A DNA stretch of 64,000 nt from Anaerolineae bacterium. Lineage in GTDB: Bacteria > Chloroflexota > Anaerolineae > B4-G1 > SLSP01. Both the position numbers and the translations under genes were made by a program. Each line of letters begins with the position of its first letter. The first letter of the stretch is position 1. The notes under the pieces are model-generated. The model did not search any database and was not told the origin of the DNA. It saw only the letters and a list, made by a program, of their open reading frames with translations. Below, piece after piece: positions 1 to 64,000 of the stretch. The stretch spans positions 189,301-253,300 of the forward strand of contig DAOSNS010000002.1 of assembly GCA_035373625.1 (NCBI GenBank), in the 5' to 3' direction.

Positions 1-3000
1 TGACCTGGATCATATTCTCCACGGCGTTTTGGACGAGGCCAGCCGCTTCAGTGCGGCAGATGCAGGATTGATAGCCGTCTTTAACGGAACGGATTTTGAG
101 TTACGGGTCTCTCGGGGATACGATGAGGCGGCATTGGAGGTGATCCAACACCTCATACATAATATGGAGCCGACTTCACCTATGGCGCGGTTTTTAGCGC
201 ATCAAGATACCGTTTATATCCCCGATGTCGCACAGTTGCCGGACGCCGCGGCTTTTCCACCCGGCGCACGGACGCTGTTGGCAGAGCCGGTTTTTTATGA
301 ACAGCAACTGGCGGCGGTGATCCTCCTGCAAAGCTATCGGCCGGCGGCCTTCCCACCGGTAGTGTTGGAATTTGTCGGTGGGTTGGCGGTGCAAACTTCC
401 ATCGCGGTAGGCAACGCGCGGCGCTATCTGGAGCAACTCGAACGCGGCGAATTGATGCACAAACGCGCGGAACAGATGTCGCTCTTGCTGGAAGTCTCGC
501 GCACGATGCGTTCAGACCGTCCGCTGGATGAGACTTTGCTCGACATTGCCTACGCCGTGCAGGAAGGCACTGGCTTTAACATCGTTTTGATCAGTGTCGT
601 CGAGGGACTCAGCGTGCGCCGGGTGGCCGGCGCAGGGATTCCGTTGGCGCGTCTGGAGCAGATGAAGGCCGTGCGTCACCCCTGGCCCCGCATCCGTGCC
701 CTGTTTCAGGAAAGATTCCGGTTGGGGCGATGTTATTACATTCCCGCGGAGTATTACGAAGAACTCTTCAGCGGCGTAGACGTCTTCATCCCCGGCCCGA
801 CAGAGATAGAACGTCAGCCGGGTATGTGGCATCCTAAAGACACCTTCATCATCCCTCTGTACGGCAGCCACGGCGACATTGTGGGCATCATGTCGGTAGA
901 TGACCCCCTGGATGGGCGCGCCCCCACAGCTTTGACCGCCGAGGTCATCGAGATCTTCGCGGCTCAGGTGGCGTTGGCGATTGAAAACAACCGCTTGATC
1001 GAGGACTTGCAGCGCCAGCTCAATACCCTGCGCCTGTTCAACGAACTGAGCCGCTCGATCACCACCAAGTTGGATTTGCCGTTGGTTTTGAATACCGTCG
1101 TACAATCGGTGACGAACCTGCTGAATTACGATTACGCCACCATCTTCCTACAAGACAAAACCGGACAGCACTTTGTCCCCCTGGCGACCTCGGGTTATGC
1201 CCTTGAGCTGCTGGCCGGCAAGTCCTTCGAACAGGATGAAGGCGCCGTGGCTACCGTGGCGCGCACCGGGATGCCCCTGGTTATCGAAGACGCGGATACC
1301 GATCCTCACCCCCGTATTGGACCGCCGGGCGTCGGCTCGTCTATTATGGTGCCGTTGATGGTAGAAGGACGCTCGGTGGGGATCCTGGTCGCCGATCGCA
1401 AGATCAAGGGCGATTTTACCCCTGCCGCCGTGGCGACACTCACGGCGCTGGCCGATCAGGTGGCGGTGGCCGTCGAAAACGCACGGCTGTTCGAAGAGGT
1501 CAAGCGCTTCAGTGAAGAGTTGGAGTTGCGGGTGGCAGAACGTACCCGTGAACTGGCCGAGGCGTTGGAAGACCTGCGGCTGCAACGTGACCGTTCGAGC
1601 GTGCTCTATCACATCGCTTCCGAGTTGGTCGCCAGTCTCGATATTGACCGCGTGCTGAGCCAGGCGTTGATGCTCCTGCAGAAAGCGGTCAAGGCTTCGC
1701 GCAGTGCCGTGATCCTGCTCGACAACAACACCGGTAAACTTTTCTACCGCGCGGCCATCGGACACACGGAGCCGATACCGCCGGGTGGAAAATTGGCGCC
1801 TTTCGGGCGCAACGAAGGCGTAGTGGGATGGGTGCTCACACAGCGCACCGCGCTGATCATCCCCAACGCCCTGGAAGACGAGCGGTGTATGGTGATGGGT
1901 GACAAGACGGTGCGTTCCGTCATGGCCGTGCCCATTTTGGGTGGCGCCGGAGAGTCGTTGGGCGTGATCCTCTTGCAATCGTCAGTGGAAGATGTGTTTG
2001 GAGAGCAAGAATTGCACCTGGTGGAAGCCGCCGCCGTGCAATTGGGCAACGCTCTGAACAATGCCGAACTCTATCGCCTGATCCGTGAGCAGGCCGAACG
2101 TCTCGGCGCCATGCTGCGTGAGCAACAGAACGAGGCGGCGAAGAACAAAGCCATTCTGGAAGGCATCGCCGATGGGGTGATGGTCGGCGACGCCACCGGC
2201 CGGGTCATTCTCTTCAACGCAGCCGCCGAGCGCGTCCTCTCCATCAGCCGTGAGCAGGCATTGGGACGCTCCCAGGACGAGATCCTGGGGTTGTATGGCA
2301 GCGCCGCGCACGAATGGTTGGCACAAATTGCCCGCTGGCGTGCGGATCCTAAGAGTTATAGCGCCAGTGACTTTCTGGCGCACCAGATGGAGGTGGGACG
2401 GCGTTTCGTCAGCATGCACCTGTCGCCGGTCATCTCGCCGTCCCAGGAATTCCTGGGAATTGTGGCGGTCTTCCGTGACATCACGGCCGAGGTGGAAGCC
2501 GACCGCGCCAAGAGCGATTTTGTGTCCACCGTCTCCCATGAACTGCGCACCCCGATGACTTCCATCGTGGGGTACGTGGATTTGATTCTGATGGGGGCGA
2601 CCGGTCCGCTATCGGATATGCAGCGCGAATTCTTGAAAAAGGTCAAGACGAACTCCGAACGGCTGACCAAACTGGTCAACGACCTGCTGGACATCTCGCG
2701 TATCGAGACGGGGCGCGTGGTGTTACAAATGGCGCCCGTGGCGATCGAAGAGGTCATCAAACAGGTTGCGGATTTGCTGCATCCCAAGATCGTGGAGAAG
2801 GAACAGCAGTTATCGTTGATCCTACCGCCTGCCCTGCCCAAAGTCTACGGCGACCGCGACCGGTTGGCGCAGATCGTGACGAACATCGTGGGGAATGCTC
2901 ACAAATACACGCCCGTAGGCGGCCATATCAGCGTATATGCCTACGTGCGTCAGGCGAAATTGCATGTCGCCGTTTCCGATACCGGCATCGGCATTGCGCC

Positions 3001-3991
3001 CGAAAACCAGAAGAAGATTTTCGAGCGTTTCTACCGCGTCGAGAACGACCCTGCCGTCTATGAAGTCTCCGGGACGGGGCTGGGGTTGGCGATCTCGTTA
3101 TCGTTGATTCAGATGCACGGGGGGAGCATCTCGCTGGACAGTGCCCTGGGAAAAGGGAGCACCTTCACCTTCTCCGTGCCGCTTGCCGAAGGTGAGCCGA
3201 CGGCGGATGTCGGTCTGGTGCCCCCGCGGATCGCCGGTGAGGCGAAAGCGACTATTTTGGTGGTCGAGGACGACCGCGAGAGCGCCGATCTCCTGAAGAT
3301 CATGTTGCACCAAGACGATGTGGAGTTTTTGACCGCCGTTTCCGGGGAAGAAGCCTTGCGCCTGGCCCGTGAAAAGCATCCTGACGTGATCTCGTTGGAC
3401 ATCCGCCTGCCGGACCTGGATGGCTTCGAGGTATTGCAATTGCTGAAGCGTGACCCTGAAACTGCCGATATACCGGTTGTCATTGTTTCGGTGATCTCGG
3501 ATCGAGCGCGGGGATTGCGTCTGGGGGCGACGGAGTATTTGGTCAAGCCGTTGAACGAGGAGCGGTTGCGTGAGGCGATCTTGCCCTTGCTTAACAAACG
3601 CGGCACCGTCGTGGTGGCCAGCAATGACCGCGACTTCCTGGATCCTTTGCGCGCCGCGTTGCAGCTTCACAGCATCTACGTGCGCACCGCCCGCAATGGG
3701 GAGCGCGCGCTGGATATTGCTCACACCTTACACCCGGAAGTCGTCGTGTTGGACCATCCTTTGCCCGATATGGCCGGTTATCAGGTTGTGGAGAAACTCA
3801 AACAAGATATGGACACGGCGGATACGGCTGTGATTATGTTGACCGAGGGGGATGCCGCGGCAACCGCAGAGGGAAGCAGCGTTGAGATACCCCGGTCGGT
3901 ACAGCTTTTGCCCAAGCGGTTCCCTGTGGAGGAACTCGCTGCCAGGGTTTCACGCCTTGTTCAGGGGAATGGAGAATTAAAGGAGTCGTAA
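1..3991 (+). CDS. Hybrid sensor histidine kinase: multiple GAF domains, PAS, HisKA, HATPase_c and two C-terminal receiver domains. The frame is open to the window start, so the gene is 5'-partial.
   Basis: 1320-aa ORF. Repeated GAF-like blocks (e.g. MVPLMVEGRSVGILVADRK). H-box 'STVSHELRTPMTSIVGY'. G-boxes 'DTGIGIAPENQKKIFERFYR...GTGLGLAI'. Two REC domains ('ILVVEDD', 'LDIRLPDLDG', 'VVVLDHPLPDMAG'). Upstream in-frame codons lack a stop back to position 2. Confidence 0.85.
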   Translation, partial: DLDHILHGVLDEASRFSAADAGLIAVFNGTDFELRVSRGYDEAALEVIQHLIHNMEPTSPMARFLAHQDTVYIPDVAQLPDAAAFPPGARTLLAEPVFYEQQLAAVILLQSYRPAAFPPVVLEFVGGLAVQTSIAVGNARRYLEQLERGELMHKRAEQMSLLLEVSRTMRSDRPLDETLLDIAYAVQEGTGFNIVLISVVEGLSVRRVAGAGIPLARLEQMKAVRHPWPRIRALFQERFRLGRCYYIPAEYYEELFSGVDVFIPGPTEIERQPGMWHPKDTFIIPLYGSHGDIVGIMSVDDPLDGRAPTALTAEVIEIFAAQVALAIENNRLIEDLQRQLNTLRLFNELSRSITTKLDLPLVLNTVVQSVTNLLNYDYATIFLQDKTGQHFVPLATSGYALELLAGKSFEQDEGAVATVARTGMPLVIEDADTDPHPRIGPPGVGSSIMVPLMVEGRSVGILVADRKIKGDFTPAAVATLTALADQVAVAVENARLFEEVKRFSEELELRVAERTRELAEALEDLRLQRDRSSVLYHIASELVASLDIDRVLSQALMLLQKAVKASRSAVILLDNNTGKLFYRAAIGHTEPIPPGGKLAPFGRNEGVVGWVLTQRTALIIPNALEDERCMVMGDKTVRSVMAVPILGGAGESLGVILLQSSVEDVFGEQELHLVEAAAVQLGNALNNAELYRLIREQAERLGAMLREQQNEAAKNKAILEGIADGVMVGDATGRVILFNAAAERVLSISREQALGRSQDEILGLYGSAAHEWLAQIARWRADPKSYSASDFLAHQMEVGRRFVSMHLSPVISPSQEFLGIVAVFRDITAEVEADRAKSDFVSTVSHELRTPMTSIVGYVDLILMGATGPLSDMQREFLKKVKTNSERLTKLVNDLLDISRIETGRVVLQMAPVAIEEVIKQVADLLHPKIVEKEQQLSLILPPALPKVYGDRDRLAQIVTNIVGNAHKYTPVGGHISVYAYVRQAKLHVAVSDTGIGIAPENQKKIFERFYRVENDPAVYEVSGTGLGLAISLSLIQMHGGSISLDSALGKGSTFTFSVPLAEGEPTADVGLVPPRIAGEAKATILVVEDDRESADLLKIMLHQDDVEFLTAVSGEEALRLAREKHPDVISLDIRLPDLDGFEVLQLLKRDPETADIPVVIVSVISDRARGLRLGATEYLVKPLNEERLREAILPLLNKRGTVVVASNDRDFLDPLRAALQLHSIYVRTARNGERALDIAHTLHPEVVVLDHPLPDMAGYQVVEKLKQDMDTADTAVIMLTEGDAAATAEGSSVEIPRSVQLLPKRFPVEELAARVSRLVQGNGELKES

Positions 3992-3993
3992 GC

Positions 3994-4371
3994 ATGGCTA
4001 AAATCTTGGTCGCTGAAGATGAACGTGACATTCGTGAATTGATAGCATTTACTTTACGGTTTGCCGGGTTTGATGTCGAGCTGGCCACCAATGGCCTTGA
4101 AGCTGTGGAGAAAGCGCAACAGATCATCCCGGACTTGATCCTGATGGATGTACGGATGCCACGCATGACCGGCTATCAGGCGTGTGGAGTGTTAAAGGAA
4201 AACCACTCTACCCAGGATATTCCCGTGATTTTCCTCTCCGCAAAAGGCCAGGAGAGCGAAATCCAGGAAGGCCTGGAAGCTGGGGCTATGGAATACATCT
4301 TGAAACCCTTTGCGCCTGATGAGCTTACAGCACAGGTGAACAGGATTTTGAAGGAACTCGGTAAAGCTTGA
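3994..4371 (+). CDS. Single-domain response regulator (CheY-like receiver)
   Basis: 125 aa. 'ILVAEDERDIRE...DLILMDVRMPRMTGY...FLSAKG' receiver motifs with the conserved D and K positions. Starts 3 nt after the kinase stop. Confidence 0.85.
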   Translation: MAKILVAEDERDIRELIAFTLRFAGFDVELATNGLEAVEKAQQIIPDLILMDVRMPRMTGYQACGVLKENHSTQDIPVIFLSAKGQESEIQEGLEAGAMEYILKPFAPDELTAQVNRILKELGKA

Positions 4372-4393
4372 CCTGCGGGTTGGAGTTCGGCTT

Positions 4394-5182
4394 ATGAGCG
4401 CGATTATTCTTGAAAGCAGTCTCGTCCATTACGAGGCTTTGGGACGTGGCAAACCTCTGCTCTTTCTCCATGATTGGCTGGGGTCGTGGCGCTATTGGGT
4501 GCCGACGATGGTGGATATGTCATCCTCCCATCGCGCGTATGCGTTGGATTTCTGGGGGTTTGGCGATTCCGACAAAGTGGCAACGCGCTACAGCATCCCC
4601 GGCTACGTGAGCCAGGTTGAGCTGTTTATGGATCAAATGGGCATTAGCAGCGTCCCTATTATCGGTCACGGCCTGGGTGGGGTTGTGGGCGCCAACTTCG
4701 CGCTGGCACACCCGGAGCGCGTCGAGCAGTTGATGACCGTCTGCACCCCCCTCAGCCCCAATGACATCGCGCGTTCGTTGAGTGGCTATAGCGGTGGTGA
4801 CAATCCGGCAAAGGTTATTCTGGGACGCCGGCTCAAATCCTACGAGGAAGTGGATATCGAAGCCGCTAAGACCGACGCTAACGCCGTTGTGCAAAGCGTG
4901 CGTTACGTGTTGGGGCACAATCTCCTGGATGTGCTGGAAAACCTGGAGATTCCGGTGTTGCTGGTCTGTGGGCGTGAAGACCCCATCATCCAGCCGCCCG
5001 ATGATGAGGTGTTGGAAGGCCTGAGCTATAACGTCTATCCGTTTATTTTCGAGACGGCGCAGCATTATCCGATGCTGGAAGAAACCAGCAAATTTGACCG
5101 CCTGCTGCGCGATTTCCTGGTTCACAAGGATAACTGGGACGAAATCGAAGTGAAGGATGAATGGCGGAGACGCATGCGCTAA
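4394..5182 (+). CDS. Alpha/beta-fold hydrolase
   Basis: 262 aa. 'LLFLHDWLGS' and the nucleophile-elbow-like 'IIGHGLGGVVG' (GxGxG) are typical of the alpha/beta hydrolase fold. Confidence 0.7.
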   Translation: MSAIILESSLVHYEALGRGKPLLFLHDWLGSWRYWVPTMVDMSSSHRAYALDFWGFGDSDKVATRYSIPGYVSQVELFMDQMGISSVPIIGHGLGGVVGANFALAHPERVEQLMTVCTPLSPNDIARSLSGYSGGDNPAKVILGRRLKSYEEVDIEAAKTDANAVVQSVRYVLGHNLLDVLENLEIPVLLVCGREDPIIQPPDDEVLEGLSYNVYPFIFETAQHYPMLEETSKFDRLLRDFLVHKDNWDEIEVKDEWRRRMR

Positions 5183-5191
5183 CTCCATCAT

Positions 5192-5224
5192 AAACCCTCA
5201 AGGTTTGCAACACCTTGAGGGTTT
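5192..5224 (+). terminator. Hairpin (AAACCCTCAAGG-loop-CCTTGAGGGTTT) immediately after the hydrolase stop codon
   Basis: Perfect 12-bp inverted repeat with a 9-nt loop, followed by a GT-rich stretch. Seen directly. Confidence 0.4.
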
Positions 5225-6016
5225 GTGTGTAATCGGTGGGATGTGACAATGATGAACAAGAATGTTGTCAGCGCCGATCCCTGGGCCATAGGATGGCTCA
5301 TGCGGTCGCTTGTTTTGCTCGCCGTCCTGGCGGCCTTTGGGGTCCCCTTGGGGGTGATTCCCATTGTGGCGGTGACATCCCCGGTGGAGAAGGAAACCGC
5401 GCAAGCCGATGGGCGGATCGTCATTCCCCTGAGCACTTCCGCGCCAACCCCCACCGTAGCCCCGTTGACCCCCGTACCGCATACCCCGCACGTCGGCATC
5501 ATTGCCGGCCATCACGGCAACGATAGTGGCGCTCTCTGCCCGGACGGTTTGCAGGAGGCGGATATTAACCTCGATGTAGCGCGGCGGGTGGTGGCATTGC
5601 TGATGCAATACGGCTGGAATGTTGACCTGTTAGATGAATTTGACGTGCGCTTGAACGACTACAAAGCAGATGCCTTGCTCTCCATTCATGCCGATTCTTG
5701 TAGCTTTCCGGGGAAATCCGGCTTCAAAATCACACGCGCCGAATCTGGCCTGCATGTCTCTTCTGCGGATGCCCTGGTGGATTGTATCATCCGCCATTAT
5801 GCCGGGCGCACCGGCCTGGCGTTTGACGCGGACACCATCACATACGATATGACCCGCTATCATGCTTACTACGAGATTGACCGCAACACCCCGGCTGCGA
5901 TTATCGAAATCGGCTTTATGCTGGATGACCGCGAACTTTTGACGCAGCGCCCTGACGTTGTCGCGCAGGGCATCGCGGATGGCCTGCGCTGCTTCATTGT
6001 CGGCGAAACCCCTTGA
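5225..6016 (+). CDS. N-acetylmuramoyl-L-alanine amidase (Amidase_3 family) with an N-terminal membrane anchor
   Basis: 263 aa. N-terminal TM segment, then 'GIIAGHHGND...LSIHADS' and an 'EIGFM' C-terminal block typical of MurNAc-LAA (Amidase_3) catalytic domains. Confidence 0.65.
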   Translation: MCNRWDVTMMNKNVVSADPWAIGWLMRSLVLLAVLAAFGVPLGVIPIVAVTSPVEKETAQADGRIVIPLSTSAPTPTVAPLTPVPHTPHVGIIAGHHGNDSGALCPDGLQEADINLDVARRVVALLMQYGWNVDLLDEFDVRLNDYKADALLSIHADSCSFPGKSGFKITRAESGLHVSSADALVDCIIRHYAGRTGLAFDADTITYDMTRYHAYYEIDRNTPAAIIEIGFMLDDRELLTQRPDVVAQGIADGLRCFIVGETP

Positions 6017-6136
6017 TTCATGCCTTGGGTATAAATTTGCGCTTTGCGCTGAGCGGTGTAGAATGATTGTAAATCGGCGTGCTGTTCCGCGGATTTACTT
6101 TCATTATCTTCACCATGACGAAAAGGAGGTATACCT

Positions 6137-6562
6137 ATGGCGTATCAGAAGTTGATCATTGTTGGGAATCTGGGCCGTGACCCGGAAATGCGTTATACCC
6201 CTGATGGAACACCGGTGACGACGCTCAGCGTGGCGACAAACCGCAAGTGGAACAATCCTGACGGGACGAAGGGTGAAGAGACCACCTGGTTCCGGGTAAC
6301 GGTGTGGCGCAAGCAGGCCGAAGTCGCGGCGCAATACCTGAGCAAGGGACAGCAGGTGATGATCGAAGGTCGCTTGGCGCCCGATAGAAACACCGGTGGC
6401 CCACGTATTTGGACACGGCAGGACGGCACGGCCGGTGCCAGTTATGAGGTCACTGCGGACCGCATCGTCTTGTTGGGCAGCCGCGGCGGCGAGGTCGGCG
6501 GCGCCGCCGCTGTGGCGGAGACGCCGGAAGACTATACCGGCGAGGAAGAGATTCCCTTCTAG
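6137..6562 (+). CDS. ssb: Single-stranded DNA-binding protein
   Basis: 141 aa. OB-fold N-terminus 'MAYQKLIIVGNLGRDPEMRYTPDGTPVTTLSVATN...TTWFRVTVW'. Gly-rich linker and an acidic C-terminal tail '...EEEIPF'. Confidence 0.9.
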   Translation: MAYQKLIIVGNLGRDPEMRYTPDGTPVTTLSVATNRKWNNPDGTKGEETTWFRVTVWRKQAEVAAQYLSKGQQVMIEGRLAPDRNTGGPRIWTRQDGTAGASYEVTADRIVLLGSRGGEVGGAAAVAETPEDYTGEEEIPF

Positions 6563-6585
6563 AGAGCCGGAGAGTGTCATTGAAC

Positions 6586-6620
6586 AACAGAGGGGCGCAT
6601 CGCATGCCCCTCTGTTCTTT
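6586..6620 (+). terminator. Rho-independent terminator-like hairpin after ssb (AACAGAGGGGC-loop-GCCCCTCTGTT followed by CTTT)
   Basis: 11-bp GC-rich inverted repeat with a 9-nt loop, then a T-run. Confidence 0.45.
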
Positions 6621-6711
6621 GAAAGTAATCTATCCACGCGAATCACGGATTTTTGCTTTCCAATCCGTTTCATCCGTTAAAGCCGTTGACGTTTTCAAGG
6701 GGGATGAATAG

Positions 6712-7029
6712 ATGGCCATGAAACCCAAATCCATAAATGTGGAATTGCCTGCCGGACTTGAACCTATCTACGCCAACTTTGCCTTGATTTCGCATACCCC
6801 GTCTGAAATTATCTTTGATATGGCGCAGATGTTGCCCAATCAACCGCAGGTACGCATCAAAGCGCGTGTGGTCTTCACGCCGCTCAACGCGAAGTTGCTG
6901 CTGCGCGCCTTGCAAGATAATCTTGCCAAATATGAGGCGACCTTCGGCGAGATCACGATCCCCGGTCAGGGGGATGACCTGGTGCGTGCTTTCTTCGGAG
7001 GCATTCATCCGCCGGATACGGAGGGATAG
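6712..7029 (+). CDS. DUF3467-family small protein
   Basis: 105 aa. 'YANFALISHTPSEIIFDMAQ...ARVVFTP' resembles the conserved DUF3467 pattern. Recognition is from memory only. Confidence 0.45.
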   Translation: MAMKPKSINVELPAGLEPIYANFALISHTPSEIIFDMAQMLPNQPQVRIKARVVFTPLNAKLLLRALQDNLAKYEATFGEITIPGQGDDLVRAFFGGIHPPDTEG

Positions 7030-7031
7030 GG

Positions 7032-7682
7032 ATGAACGAAGTCCTGCAAGGATGGCTTGATCAATTGGCGACGGCAGCGCATGCCGATTTAGAGGTGCGT
7101 AATCGCGCCCGCGACGCGGCACTACAGCAGAGCCGCGAGTTGATTCGCCTGTGCTCCAGTGCTATTCGGGCGGGTCACCGCGAGCTGTGGACCGAAGCCA
7201 ACGCCCTGTTGAATGAGGCGGAGGCGGTCGGGCGGGCAATGCAGGCATTGTTGACGCCTTATCCGGATTTATTCTACGCCGGTTATACCCAGGATGCGTT
7301 CAAAGAACTGGTCGAGGCCCGCGTCACGCTGGCATTGATCTCGGACGGCACTTTGCCACCGTTGGAGAGCCTGAATTTGCCGTATGATACTTGTCTCAAC
7401 GGTGTGTGTGAGGCCGCCAGTGAGCTGCGCCGCCGCTGCCTGGATGTGCTGCGGCAGGGGGCGTTGGATGAGGCCGAACGTCTGCTGGCGGCAATGGATG
7501 CAGTTTACGAGGTCCTGATGTCGTTCAGCTATCCCGATGCGATTACCGGCGGCCTGCGTCATCGCGTGGATCAACTGCGGGGCGTCCTGGAACGCACGCG
7601 CGGCGACCTCACCAACAGCGTACAGATGCAACGCCTGTTACACGCCCTCGAAACTGCCGAAACCCATACCGACAAGATTTGA
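7032..7682 (+). CDS. Translin-family protein
   Basis: 216 aa. 'IRAGHRELWTEANALLNEAE...YPDLFYAGYTQDAFKELVEA...ASELRRRCLDVLRQGALDEAERLL...ERTRGDL' matches the helical translin signature as I recall it. Confidence 0.5.
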   Translation: MNEVLQGWLDQLATAAHADLEVRNRARDAALQQSRELIRLCSSAIRAGHRELWTEANALLNEAEAVGRAMQALLTPYPDLFYAGYTQDAFKELVEARVTLALISDGTLPPLESLNLPYDTCLNGVCEAASELRRRCLDVLRQGALDEAERLLAAMDAVYEVLMSFSYPDAITGGLRHRVDQLRGVLERTRGDLTNSVQMQRLLHALETAETHTDKI

Positions 7683-7722
7683 CAGTCGGCAAAAATCGTT
7701 TATCTATAAAAGTAGGAATTAG

Positions 7723-9543
<1,821 letters not shown>

Positions 9544-9549
9544 GACGCC

Positions 9550-10746
9550 ATGCAGATCGAAGTCTTGAAACAGCACCTTAAACAGCGCACCGGCTGTGCC
9601 GACCGGGACATTTGGATTGTCTACGCACCCTTGCGAATTTCACCGCTCGGCGCGCATGTGGATCACCAGGATGGTCTGGTGACGGGGATGACGTTGAACC
9701 GGGCGATTCTATTGGCCTTCACGCCACGTGCCGACCGACGTGTATGTGTGGAGAGCCTGAATTTCCCCGGGCGCGTGGAATTTGCCCTGGACGACGTACC
9801 GCTCAAATCGGCGAAAGACTGGGGCAACTATGTGCGTGGCGCGGCGCTGGCTTTGCAGCAACATTACACCCTGCACACCGGCATTGATGCGGTGGTGGGT
9901 GGGGATATGCCCATCGGGGGCTTAAGTTCCTCGGCGGCGGTGGGCGTGGCGTATCTGCTGGCCCTGGAGACGGTGAATGGCTTGATGCTTTCCGCCGGGG
10001 AAAACATCCAGCTCGACCGTTACATTGAAAATATCTACCTGGGATTGAAGAACGGCATCATGGATCAGTCCATGATCCTGATGAGTGAGCATGACACGCT
10101 CACCTACCTGGATTGTCAGGCGGTGGCCTTTGAGAAGATTCCCATTCCGCCAGACAAGAACGGCTTTGATATCCTGGTGGTCTATTCCGGCGTGGAACAG
10201 GCGCTGGTGGGCACGGACTACAACAACCGCGTGGCCGAGTGCCAGGAAGCCGCGCGACTGCTGCTCACCTGGGCCGGCGAGCAACCACCGGAGCATCCAC
10301 GCCTGCGTATGGTGCCGGAGGCCGTATATGCTGAATTGGGAGAGCGTCTCCCGGCGCCGTTAAATCGGCGGGCGCGGCACTTCTTCACCGAAGTCGCGCG
10401 CGTGCGCGAGGGCGTTGTGGCCTGGCGTGCGGGCGACGTAACGCGCATCGGTCAGTTGATGCGTGAATCGGGCGCCAGTTCGATCCATAACTACGAATCG
10501 GGTTGTCCGCAGTTGGTGACGCTTTATAACATTCTGTGTGCGGCCCCCGGCGTGTACGGCGCGCGTTTCAGCGGTGCAGGCTTCCGGGGCAGTTGCATCG
10601 GCCTGAGCGATCCGGCCTACCGGGAAGAGATTCGGGCCTTCATTGATGCGCGGTATCCGGCGGCCCATCCCAACGCGGCAGCGCACTACAGCGTGCATTT
10701 TTGCAAGTCCGATGGGCCGGCGCGGGTGTTGAACGGAGGCCTTTAG
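9550..10746 (+). CDS. GHMP-family sugar kinase (galactokinase-like)
   Basis: 398 aa. N-terminal galactokinase-like signature 'PLRISPLGAHVDHQDG'. GHMP ATP motif 'PIGGLSSSAAVGVA'. Confidence 0.7.
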   Translation: MQIEVLKQHLKQRTGCADRDIWIVYAPLRISPLGAHVDHQDGLVTGMTLNRAILLAFTPRADRRVCVESLNFPGRVEFALDDVPLKSAKDWGNYVRGAALALQQHYTLHTGIDAVVGGDMPIGGLSSSAAVGVAYLLALETVNGLMLSAGENIQLDRYIENIYLGLKNGIMDQSMILMSEHDTLTYLDCQAVAFEKIPIPPDKNGFDILVVYSGVEQALVGTDYNNRVAECQEAARLLLTWAGEQPPEHPRLRMVPEAVYAELGERLPAPLNRRARHFFTEVARVREGVVAWRAGDVTRIGQLMRESGASSIHNYESGCPQLVTLYNILCAAPGVYGARFSGAGFRGSCIGLSDPAYREEIRAFIDARYPAAHPNAAAHYSVHFCKSDGPARVLNGGL

Positions 10747-10802
10747 CTGTCAGCTTTCAGCGATCAGCTATGAGCAGGTAGCCTCGTGGTGGAGAATTAG
10801 GT

Positions 10803-11254
10803 ATGCGCGAATCCTACAGAACGGCGACAGAGGAAGAGCTACACTTCTATCGTCAGGTCGTTTATCCGTTGCAAGACCGGGTCTTTGCGTTGACGCCACC
10901 CTATGGCGAACAACTGTATCTGACCGGCGAGACGGCCCTTTCGCGTTTCTACTTTAACCACCTGATGGTGGGGTATACCCGGATGTGACGCCGCCCCAGA
11001 CGTTAGACACATTTGCCGAGCGGGTGGAGTTCATCGCGCGGTTGTGTGCTGCCTGGGATTTCGGACGGTTGCCAGATGTGGCCGTCGTCAACGAAATCCG
11101 CAAGGAGACATGGCGTGAAGCGGTAGATGCATGCCGGTTGTTGACTTCGCCGGTCTATCACCTTTTGCGTCGCTGGCATGGATTGCCGGCGTCGCCCTAT
11201 CTGGGCCGGCAGTTGGCGTACATTCGGGATGATCCGAATCTGGCGTATGTGTGA
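10803..11254 (+). pseudogene. Two short ORFs in different frames; possibly a frameshifted remnant of one gene (the N-terminus faintly resembles an AbiEii/DUF1814 nucleotidyltransferase)
   Basis: A 61-aa ORF runs directly into an 89-aa ORF in another frame. 'LYLTGETALSRFYFNH' is weakly like the AbiEii N-terminal motif. Very uncertain. Confidence 0.2.
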
Positions 11255-11283
11255 GGGGCAATGGACATTTCTGACAAGGACGG

Positions 11284-11400
11284 GGGGCATCGAGGTCTAC
11301 AGCGACGCCGGGGACGTGACGTTGTTGTGGGGGGCTTGTCAGATTAACGATTGTGGTTAGAATGAGAGTGAGCTGAACAAGTCGAGACATTTCACTTACC
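11284..11400 (+). repeat. Copy 1 of a repeated segment: C-terminal coding fragment of a DUF3782-like paralog (GIEVYSDAGDVTL) plus a conserved ~75-bp 3' flank
   Basis: Near-identical to 13663-13754 ('...taacgattgYggttagaatgagagtgagctgaacaagtcgagacaYttcRcttacc'). The coding part also matches the 3' end of the intact gene at 12527-12564. Confidence 0.65.
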
Positions 11401-11467
11401 TTGCGAAGTAGGGCTTGGTGGGTAGACTTGTAGGGCGGGTGCGATGGTCACTCACAGGGAGAGCACA

Positions 11468-11596
11468 ATGACACCGCTCGAAGTGGACACATTGGAACGG
11501 GTGATCGTCACAGAATTGCCGCGCTGGATCGCGGAATATCCTGCCTTGCATGTGCCATTACGGCTTTGTTTGTCTAGCCGCCGGGGCGTGATATAA
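11468..11596 (+). pseudogene. N-terminal fragment (42 codons) of a DUF3782-like paralog
   Basis: 'MTPLEVDTLERVIVTELPRWIAEYP' parallels the N-terminus of the intact copy ('LSQLIRRELPGILRRDREM'). Ends prematurely. Confidence 0.35.
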
Positions 11597-11808
11597 TGCC
11601 TATCGCTGATCGCTGTGCACTAGCATGGCAGCGTTGAGGTTGTTTAATCGGCGCTGATGGAAGCCGATACTGTGCCCACCCATCTGAATAACGAGTACGG
11701 CCGGGAAGCGTAGACGCCACTGCACGAAGGGATTGCGCAGACGGAGGGGCAAGTCAGGCAGGACGGGGGGAATTATAAGCTGTATGGCTTTAGGGGCCAG
11801 GATGCGCT

Positions 11809-12564
11809 ATGGAGAACCAACAATTGTCCCAATTGATCCGCCGGGAACTGCCGGGGATTCTGCGGCGCGACCGTGAGATGCGCGAGTGGGTCTTGAGTTT
11901 GACGCGCGAACGTTACGCGGACAAAGGCGAGACCGAAAGCCGCTTCGACCGGCTGCTGGAAGAACTACGCCGCGACCGAGAAGAGAATACCCGCAAGTGG
12001 GAGGAACAGAACCGTAGGTGGGAGGAGCAGAACCGCAAGTGGGAGGAGCAGAACCGTAGGTGGGAGGAGCAAAACCGCAAGTGGGAGGAGCAGAACCGCA
12101 AGTGGGACGAGAATCAGGCGACGATTAACGCGATGCTTGCCGAAATTCACGCCTTATCGCGGAAACACGATAGCACGATTGGCGCATTAGGCGCGCGCTG
12201 GGGCCTGCAAACTGAGCAATCTTTCCGCAATGCGTTGGCCGGGATTCTGGGATCTTCCTTTGGCGTCGAAGTATTGAATGTGACGGAATACGACGACGCG
12301 GGCGAAGTCTTTGGGCGGCCTGACCAGGTGGAATTGGACGTGATTATCCAGAATGGCTTATTGCTGCTCTGCGAAATCAAGTCATCTATGAGCAAATCGG
12401 ATATGGTCATCTTTGAGCGGAAAGTGCGCTTCTATGAAAAACGACACAACCGGAAGGCTGACCGGATCCTAGTGATCTCGCCGATGGTTGATGCGAGCGC
12501 CCGCGCGCTCGCAAACGAATTGGGTATTGAGGTTTACAGCTACGCCGAGGACGTGACACTGTAG
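11809..12564 (+). CDS. DUF3782-like protein: N-terminal coiled-coil with heptad tandem repeats and a C-terminal PD-(D/E)XK-like nuclease-fold domain
   Basis: 251 aa. Six or more copies of W-E-E-Q-N-R-K/R. C-terminal 'ELDVIIQNGLLLLCEIKSS' is an E-x-D...E-x-K-like arrangement. Family assignment from memory. Confidence 0.55.
   Translation: MENQQLSQLIRRELPGILRRDREMREWVLSLTRERYADKGETESRFDRLLEELRRDREENTRKWEEQNRRWEEQNRKWEEQNRRWEEQNRKWEEQNRKWDENQATINAMLAEIHALSRKHDSTIGALGARWGLQTEQSFRNALAGILGSSFGVEVLNVTEYDDAGEVFGRPDQVELDVIIQNGLLLLCEIKSSMSKSDMVIFERKVRFYEKRHNRKADRILVISPMVDASARALANELGIEVYSYAEDVTL
11995..12120 (+). repeat. 21-bp tandem repeat x6 (coding; AAGTGGGAGGAGCAGAACCGY-type units) inside the DUF3782-like gene
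   Basis: Seen directly. Units alternate aagtgggaggaRcaRaaccgY / aggtgggaggagcaRaaccgc. Confidence 0.85.
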
Positions 12565-12855
12565 CTGCTTCGGTGGGATGGGGACCGCAGTAGGGTGACG
12601 CTTGACATCTCCGGCAAGCAGGTCGGCATTTGCTACGTGGGAGGGCCGGTGGACGTGCACTCGCGCAATTTCAGCAAGGCGCGGACCAGGCTGCGCGGGG
12701 GGATCAGGCAGACGTATGCGTGGGTGGCGGGGTGGGTAAGGCAGTTTGCGGTATAGTGAAGTGTTGCGGGCTGTGACTATGCATAGGATGGGACGCTAGA
12801 CGTGTTATAGTAACCGAGTGTGCACGGGAGTTGCAGATAGAGACCCGGAGGGAAT

Positions 12856-13128
12856 ATGGACACGCAAGGCGCGAATGAAACACGGGCTGCAAATACATTG
12901 GTGATTCCAATCGAAATGGATTTGTCCGAAGCTAAATTGCTGGAAGCCTTTCGGCGATTGTCAGCTAAACGGCGGGCGGACTTGCTCGATAAACTGCAAA
13001 CACTCCGTGAACCGATTTTACGAACGGTATCGGCTAACACCTTGTATCGCTTAACGGCCTTGGTGTCATTAGGGGGTGATGCTATGGCCGATGCAGAGGC
13101 GTTGTACGATGGTAGTAATGGCAATTGA
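12856..13128 (+). CDS. Putative antitoxin partner of the downstream PIN toxin
   Basis: 90-aa ORF whose stop overlaps the PIN start (ATGGCAATTGA). Position and size fit a type II antitoxin. No recognisable motif. Confidence 0.35.
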   Translation: MDTQGANETRAANTLVIPIEMDLSEAKLLEAFRRLSAKRRADLLDKLQTLREPILRTVSANTLYRLTALVSLGGDAMADAEALYDGSNGN

Positions 13129-13569
13129 TACGAATGTGTTGGTCGGTTTGCTAGATGACAACGACAAGTGGCACACCTTCTCGGTGGCTTTGCGGGATGC
13201 ATTATATGAAGCCGGAGTAGGTTGATCTATTTTGATTGCGTGGTCAATGAAACTGTTAGTGTGTTGGTGCGACGCATTTATGAGCAACAACGCCTTGAGC
13301 AATTGTGTCCATTGTTGGATCAACTACACGAGTGTGTGCCGGTGTGCGACATGACGTGGATTGCTGGAGAGAGTAAACGCTTCTATGCCGAGATTATGCG
13401 TTTGGTGCGTAATTCGTCCGGGAAGTTGAACTATCATGATGCGCTGCTTGCGTTAATTTGTTGTGAACAAGGTGTAGACGCTTTAGTGAGTTTTGATCGA
13501 GACTTTGATGAGTTGGATTGGCTGACGCGCATTGAGCAGGCTTCTCAAGTAGCAGCATTGCTAACCTAG
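13118..13569 (+). pseudogene. PIN-domain (VapC-like) toxin gene interrupted by a frameshift near 13220
   Basis: N-terminal part 'MAIDTNVLVGLLDDNDKWH...' (frame 2) stops at 13223. The remainder, 'IYFDCVVNETV...YHDALLALICCEQGVDALVSFDRDF' (PIN C-terminal acidic residues), continues in frame 1 from 13222. Confidence 0.5.
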
Positions 13570-13662
13570 ATTCGTCTGCAGTGGATTTATGTGTTCGCGT
13601 GAAAGACGGCGTGCAAACTGGTGAATTCGCCGATGGAGGAGGAACGCGCGCGGAATGTGGCG

Positions 13663-13754
13663 TTGAGGTTTACAGCGACGCCGGGGACGTTGCCAGGCTA
13701 ACGATTGCGGTTAGAATGAGAGTGAGCTGAACAAGTCGAGACACTTCGCTTACC
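13663..13754 (+). repeat. Copy 2 of the DUF3782-like C-terminal fragment plus conserved 3' flank
   Basis: See copy 1 at 11284-11400. Roughly 90% identity over the shared part, judged by eye. Confidence 0.65.
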
Positions 13755-13870
13755 TTTTTCCTGGCGCGGTTTGATCGTTATCAAATTGAGGGACGGTATC
13801 CCGATTTATTACCGGTTGCGCCGAGTGTCGCTGTAGTGCGCGCCGAATTGGCCCAAGCACAGGAGATCTT
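13745..13870 (+). pseudogene. C-terminal remnant of a HEPN-domain gene, truncated at its 5' side by the repeat copy
   Basis: Frame reads '...FLARFDRYQIEGRYPDLLPVAPSVAVVRAELAQAQEIFEWLNQQL', the typical HEPN C-terminal end with no N-terminal half present. Confidence 0.45.
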
Positions 13871-13873
13871 CGA

Positions 13874-14206
13874 ATGGTTGAACCAGCAATTACCAGGGGG
13901 GTGCAGGATTACCTGTGTGCTGTGCGGCAAGCCGGAATATTGGCGCGGTATGCAGTCCTGTTTGGTTCGCACGCACGCGGCGATGCCTGCCCAGATAGCG
14001 ACATTGACTTACTGGTTGTTACGCCGGAGTTCGATGGGCTGTATGATCGTCGTCAGGTCGATCTCCTGTGGGCCTTGCGTGCCTTTACTGATAGCCGCAT
14101 TGAACCCATTGCCGTGGGCGAGCAGCGTTGGCGCGACGATGATGCCAGTCCGCTCCTGGAAATTGCGCGGCGGGAGGGACAGGAAATTGCCGTCGCATCG
14201 GTGTGA
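13874..14206 (+). CDS. Minimal nucleotidyltransferase (MNT) domain protein
   Basis: 110 aa. 'AVLFGSHARGDACPDSDIDLLVV' is the GS...DxD nucleotidyltransferase motif. Confidence 0.75.
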   Translation: MVEPAITRGVQDYLCAVRQAGILARYAVLFGSHARGDACPDSDIDLLVVTPEFDGLYDRRQVDLLWALRAFTDSRIEPIAVGEQRWRDDDASPLLEIARREGQEIAVASV

Positions 14207-14213
14207 GATGCAA

Positions 14214-14895
14214 TCAGTTGCATATTACCTTAAACGTGAGCCAACTACCATCCCGCTGGCGCTTGCGCCGCGTCACAGCCAGTTGCCCGCAGCCACGGTA
14301 ATGGAGTGTCGTGGGAATCTGGGTACTATCCACCGCCGCCATCACCTGCGCGGGAAAGAGGTGTGCGGCTGCCAGCAACTGGATCGTCCCGTTGAAGAGG
14401 TCCGCCAGTACGGCCGCGCCGGCTTTACAGATGGTACTGGCCAAGGTCTGCGGATCCATCAACACGTATAGGTGCGCCCCTGTGCGCTGTGCTGCGCCGC
14501 GCTATGTCATCCGGTGTTCTACCAGATACGCATTGAAACCGATCAATGTCATCACTGCGACATTGCTGAACAGCAGCGCGGGAAGCGTGTTCGTGGAGTC
14601 GATCCCCAAGAGGATGCGCGTGCCGTAGAGCAGTACGAAATAGATGGCTGGTAGAAACACACGGTAGACGTGGGCAATGGTGAAGGTCTGCCAATGTTCC
14701 AAGATAGGCAACTCACGCAAGAACACGAAGAAGCCATCCAGCAAGCCAGCTTCATCCAAGGTATGCACCGTGTCTGTGGCTTGCCCTTGATAGATGGCCT
14801 GAGCGACACCCTGGTCATCCCGTTCGGCGAAACGCTAGTCCAGATTCTCAGCCAAGTTGTTGCGGATATCGGCAGCGGTTTGCGCCCGTTGTGTC
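14214..14895 (-). pseudogene. Degraded gene of unknown function: a start with ribosome-binding site at 14895, an in-frame stop after about 20 codons, and the remainder spread over two frames
   Basis: Minus-strand reading gives 'MTQRAQTAADIRNNLAENLD*' and then further ORF pieces ('...HTLDEAGLLDGFFVFLRELPILEHW...', 'MLMDPQTLAST...'). No family recognised. Confidence 0.25.
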
Positions 14896-15010
14896 ATCGT
14901 TCTCCTCACACCGACAAGATACTGAGGCTATATCACAAATTGCCAGCTATGATCCAAATGTTAATGTGCTATCCTTCACTATTAATGCAAATTATTATAC
15001 CGTAATTTTA

Positions 15011-15961
15011 GTAGGAGTAACCCAAGTTGCTACTCACTGAACTTAAGCGGAAAAACCAGGACAAATAGAAAGACTTTGAGTTCAAAGCCAGCAGCGGTCA
15101 CGGCATGAATAGATTTCGGCAGGAGTTGTTCAATCAAGCTGCCTGCTGTTTCCACCTTTTTACGATGCAGATTTTGGAGGTAGCGGATCCACGGCGGGAG
15201 GGGCCGTTTGGAATTTGCTTTGCGCATCGGGAGGAACTCCGAACCCGCTAAGCCATCGACATTGGCGAAATCGTCCTCAAAGTCGTAATCGGTATAGCCG
15301 CGATCGGCGTAAATGGTCGAACCCGCGGGCAAGTCAAAGGCAAAGTCTTCCAGCGTGCTCACATCCGCTACGGACCCGGGCGTGAGAAAGACTTCGACTG
15401 GCAGACCATCTTGGGTGACGAGTAAATGCACTTTGACACTGTAAAAGTAGCGTTTTTTACTGGCGCAGTACCCGCGATAGGTCTCATCGTGATAAATCTT
15501 GGCCCGGCGGATGCGGATATTGTCACACACCGCCACCGGGAACGAGTCGATGCTATAGATCGAGTCCGTGTTCAACGTTTTCCAGTAATCGGCTAAAGCG
15601 CCAAATATGCACCAGAACAGCCCCGCCAGGCGCTGTAAACGCCGACTAAAGCGACTGGGGCCGAGCATCTTGGGCATATAACCGTGTTCATGCAGCATCT
15701 TACAAGCCGCGGCGTAGTTACCGTCGAAAAACATGGCCGCGGTCAGGGCGGCGGTCATGACTTCGGCGTCGCTCATTTGGCACTGCGGGTCTTCATAATG
15801 ATGCAACCCTTTCAAGATATCATCACAAATGCAGAAAGCGGCTATAATTTGCGTATCCATGGATTCCCTCCGGTTTAGTCTTGGATTGTTCACCCGTAAC
15901 TATACCGCGGAATCCATGATTTTCTACTCTTTTCATAAGGTAGCAACTTGGGTTAGGAGTA
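15011..15961 (-). mobile_element. Intact insertion sequence (~950 bp): single DDE transposase ORF, 14-16-bp terminal inverted repeats and an 8-bp target-site duplication
   Basis: Left end TAGGAGTA|ACCCAAGTTGCTAC... and right end ...GTAGCAACTTGGGT|TAGGAGTA. The inverted repeat and flanking direct repeat TAGGAGTA were read directly. Confidence 0.7.
15030..15893 (-). CDS. DDE transposase (IS4/IS5-superfamily, IS982-like size)
   Basis: 287 aa. '...STIYADRGYTDYDFEDD...' DxGY-type motif. Sits between the inverted repeats. Confidence 0.7.
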   Translation of the reverse strand: MNNPRLNRRESMDTQIIAAFCICDDILKGLHHYEDPQCQMSDAEVMTAALTAAMFFDGNYAAACKMLHEHGYMPKMLGPSRFSRRLQRLAGLFWCIFGALADYWKTLNTDSIYSIDSFPVAVCDNIRIRRAKIYHDETYRGYCASKKRYFYSVKVHLLVTQDGLPVEVFLTPGSVADVSTLEDFAFDLPAGSTIYADRGYTDYDFEDDFANVDGLAGSEFLPMRKANSKRPLPPWIRYLQNLHRKKVETAGSLIEQLLPKSIHAVTAAGFELKVFLFVLVFPLKFSE

Positions 15962-15963
15962 AT

Positions 15964-17355
15964 ATGATAAACGATAATATTAAACAGGTTATTGATGGCG
16001 GTTATTGCATTGGTTGTGGTGCTTGTGCGGCCTTGCCAAATTCTCTTTTTGTAATGGAAATAAATCAGTATGGGCAGTTAATGGCAGTTGATCGTGGTGA
16101 TTTATCTAATGAGACATTTTCTACAAACTTGGATGTTATTTGCCCTTTTTCTAATAAAGCACCTGATGAAAATACGATAGCCCGGGCACTGTTTGGCGGT
16201 GTGATACCTTATGATGAATATGCCGGCTACTACCAAGATATTTATGCCGGATATGTAATAGAGGACGATTATCGAAAAAACGGTAGTTCTGGGGGGAGTG
16301 TTTCTTGGTTAGCAGCAGAACTGATCCAGTTAGGATTAGTAGATGGTATTATCCATGTAAAATCTCTGGAAAACAATCCTTCGCGTTTGTTTGGCTATGC
16401 TATTTCAACAAGCGTAGAGCAAGCCAGGCAAGGGGCTAAGTCTAAATATTACCCGATAGAAATGTCAGAAGTTATAAAATTGGTACGAGAGCAGCCAGGA
16501 CGTTATGCTTTTGTAGGGTTGCCCTGCTTTGTGAAAGCGGCGCGATTATTAACTCGAAATGATCCTGTTTTGGCAGAACGAATAGTATTTTTTATTGGAT
16601 TAGTTTGTGGACATTTAAAGAGTACAAAGTTTGCAGAAATGTTAGCTTGGCAGTGCGGAATTGCGCCTGAAAAGCTGGATTATATTGATTTCCGAGTCAA
16701 ATTGCCGGAATATCCCGCTAATAAATACGGTATACGAGTGCGATCTGGATCAGTGGATTATTCTATGACACAACCTGTTGATAATTTATTCGGTAGTAGT
16801 TGGGGATTGGGGTTTTTCCGCTATAAGGCCTGTGATTATTGTGATGATGTTGTTGCGGAAACTGCAGATGTTACTATTGGAGATGCCTGGCTCTCGCGTT
16901 ATATAAAAGACAGCGCGGGAACTAATTTGATCATTGTACGAAATCCGATCTTATCTGAAGTAATCGGAGATGCAGTTCGGACATCTAGGTTGAAATTAGA
17001 TGAATTGTCTGTGAGTGATGTTTACCATTCTCAGGCGGGTGGATTCCGCCACAGACGAGACGGACTGGGGTATCGCCTTTACTTGGCGGATTCTGAGCAT
17101 ATATGGCGTCCAACAAAGCGTGTTCAACCTCATGATGGAAAACGATTTGGTAGACGTTGGCGCCAAAAGCAGCGATTGCGAGTACAGATGGCAGAACAAA
17201 GCCATTTGGCTTTCCACGAAGCCGCTATTCAAGGTGATTTTGATGTCTTTAAACGGCAGATGCAGCCTCTATTAGATGCCTATTTAAAGGTTGCGCGACC
17301 GACATTAGGGCAGCGAATCTCTTATGTCTTAAAGAAACTAAAATTGAGACCATGA
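15964..17355 (+). CDS. Coenzyme F420 hydrogenase/dehydrogenase beta-subunit-like (FrhB-family) Fe-S protein, the type usually paired with polysaccharide pyruvyl transferases
   Basis: N-terminal 'CIGCGACAALP' cysteine cluster. About 460 aa. Immediately upstream of a pyruvyl transferase gene. The start was moved to the ATG at 15964, just outside the IS end; the ORF track start at 15829 lies inside the IS. Confidence 0.6.
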   Translation: MINDNIKQVIDGGYCIGCGACAALPNSLFVMEINQYGQLMAVDRGDLSNETFSTNLDVICPFSNKAPDENTIARALFGGVIPYDEYAGYYQDIYAGYVIEDDYRKNGSSGGSVSWLAAELIQLGLVDGIIHVKSLENNPSRLFGYAISTSVEQARQGAKSKYYPIEMSEVIKLVREQPGRYAFVGLPCFVKAARLLTRNDPVLAERIVFFIGLVCGHLKSTKFAEMLAWQCGIAPEKLDYIDFRVKLPEYPANKYGIRVRSGSVDYSMTQPVDNLFGSSWGLGFFRYKACDYCDDVVAETADVTIGDAWLSRYIKDSAGTNLIIVRNPILSEVIGDAVRTSRLKLDELSVSDVYHSQAGGFRHRRDGLGYRLYLADSEHIWRPTKRVQPHDGKRFGRRWRQKQRLRVQMAEQSHLAFHEAAIQGDFDVFKRQMQPLLDAYLKVARPTLGQRISYVLKKLKLRP

Positions 17356-17367
17356 ATTGAGGCGGAA

Positions 17368-18651
17368 ATGAAAAACATACTAATTATCAATCAACATAGT
17401 GATAATCGAGGCGACCAGGCTGCCTGTCGTGCGATGGTGCGGTCGTTGGAACGAATGATGCCCGATTCTTATTTTACAATTGTTTCTTATAGTCCTCAGT
17501 TTCCACTCATTACAGGAGAGAATATTTCTCACTTGGGCTTCAACGCCTTCTCAAAGAAGAATCTGATCTTATCAACTTTATGGGCGATTTTCCCTTTTCT
17601 GCGTAGGGCATTATCATCATCCATTGCGTCAGAAAATCTTTCCATTTTGCGCGCTTATCAGTCGGCGGATATTGTCATTTCTGCGCCTGGAGGGCCTTAT
17701 ATTGGCGATTTGTATAGTATGGAGTTGCGATTTTTGTATTTTGATTGGCTCTCAAGTGTATTCAATAAATTATGGATAATTTATGCCCCTTCCATGGGAC
17801 CGTTTAATAAGCAAGGGCGTAATATTCTGCGTCGCTATGTTTTGAATAAGGCTGTGTGTATTTTGGTGCGTGATCCCATATCGTTTGAGCATGTAGAAAA
17901 ACTGAAGCTAAAACCGCCGCTGTTCCTGGCTGCCGATAGCGCTTTGCAGGAGAACTTTAACGATTGTGATTTACAATCTCTGAAAAAAAGAGCAAATATA
18001 CCTGATAATGTAGAATTGTTAGTTGGGATGACTCCTGCCGATCTAAGTTGGCACCCTTCCCGCTTGAACACGCCCGAAGATTCTTCTATTCTTACTACAG
18101 AACAAATAGCCTTGATTCTTGCGAAAACTCTGGATTGGCTATGGGAAGAATATCGAGCGTGTACGGTGTTCTTTCCACAACTTTTTGGACGGCAAAGCGA
18201 CCGAGACATTATAGAAAAGGTTATTGCGTTCGCCGAACATGGTCATACAGCGAAGATATTACCTTTTGAAATGGATTCAGACGATCAACAGTGTTTGGCG
18301 CGCGCGATGGATTTATTTATTGGTATGCGCTATCATTCGGCTATTTTTGCCGCGAAAGCATACACGCCTGTGATTTGCGTCGCTTATGAACATAAAGCTG
18401 TCGGATTTATGCAAAGCGTTGGATTGGGTGAGTATGTTATTCTCGTTGATCAATTGTCCGAAGACAGACTTAAAACACTTGTAAAGAAGTGCCTTAGTGA
18501 GTCGGCAGTTATAACAGATCACTTGCGAATCACTATGCCAGATTTAGAATCGAAAGCTTTATTGAGTTCAAGGGTCGTGACCGATATCTTGACCGCTTTT
18601 GGCTCGAACCGAAACATGTTGCGGCGCACTCTTGTCGAGAAATATCATTAG
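17368..18651 (+). CDS. Polysaccharide pyruvyl transferase family protein (CsaB/WcaK-like)
   Basis: 427 aa. 'NILIINQHSDNRGDQAACRAM' N-terminal motif characteristic of PS_pyruv_trans. Confidence 0.7.
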   Translation: MKNILIINQHSDNRGDQAACRAMVRSLERMMPDSYFTIVSYSPQFPLITGENISHLGFNAFSKKNLILSTLWAIFPFLRRALSSSIASENLSILRAYQSADIVISAPGGPYIGDLYSMELRFLYFDWLSSVFNKLWIIYAPSMGPFNKQGRNILRRYVLNKAVCILVRDPISFEHVEKLKLKPPLFLAADSALQENFNDCDLQSLKKRANIPDNVELLVGMTPADLSWHPSRLNTPEDSSILTTEQIALILAKTLDWLWEEYRACTVFFPQLFGRQSDRDIIEKVIAFAEHGHTAKILPFEMDSDDQQCLARAMDLFIGMRYHSAIFAAKAYTPVICVAYEHKAVGFMQSVGLGEYVILVDQLSEDRLKTLVKKCLSESAVITDHLRITMPDLESKALLSSRVVTDILTAFGSNRNMLRRTLVEKYH

Positions 18652-18671
18652 CATCTTGTGAGCGTATTTTA

Positions 18672-20204
18672 ATGAAAACTGTCCAAAAAAATATAGTTTT
18701 TAATGTGATTCAGACTTTTGTTCCCTTGATTGTATGGATCGGTCTTACTCCTCTTATTTTGCGTTCTCTTGGCCCCACACGTTTTGGGGCTTGGGCAGTT
18801 ACTCAATCAGTTGTTGGATATATGGGAATACTGGACTTGGGTATCGGCCCTACGGTGATCAAGTTGGTCGCTGATGCAACCTCTCACCAAGATTGGCAAA
18901 GGGCGCGATGTGTAGGTGGTTCAGCATTATTGGCCTATGGCGTCCTAGGTGGTATTGCCGGCATTGTAGTTTTTGGCGGATTACCCCTTTTTATGCGAGC
19001 CGTGTATGATTTACCTCCTGATGTGGAGCTACAGTTAAATCAAATAGCTTTGGTATTTGGCGTGCAAATTATTATTTCCCTACCAGGGAGTGTATTCCCC
19101 AGTATTGCTCGCGGTTTACAGCGCTATGAAATCTATGCGACTCAGCGTGTTGTACAAGTCTTTTTAAATGCGTTTTTTATTATCTTTTCGCTCAGAAAAC
19201 AGTGGGGAGTTTTGGGCGTGATTGGCTCTGGAACTCTGGCTACTTCCCTGACCTATTTGGGAATGATGCTATGGACTTGGGGATTGGCCCGCAATGTTTT
19301 TCCGACGTGGAAAGGCGTAACCTGGGATTCCTTGAAATCCCTTACGACGTACAGTTTCCTGGTTTTTATCCTGCAAGTTTCAGGGGTCGTGATATTTAGT
19401 ACCAGTAAAATTATTCTTGGGGCTGTTACATCCCTGGATGCGGTCACGGTGTATGATGTAGCGTCGCGCATTTTTGATTATCTTCGGACTATGACCACGG
19501 CATTAACGGATGCTTTGATGCCGGCGGCTGCAAGTTTGCAAGCGATGGGTGAGGAGCAAAAAGTCCGCAAGTTATTTGCAGATGGGGTTTCTAGTATGGT
19601 GACATTCTTTTTGTTGGTTGCAGTCCCTCTTTTCGCTCTTGCCCCGTTAGTGACACTGGCCTGGGTTGGTGAAGAAATTGGGGTACAATCCGGACTGGTA
19701 TTACGAATTTTGTTGATAGGATTTGGAGCTTATTGTTTGACCCGGGTGCCGATGACCGTGTTGATGGGGACGGGTAAAATTAAGGTATATGCCATAGTGC
19801 GTGCGATTTCTATTTTGTTTATTCCTTTACTTGTATGGGGCGGGGCCTGGAAATTTGGGGTGATAGGTGTTGCGATTGCAAGCAGCGTGGGGTTGTTGTT
19901 GATAGATGGCTATCTTTTTGTTTATGCGTGCAAATTATTTAAGGAGAGTATTTGGACTCCTTTGAAAGACAACTTATTGCTTCTCTTGTCAGCGTTTTTT
20001 GCAACTATTGTCGCTATATTCCTTTCTCACTTTCTAGTGTCTCAACCATGGAATATTTGGTTGCACATTGTTATTACTGGATTTATATGGGTAGGAGTTT
20101 TTGGTGGACTGAGTAGTGCAGGTTACACACTGAAATTGTGGCATTTGCCGCAACTTGTAAACGCACTCCCTTTTGTCCATGGCCAGAGTGAAAGAGAATT
20201 TTAG
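18672..20204 (+). CDS. wzx: Wzx-like polysaccharide flippase (MOP superfamily)
   Basis: 510 aa, roughly 12-14 predicted TM segments. N-terminal 'NIVFNVIQTFVPLIVWIGLTPLILRSLGPTRFGAWAV' is typical of the polysaccharide biosynthesis protein family. Confidence 0.75.
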   Translation: MKTVQKNIVFNVIQTFVPLIVWIGLTPLILRSLGPTRFGAWAVTQSVVGYMGILDLGIGPTVIKLVADATSHQDWQRARCVGGSALLAYGVLGGIAGIVVFGGLPLFMRAVYDLPPDVELQLNQIALVFGVQIIISLPGSVFPSIARGLQRYEIYATQRVVQVFLNAFFIIFSLRKQWGVLGVIGSGTLATSLTYLGMMLWTWGLARNVFPTWKGVTWDSLKSLTTYSFLVFILQVSGVVIFSTSKIILGAVTSLDAVTVYDVASRIFDYLRTMTTALTDALMPAAASLQAMGEEQKVRKLFADGVSSMVTFFLLVAVPLFALAPLVTLAWVGEEIGVQSGLVLRILLIGFGAYCLTRVPMTVLMGTGKIKVYAIVRAISILFIPLLVWGGAWKFGVIGVAIASSVGLLLIDGYLFVYACKLFKESIWTPLKDNLLLLLSAFFATIVAIFLSHFLVSQPWNIWLHIVITGFIWVGVFGGLSSAGYTLKLWHLPQLVNALPFVHGQSEREF

Positions 20205-21924
20205 CCGTAATGACTCTATTCTAGGAAGAAGTTTAATGGGAATACGGCAACGTATTTTATCGTTTTCTCGATTCTTAAAAATATTTGCCTTTTGGGCTAT
20301 GATGATTGCTCTATTACTCTTGTGTAGTCAAAAAGTAACCAACAATAGCCTTATGCTTTCTCTACTTAACTACACCCTGGGCAAAAGTAATAATCTATGT
20401 GCCTCGGAATTCGCAAAGGGGATATCTGCGTGGCCCATCCTGGGTGAGTTTATGAGCGAACAGGACGTAGCTACCTTATGGGTGACTGGACGGATTGCCC
20501 TGGCTTGTGATAATTCTCCAGCAGCGTATGAGGCTTTGTATCCTTTAACCGGGATAGTTGAGAATAACCCTTTGCTTTATCAAGATGTTGTTATTGCGTT
20601 AAGTGCAGGGAATGATTTTAAGACTCTAGAAGATACTTATCAACGTTTTCCTCCTCCTGTTCAGGCTGTTAGTGATACGCTGGCGTTGGCTTACATAAAC
20701 TATACGAAGGACTATGAAACTGCTTTGCGATTTCGTCCAGATGATTTGTTCGTGGCCTATCATTTGTGGCTTGAAGCGAAGGATAGGAGCGATTTTGTTC
20801 AGACTGGAGTCTATAGTGATGCCTTAAATCATTTTACTTCTTCAGCTATTTCTCCAGACAATTCATATTTGTTCGAGCATACGATTGATGTGGCTCCTAG
20901 CCTTTTCCAGGAGGGTATTTGGTCTCAGGATAAACTGAAGAATGTGGTCGGATTTTGGGTTTGGCAATATAGCAATATAGATAGTGTGGCCAAGCTGTTG
21001 GAAGATATGGTTTTGCTTTACCCTGGCGATCCAACCTGGAATTTTTACATGGCAGAATTGTATCATCGCCGTGGAGAATTAGTGTCCGCCATCGAGTTTT
21101 ATTCAAATACGCTTACTCTAGCGCCCAATTACTACTACATCCATTTCCGTTTAGGGATGGTTTATGAAGAAATGTCTTTGAAGCATATAGAGAATTCGGA
21201 AGCTCTCTTACTCAGTGCAATTGATCAATACAAATTGTATCATGAGAGTGCGCCTCGTGATCTGGTGGCTTTAGAGAGATTAGTCGAATTACAAAAAAAG
21301 ATAGGATACCCAAATAGTTCCTTTCAAACAGAGCTTGATTCATTAGTAAATCTCAAAGCGCTAGTGGCAGAGCAGCTTAATGTTTCGGAGCAGAAAGTGT
21401 TGATAGGCCCTAACCTGTTGCCCTCTGGAAGTTTTCTCGAGTCTGGAGAAATTGCTAACTGGTATATCTCCAAGATGTTCAATTCACCGCCATTCGGAGA
21501 AGCGTTATATGTAGTAGGAGTAGATATGTTAGGTGTGCCAGGAAAAAACTCTCTGGGACGGGTCATCGGTTTGTGGAAGCGCTCGCGACCTGATCAGAGT
21601 CTCCCTCGTGCTGGCTTTTGGGCCTGGAATCCCGAAGAAAGAGGTTACTGGCATCTAAGCGTTAAGCAAGGAGAAGTGTATGTAGTGAAGATACTGTATA
21701 GGTCTTTTGATGCTTTGGCCTCTTTTTGGTTATCTAGTGAAGCGGGTGCATTATCGAATATATCGGATTACTTCTTACCTTCTACCGGGGGGCAGTCTAC
21801 TTTGTTTGTTTATGTTTTTGAGTGTTTTAAGGATACAGATTTGTCCTTTTTATTGCGATATTGGGGGGAAGGGGAAGTTTACTTCTACGACGTTAGCTTA
21901 CAAAAGGTCGACGTCAGTTTTTAG
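20173..21924 (+). CDS. Hypothetical membrane-anchored protein with TPR-like repeats
   Basis: 583 aa. N-terminal TM ('IFAFWAMMIALLLL'). TPR-like 'AELYHRRGELVSAIEFYSNTLTLAPNYYYIHFRLGMVYEEM'. AT-rich codon usage. Confidence 0.4.
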   Translation: MSMARVKENFSRNDSILGRSLMGIRQRILSFSRFLKIFAFWAMMIALLLLCSQKVTNNSLMLSLLNYTLGKSNNLCASEFAKGISAWPILGEFMSEQDVATLWVTGRIALACDNSPAAYEALYPLTGIVENNPLLYQDVVIALSAGNDFKTLEDTYQRFPPPVQAVSDTLALAYINYTKDYETALRFRPDDLFVAYHLWLEAKDRSDFVQTGVYSDALNHFTSSAISPDNSYLFEHTIDVAPSLFQEGIWSQDKLKNVVGFWVWQYSNIDSVAKLLEDMVLLYPGDPTWNFYMAELYHRRGELVSAIEFYSNTLTLAPNYYYIHFRLGMVYEEMSLKHIENSEALLLSAIDQYKLYHESAPRDLVALERLVELQKKIGYPNSSFQTELDSLVNLKALVAEQLNVSEQKVLIGPNLLPSGSFLESGEIANWYISKMFNSPPFGEALYVVGVDMLGVPGKNSLGRVIGLWKRSRPDQSLPRAGFWAWNPEERGYWHLSVKQGEVYVVKILYRSFDALASFWLSSEAGALSNISDYFLPSTGGQSTLFVYVFECFKDTDLSFLLRYWGEGEVYFYDVSLQKVDVSF

Positions 21925-21968
21925 ATCGTTCATTTCATTTAACCATTTATTAGTATTCTAGTGGTAGA

Positions 21969-23357
21969 GTGATATTTTATGAGGGAATAATGGAAATGGC
22001 AATTAACGTTGAATATATTTTTTTAGCTATATGGTACCTATTGTTCGCCGTCGGGGGAAGTTATTACCTGTACCGTTCTATCATCAGCCCTTTAGGAATT
22101 TTTGGGAGTGTTTATGTTAGTGTTTTTGCGTTACTGGCGATTCCCCTCGTTGATTATCGTCCTATAGGTCCAGAAACTTTTGCGTTGTTACTTCTCATTG
22201 GCTTTGTCTTTTCCGTCAGTTATGTTATTGTCGTCCGCGTCTTCCGTAAACCTCTTAGAAAGTCTGCATTAGCGAAACAAATACGATGGGATTTATCCGC
22301 TTTTCGCACCGTTTTATTGGCCTCGAATGTTTGTTCATCTATAGGAATCTTACTGCAAGTCTATTTCTTTGTACGTTTTTTCGGCGGCTTTGGCAATTAT
22401 TTCAATAATTTGAGTAGTGTCTATGCAATGCGACTATCAGAAGAGATACTTATTTCTTCCTGGATTGCCTATATGGGGAACATAGGATATGCTGCTGTTT
22501 TTGTGGCGGGTCAAACTTTAGCCATAAAAGGCAAACTCCTAAAACAACGCATGGTCTGTTGGTCTATTTTGAATGTCCTTTTATTGGGTATTTTAACTAT
22601 GGGAAGAGCAGCAATTCTTTGGGGTGGGCTATTTTTTGTAATTGGCTATCTAACAATGCTGGTCTCATATCGTGGGAAAGCGGGAGGCAAACTGATCCTG
22701 AAAAACAAACTGGCCATTGTTCTTCTGGGGGGGGGGGTGTTTGCCTTTGTTAATTACCTTCGTCAGGTTCGTGGAAAGGGAGATAACTTTTGGTCTACAA
22801 TTGCACCATTAAGTGCTTACATTAATTTACCTTACATTGGGCGCGATAGTTTTTTTTGGAATACCTTGGTGTCTAATTACGTATACCTTACCGGTCCTAT
22901 ACCGACCCTTGGGTATGTTATGGACCATCCTGACAATGTTGATTGGTTTTTGCGTTTACTCGCGCCCTTTGCTCGTGTTATTGGGAAAGATATTGTTCGC
23001 TATAGTGAGTTCTTAGCTATCCCTTTTGCGTTCAATGCGCGTTCTGCAATCGGTGAGCTGTATCTGGCCTTCGGTTTTTGGGGCACGCTGTTTATCTTTT
23101 TATTCGTGGGGGCTATTTCTGCCTTTTTGTACGAGAAGTTAAAGGCCGGCACTATACATTTTAATCAATTAGTTTTGTTATCCTGGTTGCTGATTTGGCT
23201 CGCATGGTCAGTTTTCTTCAGTTTAACCCGACAAGGATTTTTCTGGATTTCTGCATTTTGGCTCCTGGGATGCAATTTTGCTACAAGCTTGGCGAAGGTG
23301 CGAACTTCAATAAATACCCTTTCTTGTCAAACATTAGTGCAGAAAAATCAGTCTTAA
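21969..23357 (+). CDS. Polytopic membrane protein, putative Wzy-like repeat-unit polymerase
   Basis: 462 aa, about 10-12 TM segments, in a Wzx/GT context. No sharp motif. Assigned by topology and context. Confidence 0.45.
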   Translation: MIFYEGIMEMAINVEYIFLAIWYLLFAVGGSYYLYRSIISPLGIFGSVYVSVFALLAIPLVDYRPIGPETFALLLLIGFVFSVSYVIVVRVFRKPLRKSALAKQIRWDLSAFRTVLLASNVCSSIGILLQVYFFVRFFGGFGNYFNNLSSVYAMRLSEEILISSWIAYMGNIGYAAVFVAGQTLAIKGKLLKQRMVCWSILNVLLLGILTMGRAAILWGGLFFVIGYLTMLVSYRGKAGGKLILKNKLAIVLLGGGVFAFVNYLRQVRGKGDNFWSTIAPLSAYINLPYIGRDSFFWNTLVSNYVYLTGPIPTLGYVMDHPDNVDWFLRLLAPFARVIGKDIVRYSEFLAIPFAFNARSAIGELYLAFGFWGTLFIFLFVGAISAFLYEKLKAGTIHFNQLVLLSWLLIWLAWSVFFSLTRQGFFWISAFWLLGCNFATSLAKVRTSINTLSCQTLVQKNQS

Positions 23358-23388
23358 ATGCATAGGATGATAAGTCTCTTTCTCGACC

Positions 23389-24327
23389 TTGGGAATTTCA
23401 TACGAGATGAGTAGTTTATCTGTAGTAGTTCTAAGTTACAACAGTTTGGAATTACTTAAGCAATGCGTTCTCAACTTGTTGACGCTTACTAATTCCCCTG
23501 AAATTATCCTGGTTGACAATGGTTCGAGTGATGGTAGCGCTGAGTGGATAAAATCACAGACCAACTCGCAACTCTCTTCATATATTCTCGACCATAATCT
23601 GGGGTTTGCTGCTGGATGTAATGTGGGTATTCGGCAGAGTTCTGGTGATTATGTCTTGCTTCTAAATACGGATGCCTTTTTGACTTCAGATTCTTTAAAT
23701 TGCTTGATTCGGTATTTAGAAATTCACCCAAACGTTGGCATTGTGGGGCCACAACTTCTATATGCCGACGGTATGTGGCAAAGAAGCAGTGGGGCGGTTC
23801 CATCTGTCAGATCGGCCATATTGGAGGCATTGGGTATTACATCTTTACATCATTTACTTCTGGCTTGGTCCTGGCCTATTACTCGCAATTGGTGGCGTCC
23901 ACACGAGGTTGGATATGTGGATGGCGCGTGTATGTTGATTCGACGCGCCGTGATTGACGAAATCGGTTTACTAGATGAAAGCTTCTTCTTTTTTGTGGAA
24001 GATGCTGAATTTTGTCACCGGGCGCGGGAACATGGATGGCTGACGCATTATGTTCCCCAAAGCCGGGTGATACATTTGCGCGGCGGGAGTTCCTCCCAAA
24101 AGGACTTTCAGAAATCCGCATTAATGCAGTTAGCTTCAAGGAAACTTTTCATTGAAAGAGTGTATGGGAATAAAAGTTGGAAGAAGCTGACTTTTTGGGG
24201 CGCCCTTAATTATTGGATGCGCTATCACCTTTGCCGAGTCCTGGCAAAAAACTCCGCAAAATGCGAGAAATATCAATTTCTCAATGAGATTTATTGGAAA
24301 GAGTATTTGACCTCCAAAGCAGGATGA
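23389..24327 (+). CDS. Family 2 glycosyltransferase
   Basis: 'VVVLSYNSLELLKQCV...IILVDNGSSDGS' and 'FFFVEDAEFCHRA' (DxD / ED motifs). Confidence 0.8.
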   Translation: MGISYEMSSLSVVVLSYNSLELLKQCVLNLLTLTNSPEIILVDNGSSDGSAEWIKSQTNSQLSSYILDHNLGFAAGCNVGIRQSSGDYVLLLNTDAFLTSDSLNCLIRYLEIHPNVGIVGPQLLYADGMWQRSSGAVPSVRSAILEALGITSLHHLLLAWSWPITRNWWRPHEVGYVDGACMLIRRAVIDEIGLLDESFFFFVEDAEFCHRAREHGWLTHYVPQSRVIHLRGGSSSQKDFQKSALMQLASRKLFIERVYGNKSWKKLTFWGALNYWMRYHLCRVLAKNSAKCEKYQFLNEIYWKEYLTSKAG

Positions 24328-24351
24328 AATCATTGGGGCTGAGGTAATTCT

Positions 24352-25563
24352 ATGACTTCAGAAATTCTATTCCTGGCTTGGGAAAGTCCGTGGCCTGCGT
24401 TTGGCGGCGGCCCGATGCGCATGCTAGGATTGCTCAAAGAGCTCAGTAAAACATACCCGGTGCATCTGATGGTGGTCTCCGCAAAACCGTTGTCTGCAGA
24501 GCAAGAGACCGAGCTTCGAAACTATGCCATTTCAATCACACGTGTTCCTTTGGCCAGTGCTACGTTAAGCGACAAACTGCGCATCGCGGCATCTATGGTT
24601 ACCCGGCGGATGCCCTATCATTGTGCACTGCTTGCCCTTTCTTTCCGCCGCGCGCCTGATAAGTTAAAGGAAATCCATGCCTTTCCAGGTGTGGTTTATG
24701 CTAATTATGGTCATTGGGGAACGTTGGTTCGAGGGCGACAGGCTAGGAATTGGATCCTTGATCAGCAGAACGCGGATGTTGATTTCTGGCGGGTTTATGC
24801 AACACAAGCGACCAGTGTGTGGCTCAAGTTGGTTGCTTTGCTTAACTGGCGGCTGGCGGAGGCGCATTTTCCGCGTATCTATTCCAGTGTAGGGTGCGTT
24901 GTCTCTGTGTGCGAGGCCGACCGGCAATTAACATTGGATTTGGCGCCTCAAGCGCAGGTCGTGGTGATTGAAAATGGCGTGGATTGCGCCTATTACGTTC
25001 CAGACCGCGCGTCGCGTTCCGTCCCACCACGATTGTTGTTCACCGGCACCTCTGCGCCGCGCAATGTGCTGGCGCTGCGCCAGTTTGTGCGCGGCGTGTG
25101 GCCGCTTGTGCAACGAAAGCTGCCGGATACCGAGCTGTTGGTAGCAGGAAATTTCAAGCCAGAAGCACAGGTCGAGTTCAAACAATACAACAATATTCGC
25201 TTTACCGGACGGGTAGACGATATACGTCCATATTTCAACCAAAGTGATGTGTTTATTGCGCCATTTGAGGAAACGCATGGCTCCAAGCTAAAAATTGCTG
25301 AAGCGATGGCGATGGGGATGGCGATTGTCTCAACGCCGGAAGGCGTTCGGGGATTTGCGCTTGTGGATGGGGAATCGGTTTTGATTGCTCACAATAAAGA
25401 AGAGTTTGCTACACAGGTGATAGCTTTGCTGGAAGATCCGGCGCGACAGGCTCGTTTGGGTATGGCGGCACGTGAGATAGCATTGTCTACTATAGATTGG
25501 AAGGTATTGGGGCAGCGTTTGATTGCTATTGTTGAAGCAACGCGAGGTTGTTTCTCGATTTAA
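24352..25563 (+). CDS. Family 4 (GT-B) glycosyltransferase
   Basis: C-terminal 'FIAPFEETHGSKLKIAEAMAMGMAIVST' matches the GT4 E-x7-E region. Confidence 0.75.
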   Translation: MTSEILFLAWESPWPAFGGGPMRMLGLLKELSKTYPVHLMVVSAKPLSAEQETELRNYAISITRVPLASATLSDKLRIAASMVTRRMPYHCALLALSFRRAPDKLKEIHAFPGVVYANYGHWGTLVRGRQARNWILDQQNADVDFWRVYATQATSVWLKLVALLNWRLAEAHFPRIYSSVGCVVSVCEADRQLTLDLAPQAQVVVIENGVDCAYYVPDRASRSVPPRLLFTGTSAPRNVLALRQFVRGVWPLVQRKLPDTELLVAGNFKPEAQVEFKQYNNIRFTGRVDDIRPYFNQSDVFIAPFEETHGSKLKIAEAMAMGMAIVSTPEGVRGFALVDGESVLIAHNKEEFATQVIALLEDPARQARLGMAAREIALSTIDWKVLGQRLIAIVEATRGCFSI

Positions 25564-27845
25564 TGGTGGAGGTAAGCTTGCAGGCTCTCTATAATGCGGG
25601 GATTGTGGTTACCGGGTTTCTATGGGGATTGTTGGCTACTTCGCAAAATCCTATTGCTCTTACGGGTGTCATATCACCGCAGCTCACAATTGCCGGTGGT
25701 CAAACGATAGTTGCCAGCCCTTTAGTTACTGTCACCATTGATCCCGGGGATTTTACGCCTGTTGAGATGGCCTTTAGTCATGATGAGAGTCCCTTTTCCT
25801 CTTGGGAACCCTTTCAGTCAGCCCGAATTTGGCCCATGAGTGATCCGGAAACCGCGTATCAGGCCTATTTGATGACTCTGAACGAAGGCAGAGCGTTTTG
25901 TGATTGGGATAACGAATTTGGCTCGTTGGCTTGGGGTGAAAGTTATATCCTAGATAGTCTGCTTGATATGTATGAAGTGACCAAAAAGACCATCTATCTG
26001 CAAAAATTTAGCGAGCATGCCGATGCGGTTATTTCCCAAGGGGACGACAACGCAAACCGTCCCGACTATCGAGGTTTGTTATTGCCGGGTTGGAGCGCTT
26101 CCAGCTATTTAACGTTAGCCGACACTATGTACAGAGACACATCAGGACAACCGGGTCTCCTTGTAAGTGGACGCTCGAGTTTGCGGCAAAATCAAGTATC
26201 GGTGCGATTGACAGAAACGACTACAATAACCGGCACGTTGTGGCAATTGGACGTGCATCGCAGTTTGGCTGGGCGTGCCGGAATTGTGTTTTCCGATACG
26301 ACGCTACTTTTAAATGAGCCAAATTGGAATTTCAAAACCTGGCCTAGTGCCTTCAATCCTGGGGATGCTGTAGTTTATGATATTTATTATCCCTGGTTTT
26401 ATGTTTCCGAAATTCGTTTATATGGTGTTAATGGAAATGACGTGCAAGCCAATGACTTTGAACTTTATGTGGCTATGTACGACGCTCAGGGAGAATATAC
26501 CTCCATCGTGACATTTACTTTGCAGACTTTGGTTGATTACGGGCAATCCGTTATCGCGTTTCGTGACTTTAGACAGCAAGGACGCTATTGGAAAGTGCGT
26601 TACGTAGGAGATGCGCCGTTACAGCTTGCTCCAGAATCAGGCGTGTTGATACGATTGTATGAAGACCCCTCACCGCCGCGTTCAGAACGGTTTAACGCGC
26701 CTGATTGGGAAGTTTTGGCGGCCCAGGTCGGGCGAAATTCTGCATTGGTAAAACTGCAAAGCATCGGAATGCAGCGTTCGTTGGATTTGACTGGGGATTG
26801 GCAGTTTTTGACCCCGCAACGTTATCGTATGGCTTTACACACAGGGATGATAGCTTTTCCTCTGTTGCGTTTCGCGCTTCTGATAGAGAATGAAAACCTT
26901 GCCGAATGGCGGATCAAAGCGCAATCGTATTTGGAGTATGCTCGCTCCGCCGTTAATAGCCATCAAGATGAATGGCGGAGTATTTCGACGACTAGAGGAT
27001 TTTATGTTTTTCGGGAAGATGCGCCGGTATGGGCTAATGGCGTGAACTTGCCATTCAATCAACAAGCAGTGATGGGAAAAAGTCTATTGCTATTATATGA
27101 CCTAACGGGTGAGGAAACCTATCGCATTCAGGCTATGCAAATAGCTCAAGTTTTACGAGATGGTATGATTTATGATATTGAGACAGACTCCTATAAGTGG
27201 CACTACTGGTTTGGAGAAGGGTACGATGGTTGGAAAAATGTCGAAGGACGGTTTATACCGACTTACGGGGGATACAAAAGCGCTGAAAGTATCACCTACG
27301 CCTCTATAGATATTGATTTCGTGTTGCTTGCTCATCGCCATGGGATAGTTTTCTCTGTTTATGATATTGTTCGCCTGTCCAATACTTTTCTGCGCCATCT
27401 GACGACTGCTGATGGGCGATTGTGCTTTAGGGTGGACGATCAAGTTATAGAGGGAAGTTGTAGTAATTATTATGTCGATAATCCATTGAAGGTCACCGAG
27501 TACCTTGGGTTAACCGAAGTGGTTCCTGCCGTTTACCAGCGTATGGAGATGGTCCGACCTTTCTCTACCGCCCTCGGTAGTGTGGGTAGCGGTCGTAAAC
27601 CCTATTTCCTGTCGCAAACCCTTTACCATGCCCAATGGCGTTTAACGCCTCGGTCAGGGCAGCATAAAATTTGCGTGCAATTGCAAGATGCGCAGGGATT
27701 CATAAGTGGGCCGTGGTGTGATGAAGTTGTTTTGACGATTACGCCCAATGGTTGTCCATTGTTCAGGTCTTTAACGAGTGCTCTGGGGTGTGGTGAAATC
27801 ACGTTCAATTTGTACCAGTATTATCTGCCCATTATTGTGCGTTAA
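25563..27845 (+). CDS. Large hypothetical protein (about 760 aa) in the glycan cassette; function unknown, possibly a glycan-modifying or degrading enzyme
   Basis: Long uninterrupted ORF with AT-rich codon usage matching its neighbours. Start overlaps the upstream stop (TAATG). No motif recognised. Confidence 0.35.
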   Translation: MVEVSLQALYNAGIVVTGFLWGLLATSQNPIALTGVISPQLTIAGGQTIVASPLVTVTIDPGDFTPVEMAFSHDESPFSSWEPFQSARIWPMSDPETAYQAYLMTLNEGRAFCDWDNEFGSLAWGESYILDSLLDMYEVTKKTIYLQKFSEHADAVISQGDDNANRPDYRGLLLPGWSASSYLTLADTMYRDTSGQPGLLVSGRSSLRQNQVSVRLTETTTITGTLWQLDVHRSLAGRAGIVFSDTTLLLNEPNWNFKTWPSAFNPGDAVVYDIYYPWFYVSEIRLYGVNGNDVQANDFELYVAMYDAQGEYTSIVTFTLQTLVDYGQSVIAFRDFRQQGRYWKVRYVGDAPLQLAPESGVLIRLYEDPSPPRSERFNAPDWEVLAAQVGRNSALVKLQSIGMQRSLDLTGDWQFLTPQRYRMALHTGMIAFPLLRFALLIENENLAEWRIKAQSYLEYARSAVNSHQDEWRSISTTRGFYVFREDAPVWANGVNLPFNQQAVMGKSLLLLYDLTGEETYRIQAMQIAQVLRDGMIYDIETDSYKWHYWFGEGYDGWKNVEGRFIPTYGGYKSAESITYASIDIDFVLLAHRHGIVFSVYDIVRLSNTFLRHLTTADGRLCFRVDDQVIEGSCSNYYVDNPLKVTEYLGLTEVVPAVYQRMEMVRPFSTALGSVGSGRKPYFLSQTLYHAQWRLTPRSGQHKICVQLQDAQGFISGPWCDEVVLTITPNGCPLFRSLTSALGCGEITFNLYQYYLPIIVR

Positions 27846-27948
27846 TATGCCTTTATGCAATGAACGAGCATAACTATCCCGAAGTATACGGCTAGAGCAA
27901 GTGAGCTTGATGATCAAAGACGGGCCGAGACGTTGAGGTTGTAAATCA

Positions 27949-29178
27949 ATGCAGATTCTCTATTTGCATCAATACTTTAATACCCCCCAAGACTCCGGCG
28001 GCACCCGCTCCTACGAAATGGCGCGGCGATTGGTGGCGTATGGCCATCATGTGGACATGATTACGTCGCAGCGTGCCATCCAAGATGACGCAGGACATGG
28101 CTGGCTGGAAACTGAGGAAAGCGGCATCCACGTACATTGGCTGCCTGTGCCATACTCCAATGAAATGTCCTACTCGCAAAGGATTGGCGCGTTCTTCAAA
28201 TTTGCCATTGGCGCGGCGCGTAAAGCAGCTTCCCTGAAAGCCGATGTCGTGTTTGCCACCAGCACGCCACTGACCATCGCATTACCCGGCATCTATGCCG
28301 CGCGCCGGCAAAGGATTCCGTTTGTCTTCGAAGTGCGCGACCTGTGGCCGGAACTCCCGATTGCCGTGGGGGCGCTGCGCAATCCGGTGCTCAAGTGGGC
28401 AGCGCGTTGGTTGGAATGGATGGCCTATCACGCTTCCGCACACATCGTCGCGCTCTCGCCGGGAATGGCCGAGGGGGTGATGCGGCGCGGCATCCCGGCT
28501 TCGCGCGTGACCGTGATTCCCAACAGTTGTGATGTGGCAATGTTTGACGTTCCTCAAGATCGCGGGAAAACTATACGTCAAAAGTTAGGACTTGCGTCGG
28601 AGCAGCCTTTGATTGTGTATACCGGCACCTTCGGTCTGATCAACGGCGTGGGGTATCTGGTCAGAGTTGCTGCAGTGATGCGGACTATCGCGCCGGATGT
28701 TCGTTTCTTGCTGGTTGGCAGTGGGGCGGAACTGGAAAAAGTCACGCAGCAGGCGCACGACCTGGGTGTTTTAGGTAAGAACCTGTGGATTTGGTCCTCT
28801 CTTCCTAAAATTGAAATACCCGATGTGCTGGCCGCGGCGACTATAGCCACCTCGGTGTTTGTGCCTCTAAAGCCGATGTGGAATAACTCCGCTAACAAAT
28901 TCTTCGACGCGTTGGCTGCGCGCAAACCGATCGCCATTAACTACGGCGGTTGGCAAGCTGACCTGTTGCAAGAAACCGGAGCGGGAATCGTGTTGCCGCC
29001 GGATGATATTGACCAGGCTGCGCGGTTGCTGGCTGATTTCGCACGCGATACAGCGCATCTGCATAAAGCCTCTCTCGCCGCGCGGGAATTGGCCTACACC
29101 CGCTTCGCGCGCGACACGCTGGCTTCACAACTGGAAGCCGTGCTGCGCAGTGTGGTGGATCGAGCCAGGAGTACATAA
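27949..29178 (+). CDS. GT4 glycosyltransferase, WbuB-like
   Basis: 'MQILYLHQYFNTPQDSGGTRSYEMARRLVAYGHHVDMIT' is the characteristic WbuB-type N-terminus. Confidence 0.75.
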   Translation: MQILYLHQYFNTPQDSGGTRSYEMARRLVAYGHHVDMITSQRAIQDDAGHGWLETEESGIHVHWLPVPYSNEMSYSQRIGAFFKFAIGAARKAASLKADVVFATSTPLTIALPGIYAARRQRIPFVFEVRDLWPELPIAVGALRNPVLKWAARWLEWMAYHASAHIVALSPGMAEGVMRRGIPASRVTVIPNSCDVAMFDVPQDRGKTIRQKLGLASEQPLIVYTGTFGLINGVGYLVRVAAVMRTIAPDVRFLLVGSGAELEKVTQQAHDLGVLGKNLWIWSSLPKIEIPDVLAAATIATSVFVPLKPMWNNSANKFFDALAARKPIAINYGGWQADLLQETGAGIVLPPDDIDQAARLLADFARDTAHLHKASLAARELAYTRFARDTLASQLEAVLRSVVDRARST

Positions 29179-29795
29179 TGTATCGTCGTTGGGTTAAACG
29201 ATTCTTTGATCTGGGAATAGCGCTTCCGGCTTTATTGCTGCTCTCCCCAATCATGATCGGAATCGCTATTCTGGTGCGCCTCAAACTCGGTGCCCCTGTC
29301 CTCTTCCGCCAGCAGCGCCCCGGCCTGCACGGCAAGCCTTTCACACTCTACAAGTTCCGCACCATGACCGATGCCCGCGACGCCGAAGGGAATTTGCTGC
29401 CCGACGCCGATCGCTTGACCCCCTTTGGCCGCTTCCTGCGCTCCACCAGCCTCGATGAGCTGCCGGAACTCTTCAATGTGCTCAAAGGTGACATGAGCCT
29501 GGTGGGACCGAGGCCATTGTTGATGGAGTATCTCCCCTTATATTCACCAGAACAGATGCGCCGCCACGAAGTTAAGCCGGGGATTACGGGGTGGGCGCAG
29601 ATCAATGGCCGCAATGCCTTGACGTGGGAAGAAAAATTTGCACTGGATATCTGGTATGTAGAACATTACAATTGGTGGATGGATCTAAAAATCTTGTGGT
29701 GTACTTTGCTTAAAGTCGTGGCCCGTGAAGGCATCAACGCAGATGGACACATAACTATGCCTAAATTTACTGGGACGGCAAACGCGATAAAATGA
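29178..29795 (+). CDS. Bacterial sugar transferase, the initiating phosphoglycosyltransferase (PglC/WbaP-C-terminal-domain-like)
   Basis: 205 aa. 'RFFDLGIALPALLLLSPIMIGIAILVRL...PVLFRQQRPGLHGKPFTLYKFRTM...DELPQLFNVLKGDMSLVGPRP' is the canonical Bac_transf motif set. Confidence 0.85.
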   Translation: MYRRWVKRFFDLGIALPALLLLSPIMIGIAILVRLKLGAPVLFRQQRPGLHGKPFTLYKFRTMTDARDAEGNLLPDADRLTPFGRFLRSTSLDELPELFNVLKGDMSLVGPRPLLMEYLPLYSPEQMRRHEVKPGITGWAQINGRNALTWEEKFALDIWYVEHYNWWMDLKILWCTLLKVVAREGINADGHITMPKFTGTANAIK

Positions 29796-30409
29796 CGATT
29801 AGAGTACCGGTTCATGTTCTCGGTGGTGGTGGGCATGCGAAGGTAGTGATTAGCACGCTCCTCGCGGCAGGTTTTGAGATCGCTGCAGTTTACGATGATG
29901 CTGCGGCTAAATGGGGGCAGATGTGTCTGGGTTTTCGCATCTGTGGGCCGTTCTCGACACTGCCTACCGCTGCCCCTATTGCGGCGGTGGCTGCTGTGGG
30001 CGATAATCGTACCCGTCAAGCCATTGTGGAACAATTCAAAAATATACAGTGGGTTACGGTGATACATCCACGCGCTTGGGTACATTCTTCGGTGATCATA
30101 GGAGGAGGGACTGTGGTGTTTGCTGGTGCAGTGATTCAACCCGAAACATACATTGGAGAACATTGTATTATCAACACCGGTGCAACGGTAGACCATGAAT
30201 GTCGGATCGGTGATTATGTTCACGTTGCACCTGGTGTACATCTTGCCGGAAATGTGAACGTTCATAATGGGGCCTTATTAGGAATTGGCAGTGTTGTACT
30301 TCCTGGCGTAGATGTTGGTGATTGGACGACTGTTGGGGCAGGGGGAGTTGTTATTCATGATTTGCCGGGTCATAGTAAAGCGATAGGTGTCCCGGCCAAA
30401 GTTAAGTAA
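29792..30409 (+). CDS. Hexapeptide-repeat sugar N-acetyltransferase (PglD/NeuD-like)
   Basis: 205 aa. 'VHVLGGGGHAKVV' Rossmann-like N-terminus plus a left-handed beta-helix repeat region ('IGDYVHVAPGVHLAGNVNV'). Confidence 0.75.
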   Translation: MTIRVPVHVLGGGGHAKVVISTLLAAGFEIAAVYDDAAAKWGQMCLGFRICGPFSTLPTAAPIAAVAAVGDNRTRQAIVEQFKNIQWVTVIHPRAWVHSSVIIGGGTVVFAGAVIQPETYIGEHCIINTGATVDHECRIGDYVHVAPGVHLAGNVNVHNGALLGIGSVVLPGVDVGDWTTVGAGGVVIHDLPGHSKAIGVPAKVK

Positions 30410-30420
30410 GGAGTAATGGC

Positions 30421-31530
30421 ATGAATAAAACTATGATACCTATGTCCTTGCCCGAGATCAACGACGCCGACGTGCAAGCTGTGGTCGAAGTGGTACGTTC
30501 CGGCCGCCTGGCTCTCGGCCCGCAGGCGGTGGAATTCGAGCGGCTGGTCGCGGAGTACATCGGCGTCAAGCACGCGCTGGCGGTCAGTTCCGGGACGGCG
30601 GCGCTACACCTGCTGGTGCGCGCGCTGGGCCTGGGGCCGGGCGACGAAGTGCTTGTCCCCTCGTTCACGTTTGCTGCCAGCGTCAACGCGATCTTATACG
30701 AGGGCGCGACGCCGGTGTTTGTAGATATAGAGCCGGATACCTATAACCTCGACCCTCAGGACGTGGCGCGGAAAGTGACCTCACGCACCAAAGCCATCAT
30801 GGCCGTGGATGTTTTCGGTCATCCGGTGGAGTGGGATGCGATCCTGGAAGTGGCCGGACAGTATGGTTTGCGTGTGATTGACGATTCCTGCGAAGCATTG
30901 GGGGCAGAGTACAGGGGGCGCAAGCTCGGCAGTTTTGGGGATGGGGCGGCCTTCGCCTTCTACCCCAACAAGCAGATGACGGTGGGCGAGGGGGGCATCA
31001 TCGTCACGGACAACGACGAGATCGCCCGCCTGTGCCGCAGTATGCGCAATCAGGGCCGCCCGGAGATGGGCGCGTGGCTCGAACACGAACGCCTGGGCTA
31101 CAATTATCGCCTGGACGAAATGTCGGCGGCGCTGGGCGTCAGCCAGTTCAAGCGGCTGGAAACCTTCCTGGCCAAGCGGGAAAAGGTCGCGCAGATGTAC
31201 ACCCAACGGCTGCAAGCGCTGGATTGGGTGCGCCCGCCAGCGGTCAGGCCATACGTGCGGATGAGCTGGTTCGTCTATGTGGTGACATTAGCCGAAGGGC
31301 TGCGTCGCGATCCGGTCATCCAGAAAATGGAATCTCAGGGCATCCCGGCGCGCGGCTACTTCGCGCCCATCCACACACAACCCTACATCCGCGAGATATT
31401 CGGCGATCTGCAAGGGACTTTACCGGTCACTGAATCTATCGCGGATCGTACGCTGGCTTTGCCTTTTCATAACAATTTAAGTGAAACTGAGATAGAGATC
31501 GTGGTTAAGGCTTTAAAAGACGCCTTATAA
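30421..31530 (+). CDS. DegT/DnrJ/EryC1/StrS-family PLP-dependent sugar aminotransferase (PglE-like)
   Basis: 369 aa. 'SGTAALHLLVRALGLGPGDEVLVPSFTFAAS' and 'AFYPNKQMTVGEGG' PLP-lysine region. Confidence 0.85.
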   Translation: MNKTMIPMSLPEINDADVQAVVEVVRSGRLALGPQAVEFERLVAEYIGVKHALAVSSGTAALHLLVRALGLGPGDEVLVPSFTFAASVNAILYEGATPVFVDIEPDTYNLDPQDVARKVTSRTKAIMAVDVFGHPVEWDAILEVAGQYGLRVIDDSCEALGAEYRGRKLGSFGDGAAFAFYPNKQMTVGEGGIIVTDNDEIARLCRSMRNQGRPEMGAWLEHERLGYNYRLDEMSAALGVSQFKRLETFLAKREKVAQMYTQRLQALDWVRPPAVRPYVRMSWFVYVVTLAEGLRRDPVIQKMESQGIPARGYFAPIHTQPYIREIFGDLQGTLPVTESIADRTLALPFHNNLSETEIEIVVKALKDAL

Positions 31531-31665
31531 AATCACCCCTGGAGAGCCTATATATCACAGAGGCGCACGCAACCATTGCGCCTTTGTGTGTATATGTTAC
31601 AATAATGGCATCCTGGAGATGCATATCGTGTTTTTCCAGGATGGTAGTTATTGAGGGGGATAACC

Positions 31666-33633
31666 ATGAAGACTCAGAATAAAAACCCCGTGGGGTTGCG
31701 GGTACGGTATTTACTTTGGATTGACCTGTTATGTATCATACTTTCGATCGTCTTCAGCTTTGTGATCCGCTACGAAGCCCTCCTTCGGGTATGGCCCTAT
31801 CTTAAACGCAATTGGATCTTGTTTGTCCTGATCCCACTGGTGCGGCTGCCGCTGTACTATGTTTTTCGGCTGTATCGGCGTCTGTGGCGCTATGCCAGTA
31901 TTCAGGAATTCAAGACCATTCTTCTGAGCGGTGCATCGGGATCATTGTTGATTTACCTCGCCAACTTTGGCTTGTTGCCGCTATTGGGAATCCCCTATTG
32001 CCCCTCACGTTCGATTTGGGCGTTGGAGGGTGGGGCGAGCATTGCGTTGTTAGGAGCCACGCGGTTGTTGCTGCGGCTATGGCAGGCGCGAATAACGCCA
32101 CAAGATGCCGCACGGCTTAAGGTGTTGATACAAAACCCACGACGTGTTCTCATCGCTGGGGCCGGTGATGCCGGAGCGATGATACTGCGGGAGGTGCAAA
32201 ATAACCCGAGGATTGGTTTGAATGTAGTGGGTTTTGTGGATGATAATCCTAATAAGTTACACATGCATATCTACGGTATACAGGTGTTGGGGACGCGGGA
32301 TGATATTCCGGCATTGGCCAAGAAAATGCGTATTGACGAAGTGATTATCGCTATGCCCACGGCGCCCGGGAAAGAAATTCGTGCCATCAAAGGGATTTGT
32401 GAAGCGGCCCATGTGTCTTATAAGACAGTTCCCGGCGTTTATGAATTGATTGATGGCAGTGTGAGCGTCAATCAACTGCGCGAAGTACAAATCGAAGACT
32501 TGCTGCGGCGTAATGTCGTGACATTAGGGACAGAGGGTATGGCATATCTGCGCGATGCTGTCGTGATGGTGACAGGTGCGGGCGGTTCGATCGGATCAGA
32601 ACTATGTCGCCAGATTGCAGCACAACGTCCTCGATGTTTGGTTTTGTTGGATCAAGGCGAAAGTGCCGTGTACTATATTGATTTGGAACTGCGGCGTCGT
32701 TTCCCTTCACTGGAGATTGCTCCGGTCATCGCCGATATCCGCGATCCAGCACGCCTGGAGCGGGTGATGGCGCGTTATACTCCTGAGATTATCTTCCATG
32801 CTGCGGCTTACAAACATGTGCCGCTGATGGAACTTAATCCCGAAGAGGCGATTCTGAACAATGTTCAGGGAAGTCGTAACCTACTACAGGTAGCCGAGCG
32901 TTATAATGTCAGGCGTTTTGTGTTGATCTCCACCGATAAAGCTGTACACCCTTCTAACTTTATGGGTGCCAGCAAACGTATCGTTGAATTGTTGGTTCAA
33001 GATGCTGCCAGGCGCAGTGGGCGCAACTTTGTGGCCGTGCGCTTTGGCAATGTATTGGGTAGCGAGGGCAGTGTCGTCCCCCTGTTCAAACAGCAAATTG
33101 CAGCCGGCGGTCCGGTGACTGTGACGCATCCCGATATGACACGTTATTTCATGACGATCCCCGAAGCAGTCCAACTGGTCATCCAGGCTGCGGTTCTGGG
33201 TAAGGGGGGCGAAATCTTTGTTCTGGATATGGGTGAACCGGTGAAAATTGTAGACCTGGCACGTGACTTGATCACCCTTTCGGGCTTGCAGCCGGATAGA
33301 GACATCGAGATTGTATTTACCGGGCTACGTCCCGGCGAAAAACTTGAAGAGTCCTTGTTCAATAAAACTGAATCCTACACCTTGACAGCGCACGAAAAGA
33401 TATTTGTGGTCACAGAAAAAATGCCGATTGAGAGTCAAGCATTGCAATGGGGCGTGCAGAAGCTCATCCGCATGGCGCAGGATGGCGATGTGGAAAACTT
33501 GTGGGCCAGCATTCAGGCGATTGTTCCTGAGTGTCAGCGCCTTCCTGGGGATAAGGGACCACTTATTATACAAGAAAAGATCGCGTCGGTTTGTGGTGGG
33601 GCTGTATCGGCTGCGCTGGAAGCTTCTGCTTAA
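31666..33633 (+). CDS. Membrane-anchored NDP-sugar 4,6-dehydratase (PglF/CapD/WbpM-like)
   Basis: N-terminal TM segments, then two Rossmann regions ('VLIAGAGDAG', 'VMVTGAGGSIGSEL') and 'YKHVPLME'. Start moved to the ATG at 31666, which has a GAGGGGG ribosome-binding site. Confidence 0.85.
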   Translation: MKTQNKNPVGLRVRYLLWIDLLCIILSIVFSFVIRYEALLRVWPYLKRNWILFVLIPLVRLPLYYVFRLYRRLWRYASIQEFKTILLSGASGSLLIYLANFGLLPLLGIPYCPSRSIWALEGGASIALLGATRLLLRLWQARITPQDAARLKVLIQNPRRVLIAGAGDAGAMILREVQNNPRIGLNVVGFVDDNPNKLHMHIYGIQVLGTRDDIPALAKKMRIDEVIIAMPTAPGKEIRAIKGICEAAHVSYKTVPGVYELIDGSVSVNQLREVQIEDLLRRNVVTLGTEGMAYLRDAVVMVTGAGGSIGSELCRQIAAQRPRCLVLLDQGESAVYYIDLELRRRFPSLEIAPVIADIRDPARLERVMARYTPEIIFHAAAYKHVPLMELNPEEAILNNVQGSRNLLQVAERYNVRRFVLISTDKAVHPSNFMGASKRIVELLVQDAARRSGRNFVAVRFGNVLGSEGSVVPLFKQQIAAGGPVTVTHPDMTRYFMTIPEAVQLVIQAAVLGKGGEIFVLDMGEPVKIVDLARDLITLSGLQPDRDIEIVFTGLRPGEKLEESLFNKTESYTLTAHEKIFVVTEKMPIESQALQWGVQKLIRMAQDGDVENLWASIQAIVPECQRLPGDKGPLIIQEKIASVCGGAVSAALEASA

Positions 33634-33653
33634 TTTATGATTCCCAGGTGACT

Positions 33654-34961
33654 ATGTCGGCAAAAAAACCGAGCTATGTGCGACGAGGAGCTGCCTGGAT
33701 TGCCTGTCACGAGATCTGGCTTGTGATCCTGGGTGTTTTGTTAGCATCGGCCTCAATACGGTTTGCGCTGTGGGGATTGGGCCTGTTAGTGGGGATGTGG
33801 CTCATTCGTTGGGTTGGATACGGTCGGCCTACGTTGCAGACGCCAGTGGATTGGCCCGTCGTTATATTGCTCGGTATGGGGGGGATAACCTGGTGGGTCA
33901 CAGCGGACCAGGACGCGACATTCCTTGCGCTCAGCCGCTTGCTGGCCGGTGTATCGTTGATGTATAGCCTGGTCAACTGGGCCACTACACGTACCCGTTT
34001 GCTTTTGATCTTGTGGGGAGGAACGTTGAGCGCGCTGGTGTTGGCGTTGGCAACACCGCTGCTCATCCCCAGGCAGAACTTTACCCCGTTCCTTTCCTGG
34101 TATGCGCGCCTTCCGCACCTGGAAGACCCTCTGAATCCTAATATGGTGGCGGGTGCATTGGTAATGCTGTTGCCTTTTCCGCTAGCGGGCGGTATTTTGC
34201 TGTTAAAATGGAAATTGGCCTCTCTTACTAAACGCAGATTCTCTGTGCCTATGGTAAGGTTTCTACAGCTTTGGCGCATGGTCAGTATACCAACGACATT
34301 GGTATTGTTAGGGGGCTTGTTTTTCACGCAATCGCGGGGTGCCTGGTTGGCAACCGGCGGCGTCGGTTTTATCATCGGTGTGGGATTAACACCACTGTTC
34401 CTGGCGGTGCTGCTATTGCCGATGTTAGGCGGCGGCTGGTTGATATGGCAAGGACGGTTTATGGGCTTCCTGGATGCTTTGGGTTCCGGAGGTGGTATTG
34501 TGGGATGGGCGCAACGAGTAGAGATTTGGAGCCGTGCTCTGTATATTATTCAGGATTTTCCATTTACCGGCGCGGGTGCCAATACCTATTCTCAAGTTGT
34601 GAGTGTGCTTTATCCGCTGTTTTTGGTTCCGCCGACCACCGTTATTCCCCATGCGCACAATCTGTTTTTGCAGGTAGCGATTGACTTAGGGATACCGGGC
34701 CTGATCGCGTTTATAGCTATTGTGTTGAGCGTGTTCTTTTGTGCTGCGCGATGTGTACGTCATTGTGCTGCCGATCCTATCCGACAAGCAGCAGCCTGGG
34801 CAGGAATGGCGAGTTTAACAGCCATGTTGATTCATGGATTGGTAGATGCTACGACGTGGATTGTCGGCTGGGGGGCACCATTGCCCTGGTTGATGTTCGG
34901 GTTAATCCTGGCTACTGCGCTTCACAACGATTCCGATGTTTTAATTGACACACCCGATTAG
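33654..34961 (+). CDS. O-antigen ligase / Wzy_C-family polytopic membrane protein (candidate ligase or O-oligosaccharyltransferase)
   Basis: About 435 aa, around 10 TM segments, and 'HAHNLFLQVAIDLGIPGL', the conserved His-containing periplasmic loop of Wzy_C/WaaL/PglL-type proteins. Confidence 0.6.
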   Translation: MSAKKPSYVRRGAAWIACHEIWLVILGVLLASASIRFALWGLGLLVGMWLIRWVGYGRPTLQTPVDWPVVILLGMGGITWWVTADQDATFLALSRLLAGVSLMYSLVNWATTRTRLLLILWGGTLSALVLALATPLLIPRQNFTPFLSWYARLPHLEDPLNPNMVAGALVMLLPFPLAGGILLLKWKLASLTKRRFSVPMVRFLQLWRMVSIPTTLVLLGGLFFTQSRGAWLATGGVGFIIGVGLTPLFLAVLLLPMLGGGWLIWQGRFMGFLDALGSGGGIVGWAQRVEIWSRALYIIQDFPFTGAGANTYSQVVSVLYPLFLVPPTTVIPHAHNLFLQVAIDLGIPGLIAFIAIVLSVFFCAARCVRHCAADPIRQAAAWAGMASLTAMLIHGLVDATTWIVGWGAPLPWLMFGLILATALHNDSDVLIDTPD

Positions 34962-34984
34962 CCCCAGGCAGGTAAGGGAATGAA

Positions 34985-36139
34985 ATGAATAGCAATGACG
35001 ATGGTCTCTCGCCTTATCTGGCTTTGTGGTTGCAGGGTGAATGTCGTGTATCTGAAGGAAACTTGCTCGCATGGCTCCGCGCGCAACGATTGTTGCCGCT
35101 CTTGATGTGGCGCGCGCAACAGCAAGGCTGGGATTTTCCATCAACATTTGTGTGCGCTGCGCGCGAAGCGCAGTATCGTGAGCAGGCGCAGCAAACAGTA
35201 GCCGAAAATCAGTTGCACGTCTTTGGATCCTTAGCACAATCTTTGAATATCCCAGTCGTGCTGGTCAAGGGCGCTGCTGTAGCGCAGGTCTATCCCCAAC
35301 CCTGGATGCGGCCCTATACAGATATAGACCTTCTGGTTTCTGAGGTGCACATAGGGGACTTCCTGGCGGCGTTGGCAACCCTGGGTTATGTCCCGGTAGA
35401 GAAATCGGTAGGGCAGCGTGGTTATCATGTTCCTCCATTGGTTCCACAAGGCGTCGGAGTCAAAGTCGAAGTGCATACTGCGCTGGCGCGCGAGCGTGAG
35501 CGGGTTCGATTCACGTTTGAGGAGTGGTATGATGACCTGCGCCCCTGGAGTGCTGCTCCTGGCCTGTGGATTCCCGATACTACAGATCATGCTCTCTATT
35601 TGATTCACCATGCAATTGTGCATCATGAGCTCATGCTGGGACTGTTACCGATTGCTGACTTGTATTTCTGGACACAGGGTTGGGATATTTACACCTGGCA
35701 GCAGTTGGCATGTAAGGCTTCGACTGCCGGTCTACACCGAGTGGTCGGCTTAGCATTGGCATTGATGGCATGGGCATGGGATATTGACTGGCCGGAAGAT
35801 ATCTGCCAACTCTTTCCCCGCCCGGCTGGCGATGTTCTGAAAATTGCACAGCGCCTCGTGATTGGTGAGGGAGTGCAGAAAATGCCAAATGTATGGCGTG
35901 ACTTAACCGAGCATAACATGCGTGGACTCTTGAAATATTTGAGTCTGGTCGTATTTGGTGATCCCGGTACCCGGCGTGCTCTACCGTGGAAGGCACGCGC
36001 GCGTTTTTATCTTCAACGCCCTTTTCATCTGTTAAATCATCACGCCCCCACGCTCTGGAAATTGCTGTGTGGGGACCGTCAAACGCGAGCTGCCTGGCAG
36101 GCACAACGGCGATTACAAGCATGGATTCAGGATCAGTGA
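34985..36139 (+). CDS. Nucleotidyltransferase-family protein (NTP_transf_5 / 'uncharacterised nucleotidyltransferase' type)
   Basis: 384 aa. 'MRPYTDIDLLVSEVHIGDF' resembles the DxD nucleotidyltransferase core of this family. Family recall from memory. Confidence 0.45.
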   Translation: MNSNDDGLSPYLALWLQGECRVSEGNLLAWLRAQRLLPLLMWRAQQQGWDFPSTFVCAAREAQYREQAQQTVAENQLHVFGSLAQSLNIPVVLVKGAAVAQVYPQPWMRPYTDIDLLVSEVHIGDFLAALATLGYVPVEKSVGQRGYHVPPLVPQGVGVKVEVHTALARERERVRFTFEEWYDDLRPWSAAPGLWIPDTTDHALYLIHHAIVHHELMLGLLPIADLYFWTQGWDIYTWQQLACKASTAGLHRVVGLALALMAWAWDIDWPEDICQLFPRPAGDVLKIAQRLVIGEGVQKMPNVWRDLTEHNMRGLLKYLSLVVFGDPGTRRALPWKARARFYLQRPFHLLNHHAPTLWKLLCGDRQTRAAWQAQRRLQAWIQDQ

Positions 36140-36275
36140 TTGGATTGCGATTGCATCAATTTTTCGTGGTCTGGCACGTCGGTTTGTCGGTGGAGCGAGG
36201 GATAACTGAAATTGTGCCCTGAACTTGTTCAGAACTCCAGTACGCCACCGGAAATCCCGAAAAAGCCTGCCCTTC

Positions 36276-36303
36276 ATTTGTATCTCCCCCCGCGTGTGTT
36301 ATA
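36276..36303 (+). promoter_or_regulatory. Sigma-70-like promoter candidate upstream of the Wzz-like gene (TTGTAT, 16-nt spacer, TATAAT)
   Basis: Perfect -10 hexamer TATAAT with a TTG-containing -35 at appropriate spacing, about 90 nt upstream of the start. Confidence 0.3.
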
Positions 36304-36390
36304 ATCTCATAGCTTTATCAATGTCCACAAATGGCTGCAGATGAATAACCTTTGCATCGCACTATCGTACATCAGGAGGATAATTCGGGG

Positions 36391-38484
36391 ATGGAAGAAG
36401 AAATAGATTTGCGGGTTTACCTTGACGTTTTGCTCAAATGGTGGTGGCTGATTGCTGTGGCAGCCGCAGGTTTGGGAGTTATAGCCCTGCTTGTCAGTCT
36501 TGTAATGCCACCGGAATACGAAGCGACCGCCAGTGTTGTTTCACTTAAGAGCCGTGCCGAAATCTCTTTGGGATCGGGGTTTCGCACGATTACAGAAGAC
36601 AACGTCAACTATGGGAACATGGTTGGCTCAACGGCGGTCGTTGAGCGGATGCAGCAACGCTTAAACACGCTGGCCGGAGTGGTCAAGAACGGCGCCATCG
36701 CTCAGGAAGTGGCTCAGCAGTTGAGCGAATACCTCGATGAGGAAGACCGCGATCCTACCCAATTGCTAGGATATGTTGAAGGCCGCGTCTTGGAACTGAA
36801 AGAGGGCGGAACAGGAGGGGGAGGCGGTGACACGATTCAAATTGTGGTTTCCCACAAAGACCCTGTGATCGCGGCACGGATTGCCAATGCCTGGGCCCAA
36901 TCTTATGAGACCTATATTAATAAGATCTACGGCGAAGCATCCCTTTCGCCTTTTATGGACATCCAAACCCAGCTGCAACAGGCTCGCGCCGAGTATGACG
37001 CCGCCCAGGAAGCCTATTTAAAGTTTATCTCCGAGGACGATCGAATCAATGAAATCCAACGCCAGATAGATGAGGAAACCGTTATCATCAATAACCTGCG
37101 CACGGCCCGGCAAACGGCCATCTCTGCCGTTGTGGATAAAGAAGTCCAGGTGCGCCAGGCCTTGATTGACGCTTATCTCAGCGATGCCCAAGCCAATCGC
37201 CTGTTTGCTTTTGAGAAAGGGCAGAATGCTAAACGTGAAATTCTGGGCGCCTTGATTGATTCAGAGATCTCCAATCGTTTGGCCGTGATCCACCGCGACC
37301 GTGACATCCGTGAACAACTGTTTAAGACGGCCATCAGTGCAGAGATTGCCGCGCGGTTGCAGGTCTTTGAGCAAGAACGAGATGCTCTACGTGTGGATCT
37401 GGAAGAAGATTACAACCGCAAGCGGCGCGTAGAGAATTTGATGGAGGAGGCGGAAATGATGCGCGAGCAGCTTATCCGGGGAGGAGAGGCCAGCGCGCGC
37501 AGCAACGGCCTGGCGTTGTTGGCCTTCAAGTCACGGGTGTTTAGCACCGCCGAGGGATTGCCTTTCGATCGTCTGGATTTGCAAGCTGCCTCCATTGATG
37601 CTTTAAACCCTGACCGCAGCGCCGCCGAGCAGATCGCCGATCTGGACGCTTTGATCACAGCCATGCACCAGGAAGTACAGCGTTTGGAAGCTGCGATCCG
37701 GGAAAAATCAACTGCGCGTCTGAACGGTGAAGGGTATCAGTTCCTCGATTTGCTTTCACCCGACTATCTCACACTTTCTCTCACCCAGACTTTAGGGGTA
37801 GATGATGCTCTGGTTGCCTCCGCACTCATTTCTCCCAATCTCAGCGATTTCATTTTGGAACGCTATGCGGATATGTTTCAAGTTGGCTCTCTGGCGTTGA
37901 GTGCGCAACATGTAGCCACGGATACGCAACTCTTTGGGGAGATCGAGAAACTCTACCCTGAGTTGTATACCAAAGATCCCTGGATGGAATTGTCGGATTT
38001 GATTCCTGAAACTCCTGAACTGGTGAGTCTGGCTAATCAGATGGCCGATGACCTCTTGAAAATGAAAGGTCTGGAAAAGCTTTTGACCTCCTCGGCATTG
38101 GATGAACCCTTATCCAAAGAGATCGCCCAACGTGAATTACGGGTGCGTGGTTTGGATGCCGAAGTCTCTCGCCTGGTTCAGGAAAAGAAAGATTTGGAAC
38201 AGAATCGCGATTTGACCTGGCAGGCATACTCGGTTTTGCTTTCCAAGGCCCAAGAAGTGACGATTGCTTCTGCCTCAGAAGGCAGCGAGGTGCGTTTTGC
38301 CTCGCCGGCGCTGCCGCCACGCAAGCCGGCAAGTCCCAAGAAACTGCGGAATACGGCCATCGGCATCGCCGTTGGATTGATGGGCGGGGTAGTCGGGGCG
38401 TTCTTGTTTAATTATCTGGGCCTTGATAGTCACCCCCGCGTTTTCTGGACGCAGATAACCAAACGGAAACCGGTCAGCGCCTGA
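36391..38484 (+). CDS. Polysaccharide co-polymerase / chain-length determinant (Wzz/GumC-like), no kinase domain
   Basis: N-terminal 'IDLRVYLDVLLKWWWLIAVAAAGLGVIALLVSLVMPPEYEATASV' Wzz motif. Long coiled-coil periplasmic region. C-terminal TM ('AIGIAVGLMGGVVGAFLF'). Start at 36391 has an AGGAGG ribosome-binding site. Confidence 0.7.
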   Translation: MEEEIDLRVYLDVLLKWWWLIAVAAAGLGVIALLVSLVMPPEYEATASVVSLKSRAEISLGSGFRTITEDNVNYGNMVGSTAVVERMQQRLNTLAGVVKNGAIAQEVAQQLSEYLDEEDRDPTQLLGYVEGRVLELKEGGTGGGGGDTIQIVVSHKDPVIAARIANAWAQSYETYINKIYGEASLSPFMDIQTQLQQARAEYDAAQEAYLKFISEDDRINEIQRQIDEETVIINNLRTARQTAISAVVDKEVQVRQALIDAYLSDAQANRLFAFEKGQNAKREILGALIDSEISNRLAVIHRDRDIREQLFKTAISAEIAARLQVFEQERDALRVDLEEDYNRKRRVENLMEEAEMMREQLIRGGEASARSNGLALLAFKSRVFSTAEGLPFDRLDLQAASIDALNPDRSAAEQIADLDALITAMHQEVQRLEAAIREKSTARLNGEGYQFLDLLSPDYLTLSLTQTLGVDDALVASALISPNLSDFILERYADMFQVGSLALSAQHVATDTQLFGEIEKLYPELYTKDPWMELSDLIPETPELVSLANQMADDLLKMKGLEKLLTSSALDEPLSKEIAQRELRVRGLDAEVSRLVQEKKDLEQNRDLTWQAYSVLLSKAQEVTIASASEGSEVRFASPALPPRKPASPKKLRNTAIGIAVGLMGGVVGAFLFNYLGLDSHPRVFWTQITKRKPVSA

Positions 38485-38571
38485 GTCCGCTATGACTTAA
38501 CAGGCAGGTGTGCCATCTTTTGACGGGATTAACGGGCTAACCCCCCAACGTTCTGACGATCTGCTGGAGAT

Positions 38572-39024
38572 TTGCCGGGTTTGACGAATCAGACGAGGAA
38601 TGTTTTCCCCTGGGGACGCACGCTGCTGGGGCTGATGTTGCTCATCGGCGGGATGGTGTTGCTGTTGCGCGACATCCCGCCGGTGTTGCTTATCTGGGAG
38701 ACGGCCAGCGAGGTGGGCACGGCCGGCTTCAATGTCTACCGTGCCGAGGTGCCCGACGGCGACTTTGTGCAGGTCAACCCCACATTGATTCCCGCTGCCG
38801 GCGATGAACTGGTCGGCGCGAGCTATCGCTTCGCTGACGACAACGTCGCGCCGGGACGCCGCTACCGCTATCGCATCGAGGAGGTCGAGTGGAACGGCGC
38901 GATCAACACCTACCCCGAAACGGTGACGGTGCGCGCCGGTCTGCCGCGTTTTTGGACCAAAGTTGAGGGCGGACTGCTGGTGTTGTTGGCGCTGTGGGTG
39001 CTGTGGCGGAGCTTCAAACGATGA
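38572..39024 (+). CDS. Small bitopic hypothetical protein (N-terminal TM, ~100-aa middle domain, C-terminal TM followed by RSFKR)
   Basis: 150 aa. 'LLGLMLLIGGMVLLL' and 'GGLLVLLALWVLWRSFKR'. Its stop overlaps the downstream kinase start (ATGA). Confidence 0.4.
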   Translation: MPGLTNQTRNVFPWGRTLLGLMLLIGGMVLLLRDIPPVLLIWETASEVGTAGFNVYRAEVPDGDFVQVNPTLIPAAGDELVGASYRFADDNVAPGRRYRYRIEEVEWNGAINTYPETVTVRAGLPRFWTKVEGGLLVLLALWVLWRSFKR

Positions 39025-39824
39025 ACGTCGTCCCCTTCGTCCTGGGCATTGCGGGAACGTCGCTGCGGGTGTTCGGCCCGGAAATCTGGCTGATACCACT
39101 CCGCACAGCCTGGGCCGCCTGGATGCCGACGGAGGAGACGCCGGCATGGGATGTAAAACTGACCGTGGATGCACACCTGGCGGCGCCGCAAGGACCGCTG
39201 TTTGATGTGCGCCCGCAGTGTCGGGGAGGCGTGTGTGCCTTGTGCGCGCCGGGCTTCCAGGCTACGGTGGACGCCGGACAGGGCATGGGACATCTCTGCG
39301 CGCACCCCGACGCAACCCCTGCCGATATTGGCTATTTCCTTCGGGTTGTCCTGGCGTTGCAAGCCTTTACGCGCGGCGGCCTTCTCTTTCACGCTGCCGG
39401 AGTGGCGCATCACGGCAAGGGATATGCCTTGTTCGGCGTCTCCGGAAGTGGTAAGACAACGGCGGCGCATTTCTCCGCGCCGGATCCGGTGCTTAACGAT
39501 GATTTGCTGCTCCTGTGGCCTTCCGCGGCGGGTTGGCAGATATATGCTACACCCTTCGGCAAACGCCGCGGCGCCGTGCGCTGTGTGGCGCTTCACGGCT
39601 TGTTGCGGCTGGTGAAGGATAGCGACGTTTTCCTGGCACCCATGACGTCGGCACAGGCGCTTGGTGAGCTGGTCGCCAATACGCCGGTGCTCTCTGCGGA
39701 TCCGCTGTGGTTGCCGGAGGTTCTGGCGCGTTGGGAGACCGTGCTGGCCCACATACCGGCCTGCGCGCTGCATTTCCGGCGCGATTCAACATTTTGGGAG
39801 GTTATTGATGCCGAGTTGGGATGA
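39021..39824 (+). CDS. HprK-related P-loop kinase (HPr kinase C-terminal-domain-like; 'HprK-related kinase A' type)
   Basis: 'GKGYALFGVSGSGKTTAA' is a Walker-A motif in an HprK-C-like context. About 267 aa. Translationally coupled to a PqqD-family gene. Confidence 0.55.
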   Translation: MNVVPFVLGIAGTSLRVFGPEIWLIPLRTAWAAWMPTEETPAWDVKLTVDAHLAAPQGPLFDVRPQCRGGVCALCAPGFQATVDAGQGMGHLCAHPDATPADIGYFLRVVLALQAFTRGGLLFHAAGVAHHGKGYALFGVSGSGKTTAAHFSAPDPVLNDDLLLLWPSAAGWQIYATPFGKRRGAVRCVALHGLLRLVKDSDVFLAPMTSAQALGELVANTPVLSADPLWLPEVLARWETVLAHIPACALHFRRDSTFWEVIDAELG

Positions 39825-40113
39825 TGTCTTGATACGGGCGTCTGGCATTGTGACGCGCGAAAGCGGCACTGAGCTGGTGGTCGTGTTGCCTGAACAGGGT
39901 AAGTTTATCGTGCTCAACGCCACGGGCGCGCGTGTGTTGCATCTGGCCAACGGTGTGCACACTTTGCGTGAGATCGCGCATACCATCGCTCACGAGTTTG
40001 CCGTGGACCCCGCGCGGGTCGAAAACGACGTCCTGCGCTTTGCCGAAGCTCTCCTTGAGCGGGGCGCCTTGATCACGGTTGGGCGTGCGCAGGATCGCCC
40101 ACGCCCTGTTTGA
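39808..40113 (+). CDS. PqqD-family protein (RiPP recognition element / peptide chaperone)
   Basis: 102 aa. 'VTRESGTELVVVLPEQGKFIVLNATGARVLHLANGVHTLREIAHTIAHEFAVDPARVENDVLRFAEALLERGAL' is the PqqD signature. Start at 39808 has a GGGAGG ribosome-binding site and overlaps the kinase 3' end. Confidence 0.75.
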   Translation: MPSWDDVLIRASGIVTRESGTELVVVLPEQGKFIVLNATGARVLHLANGVHTLREIAHTIAHEFAVDPARVENDVLRFAEALLERGALITVGRAQDRPRPV

Positions 40114-40116
40114 TCT

Positions 40117-41172
40117 ATGAAATCCACGCTTGTCCTTCCGGTTGACCCTGCCGCGCCGGCCCCTACGGTGATCGAGGCCGCGGCAAGCGTCCTGCGTCGC
40201 GGCGGTCTGGTCGCCTTTCCGACCGAAACGGTCTACGGCCTGGGGGCAAATGCGCTGGATGCTGAGGCCGTGCAGCGTATCTTCGTGGCGAAGGGCCGTC
40301 CGGCTGCCGATCCCCTCATCGTCCATCTGGCGGACTGCGATGGGCTACCGTGGGTTGTCGCGGAGACACCGCCGGTGGCCTATACGCTGGCGGCACACTT
40401 CTGGCCGGGGCCGTTGACGTTGGTTTTGCCGCGCCATCCGCAGGTCCCGTCGGTGGTGACGGCCGGCGGCCCTACGGTCGCCGTGCGGGTGCCCGCGCAT
40501 CCGGTGGCGCTGGCGCTGATCCGCGCGGCCGGGTTTCCCATTGCGGCGCCGAGCGCCAACCGCTTCGGTCACCTCAGCCCCACACGGGCCGATCACGTGC
40601 TGGATGACCTGGAAGGGCGCGTGGACGTGGTTCTGGATGGCGGGCCGACGCCGGTGGGGGTGGAATCTACCGTGCTCTCGCTGGTCACGCCCGTGCCGAC
40701 GATCCTGCGGCCCGGTGGAATCAGCCGCGAGGCGTTGGCGGCGGTCCTCGGCGAGGTCCAGGTCGCGGGTCGCCCCTTTTCCCCGGAAGACACTTTGCCT
40801 TCTCCCGGCATGTTGACGAAACACTACGCGCCGCGTGCCAGGTTGACCCTCTATTGTGGCCCGCGCGAGGCCGTGTTGTATGCGATGCGCGACGCCGCTG
40901 TGCAGGAGATAGGGCGGGGGCAACGGGTGGGGCTGTTGCTGGCCGAAGAGGATCTTCCCGCCTTTGCCGGCATACAGGCGGTTTTTCAAACTGTCGGGAC
41001 GAGCGGTATGTTGGACGAGGTGGCCCGGCAACTGTTCACCGCCTTGCGTGCATTGGATCACGCGAATGTGACGGTGATTCTGGCCCGCGACTTCGGCGCA
41101 ACGGGGCTGGGTCTGGCGATCCGTGACCGCTTGACACGCGCGGCAGCGGGGAATGTGGTTGATGTGGAATAG
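40117..41172 (+). CDS. tsaC: L-threonylcarbamoyladenylate synthase (Sua5/TsaC family, long form with Sua5 C-terminal domain)
   Basis: 'VAFPTETVYGLGANALDAEAVQRIFVAKGRPAADPLIVHL' YrdC motif; 351 aa. Confidence 0.85.
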   Translation: MKSTLVLPVDPAAPAPTVIEAAASVLRRGGLVAFPTETVYGLGANALDAEAVQRIFVAKGRPAADPLIVHLADCDGLPWVVAETPPVAYTLAAHFWPGPLTLVLPRHPQVPSVVTAGGPTVAVRVPAHPVALALIRAAGFPIAAPSANRFGHLSPTRADHVLDDLEGRVDVVLDGGPTPVGVESTVLSLVTPVPTILRPGGISREALAAVLGEVQVAGRPFSPEDTLPSPGMLTKHYAPRARLTLYCGPREAVLYAMRDAAVQEIGRGQRVGLLLAEEDLPAFAGIQAVFQTVGTSGMLDEVARQLFTALRALDHANVTVILARDFGATGLGLAIRDRLTRAAAGNVVDVE

Positions 41173-41175
41173 AAA

Positions 41176-41210
41176 ACCTGACAGATCTTCCACGACCTGT
41201 CAGGTTGGTT
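41176..41210. terminator. Bidirectional terminator hairpin between convergent tsaC and rpoD (AACCTGACAG-12-nt loop-CTGTCAGGTT)
   Basis: Perfect 10-bp inverted repeat, seen directly. Confidence 0.5.
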
Positions 41211-41212
41211 TG

Positions 41213-42490
41213 CTAAGTCCGCAGAAAGTCACGCAAACGCCGCGCATGGGCGGGGTGGCGTAGCCGGCTGAGCGCCTGCGCCTCGATCTGTCGCACACGC
41301 TCGCGCGTCACCCCTAACTTTTTGCCGACCTCTTCGAGGGTGTAGGTCTGTCCATCCAGTAGCCCGTAGCGCATTTGCAGGATTTTCACCTCGCGCGGCG
41401 GTAAGTCCACCAGGATTTCCATCAATAAATCGCGCAGCATCGTGGTGCTGACCTCGTCGGGTGGCGAGGGACTGTCAATATCCTCGACAAAGTCGCCGAG
41501 CGTGCTCTCTTCCTCTTCGTCGGTGGGCATTTCCAGCGAGAGCGGACGGCGTGCCACATCGAGCATCTGTTCGACTTTGCGCACCGGAATTTCCATTTCC
41601 GCCGCCAGCTCTTCCGGCGTGGGGCCACGTCCCAGTTGCTGCGTCAATTGATGGGAGATGCGCAGCATTTTGTTGATCTGATCCCCCATGTACACCGGCA
41701 CGCGAATCGTGCGGCTCTGATCGGCAATGGCGCGGGTCACAGCCTGCCGGATCCACCAGGTCGCATACGTAGAGAATTTATGACCACGTTTGTAGTCGAA
41801 CTTGTTGGAGGCACGGATCAGGCCGATGTTGCCTTCCTGGATCAGGTCGAGGAAGGGCACACCACGCCCGATGTATTTTTTGGCGACGCTGATAACCAGC
41901 CGCGAGTTGGCACGGATCAGATGTTCGCGCGCGGCGATGCCGTCATCAATGCAACGCTCCAATTCCCAGCGTTTCTCTTCGCTGTGGTATTTGCCGCTGT
42001 TCAGCTTTAGTTGCGCCTTTTTGCCGTTTTCCATGCGGATGGCCAGCTCGACCTCTTCTTCTGCGGTCAGCAGAGGCACCTTACCGATTTCTTTCAGGTA
42101 GAGGCCGATGGTATCGTCAACTTCAATGGCGCGATAAATATCCTCCTCGGCTCTCTCTTCTTCATCTTCTTCGATGTCCAGAAATCCAATGCCGGCTTTC
42201 TCATCTGTGCCGCCTATGGTGATGCCCGATTCCATCAACGCCGCGATGATCTCATCCAGGCGTTCGACATCATCTTCGGCTTCAGGGAAAACCCGCAGGA
42301 TATCCTCGTATGTGATATGCCCGCGCTCATATCCAAGAGCCAGCAGGTATTCTTCGCCGGAGGGTTCCTCGACCAGAACGGCGATTTCCTCTTCGTCGCC
42401 TTCTTCCTCTTCGACGTCTTCCTCTTCGTCTTCTTCTTGCGCTAACTCTTCTTCCAAGAGTGCGTCGTCCAAATCGTCTTCGATAGCCAA
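41213..42490 (-). CDS. rpoD: Primary RNA polymerase sigma factor (sigma-70 family) with acidic N-terminal region
   Basis: '[27 protein letters not shown]' region 2.x/3. '[29 protein letters not shown]' region 4.2. Poly-Glu/Asp N-terminus. Confidence 0.9.
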
Positions 42491-42742
42491 TATAGTACCC
42501 TTTATCTGTTCAGTGTGAGATTAGATTTGTCTTTTCAGCATATCCAAATCTGGCTGTTTGTCAACTGCCGATAAAATAAAAAAATTAAAATGTGCTCTCC
42601 TGTTTTAGGGGCACATCGCACCTTTCGGAGTTACCCGAAAAAGAGCACAGTTGGCAGGGCCAACTTGTGCTCTTCGTACCTAACTATAGCATAAATGATA
42701 GGCTTTTGTCAAGTGGGAAATTGTGCCTTCTGCTGATAGGAC

Positions 42743-43795
42743 TCAAGCGCTCAGTTGTTCTGCCGGCAATGAGAAATTAACGCGCAATCCCTGACCCGGG
42801 GCACTGGAGAAGGTGATCTTTCCTCCCAACATCTCGATGCGTTCACGAAGTGTGGGCAGGTTCAGGCGCAGCGCATCGGGTGTGGACAGGTTCTCATCGA
42901 GTTCAAAGCCGGTGCCATTGTCCTCAATGGTGACGGTAACCTGATCTTCTCCGATGTCGAGGACGATATTGATGTTGCTCGCCTGGTCTTGATCCCGCCC
43001 CAAATGGATGAGCGTCTGGATGACCCGGAAGATGGTCACCTCTTTGTGTTGGGCGAGGCGGCGCTCCTTGCCGCTAATGTGTAGGGTCAGTCCGGTAAAG
43101 CCACTGTCACTAAGACCCTCGACATAACGGCGGATGGTGGGAGCCAATCCCAAATCGTCCAGCATCATCGGGCGGAGATCAAAAATGAAGCCTTTTACGG
43201 CTTTGAACGCACTGACGACGTTCTTTTTCAATTCCGCGAGTTCAGTCTTGGCGCGTGCTGAGTCCCGGTCAAAGAGGCGTTCACAGATTTCGGCCTGGAG
43301 CACCAGGTTGGTGAGTGCCTGCGCCGGCCCATCGTGCATTTGACGGGAGAGGCGCAGGCGTTCTTGCTCCTGGGCTTCGATGATGCTGATGACCATTGCC
43401 TGCGGTGTGTCGAATTTCTCATGTTTTGTCTCTTGCGAAACATCCAGGTCGCCGGGGCCGGCATGTTCCAGAATGGCTTGATAAAGTTGATCAAGGCGCG
43501 TCAGGTTCTTCTGGTCGCTTTGAAGTTTCTCGAGCTGCCCGCGCATCGTGAAAAGTCGCCGCTGATTATCAATCAAGGAGTCATAGGCCGCTTTGATGTC
43601 CTCTCGCGGCATGGTATCGAATGAAGCTTCGATCTGCCGCGCCCGCGCCACGGCCCGTGAGTTGGTTTGCATAAACCGGTCAACTTCCACAGATGTTTGT
43701 TGGATCAGCATGTCTACTTCTTTGAGTTCCTTTTTGACCTGTTCACTTCCTCGACGGCAACTCTCCAAAAATTGTTCCCAGGTGTCCTCAGTCAT
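42743..43795 (-). CDS. Cytoplasmic sensor histidine kinase, HisKA_3 type (DegS-like)
   Basis: 'EQERLRLSRQMHDGPAQALTNLVLQAEI' H-box of the NarL-partner kinase class. C-terminal HATPase region. No TM segments. Confidence 0.75.
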   Translation of the reverse strand: MTEDTWEQFLESCRRGSEQVKKELKEVDMLIQQTSVEVDRFMQTNSRAVARARQIEASFDTMPREDIKAAYDSLIDNQRRLFTMRGQLEKLQSDQKNLTRLDQLYQAILEHAGPGDLDVSQETKHEKFDTPQAMVISIIEAQEQERLRLSRQMHDGPAQALTNLVLQAEICERLFDRDSARAKTELAELKKNVVSAFKAVKGFIFDLRPMMLDDLGLAPTIRRYVEGLSDSGFTGLTLHISGKERRLAQHKEVTIFRVIQTLIHLGRDQDQASNINIVLDIGEDQVTVTIEDNGTGFELDENLSTPDALRLNLPTLRERIEMLGGKITFSSAPGQGLRVNFSLPAEQLSA

Positions 43796-43888
43796 GGTAC
43801 CTCCGCATTAAAAGCCTGTTGATAAAATTTTTATCCACCTACCGGTGAATTCCTCTGAAGAAGCCCGCAATCGCCAATCTAAAATTGT

Positions 43889-44650
43889 TCACGCTTCGTC
43901 TGCGTGCTGCGGCAAGCGGACCCAACCATGCCGCAACGCATAGATGGCTGCCTGGGTGCGATCCGCAAGGTTCAATTTAGACAGAATGGAAGTGACATGA
44001 TTTTTGACGGTCTGCTGGCTGATCCCCAGGCGAAAGGCAATTTCTTTGTTGCTCAACCCTTCGATAATCAATTCCAGAATTTCCATCTCGCGGTCGGTCA
44101 AAGGGGAGAAGGTTGTGTCCTCGGGTTTGAGGCCGTAGCGGCGATAGAGTTCGAGCAACCACTGTTCGGCCTGCTCGGGCGTCATCGTTTTGCCGTAGAT
44201 CACATAATACCCCTTCGCCACGGTTCGAACGGTATCCAGCAGATGGTTAGGCTCCACGTCTTTGGCGAAGTAAGCCGAGGCCCCGATGCGGATGGCGTGG
44301 TAAATTTGTTCCTCATCGTCGTAGGCGGTAAGAATAATGACATTGACGTTTGGGTACAGGCTTTTCAGTTTCTGGGTGACCTGAAGACCGTTCATAGCCG
44401 GCAGATTCACATCCATCAACACAACATCTGGCTGGACTTGGGACAACAAATCCAACGCTTCCTGTCCGTCGCCACTCTCGGCAATCACTTCGATGTCAGG
44501 TTCTTTGGCCAGAACATCGCGCACGCCCTGACGAAAAAAAGGATGGTCATCCACAACCGCCACTTTTATCGGAACGGCCTGACTTTCGGATTGCATTGAC
44601 ATCGAATTTGTCCTTTCTTGCGTTTTCTGCGTTGAATGATCTGACAGCAT
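43889..44650 (-). CDS. NarL/FixJ-family response regulator (REC + LuxR-type HTH; DegU-like)
   Basis: 'IKVAVVDDHPFFRQG...VVLMDVNLPAMNG' and C-terminal 'LTDREMEILELIIEGLSNKEIAFRLGISQQTVKNH'. Confidence 0.85.
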   Translation of the reverse strand: MLSDHSTQKTQERTNSMSMQSESQAVPIKVAVVDDHPFFRQGVRDVLAKEPDIEVIAESGDGQEALDLLSQVQPDVVLMDVNLPAMNGLQVTQKLKSLYPNVNVIILTAYDDEEQIYHAIRIGASAYFAKDVEPNHLLDTVRTVAKGYYVIYGKTMTPEQAEQWLLELYRRYGLKPEDTTFSPLTDREMEILELIIEGLSNKEIAFRLGISQQTVKNHVTSILSKLNLADRTQAAIYALRHGWVRLPQHADEA

Positions 44651-44653
44651 ATC

Positions 44654-45778
44654 TTAAGGAGCCAACAAACGCTCGATTCCGAGCCAACCCACTTCTTCGC
44701 CATGCATCAGCAAACCGATCAGGCGGTCCACGGCGACGCAGACCCAACTCAATCCCCACGGTCCCAGGCCGTTGACAGTGTATACATTCGGCATATCCGG
44801 CAGCTGTCCCACCACGGGGAAGCCATCGGTGCTTTGGGCCACCCACCATGACCGACGTCCGATAACGGAAGCATTGGGACAGAGCTGTTGGGCGATGTCG
44901 GTCAGGGGTGCCAGCACATCTTGTTGCGCGCCGGTCCAGCCGGCCATGCGCCAATCGTTGCCACGCGCCTGAATGACTACCTGCCCCTGCCGGATCACTA
45001 AGGGTGTGGGCAACGCGCCGGCATTGCGGAAGTCAACGGCATGCATCGAGGTCGGGTAGAGGATGCTCCCTAGCGCACGATTCAGGCGGATAGCGTGTGC
45101 CCCGTTGGTCAGGATGACGCTTCGGGTGAGGAGGTAGTGCTTGTGTCCCCACACGCTCAGGATGGGGGGGGCTGATGGCGAGTCGGCATGGCGACGAATG
45201 GCCTGTACTTCGGCTTCGTACTCGACGGTGATGTTGGCATGATCGAGCAGTGCGGCGATCAGTGCCGGTGGGTCGAACGCCAGGTCATCGGCGGTACGCA
45301 GGCCGACAATGTAACCATAATCCATCGCATCATCTATCTCTGCTGCGTACAAGTCCTGCCGCAACAACGCCGCCGACTCTTGCAATAATCCGGCTTCAGT
45401 GTCGTCATCGGTCACGCGGAAACTGCCGACATGGGTGGCCTCCTGGTGCAGTTTGTGCAGGATGCCGGTCAGCAGGTCGAGATTTTGCCGCGTGAGTTCC
45501 CACACGTGCCGTCCCTTGTCGGTGCCGAGGCGCGCTTGCAGGCTCACATAAGGTATCGGTGTGCCCAGAAGCGCCAGGCCCGTCCCCCTGCCGGCGGTGC
45601 CGCCGGGCGACTCGGTGGCTTCGAGAACGACGACATTCATAGCTGCCTCGGCGAGATGGTGGGCAACCAATGCGCCGGTTAGCCCTGCGCCGATGACGAC
45701 GGTATCGTAAATCTCTGGCGTTGTTGACATGGCTCTCCTTGAAAAATCGGTTGAAAAGTTCGTTTGATCCGTTGACAA
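44654..45778 (-). CDS. FAD-dependent oxidoreductase (DAO / glycine-oxidase-like)
   Basis: 'YDTVVIGAGLTGALVAHHLAEAAMNVVVLE' dinucleotide-binding motif; 374 aa. Confidence 0.7.
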   Translation of the reverse strand: MSTDQTNFSTDFSRRAMSTTPEIYDTVVIGAGLTGALVAHHLAEAAMNVVVLEATESPGGTAGRGTGLALLGTPIPYVSLQARLGTDKGRHVWELTRQNLDLLTGILHKLHQEATHVGSFRVTDDDTEAGLLQESAALLRQDLYAAEIDDAMDYGYIVGLRTADDLAFDPPALIAALLDHANITVEYEAEVQAIRRHADSPSAPPILSVWGHKHYLLTRSVILTNGAHAIRLNRALGSILYPTSMHAVDFRNAGALPTPLVIRQGQVVIQARGNDWRMAGWTGAQQDVLAPLTDIAQQLCPNASVIGRRSWWVAQSTDGFPVVGQLPDMPNVYTVNGLGPWGLSWVCVAVDRLIGLLMHGEEVGWLGIERLLAP

Positions 45779-45793
45779 ATTTTCAGCCTCGTA

Positions 45794-46732
45794 CTAGCGT
45801 GGAGGGATGGCGATCAGTTCGGCCTGATCAAAAAACGCCGCATTGTTGATGTGCGGATAAGTAGGTTCGGCATAGAAACAGACGGTCACGCGGCCCAACG
45901 GTGCGGTCGGAACCTCGGCTGTGGACGCGGGTGTCTCCCGTTCCCGTGGGTCTGGCGTCGCGGTGGGGGTCACCGTAACCGGAGGGGCTGCCACAACGAC
46001 TTTAGGTGAGACCAACGTGACGATGCCGCTGTCCTGGTTGATCTGCTGGGGATCGCCCCATTTGGCGTTATCACAATGGGGTTGACCGGTGGGGTCAATG
46101 CCGGCTTTGACGATGAGCCGATCGAGGGAAGAGAAAGCCTGGGCCTTGATGCTAAATTGCACGGTGCTGCCAACGGTCACGGTCACCGTCTGGTAGACCC
46201 AGGTGCGGAACTTAAGCCAGCGGATTGTTTCGACCTTCAAGGTGGCGCCGTGGATTTGGCGCACCGGATCATCGGCGGCGGTAAAGACCGGTTCCGCGAA
46301 TGAGTTCTGTGGATCGAAATCCCCTCCTTTGTAATTGACATAGGCATACCAGGTCCAGCCGGGGATGCGGTTGGGGAGTACATAATCGAATTCTGCCCCT
46401 TCGAGGGGGATCGGTCCGGCCACAAGTTTGGGCGTGGGTGTGGCGGTGGGCGTGGGTGTGTCGGTAGGAATTGGCGTGGGAGTCATCGTGGGCGTTGCCG
46501 TGTTGGTGGGACGTGGTAACGGCGTCGGACGGTCTGTCGGCGGCACAGTTGGAGTCCAGGTGGGCGGGATGATGAGCGCCAGGGGGGTCTCTGTGGGGGG
46601 GGAGGGCGACGGTTCAGGCAGCGGCTCACGCATGGCGCTGATAACGATACTCGCCAGCCCTCCAATCACGGCGAAATCCAGAATACCCAGGATAATCAAG
46701 ACAATTTTCTGACCCCGACTTAATGCTCTCAT
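45794..46732 (-). CDS. Hypothetical membrane-anchored protein with a Pro/Thr-rich linker and an extracytoplasmic domain
   Basis: N-terminal TM, 'PTPIPTDTPTPTATPTP' linker, then a C-terminal ~200-aa domain. Confidence 0.4.
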   Translation of the reverse strand: MRALSRGQKIVLIILGILDFAVIGGLASIVISAMREPLPEPSPSPPTETPLALIIPPTWTPTVPPTDRPTPLPRPTNTATPTMTPTPIPTDTPTPTATPTPKLVAGPIPLEGAEFDYVLPNRIPGWTWYAYVNYKGGDFDPQNSFAEPVFTAADDPVRQIHGATLKVETIRWLKFRTWVYQTVTVTVGSTVQFSIKAQAFSSLDRLIVKAGIDPTGQPHCDNAKWGDPQQINQDSGIVTLVSPKVVVAAPPVTVTPTATPDPRERETPASTAEVPTAPLGRVTVCFYAEPTYPHINNAAFFDQAELIAIPPR

Positions 46733-46931
46733 CAGGTTTTCCTCTTTTGTTTTATCTATGTTAATGATACTCCAACGTACAATTGTGACAAGCGCAAGGA
46801 GAATGAAGAATGAAGAATGGAGAATGGGTGAGCTTGCTCAGGCTTGTGTCTGAATTATAATGCAGGAAGTGACATCATGGTCTGACATGTCAACGTTCTG
46901 ACATTCAAACGGTTTTTCGGGGAGGTGGAAG

Positions 46932-47243
46932 ATGAAGTTACCAACGCAGCGCATACGCCTGGTTGCCGGGACACCCATTGTAGTCGGGGAACGGCGTCTT
47001 TTGCCCTCGGTGCTGGTCACGACGTTGGAAGGCGGAAACGTCCCGGCGGGTCTTTTCCGTTCGATCAAGCTGCGTCCGGTCTCCGTTGTTGAAGAAGGAC
47101 CGGAAGGGGCACGGTGGCTGGAGATTCCCAATGCCACCATCAACACGTTGAGCGTCATGGCGGCCATCGGTGCGGGCATCGCGGCGCTCGGCGTGTTGCT
47201 CATCGCGCTGATTGTGACGACTTCCAGGAGAACCCCCCATTAA
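46932..47243 (+). CDS. GerW/YtfJ-family-like small protein with C-terminal TM
   Basis: 103 aa. 'IVVGERRLLPSVLVTTLEGGN' resembles the family N-terminus and of the paralog downstream. Weak. Confidence 0.4.
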   Translation: MKLPTQRIRLVAGTPIVVGERRLLPSVLVTTLEGGNVPAGLFRSIKLRPVSVVEEGPEGARWLEIPNATINTLSVMAAIGAGIAALGVLLIALIVTTSRRTPH

Positions 47244-47378
47244 CTTGCGGTTTAGGGATATTTTTGTCAACGGATTGGGCTGATTTTAACTTGTATTTTA
47301 GGGATGGAATCTGGAAGTAAGGGTTGAGCAGTATTCTGATCCCTAATCTCTAATCACCATTTTCGAGGGAGACAGACA

Positions 47379-47834
47379 ATGGATGAGATCAAAGCGATGT
47401 TGGAGAAAATCGAGGCGATGGTGGATGACATCAACGTGGACGCGGTCTTCGGCAAACCGGAGACGGTGGGGGAGCGGGTGCTGATTCCCGTTGCGGAGAT
47501 TAGCTATGGTTTTGGCGCCGGGTTCGGCGGGGGGCCGGCTTGTTGTTGTGATGAGTGTTGTGGCGAGAATACGGGTGGAGAATGTGCTTGCCATGAAGCC
47601 GATGAAGCCCATCCCTGCTGCCAGGATGAAACCGGTGTTGCGGGCGGTGGTGGCGCCGGCGGACGGGCGCGCCCGATTGCTTACATCGAAGTCGGCCCGG
47701 ATGGCACAAAGGTCGAGCCAATCGTGGACGAGCAGAAGATTGCTCTTGGGGGGATGTTGCTCGGCGCGTGGGTCATTGCCTGGGTCGCCCTGGTGCTCAA
47801 AACCTTGTTCCGGGCACTGACGCCCCGCGATTGA
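47379..47834 (+). CDS. GerW/YtfJ-family protein carrying a cysteine-rich insertion
   Basis: 'FGKPETVGERVLIPVAEISYGFGAGFGGG...RPIAYIEVGPDGTKVEPIVD' is the YtfJ/GerW pattern. It is interrupted by 'PACCCDECCGENTGGECACHEADEAHPCCQDETG' (10 Cys). Confidence 0.6.
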   Translation: MDEIKAMLEKIEAMVDDINVDAVFGKPETVGERVLIPVAEISYGFGAGFGGGPACCCDECCGENTGGECACHEADEAHPCCQDETGVAGGGGAGGRARPIAYIEVGPDGTKVEPIVDEQKIALGGMLLGAWVIAWVALVLKTLFRALTPRD

Positions 47835-48604
47835 TGCGACGGGTAGAGCAAAACGGCCTGGTCTGGTATACTTTTGACGGACCGGGCTTTGATTTTCCCC
47901 ATGCCTGTTTCACACGCCGGGGCGGGGTGAGTGCCGCGCCGTGGGCGGCGTTGAACCTGGGGCATACGGTTGGTGACGACCTCGCTGCCGTCGAGGAAAA
48001 CCATCGCCGTGTTTGTGAGGCTTTCGGCATCACGCGCACGCAAATCGTGAGTCCACATCAAGTGCATGGCTGTAACGTGGTGCGCGTTGGCGTGGAAGAT
48101 GGGGGGTGCGTGATCCCGGCAACCGACGCGCTGATCACCGATGCGCCGGGGGTGGCGCTGCTGCTGCGTTTCGCCGACTGCACGCCGATCCTGTTCTACG
48201 ACCCGGCACAGCGGGCGTTGGGGTTAGCGCATGCCGGCTGGCGTGGCATAGCGGCGGGTGTCGTCCCGGCGACGGTCGCGGCGATGCAGGCCGCTTTTGG
48301 CACGCGCCCGGCCGATGTGTGGGCCGGCATTGGCCCGACCATCGGCCCGCAGCATTACAGCGTTGGCGTGGAAGTGGTGCAGGCGATTCAGGCGGCATTG
48401 CCGGCGGGTGCCGGGGTGGCGGAACAGCGTGATGGACGCTGGTATCTGGATTTGGCGGGCGCCGTGACGGCGCAATTGCGGGCTGTGGGTGTGGTGCAGA
48501 TCGTCAATTCCGGCCTGTGCACGGCTGGTCGGGTGGATGAGTGGTATTCGCATCGCGCCGAAAACGGACGCACGGGACGTTTTGGCGTGCTGGCGATGTT
48601 GTGA
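47834..48604 (+). CDS. pgeF: YfiH/PgeF-family (DUF152, Cu-oxidase_4) purine-nucleoside phosphorylase / peptidoglycan editing factor
   Basis: 'TRRGGVSAAPWAALNLGHTVGDD...ADCTPILFYDP...GLAHAGWRG'. Start overlaps the upstream stop (TGATG). Confidence 0.8.
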   Translation: MRRVEQNGLVWYTFDGPGFDFPHACFTRRGGVSAAPWAALNLGHTVGDDLAAVEENHRRVCEAFGITRTQIVSPHQVHGCNVVRVGVEDGGCVIPATDALITDAPGVALLLRFADCTPILFYDPAQRALGLAHAGWRGIAAGVVPATVAAMQAAFGTRPADVWAGIGPTIGPQHYSVGVEVVQAIQAALPAGAGVAEQRDGRWYLDLAGAVTAQLRAVGVVQIVNSGLCTAGRVDEWYSHRAENGRTGRFGVLAML

Positions 48605-48613
48605 GCGGCACAC

Positions 48614-48657
48614 AAAAGAGCCTGGCGAAGTTCAAACCTCTCGCCAGGCTCTTTTTT
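48614..48657. terminator. Strong bidirectional rho-independent terminator (AAGAGCCTGGCGAG-loop-CTCGCCAGGCTCTTTTTT) between convergent genes
   Basis: 12-14-bp GC-rich inverted repeat followed by a T6 run. Confidence 0.65.
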
Positions 48658-48660
48658 ATC

Positions 48661-50301
48661 CTACTCTAATCCCTCAATGCGGAAAGTGAACCCCAAAATT
48701 TCCAGCAACACGGAATCCACGCCCGCGGGGCGGACAAACTGCAGCTCGAATTCCTGATAACCATCGGGGGCGATGTTCCACGGCAGCAGCGGCATAGAGG
48801 CTTGCAGGGAACTGGTGCCGCCGCTGTAGGTCAGGTTGATGTTTGCCAGTGTCACAGCCAGCGGCGATTCTCCATCATTGTAGAGGGTGCCGTTGATGAC
48901 GATGACATTGCGGGTGCCATCGGCGAAGACGCTGGAGAGTTCCACATCGGGCTGCGGCGGGCCGGGCAGCGGGGGGGTGTAGGATAGCGAGAAGCGCGTG
49001 CTGTTGGCCGAGGTCGCATCACTGCGGACGATCCACGTGACAGGCGATGGCATAGTGGGAGGAACCTGGTAGCCGGCGCTGCCCATCGCCGTCTCACCGG
49101 CGTTGAGGATCCGATTCAGAGGACCATACTGGCCCCATGTCGTCGCGGCCTCGTTCAGCGTATACCGTTGTCCATTGCTATCTTCAAGGACCATATCGAA
49201 GAATGTGGCATCGCGCGCGACCCCGCTTTCGTTAGTCACCTGGTATTCGATGATGAAGTAAACCGAATCCGCGGTGTTTTTCTGTACTTTTGACTCCAGC
49301 ACCTCAAACTTTAGCCCGTCCACCTTTTGATTTGGGGTGAAAAGGCTCTCTTCCGGCAGATAACGCGCCTGGACGATCAACCGGTTAGTCTGGCTGCTAT
49401 CCAGCATCATCAACGTCAATCCGGGCTTGTTCTGAGCCAGGGGAGACAAATCATCTGCCGCGATCCGCTGCGTCTGGGGCGCTCCGAAGACCAACATGTT
49501 GCCGTTGTCGAGGGTTAGCGTAATACGGTGCGCACTCGTCAGCCCTGCGAGCAACGATTCCGTCGTTGCCATGTAAGGGACACCGATGACGTAATTGATC
49601 ACCGTCCCGTAAATCCATACCGCAATGCCGCGTTGTTCCAGGGGGATGGGCCACCGTCCCTGTTCCGGCATAACCGCGACTACAGGGTAGACCGTCCCGG
49701 CAATGTCGAGTTGATCGGGATGGGCGATGCCCACCGGCACCCCACTTTCTTGAACGACCACGACATCAGCAGGAATAGTCGGCGCAGAGGTAAAGGCCGT
49801 CAGTTTGTTGACGGTTGATGATTCTGCGCCGCCGGTGGCGCGGTTGCGTTGTAACGCGAGCAATTCCCCCACACCTACCGCCACGATGATGAACACGCCG
49901 AGCACGATCAGCAGGATGGCCCACGTGGGCGGTGTGACCCGTTGCGAGCGCGGGCGCGCCTTGGCCGCTGCGATTGTCGGGGATGGCGCGGCGCCGGTCG
50001 GCGCGACATAAGGCGGAACAGGAACCCCCGTCGGCGTCGGAGGCGGTGGGGGAGTGACGGCGGCCTCTGTACCGCCGCTCATCGCCGTGAAATAATCGTA
50101 AGCCTTGCGCTTGTCCGGATTGGCAAGGATTTCGTAAGCCTCATTGACTTCTTTGAAGCGTTCTGCAGCGTCCGGCGAGGTGTTGATGTCGGGATGGTTG
50201 ACCCGGGCCATGTGCCTGAAAGCCGCGCGAATCTGTTCCGGTGTCGCATTTGGCGGGACGCCGAGGATTGCGTAGTAGTCTTTGATCGTTTTCGATGCCA
50301 T
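48661..50301 (-). CDS. DnaJ (J-domain) membrane protein with Pro-rich linker, a single TM segment and a large extracytoplasmic domain
   Basis: N-terminal 'DYYAILGVPPNATPEQIRAAFRHMARVNHPDIN...KEVNEAYEILANPDKRKAYD' with the HPD motif. TM 'WAILLIVLGVFIIVAV'. Confidence 0.7.
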   Translation of the reverse strand: MASKTIKDYYAILGVPPNATPEQIRAAFRHMARVNHPDINTSPDAAERFKEVNEAYEILANPDKRKAYDYFTAMSGGTEAAVTPPPPPTPTGVPVPPYVAPTGAAPSPTIAAAKARPRSQRVTPPTWAILLIVLGVFIIVAVGVGELLALQRNRATGGAESSTVNKLTAFTSAPTIPADVVVVQESGVPVGIAHPDQLDIAGTVYPVVAVMPEQGRWPIPLEQRGIAVWIYGTVINYVIGVPYMATTESLLAGLTSAHRITLTLDNGNMLVFGAPQTQRIAADDLSPLAQNKPGLTLMMLDSSQTNRLIVQARYLPEESLFTPNQKVDGLKFEVLESKVQKNTADSVYFIIEYQVTNESGVARDATFFDMVLEDSNGQRYTLNEAATTWGQYGPLNRILNAGETAMGSAGYQVPPTMPSPVTWIVRSDATSANSTRFSLSYTPPLPGPPQPDVELSSVFADGTRNVIVINGTLYNDGESPLAVTLANINLTYSGGTSSLQASMPLLPWNIAPDGYQEFELQFVRPAGVDSVLLEILGFTFRIEGLE

Positions 50302-50321
50302 AGGATGTCTCGCTTGTCGCG

Positions 50322-52223
50322 TCAGGGGATGATGACCGGCAGGTTGGGCGGCGCGATGCGCACATTGACCTCCGGCCGGGTGGCTTCCACGAGCCGGTCG
50401 AAACCCAACAACGGGATCAACACCCGCACGGTCCCCACGGTCGGCACGGTGAACGAGAGCTGCCCCTGGTCATCGGTATAGCCGCGCGCCAGCTCGGCTT
50501 TGGTTTCGGGCGATTGCACGCTCACGAAGAAGCCGGGAACCCCTTCGCCGGCGCCGACCTGACCATCTCCGTTGGTATCATAATACACCAACATGCGGAA
50601 GGTGCGGAAGCCGCCGGGGGTAGGTGCTGGTGTAAGGGGTGCGGGGGTGGTGATCAGACGGAAATTTAGTTCTTTGCTTCCCCCTTCACTTGTCGGCGGC
50701 GGCGTGGGCGTGGCGATAGGCGATGCCGGTGTCTGGGGCGTGCTGGTAGGCCGCGGCGTCGGTTGCGGCTGGGGCGTCACATCCGACTTTTCGGGCGCAG
50801 GCGTGACGTTGCTGCCGGGCACGGCCAGCTCGCACTTGAGCGAATAATCGCTGTTCGTCGCGTCGCGGATGTCCATCCGGTCTCCCTGGCCGATGAGGAT
50901 GTAGAGGAAGCCTTCGTAAGTAGCGTAGTAAGAAAGGCGGCTGTTGAAGTTGCCCAGGGCGATGTCATCGTTGGCCATTAAGAAGTACTGCTCTCCCGGC
51001 CCACTGTAGAACACCATACGAGGGTCAACGCCGGGATCGAGATTGCTCGTCTCACACGTCAATTGGAGTCCCGGTTTGACGCGGATTCTGAAGAAATCGT
51101 TGTCTACCTTTGCACCGCCCCAGGGCATGAAGTTGAGATTATACGTCAGCCCTGACGCGATGGTGGTGGCAAGCTCGAAATTGTAGTTGGGTTCATACGC
51201 ATCGAATCCGCCGGGCCAGGTGGGTTTGGGGGTGACGGTTGGCGATTGGGATGTGGGGGTATGGGTCGGCGTTGGCGTGTTCGTGGGCGTCGGCGTCAAC
51301 GTCGGCTGGAGGATGATGACTTCCAGCAGGTAATCCACCAGCGTGTTGGAAGGCGAGGCCGTGGTCACGCTGGACACGCACAGATGATAACGGGTCAAAC
51401 CTGCCTGCAAGGTCAATTCGACCTCGTGGTTGGTCGCGGTGGTGTTGCCCATAATGTAGTAGCCGTTGTTGTCGTAGACCTTGAGCCAGCGGTTGTACCC
51501 ATAGTCGCTCAGGATCAGGCGGTATTGCAAGCCAACGATGGTGTTGATGGCGAAACAGTCCACATCATAAATGCTGGTGACGGCCCCCACAATTTTGCCG
51601 GGGACGTCAAAAGAGTTAGCCGTTCCTACATTGTCGTTGGGTTCGCTCTCGATGGGGATGTTGGGCGGCGGCGGCATCGGTGTCTGGGTGGGCGTGGGCG
51701 TGAGCGTGGGAGTGGGCGTGTTGGTCGGCGTGGGCGTGGGAGTGACCGGCGGATCAACGGCAAGGGTGTAATCCGTTGGCCCGGCTGTAGGGTCGTTGTT
51801 CGGCGCGGTGACACGAATGTAGTAAAGGGTGGTGACTGCCTGAAAGGAGAGGCTCACCGTAGCATGGGCCGGGTCCGTCTGGACGCTTGCCACCCAGGCA
51901 TAGGCATTCGTGTAGACATCAATGCGGCGTTCTTGGGTGCTCTCGCGGGTAATGTTGACAGTATAGACGCGTCCCGAATCGGTAGTGATTCTGAAATAAT
52001 CTTCATCCCCAAGTGGACTGATCGCTCCGGTCATGGTGCCGGGGATGACGAAGATGTTGGCCGTTGAGTAGGAGTCGTTCGGCTCGACCTCGGCGGCGGT
52101 GGGCGCCAGGGGATCCGCATAACCCCACGGTGGGGACGCGGCGAGCAACATCACGGTGATGGCGCATAAGATCACCAACGTCGCCGTTCCGGTTGTCAAG
52201 CGCCTGGCTTTTGCTTTTTTCAT
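50322..52223 (-). CDS. Secreted multi-domain protein: signal peptide, two PPC (pre-peptidase C-terminal)-like domains, Pro/Thr linkers, C-terminal CarboxypepD_reg-like domain
   Basis: Signal-peptide-like N-terminus. Repeated 'EPND..TA' blocks. 'PTPTNTPTPT' linkers. 'LVYYDTNGDGQVGAGEGVPGFFVSV' at the C-terminus. Confidence 0.5.
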   Translation of the reverse strand: MKKAKARRLTTGTATLVILCAITVMLLAASPPWGYADPLAPTAAEVEPNDSYSTANIFVIPGTMTGAISPLGDEDYFRITTDSGRVYTVNITRESTQERRIDVYTNAYAWVASVQTDPAHATVSLSFQAVTTLYYIRVTAPNNDPTAGPTDYTLAVDPPVTPTPTPTNTPTPTLTPTPTQTPMPPPPNIPIESEPNDNVGTANSFDVPGKIVGAVTSIYDVDCFAINTIVGLQYRLILSDYGYNRWLKVYDNNGYYIMGNTTATNHEVELTLQAGLTRYHLCVSSVTTASPSNTLVDYLLEVIILQPTLTPTPTNTPTPTHTPTSQSPTVTPKPTWPGGFDAYEPNYNFELATTIASGLTYNLNFMPWGGAKVDNDFFRIRVKPGLQLTCETSNLDPGVDPRMVFYSGPGEQYFLMANDDIALGNFNSRLSYYATYEGFLYILIGQGDRMDIRDATNSDYSLKCELAVPGSNVTPAPEKSDVTPQPQPTPRPTSTPQTPASPIATPTPPPTSEGGSKELNFRLITTPAPLTPAPTPGGFRTFRMLVYYDTNGDGQVGAGEGVPGFFVSVQSPETKAELARGYTDDQGQLSFTVPTVGTVRVLIPLLGFDRLVEATRPEVNVRIAPPNLPVIIP

Positions 52224-52293
52224 CCCTGTTCCTCCCTGGGAAGGTGTTAGTCATTAGTCGTCAGTCGCTGGTTGTTAGTCGTTCAACTGATAA

Positions 52294-54471
52294 TTAAGAA
52301 ATTGGTTCCATCGGGGCCATGCTGGCTAACAGCCGTTTGACCCCGACGCCGTTGGAAAAGAGGACGGTGACCATTTCACTGCGTCCGTCCATTTGACTTT
52401 CTAACACCATGCCTTCACCGTAGTGGGCGTGGCGCACACGCTGCCCCTGACGATACTGCAACTGCGGCGTCGCCGGCACGCTGCGTGCTCGCGCCGTATC
52501 GTTCCAGGTCACACTCCATTGACGCTGTTCGGCCTTCTTTTGTTTCCGGCGTGGATGGTTCAGGACTTCATCCGGCAGATCGCTTAAGAAGCGTGAAGGC
52601 GCCGAAGGCTCGCTACTGCCGTAATGACCCCAGCCACGACGGAAAGCGTAGGTGAGGTAGAGCCGCTTCTCGGCGCGCGTCATGCCTACGTAGAACAGCC
52701 GTCGCTCTTCGGCGACCTGTTGCGGTGAATCCAGCGAGCGGCTATGGGGCAGCAGCCCCTCCTCCAGGCCGGTGAGGAAGACCACCGGATATTCCAGTCC
52801 TTTGGCGCTGTGCAGCGTGAGCAGGGTGACGGCACGGACTTCCTCGCCGAGTTCGTCAATATCGGCAACCAGCGCCACCTCGGTCAAGAAATCGGCCAGC
52901 GTAATGTCCGGCGCCTCGGCAACGACGGCCCGCAACGCCTGTACGTTTTCCCATCGCGACTCGCCTTCCTCGGACCCGTCGCGCAAGTATGCCTCGTAGC
53001 CGGTGTCGGTCAGGATGCGGTCGAGAAGGTGCAACAAGCCGGCCTGTTCGTAGAAGGCGCGCCAGCCGTGGAGCAGCGCTGCGAATCCGTTGAGGGCTTG
53101 ATCGGCCCGACTGCTGAATTGTTTCTCCTGAAGCAGATGCTTCATCCCCTGATAGAGACTGCTGCCACGGGCGTTGGCCGTCGCGGAAATGGTCGCCAGC
53201 GTGCGCGCACCAATGCCACGCGGCGGGGTGTTGATCACGCGCATCAAACTGATGTCGTCATCCGGTGTCTGGACGAGGCGCAGGTAGGCCAGCACGTCCT
53301 TGATCTCTTTGCGCGCATAGAAGCGCGTGGCGCCGATGAGGCGATAGGGAATGCCGTGGCGCACGAAGGTCTCTTCCAGCGCGCGGGATTGTGCGTTGGT
53401 GCGGTACATCACGGCGATGTCACTGTAAGCGTAGCCGGAGCGCGTCAGCGTTTTGATCTCGCGGGCGACGAAATCGGCCTCTTCCTGTTCGTCGTAGGCT
53501 TCGTGCAAGGTGATAGGATCGCCGCCGCGCTTTTGGGTGAAGAGATGCTTGGGCGTGCGGTCGGGGTTGGGGGCGATGACGGCCTGCGCGGCGTCCAGGA
53601 TGGTCTGCGTGGAGCGGTAGTTCTCCTCCAGAAGGTACTGGCGCAGTTCGGGGAAGTCTTGGCGCAACCGTTGGATGTTGCGGTAATCGGCCCCACGCCA
53701 CGAGTAGATGGATTGATCCTCGTCGGCCACGACGTACAGGCTGCGGTGCTCCTGCGCCAACAGTTGCAGGATGATGTACTGCGCCATGTTCGTATCCTGG
53801 AACTCGTCCACCAGCAGATACCGGTAGCGGCGCTGATATTTATCGCGGATGTCCGGGTCGTTGTGCAGCAACTTCGCCGTCTCCATCAACAAGTCGTCGA
53901 AGTCGAGGCCGTCGTTTTTGCGCAGCGTGTCTTGATAGCGCGCATAAGCCCGCGCGACGATTTCGTCGTAGTAGGTCTGCACCGGATAGGCATCCGGCGG
54001 GATGAGTTCGTTCTTCGCGGCGGAGACGGCGCTCAGCAGGGCCTGTGGCCGATAGCGTTTGTCGTCCAGTCCGAGGTCTTTGACCACCTGCTTCATCACA
54101 TTGAGCTGGTCGTCGGTGTCGAAGATCAAATAATTGCCGGAAAGCCCGGCGGCTGCGGCCTCGCGGCGCAGGATACGGGCGCAGGCCGCATGGAAGGTGC
54201 CGAGCGTCATCGTCTGCGCCGCCGCATCACCGAGCATGGTGTCGAGCCGGTGGCGCATCTCGCGGGCGGCCTTGTTGGTGAAGGTGACGGCGAAAACCTG
54301 CCAGGCCGGCACATGCATTTCTGCCAGCATCCAGGCGATACGGTGGGTGAGCACACGCGTTTTGCCGGATCCGGGTCCGGCAAGCACTAACACCGGTCCG
54401 TTGGGCGTGGTGATAGCGGCGCGTTGCTGGGCGTTCAGTGTTTGCAAAAGTGGATGGTTTTGTTCGTTCAT
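52294..54471 (-). CDS. pcrA: ATP-dependent DNA helicase PcrA/UvrD family
   Basis: 'GPVLVLAGPGSGKTRVLTHRIAWM' Walker A. 'LVDEFQDTN' motif. 725 aa. Confidence 0.9.
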   Translation of the reverse strand: MNEQNHPLLQTLNAQQRAAITTPNGPVLVLAGPGSGKTRVLTHRIAWMLAEMHVPAWQVFAVTFTNKAAREMRHRLDTMLGDAAAQTMTLGTFHAACARILRREAAAAGLSGNYLIFDTDDQLNVMKQVVKDLGLDDKRYRPQALLSAVSAAKNELIPPDAYPVQTYYDEIVARAYARYQDTLRKNDGLDFDDLLMETAKLLHNDPDIRDKYQRRYRYLLVDEFQDTNMAQYIILQLLAQEHRSLYVVADEDQSIYSWRGADYRNIQRLRQDFPELRQYLLEENYRSTQTILDAAQAVIAPNPDRTPKHLFTQKRGGDPITLHEAYDEQEEADFVAREIKTLTRSGYAYSDIAVMYRTNAQSRALEETFVRHGIPYRLIGATRFYARKEIKDVLAYLRLVQTPDDDISLMRVINTPPRGIGARTLATISATANARGSSLYQGMKHLLQEKQFSSRADQALNGFAALLHGWRAFYEQAGLLHLLDRILTDTGYEAYLRDGSEEGESRWENVQALRAVVAEAPDITLADFLTEVALVADIDELGEEVRAVTLLTLHSAKGLEYPVVFLTGLEEGLLPHSRSLDSPQQVAEERRLFYVGMTRAEKRLYLTYAFRRGWGHYGSSEPSAPSRFLSDLPDEVLNHPRRKQKKAEQRQWSVTWNDTARARSVPATPQLQYRQGQRVRHAHYGEGMVLESQMDGRSEMVTVLFSNGVGVKRLLASMAPMEPIS

Positions 54472-54565
54472 CGGTCACTATTGTAACACGGAGAGACGCT
54501 GAAGCAAATGAAAAAGCGCACATCCGACCCGGATGTGCGGATGAGCGGTGTATATCCCCGTGGAC

Positions 54566-56173
54566 CTATCTTAATTCCTTCTTGATCCTTTCAAAGCGCA
54601 TCAGGCTGTCTTCGGGAATGAAGACTTTTTGCGCTGCGGCGGTGCGCTCGATCATGTCAATGAAGCCGAGCAGTACGTAATCCATCGAAATCTGATCGAG
54701 CCGGCGCTCTTCGGTCATCGTCGTCAGCGTACCGATCAGCCTGTCCAGCATCTCTTGACGGACTTGATTCACGGCACGTTCGCGCATCTTCAATTCCTGG
54801 ATGCGTTCATCGGACTCGATCTTTTGGACTTCGATGTCGCGCCGCGTTCGCCAGGTCTTGGCCCATTCTTCGAGCACCTGGCCCTGGAACTCGATGTCGT
54901 GGAGCGTGACATCCATAATTTCGACGCCGAAATCCCTGGTAGATGCCGTGAGAGCATCCAGGAGCGCCTGACGGATTTGCCGGCGCACATTAACATCGAG
55001 CAGCTCATCGAGTTTGTACTGGGCGAGAATTTTGGTGCGCATGGTCCCTTCGGTAGCGCCCAAGACCACCCGCTTGTCCCAGCTCATCAGACGATCCGGT
55101 TCTGTGCGCCACGCCTCGCGGATCCACTTGCAGGCGGCGGCCTTGAGGATGTGCTCATCGTCGTTGACGACTTTATATTTGGTGGCGACTTCGTAAGTGA
55201 TGGGGATGCCATCCTGGGTAATCGCATTCACTTTGAACGACCAGCGTTGCGGGCGCAGATCAATGATGTCCCAGATCTTCTCAAAAGGCGTCAGGCGCGG
55301 GAAGCCCGGCCCGCGAAGGATGCGGGCGAGTTTCCCACCTTTCTCGGTAATCACGGCGCTATCCAGGCGGATGACAAGGCCGGCCGGCCCGCCGATTTTC
55401 TTGACGGGGTCTTTTCCCAGGATGATCTTTCCCCCCTGAATAATCAGGAAAGGCGAAAAGCCGGGGCGTCCGAAGATGCGATGCCAGAGAAACCGCCGAC
55501 CTTCCTCCAGGCTGTTAAGCCGGTACAGGGCAGTGATGAAGGCGGCGCAAAGCAACAGCGCCGTCAGGAAGCTCCCTGCTCCGGGGAGCATGCCGCCGAA
55601 GACACTGACAATGAACGTCTGAATGTATATTGGGAATTTGTCTACAGGGTTTTTGACTTCTTGAATGGTGGCGACGGTCGCCGTACTGCCGTCGAAGTTT
55701 TGTACCTTCGTCACCCGGATGGTGAGGGAGCATGTGGCGGTCTGGGCAACCGGTGCATCGTTGTTGGAGAAGATAACGGTGACATCGTGATACCCTTCGG
55801 GAGCCGTGTCCAGGACATTCAGGCGCGCTCTAAACTGCCCACCCACCGTCGTCGCCGGAACGATGTCGCTGAGGGAAAAATAGTTTTTATCTTCTGTCTC
55901 CACGTTGGCGGTGGAAAGCGCCGCCGCTTCGAGGGTCTCGCTGGCCCGCTTGTGCGTCAATGCCGCATTGACGACGATGCCGTCGCTGTCGGTGGCGGTC
56001 ACCAGACGGTCGCCGCTGAGGCTCTCCGGGCAGTGGGGGACAATCGGCCAATTGTAGAACCAGGTATTAAGGGAGACGGCCGCCAGGCTCATTAGGAAAA
56101 GCAGCATGCCCACAACGAGAAGGGTGATGAAGACCCGAGTGTAATACTGTCTTGCTCTTCTGAAGTTGAACAT
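54566..56173 (-). CDS. SPFH/band-7 domain membrane protein with large N-terminal extracytoplasmic region and C-terminal coiled coil
   Basis: TM near the N-terminus. 'RDFGVEIMDVTLHDIEFQGQVLEEW' is an SPFH-type motif. Confidence 0.5.
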   Translation of the reverse strand: MFNFRRARQYYTRVFITLLVVGMLLFLMSLAAVSLNTWFYNWPIVPHCPESLSGDRLVTATDSDGIVVNAALTHKRASETLEAAALSTANVETEDKNYFSLSDIVPATTVGGQFRARLNVLDTAPEGYHDVTVIFSNNDAPVAQTATCSLTIRVTKVQNFDGSTATVATIQEVKNPVDKFPIYIQTFIVSVFGGMLPGAGSFLTALLLCAAFITALYRLNSLEEGRRFLWHRIFGRPGFSPFLIIQGGKIILGKDPVKKIGGPAGLVIRLDSAVITEKGGKLARILRGPGFPRLTPFEKIWDIIDLRPQRWSFKVNAITQDGIPITYEVATKYKVVNDDEHILKAAACKWIREAWRTEPDRLMSWDKRVVLGATEGTMRTKILAQYKLDELLDVNVRRQIRQALLDALTASTRDFGVEIMDVTLHDIEFQGQVLEEWAKTWRTRRDIEVQKIESDERIQELKMRERAVNQVRQEMLDRLIGTLTTMTEERRLDQISMDYVLLGFIDMIERTAAAQKVFIPEDSLMRFERIKKELR

Positions 56174-56194
56174 TTTTCCCTCCTCAAGGGGGAA

Positions 56195-58759
56195 CTAACC
56201 GCTGATATGCCTGAGCAACTCAACCACATAAGGAGACAGACAAAGCCCGGTCGGCAATTGCAGCGCGCTGCCTTCGTCCGAGGATTCCGGTTTGGCCGAT
56301 GGCGAGATGCCCATCGCCTCGAAGAGCTTGATCGCCAGGGCGCGCTTGCTGATGCCGCTGTCGGCTTCCTGCAGAACCTGAGTCAGGCGGGAAAGCATCT
56401 CCAACCGCACCTCGCCGAGCACTTCCTGTTCGCGGAGGGCAATGCGCGCCTGGGCCTCGGCGACGGCGATTTCAACATCTTTTTCGCGTTTGACCTCCCA
56501 GTTTTTGATGCGCTGCGCCATGATGTCCTCAGGAACCTTGATGTCGCTGATGCCGCCACCGACGACCTCAATGCCCAACGGCTTCATGGTCTCCTTAAGT
56601 TTGCCGATGAAGGCATCGGAGATTTCCACGCGGGGATTTCGCCGACGCGAAGCCTGAAGGGCATCATCCCAGCTTATGCCCGGCTGTAGATAATCGTCGC
56701 GCTGCGTGGGTGGGGCGCTGCAACACGCATAGCGCCAGGCATTTTGCGCTTCGCGCGATAGCATCTCGAAGTCCGTCAGCGAGGTGAGTCCGCAGGTTGC
56801 CCCCGCGCGCGGATGGATGTCCGTGAGGGTGTGGTCATTTACGACCGCCTGGGGCACGCCGATCAGGACGCGCAGGCTCTTGGTGACCGCGCCGATGATG
56901 GTAATCTCATCGGTGGAGATGCCAAAGTGGTCGGTCAGGGTTTTAAGGAGGTCTTTCAAAGGGATGCGGCTGCCTGTAGATGTGACAACGAGCGCCTCAA
57001 CTTTAGCCGGTAGCTCACAGGTGGCCGGGACCGGGAAGAGCCGCGCGATGTACTTACTCGGCCAGCGTCTTTGGATCTGCTGCGCCAGACAGCCGATCGC
57101 CTTTCGCTTGTCGAAGTGCTCGACCAACGTTTCTGCCAGGTCGCCTTCGGCCTGATATTTGAAGAGCGGGTAATCGCAGCCCACGTCAAAGGCCAGGTCT
57201 TTGAGTTCGTCGGCGGTCAGGCGGCGGGCCATAAAGTTGCGCAGCTTTTCACTTACCGTGAGCGTGGCGCTATAGACGCCTTTGATGCCCGGCCTGCTGA
57301 TTTCTTCCGGTTCCTCGGCCGGCTCGTACCTGGGTCTGTCAGGATCACGGGTATCCATATGCAGCTCGTTGCAGGTATAATGCGCCACCACTTCTTTGAG
57401 CAGCGGCGGCCCCATCGTGAGCACCAGTTCGTGCCAGGGACGGGGTTTCAATTCCTCGGTGACAAGTTGATCTGCACCCCGCTCGAATTTGTGTTCGACC
57501 ACCGCATGGTCATAGACGGCTTTGAGGACGGCGTCTTTATCGTAGGGATAGGAACTGCCGAGTTCGACCTTGCGCCCATCGGCCCAGATGCGATTGGGCA
57601 TAAAGGTAAAGATGCTCGCCGTGATGCCGTCTTTGGTTTCGGCCTTGATCGTGGTGACCCGCAGTTGAGGCCGCAAGTCCACATCGGTGTAGAGCTGCTC
57701 GAATTGTTTGGTAAAGCTCAATCCCGGCGGGCAGACCCTGAAGGTGATGCCGTCGGAAGTTACGGCCAGATGATTGCAATCGGTCAAGATGATCCCCGGG
57801 CCGGCGAAGAATTGTCGGAATGGGTCGCCGCTGACAACCGCATCGGGCTTTTCTTTGTCTTGCGTTTCGCGCGTTTTCCAGTCCTCGATCACGTAATAGG
57901 GATAGTTTGTCCCCAAGAGGAAGGTGAGCACGCTGCGGAAGGCGTTGGCCCGGCCATCGTCTTGGGTGGAGGGGAACAGGCAGCGAAAGACCGGCTTGAC
58001 GAGTTGTTCATTCAAGACAACATCCTCACCCAGGGGAAGCACGTTGAGCACGGTGGGGATTTTTTCGTGGTCCGGCAGCGGCAGAGAAAGGATCGAGAAG
58101 TAGTACAACGTCCCCCAGAAGATGATCTGCGCCGGCAGGGTGATCAGCAACAGCCCGATTCGTCCGGCAGCCTGATAGCCGATCCAGCAGGCCAGGAAGA
58201 ATTCAAACCACAGCAGGGCAAGCAAAGCCATGCCTTTGCCCTTGAGCATCAACGTACTGAACAACCACACGCCGACTGTGCCCACCAGCGCCACGGTGAG
58301 CAGTAAAGCCCAGGTGGTGTCGGGCGTTTTGAAGAGGTAGTAGAACGGGATGGCGGTGAAAATGAGGCAGAAAGCTGCCGCAATGGTGAAAGCGACACCG
58401 AAGATGACGGCACCTAGCTCCTGGCTGAAAAAATAACCGAGCGTCCCGGCCAGAGCCGTGGCCCACATAGCGACTTCCAGGATCAAATAGATGTGGAGCA
58501 GGTAAGGCGCTACACTGTCGGGAAACTTCGCCACGGTTGGCACGAGATGGTAGAAAGGCAGTTCCTCAGGTTTGAAAACCGAAGCCAGTAACAGGAGCAG
58601 GAAGCCATTATAGACAAGGGTCAGCGACCCCAGAATCAGCGGCGCCCGCTTCGATCTCCAGAAAAGGAAACCGAGGATCACCGCCAGGAGGCAGGCCATG
58701 CCTCCTTCGAGCAACAATGTCCGTCCGGCCTGCGTAAGGAGCGTTGTGAACATAGTCAT
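56195..58759 (-). CDS. Large polytopic membrane protein (~300-aa multi-TM N-terminus) with a C-terminal SPFH/band-7-like domain
   Basis: 854 aa. Many hydrophobic helices at the N-terminus. 'LGIEVVGGGISDIKVPEDIMAQRIKNWEV...AEAQARI' is SPFH-like. Confidence 0.4.
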   Translation of the reverse strand: MTMFTTLLTQAGRTLLLEGGMACLLAVILGFLFWRSKRAPLILGSLTLVYNGFLLLLLASVFKPEELPFYHLVPTVAKFPDSVAPYLLHIYLILEVAMWATALAGTLGYFFSQELGAVIFGVAFTIAAAFCLIFTAIPFYYLFKTPDTTWALLLTVALVGTVGVWLFSTLMLKGKGMALLALLWFEFFLACWIGYQAAGRIGLLLITLPAQIIFWGTLYYFSILSLPLPDHEKIPTVLNVLPLGEDVVLNEQLVKPVFRCLFPSTQDDGRANAFRSVLTFLLGTNYPYYVIEDWKTRETQDKEKPDAVVSGDPFRQFFAGPGIILTDCNHLAVTSDGITFRVCPPGLSFTKQFEQLYTDVDLRPQLRVTTIKAETKDGITASIFTFMPNRIWADGRKVELGSSYPYDKDAVLKAVYDHAVVEHKFERGADQLVTEELKPRPWHELVLTMGPPLLKEVVAHYTCNELHMDTRDPDRPRYEPAEEPEEISRPGIKGVYSATLTVSEKLRNFMARRLTADELKDLAFDVGCDYPLFKYQAEGDLAETLVEHFDKRKAIGCLAQQIQRRWPSKYIARLFPVPATCELPAKVEALVVTSTGSRIPLKDLLKTLTDHFGISTDEITIIGAVTKSLRVLIGVPQAVVNDHTLTDIHPRAGATCGLTSLTDFEMLSREAQNAWRYACCSAPPTQRDDYLQPGISWDDALQASRRRNPRVEISDAFIGKLKETMKPLGIEVVGGGISDIKVPEDIMAQRIKNWEVKREKDVEIAVAEAQARIALREQEVLGEVRLEMLSRLTQVLQEADSGISKRALAIKLFEAMGISPSAKPESSDEGSALQLPTGLCLSPYVVELLRHISG

Positions 58760-58906
58760 TTGTCCCCCCTTAACTCGATGGCGCCAGGTTGAGGTTTCTC
58801 ACTTCATTATAGTAAGATTTGCGCTTGAATGCAAATCCAACGGAATTCGGGGGGCATTTTTTTGATACCTGATTGAGACGCCCGGCTAAAACTCGAACAG
58901 GTAGGG

Positions 58907-60580
58907 CTACTTCTTGCGTATAATCGAGATCAGAATCCCACCCCCCATCACTAAGGCCAGGACGAAGCTGAGGATGACGACTACCTGCACAATCCAGGGT
59001 GTGTTGGTAGTCGCCGGGATGAGCACCGCCAGCCCGAGAATCATGGCCGCGACGATGACACTCAACGCCAGCCGCGTCACCATGCGGTCCAGAAATTCCA
59101 GGTTGCGATGTTCCAAAGAGAGCTTGATGGGTTCCTCTCTTACAAAACGTTCCAGAAGCAGCATCCCGACGTGGGGCAGTTCTTCCAGCAGATCGCCCCA
59201 GGCCAGTCCGCGCCGCCTGATGTCGTTGATCCAGTGGCGATCGGGCATTGCCGATTTGAGCGTCAGCTTGACCACATACGGCCCGGAGAAAGCGAAAATG
59301 TCGAAATCCGGCGCCAACTTGTAGCCGATGCCTTCCATCATCCCCAGCGCTTTGCCCAATTGCCAGAAGTTTGTCGGCAGGCGGAGCCGGTGCTTAAAAG
59401 CCAGCGGCATCAGCGCCTCCAGCAATTCGTTGACATGGATATCCTTGAGAGGTAACCCTTTGTAATAGCGCAACAGCCGTTCGATGTCCTGACTGAGGGC
59501 GCGGCGGTTCACATCTATCGGCGCGGCGCCGATGTGAATCAGCCCATCGGTGACGGCTTTGGCATCCATTTGCACCGCGACGCTGTACAGGTGGGTCAGG
59601 TTTGTGCGGTCGGCGTCGCTGAGGTAGCCCACCATGCCGAAATCCATCGCGCCGATGACTTCACCTTTCATCACGATGAGGTTGCCGGGATGGGGATCGG
59701 CGTGGAAAAAGCCATCCTCAAGAATTTCTTTGATGATCATCCGCGCCGCGTTGTTGGCGATTTTGTGACGATCGTAGCCGGCTTCGTCGAGCGCGGCGAT
59801 GTCGGTGATCTTGATCCCCTCGATATATTCCATCACCAGTACGCGGCGGGTGGTATATTCCCAGTAGACGGCGGGGATGTACAGGCATTTCTCCTGGGCG
59901 AAATTTTCGCGGATGCGGTCGGCATTGCGTCCTTCGCTCAGGTAGTTGAGTTCGTTGTGCAATGTGTCGGCAAAATCCTCGACGATCTCCACCAGGTTGT
60001 AGATACGCCCAAGTTGCGTGTGCTGTTCGGCGTAGTGGGCGACATCGTGGATGATTTCCAGATCGGTCTCGATGGTCGGCAGGATGTTGGGACGCTGGAC
60101 TTTAAGGACCACTTTCTGGCGCGTCAGAAGTTTGGCGGCATGCACCTGTGCCAGGGAGGCCGCTGCAAGGGGATGGGGATCAATTTCGTCGAAAATTTTC
60201 TCCGGCGGCGCGCCCAATTCCATCTGAATGACCTCGCGGATCTCTTCCCAGGGAACGGGCGGCACGCTATCCTGAAGTTTTGCCAGCTCGGCGATGTAAT
60301 CCGGCGGCAGCACATCTGGACGGGTGCTGAGCATCTGGCCCAGTTTGACGAATGTGGGGCCCAGTTCCTCAAGTGCCTGTCGAAAGTGCGCCGGCAACGA
60401 GGCCGGTTCTTGAATGGGGAAGGGATACAGATCGCGCAGCCACAGCGGCTCGGCGGGCAGATGTGAGATCGCAAACCCGAAGCCGTGACGTGTAAACACG
60501 GTCAGGATATGCCGATAGCGCCGCAAGTGCCGGATAGGCCGCGTTATCGTCGGAATCTTAAACATTTCCCTCCCACTCAT
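58907..60580 (-). CDS. ubiB: ABC1/UbiB-family atypical protein kinase
   Basis: 'PLAAASLAQVHAAKL', '...MDFGMVG' and C-terminal TM segments are typical of UbiB/ABC1. Confidence 0.8.
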   Translation of the reverse strand: MSGREMFKIPTITRPIRHLRRYRHILTVFTRHGFGFAISHLPAEPLWLRDLYPFPIQEPASLPAHFRQALEELGPTFVKLGQMLSTRPDVLPPDYIAELAKLQDSVPPVPWEEIREVIQMELGAPPEKIFDEIDPHPLAAASLAQVHAAKLLTRQKVVLKVQRPNILPTIETDLEIIHDVAHYAEQHTQLGRIYNLVEIVEDFADTLHNELNYLSEGRNADRIRENFAQEKCLYIPAVYWEYTTRRVLVMEYIEGIKITDIAALDEAGYDRHKIANNAARMIIKEILEDGFFHADPHPGNLIVMKGEVIGAMDFGMVGYLSDADRTNLTHLYSVAVQMDAKAVTDGLIHIGAAPIDVNRRALSQDIERLLRYYKGLPLKDIHVNELLEALMPLAFKHRLRLPTNFWQLGKALGMMEGIGYKLAPDFDIFAFSGPYVVKLTLKSAMPDRHWINDIRRRGLAWGDLLEELPHVGMLLLERFVREEPIKLSLEHRNLEFLDRMVTRLALSVIVAAMILGLAVLIPATTNTPWIVQVVVILSFVLALVMGGGILISIIRKK

Positions 60581-60591
60581 TCCTCATTAAC

Positions 60592-61371
60592 TCATTTCTC
60601 ATTTCTCATTTTTCGTCCCTCATTATCCCCCATAGGCTTATAGCCGGTCAGTCGGTATTTCAACAATGTCCAGAGCACGGTAAATCCGTCTTTCCAGGAA
60701 ATCTTCTTGCCCTCGTGGAATTCTCGCCCGCTGTAGGAAATGGGAACCTCGTAAATGCGATAGCCGCTCAACAAGATTTGGGCGGTGATTTCAGGATCGA
60801 AGCCCCAGCCCCTTGCCTTGAGATGGAGCTGTCGAGCAACCTGGCGCGTGAAGACTTTGTAACACGTTTCCATGTCGGTAAGGATGGTGTTGTAGAGGAG
60901 GTTGGTAACAAAAGTGAGGAAGCGATTGCCGACCATGTGCCAGAAAAACATCGCTTTGCTCGGTCCACCCCGAAAGCGTGAACCGTACACCACCTCGGTG
61001 CGTTTCTCCAGAATTGGCAGAAGCAGATGTGGATAATCGCGCGGATCATATTCCAGGTCGGCATCCTGGATGAGGCAAATATCGCCGCTGGCCTGTTGCA
61101 GGCCCGTCCACACCGCACCGCCTTTGCCTTGATTCACGCGATGGAAGATGATTGTGAAGCCGGGTTGCCCTTCGAGCGTGTGCAGGTACTCGCGTGTGCC
61201 ATCTTGCGAGCCATCGTCAACGATTACCAATTCGCGATCCAGGGTGACCTGTGCCTCGTTCGCGTGGTCGGCCCAAATGCGGATGGTGAGGTCCACAGCC
61301 CGGACCCGCGCGATGATTTCGGCGATTGTCTCGATTTCATTGTAAGCTGGGATGATGATCGAAAGTTTCAC
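60592..61371 (-). CDS. Family 2 glycosyltransferase, polyprenyl-phosphate sugar synthase (DPM1-like)
   Basis: 'LSIIIPAYNEIETI...LVIVDDGSQDGT...IQDADLEYDP' are the DPM1-type motifs. Confidence 0.75.
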   Translation of the reverse strand: MKLSIIIPAYNEIETIAEIIARVRAVDLTIRIWADHANEAQVTLDRELVIVDDGSQDGTREYLHTLEGQPGFTIIFHRVNQGKGGAVWTGLQQASGDICLIQDADLEYDPRDYPHLLLPILEKRTEVVYGSRFRGGPSKAMFFWHMVGNRFLTFVTNLLYNTILTDMETCYKVFTRQVARQLHLKARGWGFDPEITAQILLSGYRIYEVPISYSGREFHEGKKISWKDGFTVLWTLLKYRLTGYKPMGDNEGRKMRNEK

Positions 61372-61408
61372 TGCTACTCCTTAGAAAATTTATTTGAACG
61401 TTGGCATG

Positions 61409-62035
61409 TCAGGACGTTGGAACGTTATGTGTGCGGCGGGGACGTCCATGTGGCCAGACCCACTTGAGCAGGATGTGCCGTTCCGGCATTGTGAGATCGC
61501 GCCATTGTCCCGGCTGCAGATCGGGCGGCAAAGTCAGCGGTCCGATCGCTACACGCACCAGCCGCACGATCGGCAACCCGACCGCCGAGAGCATACGTTT
61601 AATCTGCCGCTTTTTCCCCTCATAGAGAACTATGCGTAGCCATGTCGTTTTGGAAGATGCCGGGAGGGGTTTGGGGAAGGGGGGCAGCGCCGGCTCATCG
61701 GGTAAAATTTCGACATCGGCGGGTCGGGTGACCCCCAACTTGATCTCAACTCCCTCGCGCAGATGCTGAAGTGTTTCGGTTTCGGGATGCCCCACCACGA
61801 GCGCGAGGTAAGTCTTGGCGTGGTTGAAGTCGGGATGTGTCACATGATGCTGTAAGGGGCCATCGTTGGTCAGCAATAACAATCCTTCACTATCCAGGTC
61901 AAGACGCCCGACAGGATGCAGTTCCTGCGGAATGTCCAAACTGCCCAATGCCATACGGTTGTAACGGTCGCGGTGGGCGCATAACACAGCGTAGGGTTTG
62001 TAGGCAATGGCGTAACGGTAAAGTCGTTCGGTCAA
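61409..62035 (-). CDS. RsuA/RluB-family pseudouridine synthase
   Basis: 'LHPVGRLDLDSEGLLLLTNDG' catalytic motif. Confidence 0.8.
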   Translation of the reverse strand: MTERLYRYAIAYKPYAVLCAHRDRYNRMALGSLDIPQELHPVGRLDLDSEGLLLLTNDGPLQHHVTHPDFNHAKTYLALVVGHPETETLQHLREGVEIKLGVTRPADVEILPDEPALPPFPKPLPASSKTTWLRIVLYEGKKRQIKRMLSAVGLPIVRLVRVAIGPLTLPPDLQPGQWRDLTMPERHILLKWVWPHGRPRRTHNVPTS

Positions 62036-62194
62036 TGAGCGTCTACCTCATCAAGTTGCGCCGGTTGTTTCAGGATGGTGGGAGGTACCTTTGGAACGGC
62101 AGTGAGCGTTTCCCACCGTGTTTGAGTTCGATGATGCGATTATACCCTTCCAGGGTAAAGGGGCAAGTATGAGCACGACACTGTAGGGTGGTTA

Positions 62195-62335
62195 TTTTCT
62201 ATTCAGTATACCTTCTCACAGTATAAACCAACTGCTCTGCGCCTAACCAAACTGGTGGCTGCCGAATTGTCGCCGGTCCACTCGAAATGGTTGCCGATGT
62301 CGCAGGTGGCCGCACCGTTCAGCACGGTTTACAGG
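62195..62335 (-). pseudogene. Orphan RHS-repeat fragment ('...CDIGNHFEWTGDNSAAT...'), paralogous to the RHS gene at the window end
   Basis: Minus-strand translation shares 'IGNHFEWTG' and near-identical DNA (cggtccactcgaaRtggttgccgatgt) with 63960-64000. Confidence 0.4.
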
Positions 62336-62351
62336 AGGGTATCGAGCGTGG

Positions 62352-62573
62352 CTACTCGGTAGCCCAAGTGTCTTTTTGGTGTAACCGTATCCGTTCTGCC
62401 AGTGTTTTGACGTCCACAGCCTCGAGCCAGGTGTGACGTTCCACAGAATAATCACCATAGCCCGTCTCAAATTGCTGCAAGAATCGTACCATGCCCACAG
62501 GGCCAAGCCGTTCAGCCAAAGCCGCTAACCCTTCTTGCCGAACTTCCATTAGCGTCATTGTGCGTGTTGTCAT
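62352..62573 (-). CDS. Small hypothetical protein, possible toxin-antitoxin partner
   Basis: 73-aa ORF adjacent to or overlapping the PIN-like ORF. No motif recognised. Confidence 0.2.
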   Translation of the reverse strand: MTTRTMTLMEVRQEGLAALAERLGPVGMVRFLQQFETGYGDYSVERHTWLEAVDVKTLAERIRLHQKDTWATE

Positions 62574-62893
62574 GGGTGCAATACCTCCCTCAACCAGGTC
62601 AATGGATTGACCACCCGGATGTGCAACGCATCAGCCATACGTGCAGTACGCCGCAAGAGCGCGCGGTCCGTTGTGAGGAAAACATCTGCCTGACCGGCTT
62701 CGGCGCTGGCGATGTGCAGGGCATCGTAGGCGTCCAGTCCGAGCGTTTCCAACTTCATCGCACGTTCTGTAATATTGTCATCCACTGCCACGTAACGTTG
62801 CGCGTAACGGGCGAGCTGGTTCACCCGCGCGCGCCGTTTTGCATCTGGTGTCTGAGAGATCTCATAATCAAGGATGTCGCTGCTCAACTTCAC
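62570..62893 (-). CDS. PIN-domain-like protein or fragment (GTG start; lacks the typical N-terminal acidic motif)
   Basis: 'LDAYDALHIASAEAGQADVFLTTDRAL' is a PIN C-terminal motif. An upstream in-frame stop prevents N-terminal extension. Confidence 0.4.
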   Translation of the reverse strand: MKLSSDILDYEISQTPDAKRRARVNQLARYAQRYVAVDDNITERAMKLETLGLDAYDALHIASAEAGQADVFLTTDRALLRRTARMADALHIRVVNPLTWLREVLHP

Positions 62894-63350
62894 CCACTTG
62901 TGCTAACGCAAACTGATAGAGCGTTTCAGAGATGCGGAAATCGGCGGCTAACAGCGCGTCCAGGAAAGGACGCAGCGCAGGGAGCAAATGACGTTGGCGT
63001 GCCAACAGCAATAACCCGACTGTGCCTAGCACATTCAGGTTATACGATTGCGCCAGGCGGCGCGCCGCCAAATCGTCGAGTAGAACGTAGGCCGGCGTGA
63101 GTTCCAGCGCCAGCGCAATAGCTTCACTTTCGCCTATCCCCAGCCGTGCCGCTAGAATTTGACGTGAGAGCGGCTGCGATAAAGGACGCTCGACAATCCA
63201 GGAGGGTACAGGACGAGCACCGAAAACTTCGCGCCGCACGGCCGGTGGAATATGTAACGCCGTGCAAAGTTGCGGCAACAAGTCCAGGCGTTGTAAGCGT
63301 TCAAACGCGATGAGCGGGCTGGCATTGGCAATGAAGAGCGGAACCGTCAT
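62868..63350 (-). CDS. PIN-domain toxin of the DUF3368 type
   Basis: 160 aa. 'FIANASPLIAFERLQRLDLL...GIGESEAIALALEL' is characteristic of DUF3368-type PIN proteins. Confidence 0.55.
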   Translation of the reverse strand: MTVPLFIANASPLIAFERLQRLDLLPQLCTALHIPPAVRREVFGARPVPSWIVERPLSQPLSRQILAARLGIGESEAIALALELTPAYVLLDDLAARRLAQSYNLNVLGTVGLLLLARQRHLLPALRPFLDALLAADFRISETLYQFALAQVGEVEQRHP

Positions 63351-63622
63351 AGCAGGGTTTCGACCAGGGCAGCTTCAGCCGCCATTTCTTCTGCCGACAT
63401 ATCCAAAAAGGGGATTCCCAGACGGGAAGCGTAGCGGATGAACTCGAAACGCTCCATCCCTAACAATTGCGCCGCTTTGCCACCGGAGATAAAATGTCGC
63501 CGGTAGAGTTCCACCACGGCCAATTCTTTGAAAAAACTGTCTAGCGAGCGGTCGGATAGCGTGCGCAACAGATTGACCCATTCGGCGCTTAATTCAAAAT
63601 GCATGGTATCTGTCATACGCAC
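63347..63622 (-). CDS. UPF0175-family antitoxin partner
   Basis: 91 aa. 'ELAVVELYRRHFISGGKAAQLLGMERFEFIRYASRLGIPF' is UPF0175-like. Its stop overlaps the PIN start. Confidence 0.5.
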   Translation of the reverse strand: MRMTDTMHFELSAEWVNLLRTLSDRSLDSFFKELAVVELYRRHFISGGKAAQLLGMERFEFIRYASRLGIPFLDMSAEEMAAEAALVETLL

Positions 63623-63701
63623 CTCGCCAAAATTTTGGACATCAAAGGAATGTTATTTTATACCCATTATACAAGTACATAGCAGGTTTATCAAGAGACA
63701 C

Positions 63702-64000
63702 TCACGAGCGGAATATCCTGTCAATGGCCGCGTCTTCGATTTGCCCGGTAAAGCGCCGCGCGGTGGGCGTGGTCCCGGAGGTATAGCGCGTTCCACCCCA
63801 CGGATAATACCGCAATTCCGCCACTATGCCACCGCTGCTGTTGGCGGTCACGGACGTTGATCCCAGGTGGTCGCCTAACAAGAAGTACAGTGTGCTGCTG
63901 CCTTGACGCATCGCCACGCGCTGGCTGTCGGCGTAGTAGTACTTCACCATCGTGCTGGTGCTGCCGGTCCACTCGAAGTGGTTGCCGATGTTGTAGGTGG
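63702..64000 (-). CDS. 3' end of an RHS/YD-repeat protein (RHS repeat-associated core); continues beyond the window end
   Basis: '...YNIGNHFEWTGSTSTMVKYYYADSQRVAM...YFLLGDHLGSTSV...RYYPWGGTRYTSG...RRFTGQ' matches the RHS core signature (YYHxDHLGS ... RYYDPxxGRFxxxDP). Frame is open to the window edge. Confidence 0.65.
   Translation of the reverse strand, partial: TYNIGNHFEWTGSTSTMVKYYYADSQRVAMRQGSSTLYFLLGDHLGSTSVTANSSGGIVAELRYYPWGGTRYTSGTTPTARRFTGQIEDAAIDRIFRS

Follow-up and report, generated by a model that had tools for sequence, protein, structure and literature searches.

A 64,000-nt stretch of DNA (the window) from an uncultivated Anaerolineae bacterium, whose source is anaerobic digesters, contains two fragmentary 3' ends of a DUF3782-like gene, each followed by a nearly identical non-coding segment, and between them lies an intact DUF3782 gene with a coding tandem array. 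This arrangement raises the questions of what the segment is, how it came to follow both gene ends and whether the array makes the encoded protein variable. Our results point to an ordinary, decaying gene-turnover islet as the probable answer, with an intact predicted nuclease gene, the remnants of a duplicated module and a segment that would be a promoter-bearing spacer.

Gene remnants of the islet and the duplicated gene ends

The islet occupies 10.8–14.2 kb of the window and is flanked by a conserved sulfate-adenylyltransferase/GHMP-kinase block and by polysaccharide-synthesis genes, respectively. At the syntenic loci L007, L011, L012, L015, L016 and L019, one or two DUF3782 genes were found in the same place. 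Intact AbiEii, epimerase or HEPN-MNT genes were also found at syntenic loci of related genomes, and the window retains remnants of the same genes. For instance, an AbiEii toxin pseudogene at 10803–11254 (+) has an internal deletion that leaves it as two ORFs; its 5' part was 88% identical to the intact AbiEii of L007 and its 3' part 79% identical to L011 5047–5355 (blastn). One remnant of an NAD-dependent epimerase gene, identified by blastn to the L007 epimerase (4929–5888), is located upstream of the intact DUF3782 gene at 11646–11743 (+), and a second one is found at 12604–12743. A putative antitoxin ORF of 90 amino acid residues and a frameshifted PIN/VapC-like toxin (13076–13225 and 13222–13569) follow at 12856–13569 (+), and the toxin matched Pfam PIN (E 0.001) and NCBIfam VapC (E 0.007) with scores that were both under the curated cut-offs. 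The HEPN remnant at 13757–13892 (+) corresponds to codons 80–126 of a 128-aa protein and shows 89% amino acid identity to the intact HEPN at L017:2592–2978, which matches Pfam HEPN with an E-value of 3.4e-12. These codons are all that remains of HEPN at the locus, so an intact HEPN-MNT (type VII) toxin-antitoxin pair is absent. The MNT-type nucleotidyltransferase gene at 13874–14206 (+) is intact and has no HEPN partner. Its 110-aa product matched Pfam NTP_transf_2 (E 9.9e-10), was 88% identical to the L017 MNT and scored 32.5 bits against NCBIfam MntA, under the cut-off of 60.

Relic A at 11286–11324 (+) retains the 13 terminal codons of a DUF3782 gene (GIEVYSDAGDVTL), with the stop codon mutated to TTG; its identity to the corresponding ends of intact L007, L011 and L012 genes is 85–91%. 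Relic C at about 13618–13697 (+) comprises roughly the last 27 codons and reads ...GVEVYSDAGDVA. It carries a 13-nt deletion and a frameshift further upstream, and differs from relic A by a 19-nt indel. The ending DVTL previously assigned to relic C was not upheld. The shared segment of ~74 nt is present in two copies in the window, at 11329–11402 (copy A, +) and 13683–13756 (copy C, +), each following its relic as originally predicted, and was not found after the intact gene at 11809–12564, also as predicted. Within the 64-kb window there are exactly two occurrences of an identical core of 35 nt, with none expected in shuffled sequences. Copy C was further suggested to have truncated a HEPN gene; homology to the intact 128-aa HEPN indeed begins at codon 80, at 13756, where copy C ends and is fused to it.

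The relic-plus-segment units A and C were 91% identical, with 9 transitions in 98 aligned nucleotides and the one 19-nt indel. In the gapped alignment, 3 of 31 positions differed in the relic and 6 of 67 in the segment. An ungapped comparison had suggested higher conservation for the segment (95%) than for the relic (76%); this difference disappeared with gapped alignment. Because relic and segment diverged equally, the comparison between A and C provides no evidence for selection on the segment. The relics share the motif SDAGD, and the intact genes have SYAED. This uniform divergence amid AbiEii, epimerase, PIN and HEPN pseudogenes agrees with the paralog decay that had been proposed for the locus. 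A repeat of AGGACGGGGGG at 11277 and 11760 was considered as a deletion junction with microhomology and rejected, as a 13/14 match within 4 kb is, by a rough estimate, close to chance.

The original prediction also placed an N-terminal fragment of another DUF3782 copy at 11468–11596 (+). This 42-aa ORF fragment, which has a GGGAG ribosome-binding site ahead of it, is an N-terminal stub with an ELPxW helix. A nuclease-gene stub was recovered, but its DUF3782 kinship was weak: a hidden Markov model of DUF3782 N-termini matched it with an E-value of 0.7 and then of 0.035, ranking it second of 1420 ORFs, and its best single match came from a Uma2-family nuclease gene (L028:1723–2508), to whose N-terminal extension it is 40% identical over 35 amino acid residues. 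A database search for homologs with the 50-aa stub ORF found the stub itself and nothing else. The stub may represent the N-terminus of a Uma2-like or a DUF3782-like nuclease gene, an assignment to family that is statistically weak.

The two relics probably derive from a module in which a DUF3782 gene, a short spacer and a downstream nuclease gene followed one another; at L028 such an order is intact, with a DUF3782 gene, 55 nt and a Uma2 gene. The module would once have been duplicated, and different deletions, in an order that we infer, would then have trimmed each copy. The part shared by A and C would be the overlap of what survived, namely the last 13 codons, a spacer with a sigma70-type promoter and about 33 nt of transcribed leader. 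This scenario needs one duplication and about four deletions.

It is unlikely, by comparison, that repeats A and C result from a Campbell-type single-crossover integration, or a segmental duplication, that brought in a 2.3-kb block containing the VapBC-like pair as well as the intact DUF3782 gene. The direct repeats do bracket a discrete block, the presence of an epimerase 3'-end remnant on each side of the intact gene suggests a duplicated junction, and DUF3782 3' relics are also found 1–3 kb downstream of the intact gene in L007, L012/L024, L028 and L050. However, the relic boundaries vary by locus; since they differ, there is no common attachment site. Moreover, the block contains neither integrase nor recombinase. 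With repeats that are 91% identical and differ by a 19-nt indel, the event, if real, would be old and indistinguishable from the decay of tandem paralogs.

The intact DUF3782/PDDEXK_10 gene and its heptad array

The intact gene at 11809–12564 (+), identified from the ORF list and Pfam, encodes a protein of 251 amino acid residues. Residues 94–171 match the full profile (1–78) of DUF3782 (PF12644; E 2.2e-25, 89.1 bits against a gathering cut-off of 24.4), and residues 173–241 match PDDEXK_10 (PF07788, formerly DUF1626; E 7.2e-24, 84 bits against a cut-off of 21.2); the DUF3782/PDDEXK_10 family is also listed as COG5493. The protein is laid out as an N-terminal "ELP" helical module, a long helix and a C-terminal PD-(D/E)XK nuclease domain. 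An ELPxW helix is present on neighbouring Uma2-family nucleases, too. The AlphaFold model (mean pLDDT 80.8) shows a single helix at residues 39–121, with pLDDT of 85–92 over the heptads, followed by an alpha/beta domain. A sequence search of the PDB returned spurious coiled-coil matches alone. In a Foldseek search of the PDB, the best matches to the C-terminal domain were AF1548 and EndoMS/NucS (E about 2e-3, probability 1.0; alignments of about 110 residues, rmsd 3.3–4.4). In 40 homologs, E136, D162, E175, D177, E189 and K191 were invariant and P171-D172 nearly so. The Pfam match, the PD-(D/E)XK folds among the best structural matches and the invariant acidic residues with K191 bear out the PD-(D/E)XK-like module predicted at the C-terminus.

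Both domains were present in all of more than 4500 homologs, and the protein lengths in the family ranged from 223 to 400 amino acid residues. Judged from its sequence, the 251-aa protein is a member of a known but uncharacterised family of coiled-coil nucleases, and our search of the literature on the DUF3782/PDDEXK_10 family found no experimentally characterised member. It is a predicted endonuclease with a complete catalytic signature.

The heptads are encoded by a 21-bp tandem array of 5.8 copies at 11991–12111 (+), for which Tandem Repeats Finder reported a period of 21 without indels and with 88% matches. Its translation contains five perfect WEEQNR(K/R) heptads with degenerate ones at the flanks; a heptad array had been predicted correctly, but not the number of at least six perfect heptads. 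Among homologs whose flanking modules on both sides were 94–95% identical, the middle regions ranged from 27 to 48 amino acid residues, and across the best 120 homologs from 20 to 195. In the sampled population, by contrast, the gene was uniform. The exact 251-aa protein was present in 14 contigs from at least six samples, and its cluster at 90% identity had a single member. Positions 9001–16000 of the window were 100% identical in three independent assemblies (L001, L002 and L003), each of which spans both relic copies, and this identity over 7 kb shows that the relics are not assembly artefacts. The suggested variation in repeat number was therefore confirmed between close orthologs and not within the sampled population, where every assembly recovered had the same allele.

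A contingency locus, at which frequent changes in heptad number would yield a phase- or length-variable nuclease within a population, is accordingly improbable. In its favour are the units, which are 88% alike with long identical runs, the differences of several heptads between orthologs with 94–95% identical flanks and the range of protein lengths in the family. However, the 21-bp unit is a multiple of three and lies within the coding sequence, so the frame never shifts and the array cannot switch the gene on and off. The single allele in all contigs and samples, the single-member cluster and the identical 7 kb also argue against it, although the latter comes from consensus assemblies, which could hide minority variants. 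The phase-variable protein of the original prediction was for these reasons not supported. In the decaying-islet reading, in-frame 21-bp units are probably gained and lost through slippage or unequal recombination, at a rate that would be fast on the timescale of species or strain divergence, yet with the array fixed in the sampled population.

A more speculative and rather doubtful proposal is that the nuclease is of a ruler type, with a stalk whose length is tuned to its function and evolves rapidly, and that the turnover reflects an arms race (defence or addiction) rather than neutral decay. The stalk of W-heptads would then determine how far the PD-(D/E)XK head is held from a docking module at the N-terminus (the ELPxW helix), and the gain and loss of heptads, the turnover of paralogs and the recurrent association with HEPN-MNT and Uma2 genes would be expressions of that race. 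Independent of this proposal, our results show that in a large uncharacterised nuclease family the helical stalk varies by whole heptads between orthologs that are otherwise 94–95% identical.

The shared segment as a putative promoter region

Both copies of the segment contain a sigma70-like block that agrees with the consensus at 10 of 12 hexamer positions with 16-nt spacing (TTGYCA-N16-TAGAAT), namely TTGTCA-N16-TAGAAT at 11336–11363 in copy A and TTGCCA-N16-TAGAAT at 13690–13717 in copy C. Promoter-like sites were not above expectation in the region (3 versus 2.3 +/- 2.1 in shuffled sequences). Outside the window, the block was found in one sequence, that of L011 from a related genome, where positions 5859–5906 align with the block of copy A at 81% identity and 5865–5906 carry TTGCCA-16-TAGAAT. 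The next gene downstream of the L011 block, about 95 nt away, is an intact DUF3782 gene that starts at 6001, and the flanks of the block there do not align. Whether the segment always follows DUF3782 3' ends had been raised as a check; in L011 its block precedes a DUF3782 gene instead of following one. The -35/-10 block is the sole part conserved in another species. For the "3' flank", the better interpretation is therefore that of a spacer and putative promoter region of a former downstream gene. The putative promoter of copy A would now face the 42-codon stub and perhaps, at a distance of 440 nt, the intact gene, and that of copy C would face the orphaned MNT gene.

The segment was also searched for elsewhere. 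Scanning a genome-contig collection without the window's own genome with CAGNNTAACGATTNNGGTTAGAAT identified the L011 contig and a chance match in a low-GC Clostridiaceae genome. No match to TAACGATTNNGGTTAGAATGNG was found in a metagenome-contig collection without contigs of the host organism, and this negative result is weak, as the same pattern was present in JGI contigs retrieved through protein look-up. Scans of viral contigs with both halves of the segment gave no matches, and the full segment was also missing from about 90 further loci with DUF3782 genes. For gene 2 in L016, the C-terminal extension DPAVFG was considered as read-through into a homolog of the segment and rejected, as ED(I/V)DPA(I/V)(F/L) is a conserved coding variant of many family members.

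These results make it very unlikely that the ~117-nt unit of gene end and segment is a small non-autonomous mobile element, or the terminus of one, that was inserted once beside AbiEii and once into the HEPN gene. The two copies are in direct orientation 2.35 kb apart, the right end of copy C is the exact HEPN breakpoint at 13756 and an IS transposase gene at 15030–15893 lies 1.3 kb from copy C. Against these observations, the repeat search detected no inverted-repeat pair around either copy, the flanks show no target duplication, the window holds just the two copies and the full segment was absent from the genome, metagenome and viral collections and the DUF3782 loci searched, the genome and metagenome sets being without the host. 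In addition, the left ends are unequal: the DUF3782 homology of C begins farther upstream than that of A, a pattern that erosion by deletion would produce. The suggestion that the segment is the terminus of a mobile unit was not supported.

The least credible explanation is a structured or small regulatory RNA, or else, as in type I toxin-antitoxin systems, an RNA antisense to a small ORF of the minus strand with a hydrophobic product. In its favour, on the minus strand both copies start an ORF behind an AAGG motif (SRLVQLTLILT(T/A)IV), an antisense transcript would be driven from the promoter-like block of the plus strand, and at one position where A and C differ, a G-U wobble would preserve a possible AGUGA/UC(A/G)CU pairing. 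However, folding of both copies on both strands, of the putative leader and of the L011 copy showed no excess stability over shuffles (z from +0.06 to +0.77 on both strands), and an Rfam scan of 9000–16000 at E <= 1 gave no match. The ORFs on the minus strand, of 100 aa and about 24 aa, have in common only the stretch that the duplicated DNA encodes, L011 keeps the -35/-10 block and neither the peptide nor the downstream part, and two copies that are 91% identical cannot show covariation. A non-coding segment that looks conserved beside repeated gene ends is in this case best regarded as duplicated spacer and putative promoter DNA in a pseudogene mosaic, and calls for no new mobile element or RNA.

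Comparison with known systems

The window protein has both Pfam domains above cut-off and the architecture of the DUF3782/PDDEXK_10 family, in which an N-terminal helical or coiled-coil region is combined with a restriction-endonuclease-like domain (Knizewski et al., 2007, PMC1913061; Hartmann et al., 2016, PMC4786415). Several paralogs of the family are present per genome in Chloroflexota, and the window gene has HEPN/MNT neighbours; HEPN/MNT genes also adjoin archaeal relatives (PMC3710099). Genes of this family recur next to HEPN-MNT genes and to genes for Uma2 nucleases, within islets of fast turnover. Different from many family members, in which the motif III position is a threonine (Knizewski et al., 2007, PMC1913061), the window protein keeps the lysine (E189-x-K191), and its stalk is built of WEEQNR(K/R) heptads with one hydrophobic position each. 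Neither is an essential difference.

NucS/EndoMS and AF1548 are solved PD-(D/E)XK structures whose folds match the C-terminal domain of the window protein. With sequence identities of 12–15%, however, the resemblance is at the level of the fold only, and NucS has an N-terminal dimerisation and DNA-binding domain where the window protein has its helical stalk. The array resembles the coding tandem repeats that vary the length of other coiled-coil or stalk proteins in that its in-frame units are near-identical and their copy number differs between close orthologs. It differs from them in that no variation was seen in the sampled population, as represented by consensus assemblies, and in that the window protein is cytoplasmic and nuclease-like and not a surface antigen.

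Finally, the locus resembles other decaying toxin-antitoxin and defence islets with AbiEii, VapBC or HEPN-MNT genes: it combines AbiEii, PIN and HEPN pseudogenes with an IS element and an MNT gene that has lost its partner, and its content varies among the syntenic loci of related species. Different from those islets, it lies inside a polysaccharide-biosynthesis locus, where a sugar-nucleotide gene, that of the epimerase, decays as well.

Duplicated gene-end units beside the intact gene

The intact DUF3782 gene, which encodes 251 amino acid residues, is at 11809–12564 on the forward strand, as originally predicted. The prediction of two 3'-end relics of DUF3782 genes, each followed by a near-identical segment, was also confirmed at both sites. 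Relic A is at 11286–11324 (GIEVYSDAGDVTL), with its copy of the segment at 11329–11402, and relic C is at about 13618–13697 (ending in GVEVYSDAGDVA), with its copy at 13683–13756. As claimed, the intact gene lacks the segment at its 3' side. A 35-nt core that is identical in the two copies occurred exactly twice in the 64-kb window vs. none in 100 shuffles. Three independent assemblies, of which L001 was from ENA and L002 and L003 were from JGI, were each 100% identical to window positions 9001–16000 across both copies, which rules out an assembly artefact. Two Logan contigs stopped at 11360 and 13738, respectively, both within the identical 35-mer, where a real repeat would cause such breaks.

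Gapped alignment of A (11286–11402) with C (13659–13756) revealed 9 mismatches over 98 positions and one 19-nt indel. All nine substitutions were transitions. The coding relic (3/31) and the segment (6/67) had diverged equally, and this A/C comparison showed no sign of extra constraint on the segment relative to the adjoining dead coding sequence. Both relics contained SDAGD where intact family members carry SYAED. A and C are thus one duplicated unit, and its copies are each other's closest relatives. In C, unlike in A, homology to DUF3782 extended further upstream, as far as about 13618. On the downstream side, A continues into a leader and a 42-codon ORF preceded by the ribosome-binding site GGGAG, and C is fused to codon 80 of a HEPN gene. 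The shared part would be the intersection of two copies that were eroded differently. The suggested paralog decay was right: the intact gene is accompanied by two eroded duplicates of a unit made up of a gene end and a spacer.

Other C-terminal relics of DUF3782 genes were identified at L007:7707–7740, L012:9690–9734 (also at L024:8708), L028:2624–2704 and L050:6909. They were 1–3 kb downstream of an intact gene and had locus-specific boundaries. Such 3'-end relics seem to recur in the DUF3782 family.

Nature of the shared segment

Both copies of the segment contained a sigma70-like site (TTGTCA or TTGCCA, 16 nt and TAGAAT) that matched at 10 of 12 positions. The sole related sequence found elsewhere was TTGCCA-GATTAACGATTTCGGT-TAGAAT, in the syntenic locus of the Chloroflexota MAG L011, with 81% identity to the window over a 48-nt stretch. 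A truncated Uma2 gene comes before this block, and an intact 280-aa DUF3782 gene starts ~95 nt after it. No DUF3782 3' end precedes the block, and its flanks could not be aligned to the window, which argues that cross-species conservation is that of the −35 to −10 block and includes neither the 33 nt downstream nor the association with DUF3782 3' ends. The best reading of the segment is spacer DNA that carries the putative promoter of a former downstream gene.

It was also suggested that the segment was the terminus of a small mobile unit or a structured RNA. No terminal inverted repeats flanked the copies, and the full segment was absent from a 185,579-species genome collection, in which the scan gave nothing beyond the L011 block and a single chance match from a low-GC Clostridiaceae genome, from a viral collection and from about 90 loci with DUF3782 relatives (~600 kb). 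A metagenome scan also yielded no match, to which little weight is given, as the collection evidently does not hold the contigs of this organism. Folding of both strands was no better than that of shuffled sequence (z = +0.06 to +0.77), and the segment had no match in Rfam. Within these collections, both suggestions are close to refuted by the criterion set at the outset (a segment unique to the two sites and without conservation elsewhere).

On the minus strand of both copies (11355–11392 and 13709–13746), an ORF starts behind an AAGG motif, with ATG in A and GTG in C. The product is a hydrophobic peptide, SRLVQLTLILT(T/A)IV. The two ORFs, of 100 and about 24 amino acid residues, respectively, are alike only over the duplicated part, and the peptide was not conserved in L011.

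Islet content and the 42-aa stub

In related genomes, genes for sulfate adenylyltransferase/APS kinase and a GHMP kinase are followed by a variable stretch and then by polysaccharide-synthesis genes. The variable stretch contains one or two DUF3782 genes, whose products are 241, 248, 251, 260, 277, 280, 282, 310 or 345 amino acid residues long, and, depending on the genome, intact genes for AbiEii, NAD-epimerase, Uma2, HEPN-MNT, DUF433/PIN and TumE. In the window, the AbiEii gene has an internal deletion (10803–11254), two remnants are left of the epimerase gene (11646–11743 and 12604–12743) and the PIN gene is frameshifted. Codons 1–79 of the HEPN gene are missing. What is left aligns with the intact L017 HEPN (128 aa) from 13756 onwards, the exact end of segment C, which bears out the predicted truncation at copy C. 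The MNT gene is intact but orphaned, and an IS transposase gene (DDE_Tnp_1/DDE_Tnp_1_3; 15030–15893, minus strand) is 0.8 kb after it, at the islet edge. This wreckage of genes that are intact in related loci indicates that the proposed hotspot is an ordinary toxin-antitoxin or defence islet with fast gene turnover.

HEPN, MNT and DUF3782 genes were repeatedly adjacent (L017:2592–4211, L016:12102–13343 and window 13618–14206). Intact HEPN-MNT genes are followed by DUF3782 in L017 and L018. In L016 and in the window, the order is a DUF3782 gene or relic, then a HEPN remnant and then MNT, and the HEPN breakpoints are unlike. Two DUF3782 genes were found in each of L015, L016, L011, L072 and L097, and four in tandem within 3.4 kb of one metagenome contig (L047:3304–6655).

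The 42-aa ORF (11468–11596, forward strand) has no database homolog besides itself. It was predicted to be the N-terminal fragment of another DUF3782 copy. With a profile of the DUF3782 N-terminus, it ranked second of 1420 window ORFs, behind the intact gene, but its score was weak, with E values of 0.7 for close homologs and 0.035 for a broader set. Its best single match (40% identity over 35 residues) was to the 58-aa N-terminal extension of L028:1723–2508, which is an intact Uma2-family nuclease gene (Pfam Uma2, E 6e-35) that starts 55 nt after a DUF3782 gene and is followed by a DUF3782 relic. On the basis of this match, unit A and the stub look like what is left of a DUF3782 gene followed by a Uma2 gene. 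The stub may be either Uma2-like or DUF3782-like, and an N-terminal helix, (E/R)LPxW...P, seems to be common to both families. Within L028:832–2704, a Uma2 gene comes directly after a DUF3782 gene, and a 5'-truncated one is at the equivalent place in L011 (5438–5779). The two PD-(D/E)XK families may have an N-terminal module in common and travel as a pair.

The intact gene, its heptad array and its family

Tandem Repeats Finder identified 5.8 copies of a 21-bp unit at 11991–12111 (88% matches, no indels), and the register was confirmed by a separate repeat finder. In translation, the array gives five perfect WEEQNR(K/R) heptads, one fewer than claimed, bordered by a degenerate heptad at either end (REENTRK and WDENQAT). 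The distance from the conserved N module to the conserved C module was between 20 and 195 amino acid residues in the 120 best homologs. Homologs that were 94–95% identical in both flanking modules had 27, 34 or 38 residues there, compared with 48 in the window protein, and DUF3782 genes at the equivalent syntenic position were unequal in length. The exact 251-aa allele was found in 14 contigs, which came from at least six samples, and the 90%-identity cluster of the window protein had one member. With the three assemblies also identical over 7 kb, no array variation was seen within the sampled population. Thus, the predicted length variation holds between orthologs, but not within that population. 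A phase-variation switch through frameshifts is impossible because the unit is 21 bp. The array evolves fast through in-frame gain and loss of units, and nothing shows that this change is programmed or adaptive.

In L007 and L012 (both 5930–6000), GGTGGTATAAT precedes the DUF3782 start codon by ~45 nt. This −10-like box is absent from window positions 11740–11808, which contain GACGGGGGGAATTATAAG instead. Expression of the intact gene may rely on a promoter further upstream, such as that at 11570–11597 or in segment A.

Residues 94–171 of the intact protein matched Pfam DUF3782 (89 bits) and residues 173–241 matched PDDEXK_10 (84 bits). Its AlphaFold model (mean pLDDT of 80.8) possesses two short N-terminal helices, a continuous helix at 39–121 and an alpha/beta domain. 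The nearest solved folds to this domain were the PD-(D/E)XK proteins AF1548 and EndoMS/NucS, with the nuclease domains of Can2 and PaqCI placed lower, and no PDB chain matched the protein at the sequence level. Across 40 homologs, E136, D162, E175, D177, E189 and K191 were invariant and P171-D172 nearly so, and the catalytic signature of the predicted nuclease is thus complete. The protein also matched the PADLOC candidate family C3a181 over its full length (window 11809–12561, E 4.9e-19). The description of C3a181, 'Diadenylate cyclase', does not suit a PD-(D/E)XK nuclease and probably reflects a quirk in how the PADLOC library is labelled.

The finding is real but ordinary: one intact gene for a coiled-coil predicted nuclease and two eroded duplicates, all within an islet rich in pseudogenes. 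The analysis gave no support to the mobile-terminus, structured-RNA and phase-variation-switch readings. The coiled-coil and nuclease architecture of the intact protein is already known from the literature. DUF1626 was placed in the PD-(D/E)XK superfamily, and an N-terminal coiled coil and members from Chloroflexus and Roseiflexus were recorded for it (Knizewski et al., 2007; PMC1913061). DUF3782 was described as the coiled-coil stalk of the same endonuclease family (Hartmann et al., 2016; PMC4786415), and HEPN operons of archaea that also encode MNT and a DUF1626 restriction-endonuclease-like protein have been listed (Anantharaman et al., 2013; PMC3710099). The intact gene is a member of this known family of coiled-coil predicted nucleases.

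Follow-up and report, generated by a model that had tools for sequence, protein, structure and literature searches.

A low-GC block with recently exchanged tracts in a Wzx/Wzy-type glycan locus of an uncultured Anaerolineae bacterium

The 64-kb stretch of Anaerolineae DNA analysed here (the window) contains an AT-rich block of about 12 kb which begins next to an intact insertion sequence (IS). This raises the question of whether the block is a foreign cassette delivered by that IS, as an earlier note had proposed. We consider it more probable, at roughly 0.8, that the block is the variable half of a surface-glycan locus, with a low GC content that would be old, alleles recently shuffled by homologous recombination, and an IS982 element that arrived later. 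All sequences used for comparison are metagenome contigs.

Composition and gene content of the AT-rich block

The block (15964–27900) has a GC content of 0.442, versus 0.567 for the remainder of the window. In 1-kb windows the backbone averages 0.581 (sd 0.033, lowest value 0.502), while the cassette lies at 0.40–0.45 until 24 kb and at 0.47–0.50 thereafter. The best two-change-point model places the breaks at 15788 and 27982 (log-likelihood gain 322), about 180 bp (left) and 80 bp (right) from the shifts that the earlier note had read by eye at about 15961 and 27900. GC3 ranges from 0.32 to 0.53 (median 0.413) in the eight cassette genes and from 0.55 to 0.77 (median 0.706) in 21 backbone genes (Mann–Whitney p = 4.6e-5), and GC1 is likewise reduced. 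The block and its compositional shift are thus confirmed, both by sliding-window GC and by codon position. The block is nevertheless heterogeneous, with a GC of 0.423 from frhB to GT2, 0.521 in GT4a and 0.466 in the gene for a 760-aa protein; recursive segmentation prefers breaks at 14889, 24371 and 38271. The right-hand module (27949–38484), previously called native, is intermediate (GC 0.534; median GC3 0.575, p = 0.003 against the backbone), and its PglD-like gene has a GC3 of 0.39. The features of the locus are as follows.

7741–9543, + strand: bifunctional ATP-sulfurylase/APS kinase (sat-cysC), conserved left flank (Pfam)
9550–10746, + strand: GHMP-family galactokinase-like gene (galK), conserved left flank (Pfam)
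11257–15958, unstranded: lineage-specific 4.7-kb insertion region
15020–15953, - strand: intact IS982-family IS (NCBIfam NF033520, 173 bits against a cut-off of 130, model positions 1–241 of 243)
15964–17355, + strand: FrhB/FdhB-like Fe-S flavoprotein, first cassette gene (Pfam PF04422 and PF04432)
17368–18651, + strand: polysaccharide pyruvyl transferase, CsaB/WcaK-like (PF04230, 81 bits)
18672–20204, + strand: multi-pass membrane protein, probable Wzx-type flippase (sole match NF041503 WZX_like, 31 bits, cut-off 300)
20236–21924, + strand: TPR-containing protein, 562 aa (weak Pfam TPR matches; alternative start possible at 20173)
21990–23357, + strand: Wzy repeat-unit polymerase (TIGR04370, 59.8 bits against a cut-off of 40)
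23407–24327, + strand: GT2 glycosyltransferase (PF00535)
24352–25563, + strand: GT4 glycosyltransferase GT4a (Pfam), GC 0.52, conserved in relatives as neighbour of the anchor
25563–27845, + strand: 760-aa membrane-anchored protein of no known family (13 full-length homologues at 51–59%)
27949–29178, + strand: GC-rich GT4 anchor glycosyltransferase, the WbuB-like enzyme of the earlier note (Pfam)
29178–38484, + strand: conserved right-hand module (Pfam; synteny with L061 and others)

The gene calls made from the bare sequence hold at domain level for FrhB, PS_pyruv_trans, TPR, GT2 and both GT4 proteins (Pfam) and for Wzy (TIGR04370), while the Wzx call has a weak, sub-threshold match. The FrhB-like protein scores under the cut-offs of true F420 enzymes, and the pyruvyl transferase under those of the CsaB and WcaK models. 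The flippase-like protein gave no match in a Pfam search; its size and position agree with the flippases of three relatives (L010, L060 and L061), and it is probably, on a weak assignment, of the Wzx type. The 760-aa protein matches no family in Pfam or NCBIfam, but weak GH76, GH88 and epimerase signals are present, and it is probably a carbohydrate-active domain of the (alpha/alpha)-barrel type, interrupted by a beta-sandwich insert. The right-hand module encodes a PglC-like phosphoglycosyl transferase, a PglD-like acetyltransferase, a PglE-like aminotransferase and a PglF-like dehydratase, together with a Wzy_C (ligase/polymerase-family) protein, an NTP_transf_5 protein and a Wzz/PCP chain-length protein. 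With a pyruvylation pair, a flippase-like protein, a polymerase and glycosyltransferases all present, the view of the cassette as that part of a Wzx/Wzy-type glycan locus which assembles the repeat unit is supported.

Low-GC cassettes in relatives of the window

One comparison is lineage B (L062 and L063), in which the corresponding low-GC frhB-like gene lies at the same site next to galK (GC 0.41 versus 0.60). Its order is sat/galK, a homologue of a small ORF of the window (82%), about 170 bp, and the start of frhB, so that some 0.5 kb separate sat-cysC/galK from the first gene of the cassette. The left flank is 82.3% identical to L063 at the nucleotide level over 7769–10761 (proteins 89.9% for the sulfurylase/kinase and 85.9% for the galactokinase-like protein). 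Homology stops at 11256 and resumes at 15959; lineage B has neither the IS nor any equivalent of 11257–15958, and the roughly 170 bp there are unrelated to the 4.7 kb of the window, which hold a DUF3782/PD-(D/E)XK gene, a PIN/VapC-like gene, an MntA-like nucleotidyltransferase, small ORFs and the IS982 element.

Other relatives carry cassettes of similar composition. L009 has FrhB, PyrT, GT4, TPR, Wzy, GT2 (60%), GT4a (72%) and the anchor, at a GC of 0.41–0.47 with a step to 0.58 at the anchor, and L010 shows the same step with genes other than those of the window. L073–75 contain Wzx, TPR, Wzy, GT2 and GT4a (71–75% nucleotide identity, GC 0.43). In L060 and L061 a flippase, Wzy, GT2 (50–55%), GT4 and a homologue of the 760-aa protein, at the same position as in the window but absent from L009, are followed by the anchor, PglC and so on. 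L061 runs on into Sua5 (68%) and sigma-70 (78%) and is therefore the orthologous locus; its GC is 0.45–0.54 versus 0.60–0.69 in the flanks. The TPR protein is found in every cassette version compared, GT4a is 55% identical to that of L012 (GT4b directly adjoins it there, as in L009), and the anchor is 80–82% identical to L009 and L010 and 55–68% to many Chloroflexota.

Homologous or parallel low-GC cassettes thus occur in every relative examined, which indicates that the low GC is old and clade-wide and no mark of recent arrival. The block makes up the 5' half of the locus and does not interrupt its middle. Relatives have such cassettes, homologous or functionally parallel, ahead of the same GT4 anchor, as seen at the galK site of lineage B and in the orthologous L061. 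A recent foreign origin of the low GC is contradicted for the whole cassette by the same depression in all relatives, with alleles 68–80% diverged, a finding that the earlier note had itself named as telling against it. Nor is the suggested donor from a different phylum visible: for the pyruvyl transferase the closest outside homologue has 58% identity and the rest reach at most 40%.

The low GC may also not be foreign at all: selection, or a bias in mutation and repair, might hold the genes AT-rich (with low expression, regulation or the make-up of membrane proteins as examples of a cause) under vertical descent, with only short recombination tracts moving. The GC depression of every relative, with diverged alleles and no sign of amelioration, would fit this, as would the same pattern in wzx and wzy of Salmonella, of which it was written that "this needs explanation" (PMC3715488). 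We nevertheless regard it as unlikely: the shift goes beyond amino-acid composition and is seen in GC3, at about 0.3, and the membrane proteins are no richer in AT than the soluble enzymes (FrhB-like, pyruvyl transferase, GT2). In addition, the wholly different gene content of close relatives (L010 versus the window) requires replacement and not vertical descent alone, and the cassette alleles (68–78%) are more diverged than the backbone (82%), which fits a long-lived, exchanged allele pool.

Exchanged tracts and their junctions

Comparison with co-occurring lineages divides the block and its right-hand edge into three segments.

16246–21206, unstranded: T1, a recombination tract of 4.96 kb with about 99.9% identity to co-occurring lineage(s)
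21207–24033, unstranded: diverged core, 2.83 kb (TPR 3' end, wzy, 5' part of GT2), about 78–81% identical where the other allele is seen (21207–21681)
24034–29056, unstranded: T2, a recombination tract of 5.02 kb with about 99.9% identity between lineages, present as a contig of its own in a mixed sample

Over the two tracts together there are 6 mismatches in 9,307 nt, versus 514 in 3,004 for the backbone, while the wzy-centred 2.8 kb and the DNA outside the tracts are 68–87% identical. At J1 (about 16237–16245, in the frhB-like gene) L062 has some 30% mismatches up to 16245, then 2 in 697 nt. At J2 (21206/21207, in the TPR gene) L071 and L072 show 0–1 mismatch over about 1.3 kb to 21206 and their first mismatch at 21207, exactly the position foretold from the k-mer-dependent contig ends. 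J3 (about 24033/24034, in GT2) and J4 (29056/29057, in the anchor) are the ends of a shared contig (L077) which equals window 24034–29056 with 1 mismatch; at J4, L076 matches the window over 26791–29056 except for 2 SNPs and diverges from 29057. Fisher p values are 3e-47 for J1 and 2e-54 for J2, and 1e-17 to 1e-54 overall. The alternative core allele is seen for 21207–21681 only, and the rest of the core and J3 rest on assembly-graph logic and the ends of L077. The contigs placed in lineage B (L062/63, L071/72, L076) are short and not physically linked; we infer that they belong to one genome, but more than one lineage may be involved.

Pieces of the cassette have therefore been exchanged recently with related species, probably by homologous recombination, and the locus is a mosaic, as had been supposed from the sequence. 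Horizontal exchange holds in the form of roughly 10 kb that are about 99.9% identical to a lineage with an 82% backbone, but not with the AT-rich block as the unit moved: the boundaries at 16246, 21206/7, 24034 and 29056/7 do not match those of GC, and on the right the crossover falls within the GC-rich WbuB-like glycosyltransferase, 1.1 kb into it.

The tract evidence comes from short contigs of mixed communities, and assemblers break and mis-join at shared sequence, so the mosaic could in principle consist of chimeric contigs of two strains with no real exchange. This is very improbable. A chimera would need a shared 127–141-nt k-mer, and hence an identical tract between alleles otherwise about 70% identical. 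Junction contigs recur across assemblers and samples (L072, from MEGAHIT, lies inside L071, a SPAdes-style NODE), L062 and L063 are from two JGI assemblies, and the SNPs of L062 (16300, 16467) are its own, unlike those of the window and L056/57. The ends of the branch-specific contigs of the wzy region (L066–L069) shift by the exact difference in k (21080/21066 and 24160/24174), the shared segment was assembled separately, as a contig of 5,023 bp, in a sample that also gave a branch-specific contig, and several long contigs and two NCBI MAGs repeat the arrangement of the window with 100% identity.

The insertion element and the kind of locus

Members of the IS982 family in ISfinder are about 1 kb long and produce 3–9-bp duplications. 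The element described here (about 934 bp, transposase above the NCBIfam cut-off) has a 276-aa transposase ORF (15030–15860), perfect 16-nt inverted repeats (15018–15033 and 15940–15955) and an exact 8–9-bp target-site duplication, TAGGAGTA(A), at 15012–15020 and 15954–15962, which makes it a simple insertion. The 9-bp direct repeat TAGGAGTAA lies just outside the inverted repeats, in the ribosome-binding site of the frhB-like gene; the element sits in the 5' leader of the operon and duplicates its Shine–Dalgarno sequence. About 120 bp of AT-rich DNA lie to its left (14900–15011), so it is inside an AT-rich leader and not at the edge of the block. Its own composition (GC 0.52, GC3 0.63) is nearer that of the backbone than that of the cassette. 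The window holds only these two inverted-repeat copies and no further IS982, hence no composite structure is visible. All 16 contigs with the exact transposase protein have it at the same site; a search for an exact IS-free copy of the window's own allele found none.

That this element is the acquiring IS, which carried a single foreign cassette out of a distant donor of low GC and into a glycan locus that was native and GC-rich, is the least probable reading and largely refuted: the GC3 drop a few bases from its end, its intact state and surroundings rich in mobile and toxin-antitoxin genes would favour it, but the element is a single, backbone-like, simple insertion with no second end, the cassette occupies the same site in lineage B although the element is missing there, homologous cassettes of low GC are found in relatives at the orthologous locus, the tracts start 290 bp past it and end inside a GC-rich glycosyltransferase, and the closest outside homologue is 58% identical. 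The IS is a bystander, an independent, later transposition seen in the lineage of the window only.

The favoured reading is thus that the AT-rich block would form the half of a Wzx/Wzy-dependent surface-glycan locus that is variable and specific to the repeat unit (pyruvylation pair, flippase-like protein, TPR protein, Wzy polymerase, GT2, GT4 and GH-like 760-aa protein), placed directly 3' of sat-cysC/galK in lineage B and upstream of the conserved GT4/PglC-D-E-F/Wzy_C/Wzz module clade-wide. Low GC would be an old property of all its versions in the clade. Homologous recombination between co-resident related species, with crossovers within the genes for the FrhB-like, TPR and GT2 proteins and in the 3' end of the anchor, would have produced the two tracts of about 5 kb, and IS982 would have entered the ribosome-binding site of the first gene separately and later. 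As the wzy-centred core stays diverged, the lineages probably differ in polymerase specificity. The product would be a pyruvylated cell-surface heteropolysaccharide on a diNAcBac-type primer.

To our knowledge Chloroflexota is a phylum without LPS, so the product would not be an O antigen in the strict sense. The consecutive genes for a PglC-type small phosphoglycosyl transferase, a PglD-type acetyltransferase with PglD_N, a DegT aminotransferase and a PglF-type membrane dehydratase recall the bacillosamine (pgl) loci of Campylobacter and Neisseria, and a Wzy_C-family protein (possibly a ligase or O-oligosaccharyltransferase) and a CsaB-like pyruvyl transferase are shared with pgl and with Gram-positive S-layer and pyruvylated cell-wall polymer loci. 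The likeness is at domain level only, with substrates and acceptor putative here; no PglB-type oligosaccharyltransferase was seen and, unlike in these systems, the presence of Wzy and Wzz suggests that the glycan is polymerised.

O-antigen and capsule loci of Enterobacteriaceae have conserved flanking and precursor genes around a variable centre of glycosyltransferases, wzx, wzy and modifiers such as pyruvyl transferases, and near-identical clusters are common to different species (PMC4616057). In Salmonella, wzx, wzy and glycosyltransferase genes lie far under the genome GC, in segments of differing GC with a gradient toward the flanks (PMC3715488). The present locus shares with Salmonella rfb, E. 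coli O-antigen and Klebsiella cps the conserved flanks and variable centre, the low-GC wzx, wzy and glycosyltransferase genes with their segments of unequal GC, the near-identity between species and the crossovers in conserved edge genes. It differs in its host, in a Pgl-like diNAcBac-type conserved module instead of rml, man or gnd, in its TPR protein and uncharacterised 760-aa barrel protein (not known from enterobacterial loci), and in a GC-rich genome (0.58) which makes the contrast larger. Leptospira has near-identical rfb clusters in different species, with partial and whole-cluster transfers and nearby IS of unproven role (PMC9736851); low GC relative to the flanks, near-identity across species, partial transfers and a nearby IS are shared, whereas the present case has short tracts, each of about 5 kb, whose limits were mapped to the nucleotide in metagenome contigs, and the IS is positively excluded as a vehicle. 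The locus is therefore of a known kind, the mosaic O-antigen or capsule type, and its interest lies in being a new example in uncultured Chloroflexota.

Composition, gene content and relatives of the AT-rich block

The earlier note had described an abrupt change in base composition and codon usage at both ends of the block (15964-27900), and this description holds. In 1-kb sliding segments the GC content is about 0.55-0.60 before a drop near 15.9 kb, lies at 0.40-0.45 beyond it and recovers at about 27.9 kb, the block as a whole having a GC of 0.442 compared to 0.567 for the remaining window. A likelihood search for two change points placed them at 15788 and 27982, very near the limits proposed in that note, and GC3 ranges from 0.32 to 0.53 for the eight cassette genes and from 0.55 to 0.77 for 21 backbone genes (Mann-Whitney p=4.6e-5). 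Since GC differs among the segments, the composition steps down instead of forming one clean island.

GC content of segments of the glycan locus
frhB-like gene to GT2: GC 0.423
GT4a: GC 0.521
25563-27845, gene for the 760-aa protein: GC 0.466
27949-38484, right-hand module counted from the anchor GT (GC-rich GT4, 27949-29178, + strand): GC 0.534, intermediate

The PglD-like gene (29792-30409) has a GC3 of 0.39 amid the otherwise GC-richer right-hand module, which indicates that this module is a mosaic too. A GC peak of 0.64 is found over 38272-41151, with Sua5 included.

Most of the gene calls made by eye for the block (FrhB-like protein, pyruvyl transferase, TPR protein, Wzy, glycosyltransferases) were confirmed by their domains, while the flippase-like (Wzx) protein has no Pfam match and a weak sub-threshold one to NF041503 (31 bits, cut-off 300); the equivalent position in relatives is occupied by Polysacc_synt_3 or MurJ-type flippases. 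The Wzy polymerase (21969-23357) scores 59.8 bits against TIGR04370 (cut-off 40). The pyruvyl transferase belongs to PF04230 (81 bits, cut-off 25.3) and scores below the cut-offs of both the CsaB and the WcaK equivalog models. The FrhB-like protein carries the Pfam FrhB_FdhB_N/C domains, but scores of 23-41 bits against the true F420-enzyme equivalogs (cut-offs 269-475) mean that it is named FrhB-like and not FrhB. The TPR protein, GT2, GT4 and the anchor GT are supported by Pfam and NCBIfam scans. To the right of the anchor, Pfam identifies PglC-, PglD-, PglE- and PglF-like genes, a Wzy_C-family protein, an NTP_transf_5 protein and Wzz; an initiating phosphoglycosyl transferase is present at 29178-29795 (PF02397 Bac_transf, 224 bits) and the Wzz/PCP co-polymerase at 36352-38484 (PF02706, 35.6 bits, cut-off 25.5; PF13807, 32.1 bits, cut-off 27.7). 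The left side contains a sensor kinase, a response regulator, a hydrolase, an amidase, SSB, an ATP-sulfurylase/APS kinase and a galactokinase-like gene, followed by 4.7 kb of toxin-antitoxin and defence-like genes and the IS. This side has no glycan assembly machinery, so the block is the 5' half of the locus and not, as had been proposed, an insert midway through it.

No version of the cassette lacks the TPR protein, not even those whose remaining genes are unrelated, and its allele in lineage B (the related lineage of contigs L062/L063, L071/L072 and L076, treated together) is truncated to 449 aa in L071.

Positions of the TPR protein gene
Window: 20236-21924
L009: 5296-6381
L010: 887-2323
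L061: 3132-4994
L073: 1612-3291

A search with the anchor GT retrieved 43 loci from reference genomes, mostly from Chloroflexota. In the two closest, L009 and L010 (anchor GT 80% and 82% identical, respectively), a GC-rich anchor (0.58) follows at least 10 kb of DNA with a GC of 0.41-0.47. The same junction thus carries different genes in close relatives. The L009 cassette is rearranged and diverged (FrhB 35%, PyrT, GT4, TPR, Wzy, GT2 60%, GT4a 72%) and lacks the gene for the 760-aa protein, 155 bp taking the place of 2.5 kb in the window; that of L010 is unrelated (epimerase, TPR, GT4, Wzx, Wzy, GT4, GT4, methyltransferase). Loci L060 and L061 have the order flippase, Wzy, GT2, GT4, 760-aa homologue, anchor GT and PglC onward. 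At its right end L061 also carries NTP_transf_5, Sua5 (68%) and sigma-70 (78%) in the order of the window, which makes it the orthologous chromosomal locus; the GC of its cassette half is 0.45-0.54, versus 0.60-0.69 outside it. A further lineage (L073-75) has Wzx, TPR, Wzy, GT2 and GT4a in window order, with 71-75% nucleotide identity and a GC of 0.43. Low GC and shared architecture are therefore both old and clade-wide, an observation which the earlier note had itself named as speaking against its reading of a recently grafted foreign cassette. The persistently low GC could reflect an ancient import kept up by exchange inside an AT-rich allele pool, or it could be an intrinsic bias.

A search for a donor in another phylum, made with the pyruvyl transferase, gave no support to such an origin either. 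The nearest homologue outside (58% identity) lies on a 3.9-kb contig which also carries the FrhB-like partner; all others are at or below 40%, the named ones being from Phycisphaerae, Bacillota and Methanosarcina, so no donor phylum can be named. The anchor GT4 with PglC (and PglD/E/F) occurs at 45-64% protein identity in L015, L030, L039, L041 and L042, from Gammaproteobacteria (Wenzhouxiangella, Marinobacter, Vibrio, Colwellia), Myxococcota and Nitrospirota, so that the supposedly native module is itself widely spread across phyla.

Recombination tracts shared with lineage B

The MAG from which the window comes is represented at NCBI by two TPA assemblies and further by several assemblies of ENA, JGI and Logan. 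Long contigs bearing the IS repeatedly end about 470 bp into the frhB-like gene, and a probe placed just ahead of this stop point retrieved L062 and L063. The contigs assigned to lineage B are separate pieces and may derive from more than one lineage. Its ATP-sulfurylase/APS kinase and galactokinase-like genes (sat/galK, 7741-10746 in the window) are 82.3% identical to those of the window (proteins 90% and 86%). Next come a small ORF (82% identical) and an unrelated stretch of about 170 bp, which leads directly into the frhB-like gene; neither the IS nor a counterpart of window 11257-15958 is present. The drop in GC, from 0.60 to 0.41, coincides in position with that of the window. Within frhB, identity to the window is about 70% up to 16245 and 99.7% over the remaining 697 nt of L062, which contain 2 mismatches.

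An exact-protein look-up with Wzy returned short contigs which are 100% identical to the window and have recurring ends, at 21080-24160 (k=127 assemblies), 21066-24174 (k=141) and 21080-29056. The ends shift outward by exactly the difference in k, as branch-specific paths of a de Bruijn graph do, and this predicted variants from 21206/7 to about 24034. Such variants were found: L071 and L072 carry the other TPR allele and were obtained from two samples with two assemblers; both match the window as far as 21206, first differ from it at 21207 and are 72-84% identical beyond it. On the other side, L077 (5,023 bp), from the same sample as a branch-specific contig, corresponds to window 24034-29056 with one mismatch, and L076 equals the window over 26791-29056 save for two SNPs, with divergence setting in at 29057 (87% identity as far as 29152).

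Tracts shared between the window and the related lineage(s)
16246-21206, T1: the greater part of frhB, the genes for the pyruvyl transferase and the flippase-like protein, and three-fifths of the TPR gene (5' side)
24034-29056, T2: the 3' end of GT2, GT4a, the gene for the 760-aa protein and 90% of the anchor GT

Pooled, the tracts have 6 mismatches in 9,307 nt and the backbone 514 in 3,004 (about 99.9% identity in the tracts compared to 82% in sat/galK), and Fisher tests at the junctions gave p values from 4e-17 to 2e-54. The sequence comparison indicates that two tracts of about 5 kb have moved very recently between lineages which are otherwise 13-32% diverged around them, while a 2.8-kb core with wzy (21207-24033) stays allelic. 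Assembly chimerism could in principle produce such a mosaic, but is unlikely, considering that the junction contigs recur with different assemblers, that L062 has its own SNP haplotype and that the shared segment was also assembled as a separate contig (L077). Selection cannot explain the identity of the tracts, as 99.9% directly beside 70-87% is beyond its reach. At every crossover the two lineages have homologous sequence, which suggests homologous recombination as the natural mechanism. The earlier view of a mosaic locus subject to horizontal exchange is thus upheld, but not that of a recent acquisition of the whole block as one unit. The exchanged units do not follow the changes in GC: on the left the crossover lies 280 bp into the AT-rich frhB gene, on the right 1.1 kb into the GC-rich anchor.

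Past the anchor, L076 runs into an antitoxin gene resembling the one that follows the anchor in L010, and not into PglC. This Phd/YefM-like antitoxin (L010 11300-12406; L076 2390-2524) is accompanied by a PIN toxin in L010, and its location 3' of the anchor indicates that the right junction of the cassette is also a toxin-antitoxin insertion site in some lineages.

The IS982 element and the left flank

The transposase next to the block is of the IS982 DDE type (NF033520, 173 bits, cut-off 130, aligned over the full length). The element ends in perfect 16-nt inverted repeats (15018-15033 and 15940-15955), a sequence found in the window only at these two ends, and an exact 9-bp direct repeat, TAGGAGTAA, lies directly outside them (15012-20 and 15954-62). 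This target-site duplication brackets the IS alone, which argues for simple transposition. The insertion point is the Shine-Dalgarno region of the frhB-like gene, which was duplicated by the insertion. The GC3 of the element (0.63) is near backbone values and an AT-rich leader of about 120 bp extends to its left; together with its own duplication, these features are unlike those of a vehicle for the cassette. A composite transposon or IS-mobilized cassette was rejected on the grounds of a single IS in the window, no second IS end and a duplication around the IS alone. The proposal that the IS acquired the block therefore fails, the element also being outside the tracts and absent from lineage B.

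No second site of the element was found, as 16 of 16 contigs with the exact transposase have it at the same site, and it is fixed in every contig of the window's population. An exact 28-nt probe for an IS-free version of the window's own allele had no match in JGI metagenome contigs, and the IS-free state was observed only in the diverged lineage B. A promoter scan found no sigma-70-like promoter directed toward the cassette (+ strand) at the right end of the IS (15850-15963). An integrative genomic island was likewise rejected: there is no tRNA in the 64-kb window and hence no tRNA/att-site association, and no integrase domain among the scanned ORFs.

Islet between the galactokinase-like gene and the glycan locus
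11257-15958: DUF3782/PDDEXK gene, PIN-domain gene, MntA-like nucleotidyltransferase, small ORFs, IS982

This islet is missing from lineage B, which has about 170 bp instead, so that an insertion hot spot lies between galK and the glycan locus. A 74-bp direct repeat (11330-11402 and 13683-13756, 89% identical) surrounds the DUF3782/PD-(D/E)XK and PIN/VapC-like genes; as the window has no tRNAs, a tRNA or att site was rejected, and the repeat looks like a duplicated intergenic or promoter-like segment. Contigs L056, L057 and L058, from three independent assemblies, begin exactly at window 14413, which suggests a repeat or variant boundary close by. A transposase remnant read by eye on the minus strand (about 14470-14900) is unsupported by NCBIfam or Pfam.

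ATP-sulfurylase/APS-kinase genes (7741-9543 in the window) also adjoin the anchor-GT loci of other Chloroflexota (L017 8484-10172; L024 18278-19990), and the related locus L060 bears a sulfotransferase (12744-13730), a hint of sulfation in some of the glycans made by loci of this type.

The 760-aa protein and the wider setting of the locus

The 760-aa protein (25563-27845) is predicted to have an N-terminal transmembrane helix and a beta-rich middle (about 186-400) with helical flanks, in a model with a mean pLDDT of 56 and a pTM of 0.44 (14-sequence alignment). It matches no known family, and only about 14 full-length homologues were found in a large protein collection, two of whose contexts are L060 and L061. 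A profile search of 1.84 billion representatives gave 1,805 relatives at E<=1e-3 and 239 at E<=1e-30, most of which align in two parts of the protein (about 88-200 and about 410-625), a pattern suggestive of a barrel domain interrupted by the beta-sandwich. Pfam domains are absent from these relatives too. Within the family, GH88 matches 9 of the 14 members (best E 0.0014) and GH76 4 of the 14 (best E 0.003), all under gathering scores; a PDB sequence-profile search gave GH76 at E of about 0.1, and there is one weak GlcNAc 2-epimerase match. Foldseek against the PDB returned the GH76 Aman6, glucose-2-epimerase and glucuronyl C5-epimerase with probabilities up to 1.0 and TM scores of at most 0.33. 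Gly160-Asp161-Asp162 is invariant. These weak but convergent signals point to a putative (alpha/alpha)6-barrel carbohydrate-active fold with a CBM32-like insert; as no GH76, GH88 or AGE-type threshold is reached, this is a resemblance and not a membership. The N-terminal segment (about 28-100) matches a unit repeated in tandem in giant proteins, of which one protein of 4,464 aa has as many as 28 copies.

In pathogens, recombining polysaccharide loci of low GC and mosaic structure are textbook matter; in uncultured environmental phyla they are, to our knowledge, hardly documented, and our literature search found nothing specific on Anaerolineae glycan loci. Classical O-antigen and capsule loci have conserved edge genes, a variable centre and very low-GC wzx, wzy and GT genes, as well as segments differing in GC and near-identical clusters across species (PMC3715488, PMC4616057, PMC9736851). 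The present locus fits this picture in all these respects. New are its host, an uncultured Anaerolineae, its Pgl-like conserved module, the TPR protein and the 760-aa protein that accompany its cassette (the latter absent from L009), and the resolution of the recombination junctions out of public metagenome contigs.

With a probability of roughly one in three, we consider that co-resident uncultured Anaerolineae species share a pool of low-GC glycan-cassette alleles and shuffle pieces of about 5 kb while the wzy core is held distinct, a serotype-like diversification, presumably phage- or predator-driven, of which none has been described in the phylum; and that the unannotated (alpha/alpha)-barrel superfamily represented at this locus, with about 1,800 representatives and no Pfam model, may be a new class of extracytoplasmic glycan-processing enzymes.

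For practice, public metagenome contigs allow recombination junctions between species to be recovered at nucleotide resolution, the shift of contig ends with k-mer length being usable as a predictor, and the systematic breaking of contigs at this locus is relevant for strain-resolved binning. A GC anomaly beside an IS calls for a check of target duplications and relatives before IS-mediated acquisition is inferred. The 760-aa protein brings to notice an unannotated protein superfamily tied to glycan loci, and the surface-glycan genes of these Anaerolineae are exchanged over a backbone divergence of about 18%, which bears on phage-host dynamics.

Follow-up and report, generated by a model that had tools for sequence, protein, structure and literature searches.

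We found that positions 15.8-38.5 kb of the window, as we call the whole 64,000-nucleotide stretch of DNA analysed here, probably constitute a single Wzx/Wzy-dependent surface heteropolysaccharide locus of an Anaerolineae bacterium (Chloroflexota). The preliminary description had covered five genes between 29178 and 34961 and read them as a candidate protein O-glycosylation or S-layer glycan pathway. The source names listed for the identical protein confirm that the DNA comes from an Anaerolineae MAG. All five are open reading frames on the + strand with very strong family matches, but their order is PglC-D-E-F-like and not F-E-D-C as proposed. They are no self-contained glycosylation module but form the right-hand (3') third of an ordinary ~23-kb Wzx/Wzy surface-polysaccharide locus with its own polysaccharide co-polymerase (PCP). 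The overlooked context includes a pyruvyl transferase, a Wzx-like flippase, a TIGR04370 polymerase, three glycosyltransferases and a Wzz/GNVR co-polymerase. The genes are listed below.

15829-17355, + strand: FrhB/FdhB-like (F420H2-dehydrogenase beta-like) protein (Pfam FrhB_FdhB_C/N; GC 0.42), opening the low-GC cassette
17368-18651, + strand: polysaccharide pyruvyl transferase (PF04230, E 2e-22)
18672-20204, + strand: Wzx-like flippase candidate (weak NF041503 WZX_like match, E 1e-7; polytopic, at least 10 TM-like segments by hydropathy)
20173-21924, + strand: membrane-anchored TPR protein (TPR Pfam matches, N-terminal TM segment), directly 5' of the polymerase
21969-23357, + strand: cassette-specific Wzy repeat-unit polymerase (TIGR04370, score 59.8 bits, cutoff 40; the match spans positions 2-392 of the 396-position model)
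23389-24327, + strand: GT2 glycosyltransferase (PF00535)
24352-25563, + strand: GT1/GT4-type glycosyltransferase (Glyco_trans_1_4)
25548-27845, + strand: 765-aa protein inside the cluster, family unassigned (zero Pfam or NCBIfam matches)
27949-29178, + strand: GT4 glycosyltransferase (Glyco_trans_4_4/Glycos_transf_1), candidate second-sugar transferase
29178-29795, + strand: small monotopic phosphoglycosyl transferase (PGT) of PglC/EpsL type (Bac_transf, E 9e-67)
29792-30409, + strand: left-handed beta-helix 4-amino-sugar N-acetyltransferase, PglD/PerB/VioB class (PglD_N plus Hexapep)
30421-31530, + strand: PLP-dependent sugar 4-aminotransferase, DegT family (PF01041, DegT_DnrJ_EryC1, E 9e-123)
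31651-33633, + strand: membrane-anchored PglF/WbpM/EpsC-type UDP-GlcNAc 4,6-dehydratase (CoA_binding_3 plus Polysacc_synt_2, E 1e-119; N-terminal TM helices)
33654-34961 (ORF 33591-34961), + strand: WaaL-like Wzy_C membrane glycosyltransferase (PF04932 only, E 1e-18; score 67.7 bits, cutoff 31.7)
34985-36139, + strand: NTP_transf_5 soluble protein (PF14907, E 2e-31), role unassigned
36352-38484, + strand: polysaccharide co-polymerase with Wzz N-terminal domain (PF02706) plus GNVR (PF13807)

The genes of the five-gene stretch are translationally coupled and all lie on the + strand: the GT4 and PGT genes overlap by 1 nt, the PGT and acetyltransferase genes by 4 nt, and the remaining gaps measure 11-120 nt. 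GC content is 0.41-0.44 in the left cassette, which has a DDE transposase at its left edge, 0.50-0.60 in the right part and 0.63-0.68 in the flanking genes. Within the cassette, the pyruvyl transferase gave weak CsaB/WcaK matches, under the cutoffs; FrhB/FdhB-like proteins are habitual companions of such enzymes. The TIGR04370 polymerase (GC 0.41) has 8-11 TM-like segments, the number varying with the hydropathy threshold. The co-polymerase carries two TM helices (33-51 and 668-686) and no kinase domain.

Comparison with syntenic relatives (loci numbered with an L) revealed a swappable low-GC cassette beside a constant flank of PglF, Wzy_C, NTP_transf_5 and PCP genes. The dehydratase opens this flank and is 80-85% identical in L001, L009 and L089, and the NTP_transf_5 gene lies adjacent to or near the Wzy_C gene in L001, L003, L007, L008, L009-L013, L016 and L090. 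Housekeeping identity is similar among the relatives (Sua5 81-88%, sigma-70 92-93%), and every relative's cassette brings its own polymerase-like protein. In L001/L088 and L089/L090, PglF is 81-85% and Wzy_C 73% and 68% identical, whereas the PGT reaches only 40-44%. In these loci a GNAT replaces the beta-helix acetyltransferase, FnlA-like genes occur, and the TM-TPR, polytopic Wzy-like and Wzx genes are the loci's own. The PGT of L001/L088 visibly lacks the diNAcBac signature, as does the related L010 PGT (44%). L009 keeps the diNAcBac module and a 67% identical Wzy_C. The pairing of a TPR with a polytopic protein recurs in related cassettes: the window's TPR protein is 33% identical to a 579-aa TPR protein of L089, and the L088 and L089 TPR genes overlap the polytopic gene that follows.

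We consider diNAcBac, or a very close relative, well supported as the priming sugar, because the PGT keeps every published diNAcBac-specificity residue. Its top PDB match was PglC 8g1n (E 9e-71), and ungapped alignment with C. concisus PglC gave 54% identity over 199 aa. All of G71xLLP75, D93E94, P111RP113, E117/K196, Y118, Y122, W150, F154 and F197 are kept, residues co-conserved in diNAcBac-specific PGTs according to Anderson et al. (PMC10186338). B. subtilis EpsL, a proven UDP-diNAcBac user, shares 58% identity with this PglC (PMC10653937). The dehydratase has PglF (WlaL) 5bju as its top PDB match (E 8e-87), with STDK at aa 427-430 and MxxxK at 438-442; with the PGT signature, this bears out the diNAcBac assignment made in the preliminary description. 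The PglE-like and PglD-like labels given there call for a correction. The acetyltransferase scored 208 bits against TIGR03570 (cutoff 160.8); judged by sequence, the closest solved kin of both enzymes are GDP-perosamine enzymes and not PglE or PglD, so that C4 stereochemistry and nucleotide carrier rest on context. The aminotransferase matched Caulobacter perosamine synthetase at 6e-82 versus 1e-40 for the C. jejuni PglE-type 1o61, the acetyltransferase matched PerB at 3e-42 versus 2e-19 for C. jejuni PglD, and the aminotransferase reached no NCBIfam equivalog cutoff. These matches would suit another product, such as the C4 epimer 2,4-diacetamido-2,4,6-trideoxygalactose, another N-acylated 4-amino sugar or N-acetylperosamine. 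We regard such a product as improbable, since the ORFs of 150 aa or more scanned in the window yielded neither a GDP-mannose nor a dTDP-glucose dehydratase, and among them the PglF-type enzyme is the sole sugar 4,6-dehydratase and the only 4-keto source. Moreover, the co-transcribed PGT carries the complete diNAcBac signature, and there is a match at 8e-30 to the acetyltransferase domain of N. gonorrhoeae PglB, an enzyme that does act in the diNAcBac pathway.

For the Wzy_C gene, the most likely start is ATG 33654 (435 aa), 20 nt past the PglF stop, rather than TTG 33591. As described earlier, its product contains a conserved His loop, HAHNLFLQVAIDLGIPG, at aa 333-349 (nt 34650-34700). Its structure was predicted with a pLDDT of 92, and in a fold search against the PDB the only significant match was WaaL (7tpg), a match that cannot tell ligase from polymerase because the PDB copy holds no solved Wzy_C-type polymerase or PglL. 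A profile match to 7tpg (E 4e-15) aligned R228, R288 and H335 with R191, R265 and H313, the Arg/Arg/His trio common to WaaL and PglL (PMC3643930). The PglL-specific PglL_A motif (PF15864) was absent from the protein even at E<=10. From the 68-73% identity across loci with differing priming transferases and sugars, the WaaL-like model, the Arg/Arg/His residues and the absence of PglL_A, we infer that the protein is rather likely a ligase-like terminal transferase and not a polymerase. Many Wzy polymerases carry a Wzy_C domain, and the protein could instead be a (second) repeat-unit polymerase acting with the Wzz/GNVR co-polymerase, giving an exopolysaccharide or capsule that is free or loosely attached, with no ligation. 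The gene indeed lies close to the co-polymerase gene: the two are direct neighbours in L008 and L016, and only NTP_transf_5 intervenes in the window, in L001 and in L090. In L016, Wzy_C was exchanged together with the entire glycan cassette (41% identity against a ~88% identical background). In many loci Wzy_C is also the sole polytopic protein within +/-10 kb, but this census misses cassettes 11-15 kb upstream, the window's distance. We nevertheless find this role somewhat unlikely: the window already holds the TIGR04370 polymerase beside the Wzx-like gene in the low-GC cassette, with no relation found to the Wzy_C profile, and L088 and L089 each add their own cassette-specific polytopic Wzy-like protein. 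The flank Wzy_C, by contrast, stays 68-73% identical despite differing PGTs, acyltransferase types and glycosyltransferases, conservation that is atypical of repeat-unit-specific polymerases. The earlier view that Wzy_C is not simply a polymerase is strengthened by both the separate polymerase and these orthologues.

A narrower reading, taken from the preliminary description, is Neisseria/PglL-type general protein O-glycosylation, where the Wzy_C enzyme would move a short oligosaccharide begun with diNAcBac to pilin or S-layer proteins. The missing PglL_A motif tells against this, and the flippase candidate, Wzy polymerase and chain-length determinant point to a polymer, not a short oligosaccharide. 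Genes for a pilin, an S-layer or SLH protein or an oligosaccharyltransferase acceptor are absent from the window, which contains no acceptor candidate. Such a system seems doubtful here, even with diNAcBac priming and a Wzy_C enzyme bearing the common R/R/H residues, in a phylum that includes S-layer-bearing monoderms and in which O-glycosylated archaellin was observed in L. aerophila (PMC12488501), and even though Firmicutes S-layer O-oligosaccharyltransferases carry Wzy_C (PMC2943079). With Wzy_C as a ligase-like transferase, the acceptor may be protein, lipid or wall. Protein (S-layer-type) glycosylation is then one possibility among several that the data allow, and we count among them a polymeric S-layer glycan like that of Paenibacillus alvei.

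These genes suggest the following order of steps. The PglF-type dehydratase would turn UDP-GlcNAc into a 4-keto-6-deoxy sugar, from which the DegT aminotransferase and PglD-class acetyltransferase would make UDP-diNAcBac or a very close 2,4-diacetamido-2,4,6-trideoxyhexose, and the PglC-type transferase would prime polyprenyl phosphate with that sugar. The GT4, GT1 and GT2 enzymes and the pyruvyl transferase would complete the repeat unit, the Wzx-like protein would flip it, and the TIGR04370 Wzy would polymerise it to a chain length set by the Wzz/GNVR co-polymerase. The flank Wzy_C would then most likely move the finished polyprenyl-PP-linked glycan to its final acceptor, for which a membrane lipid, a component of the wall and a protein of the surface or S-layer are candidates. 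To our knowledge, Chloroflexota are without lipid A. This presumed absence, together with the S-layer-bearing monoderms of the phylum (PMC12488501), suggests that the acceptor is something other than lipid A-core.

Several known systems resemble parts of the locus. We know of no WaaL-like Wzy_C gene and no NTP_transf_5 gene in B. subtilis eps, which also differs in its EpsG-type polymerase, EpsA/EpsB chain-length/kinase pair and gene order. It is alike in having a host without LPS, diNAcBac priming through a PglF-type dehydratase, DegT enzyme, beta-helix acetyltransferase and small PglC-type PGT (EpsC/EpsN/EpsM plus EpsL), and a large multi-glycosyltransferase locus with pyruvyl transferase and flippase; by analogy, a chain-length-regulated polymer would be the default product (PMC10653937). 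Campylobacter pgl (PglF/E/D/C) and Neisseria pgl (PglD/C/B plus PglL) take the same four steps to polyprenyl-PP-diNAcBac, Campylobacter with PglC (54% identity of the window's PGT to the C. concisus enzyme) and Neisseria with a final Wzy_C-family transferase. Unlike them, the window locus has no PglB/STT3 oligosaccharyltransferase, adds the Wzx-like candidate, Wzy and Wzz expected for a polymer, and has an aminotransferase and acetyltransferase only distantly related to PglE and PglD. The structural match to WaaL of Cupriavidus metallidurans comes with 18% sequence identity, and here the ligase gene sits inside the glycan locus itself; the contrast of a variable low-GC wzx/wzy/GT cassette with a conserved chain-length regulator and ligase follows Gram-negative O-antigen logic.

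The slg loci of P. alvei and Geobacillus stearothermophilus (WsfB/WsaB) share monoderm hosts, a lipid-carrier O-antigen-like polymer, Wzy_C transfer and a TPR protein or domain (PMC2943079). They start with a Gal-1-P transferase, and G. stearothermophilus has an ABC transporter; the window, unlike them, has no linked S-layer gene, and it couples the TPR protein with the cassette polymerase and not with the flank Wzy_C. Since TPR and Wzy_C are paired in the S-layer O-oligosaccharyltransferases WsaA/WsaB and WsfB (PMC2943079), the cassette pair could act as the transferase at L088 and similar loci. The C-terminal match of the window's Wzy_C to the cyanobacterial IctB model TIGR00947 is weak, at 48.9 bits far under the family cutoff of 366. 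Cyanobacteria have LPS, and we know of no report of IctB within polysaccharide loci. The two nevertheless have in common the NPN[LM] motif (NPNM at aa 161) and the character of a phylum-wide conserved Wzy_C protein (PMC4594306).

We observed five closely set genes on one strand at 29178-34961, and ORF listing together with Pfam and NCBIfam scans bore out this part of the preliminary description. The genes run in the order C-D-E-F, the reverse of the PglF-E-D-C order announced there; the His loop quoted for the Wzy_C protein was found at aa 333-349. All on the same strand, the five genes are:

29178-29795, 205-aa Bac_transf protein (Pfam), the phosphoglycosyl transferase (PGT)
29792-30409, 205-aa acetyltransferase, PglD_N plus hexapeptide
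30421-31530, 369-aa DegT aminotransferase
31651-33633, 660-aa dehydratase with N-terminal TM helices, CoA_binding_3 and Polysacc_synt_2
33591-34961, Wzy_C protein as first called

The Wzy_C gene probably starts at the ATG at 33654, 20 nt past the preceding stop; a protein identical to its product is on record from an Anaerolineae MAG. Together, these genes form the 3' part of a larger cluster at 15829-38484, all on one strand and in the following order:

FrhB-like protein
pyruvyl transferase
Wzx-like polytopic protein
20173-21924, TM-anchored TPR protein
21969-23357, TIGR04370 polymerase
GT2
GT1
25548-27845, 765-aa protein with a single TM-like segment, unmatched in Pfam and NCBIfam
GT4
the five genes
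34985-36139, NTP_transf_5 protein
36352-38484, 710-aa Wzz+GNVR co-polymerase (PCP)

The polymerase matched TIGR04370 ("oligosaccharide repeat unit polymerase") at 59.8 bits against a cutoff of 40, and it lies in one locus with the PGT, GT2, GT1, GT4 and Wzz+GNVR proteins of a Wzx/Wzy-dependent pathway; the Wzx candidate is polytopic and weakly supported (NF041503, E 1e-7). Judged from its gene content, the cluster is a putative complete Wzx/Wzy-dependent heteropolysaccharide locus. The diNAcBac priming and the non-polymerase role of the Wzy_C protein that had been proposed are both reasonable, but the genes do not constitute a stand-alone module, being part of a full polymer-producing locus. 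Protein glycosylation is one among several possible endpoints and is not yet shown by the locus. GC content is 0.41-0.44 in the left third of the cluster, 0.50-0.60 in the right part and 0.63-0.68 in the flanking housekeeping genes. We found no STT3, LCP, SLH, pilin or S-layer genes in the window and no lpx, waa or lpt genes inside its 64 kb; scanning the window for Rfam families and tRNAs likewise returned nothing. Campylobacter-type N-glycosylation (pgl) was rejected, with no PglB/STT3 match among the scanned window ORFs of ≥150 aa. Upstream of the cluster, at a distance of ~6 kb, lie a bifunctional ATP-sulfurylase/APS-kinase (PAPS synthase, 7741-9543) and a galactokinase-like GHMP kinase (9550-10746), a possible hint that the sugars are sulfated or fed by salvage; we recognized no sulfotransferase within the cluster.

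The PGT provides the strongest evidence, at the level of sequence, for a putative diNAcBac module. Its best solved relative in a PDB search was C. concisus PglC (E 9e-71), to which it is 54% identical over 199 residues with no gaps. The residues co-conserved in diNAcBac-specific PGTs have been defined (PMC10186338), and at all signature positions of the small monotopic PglC/EpsL type the PGT is identical to C. concisus PglC: the aromatic box Y118/Y122/W150/F154/F197, the GxLLP loop at 71-75 and the E117-K196 salt bridge. It also keeps the DE dyad, the PRP motif and the C-terminal extension of these enzymes. For comparison, B. subtilis EpsL, with proven use of UDP-diNAcBac, is 58% identical to C. 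concisus PglC, and a FucNAc-specific PGT is ~41% identical to EpsL (PMC10653937). The PGTs of two homologous loci in related genomes (L001 and L010) lack the diNAcBac signature features.

The remaining sugar-nucleotide enzymes were compared with solved structures and family models. The best PDB match of the dehydratase was PglF (5bju, E 8e-87). PglF-type retaining UDP-GlcNAc 4,6-dehydratases carry a TDK catalytic motif and a Met replacing the SDR Tyr; the window protein reads STDK at 427-430 and M438xxxK442, in line with this type. The aminotransferase and acetyltransferase are less clear-cut than the PGT, with perosamine enzymes nearest and PglE/PglD much further down. For the aminotransferase (DegT family, E 9e-123; no cutoff reached in the NCBIfam scan), the closest solved protein was Caulobacter perosamine synthetase (6e-82), with PglE-type 1o61 far below (1e-40). 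The acetyltransferase scored 208 bits against a cutoff of 160.8 for TIGR03570 (NeuD/PglB/VioB), and its solved matches were, best first, Caulobacter PerB, N. gonorrhoeae PglB-ATD and PglD. Because no second sugar 4,6-dehydratase was found among the scanned window ORFs of ≥150 aa, and because the aminotransferase/acetyltransferase pair is translationally coupled to the diNAcBac-type PGT, we take the predicted priming sugar to be diNAcBac or a 2,4-diacetamido-2,4,6-trideoxyhexose very close to it, and we infer its C4 stereochemistry. A legionaminic/pseudaminic acid pathway was rejected on the absence of a NeuB-like synthase here and the presence of a PGT, and a QuiNAc/FucNAc pathway was rejected since the module has no 4-reductase, yet has an aminotransferase and an acetyltransferase. 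Functionally, the closest known system is the early part of the B. subtilis eps pathway, in which a monoderm primes its exopolysaccharide with diNAcBac (PMC10653937); in its overall logic, the window locus most resembles the assembly of O-antigen or S-layer glycans.

We next turn to the Wzy_C protein, for which PF04932 was the sole Pfam domain at E≤10. PglL proteins carry a PglL_A motif (PF15864) next to their Wzy_C domain, and their genes sit beside that of a pilin or acceptor (PMC3643930). PglL_A was absent from the window protein even at E≤10, which excludes membership of the PglL family, and no pilin-like gene lies beside the Wzy_C gene. A single-sequence PDB search gave no match, and WaaL was reached by a 52-homologue profile alone (7tpg, E 4e-15). 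An AlphaFold model built from the 52-sequence alignment reached a pLDDT of 92, and Foldseek against the PDB returned WaaL 7tpg as the only significant fold match (E 2e-8, TM 0.52/0.56), followed by RodA and FtsW; as no Wzy_C-type polymerase or PglL structure was among the PDB entries searched, this match does not separate ligase from polymerase. An Arg, an Arg and a His are the three residues common to WaaL and PglL (PMC3643930); in E. coli WaaL they are R215/R288/H338. The corresponding R228, R288 and H335 are invariant in the 52 homologues and align with CmWaaL R191/R265/H313, an equivalence based on the profile alignment to 7tpg and on the same study, so that the protein combines the WaaL fold with this triad. 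Together, these results establish a predicted fold and chemistry of transfer from a polyprenyl-PP-glycan. The TIGR00947 (IctB) model matched the C-terminal part only, with 48.9 bits against a cutoff of 366.4, and an NPN[LM] motif is the sole feature shared with the cyanobacterial IctB group; we take the possible IctB link as a weak lead, not as membership.

We counted at least 543 loci of the Wzy_C family in species-representative genomes, spread throughout the Chloroflexota. Several relatives at the window's chromosomal site share downstream genes (orf150, HprK-like, PqqD-like, Sua5, sigma-70, histidine kinase, response regulator and DAO) at 73-93% identity. Four homologous regions compare with the window as follows:

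L001/L088 (two handles for one region): PglF 85%, Wzy_C 73%, NTP_transf_5 63%, PGT 40% without the signature; GNAT in place of the beta-helix acetyltransferase; FnlA-like genes present
L089/L090 (two handles for one region): PglF 81%, Wzy_C 68%, NTP_transf_5 present, PGT 44% (called gene a 92-aa fragment); GNAT in place of the beta-helix acetyltransferase; FnlA-like genes present
L009: PglF 82%, Wzy_C 67%, NTP_transf_5 58%, PGT 77% with the signature; diNAcBac module kept
L016: PglF absent, Wzy_C 41%, NTP_transf_5 present, large PGT (41%); whole cassette exchanged, WbpB/D/E-like genes, PCP with a kinase domain

A census of polytopic proteins covered ±10 kb around 45 homologous loci. It was uninformative, since cassettes that, like the window's, lie 11-15 kb farther upstream were outside its reach; two loci were instead extended via an upstream gene. 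In addition to the flank Wzy_C, each of these two loci has a cassette with a Wzx and its own Wzy-like protein: a 514-aa, 11-TM Wzy_C paralogue in L088 and a 470-aa, 9-TM protein in L089. Across three independent cassettes, the polymerase-like gene is thus hypervariable (three families), whereas the flank Wzy_C is conserved. In all three, a TM-TPR gene lies directly upstream of the cassette-specific Wzy-like gene; the two genes overlap in L088 (2831-4018/3966-5510) and L089 (1070-2809/2800-4212), and 44 nt separate them in the window. Between the window and L089, the TPR proteins share 33% identity, though their polytopic partners are unrelated. The left edge of the window's low-GC cassette carries a DDE transposase (15030-15893, minus strand) and a DUF3782/PD-(D/E)XK protein (11809-12564, plus strand), and an rve-type transposase lies within the L089 cassette (5689-6540). 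With transposases at the cassette edge in one case and inside it in the other, the chromosomal site fits a hot spot at which glycan cassettes recombine.

In O-antigen systems, variable wzx/wzy genes stand against conserved wzz/waaL, and the variable cassette polymerase and conserved flank Wzy_C of the window and its relatives mirror this pattern, which leads us to consider a ligase-like role for the flank Wzy_C somewhat the likelier one. Were it instead the repeat-unit polymerase, it should be cassette-specific and the sole polymerase-like protein of its locus. We found it 68-73% identical across loci with differing PGT, acyltransferase and GT sets, and every locus examined has a further polytopic Wzy-like protein. 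The polymerase reading draws on the proximity of the Wzy_C and PCP genes, with just NTP_transf_5 intervening in the window, and on L016, where Wzy_C was exchanged along with the cassette; this co-replacement keeps the comparison from being fully decisive. A caveat to the flank Wzy_C as ligase comes from S-layer O-oligosaccharyltransferases, for which pairings of TPR with Wzy_C are known (PMC2943079). Such a reversal of roles, with the cassette protein as transferase, is disfavored in the window because the cassette polymerase there belongs to TIGR04370 and bears no relation to Wzy_C.

Biochemically, diNAcBac-primed polysaccharide synthesis is documented so far in Campylobacter, Neisseria, Acinetobacter and Bacillus. 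The locus extends it to Anaerolineae, by itself an incremental annotation. More useful is the comparative result that at one chromosomal site a low-GC, polymerase-bearing cassette is swapped among related genomes while the WaaL-like Wzy_C, NTP_transf_5 and co-polymerase are kept. Chloroflexota are presumed to be without LPS, and the ligase-like flank Wzy_C is a concrete candidate for the enzyme finishing surface-glycan assembly in this phylum; it is possibly a relaxed-specificity transferase, of glyco-engineering interest. A broader proposal, which we hold to be rather unlikely, is that the flank Wzy_C is the terminal glycan ligase so far missing from Chloroflexota, distantly IctB-like and present in >500 species genomes, forming a relaxed-specificity O-oligosaccharyltransferase lineage apart from PglL, TfpO and PglS. 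It would then transfer Wzy-polymerized, chain-length-controlled glycans of many structures to an S-layer, a sheath or another surface protein or lipid anchor, and might act with NTP_transf_5 and the HprK-like/PqqD-like pair as partners.

Several genes recur beside Wzy_C/PCP: NTP_transf_5, a small TM protein carrying a beta-sandwich-like domain (38572-39024), a weakly HprK-related/ScmC-like P-loop protein (38994-39824) and a PqqD-like (peptide-chaperone-type) protein (39661-40113). This set is also found at L001, L009, L013, L016, L026 and L090 (in L008 at 4-6 kb) and persists even where the glycan cassette is exchanged. The combination of an HPr-kinase-like protein, a nucleotidyltransferase and PqqD resembles that of peptide-tailoring cassettes, and it might indicate that the glycan pathway has a peptide or a protein as its partner; a literature search on PF14907 (NTP_transf_5) gave no functional lead. 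In some Chloroflexota, two paralogues of this Wzy_C family occur in tandem or nearby (L003, 5816-7096 and 7396-8727; L025/L068, 23 kb apart on one contig). The second L003 copy weakly matches the TfpM O-oligosaccharyltransferase and exosortase-associated 'O-glycosylation ligase' models, far under their cutoffs. Elsewhere in the window (54566-58759, minus strand), an 854-aa Effector-associated domain 7 (EAD7) protein adjoins a 535-aa SPFH/Band-7 protein and a UvrD-type helicase, a group that may be a defense-related or signaling module unrelated to the glycan locus.
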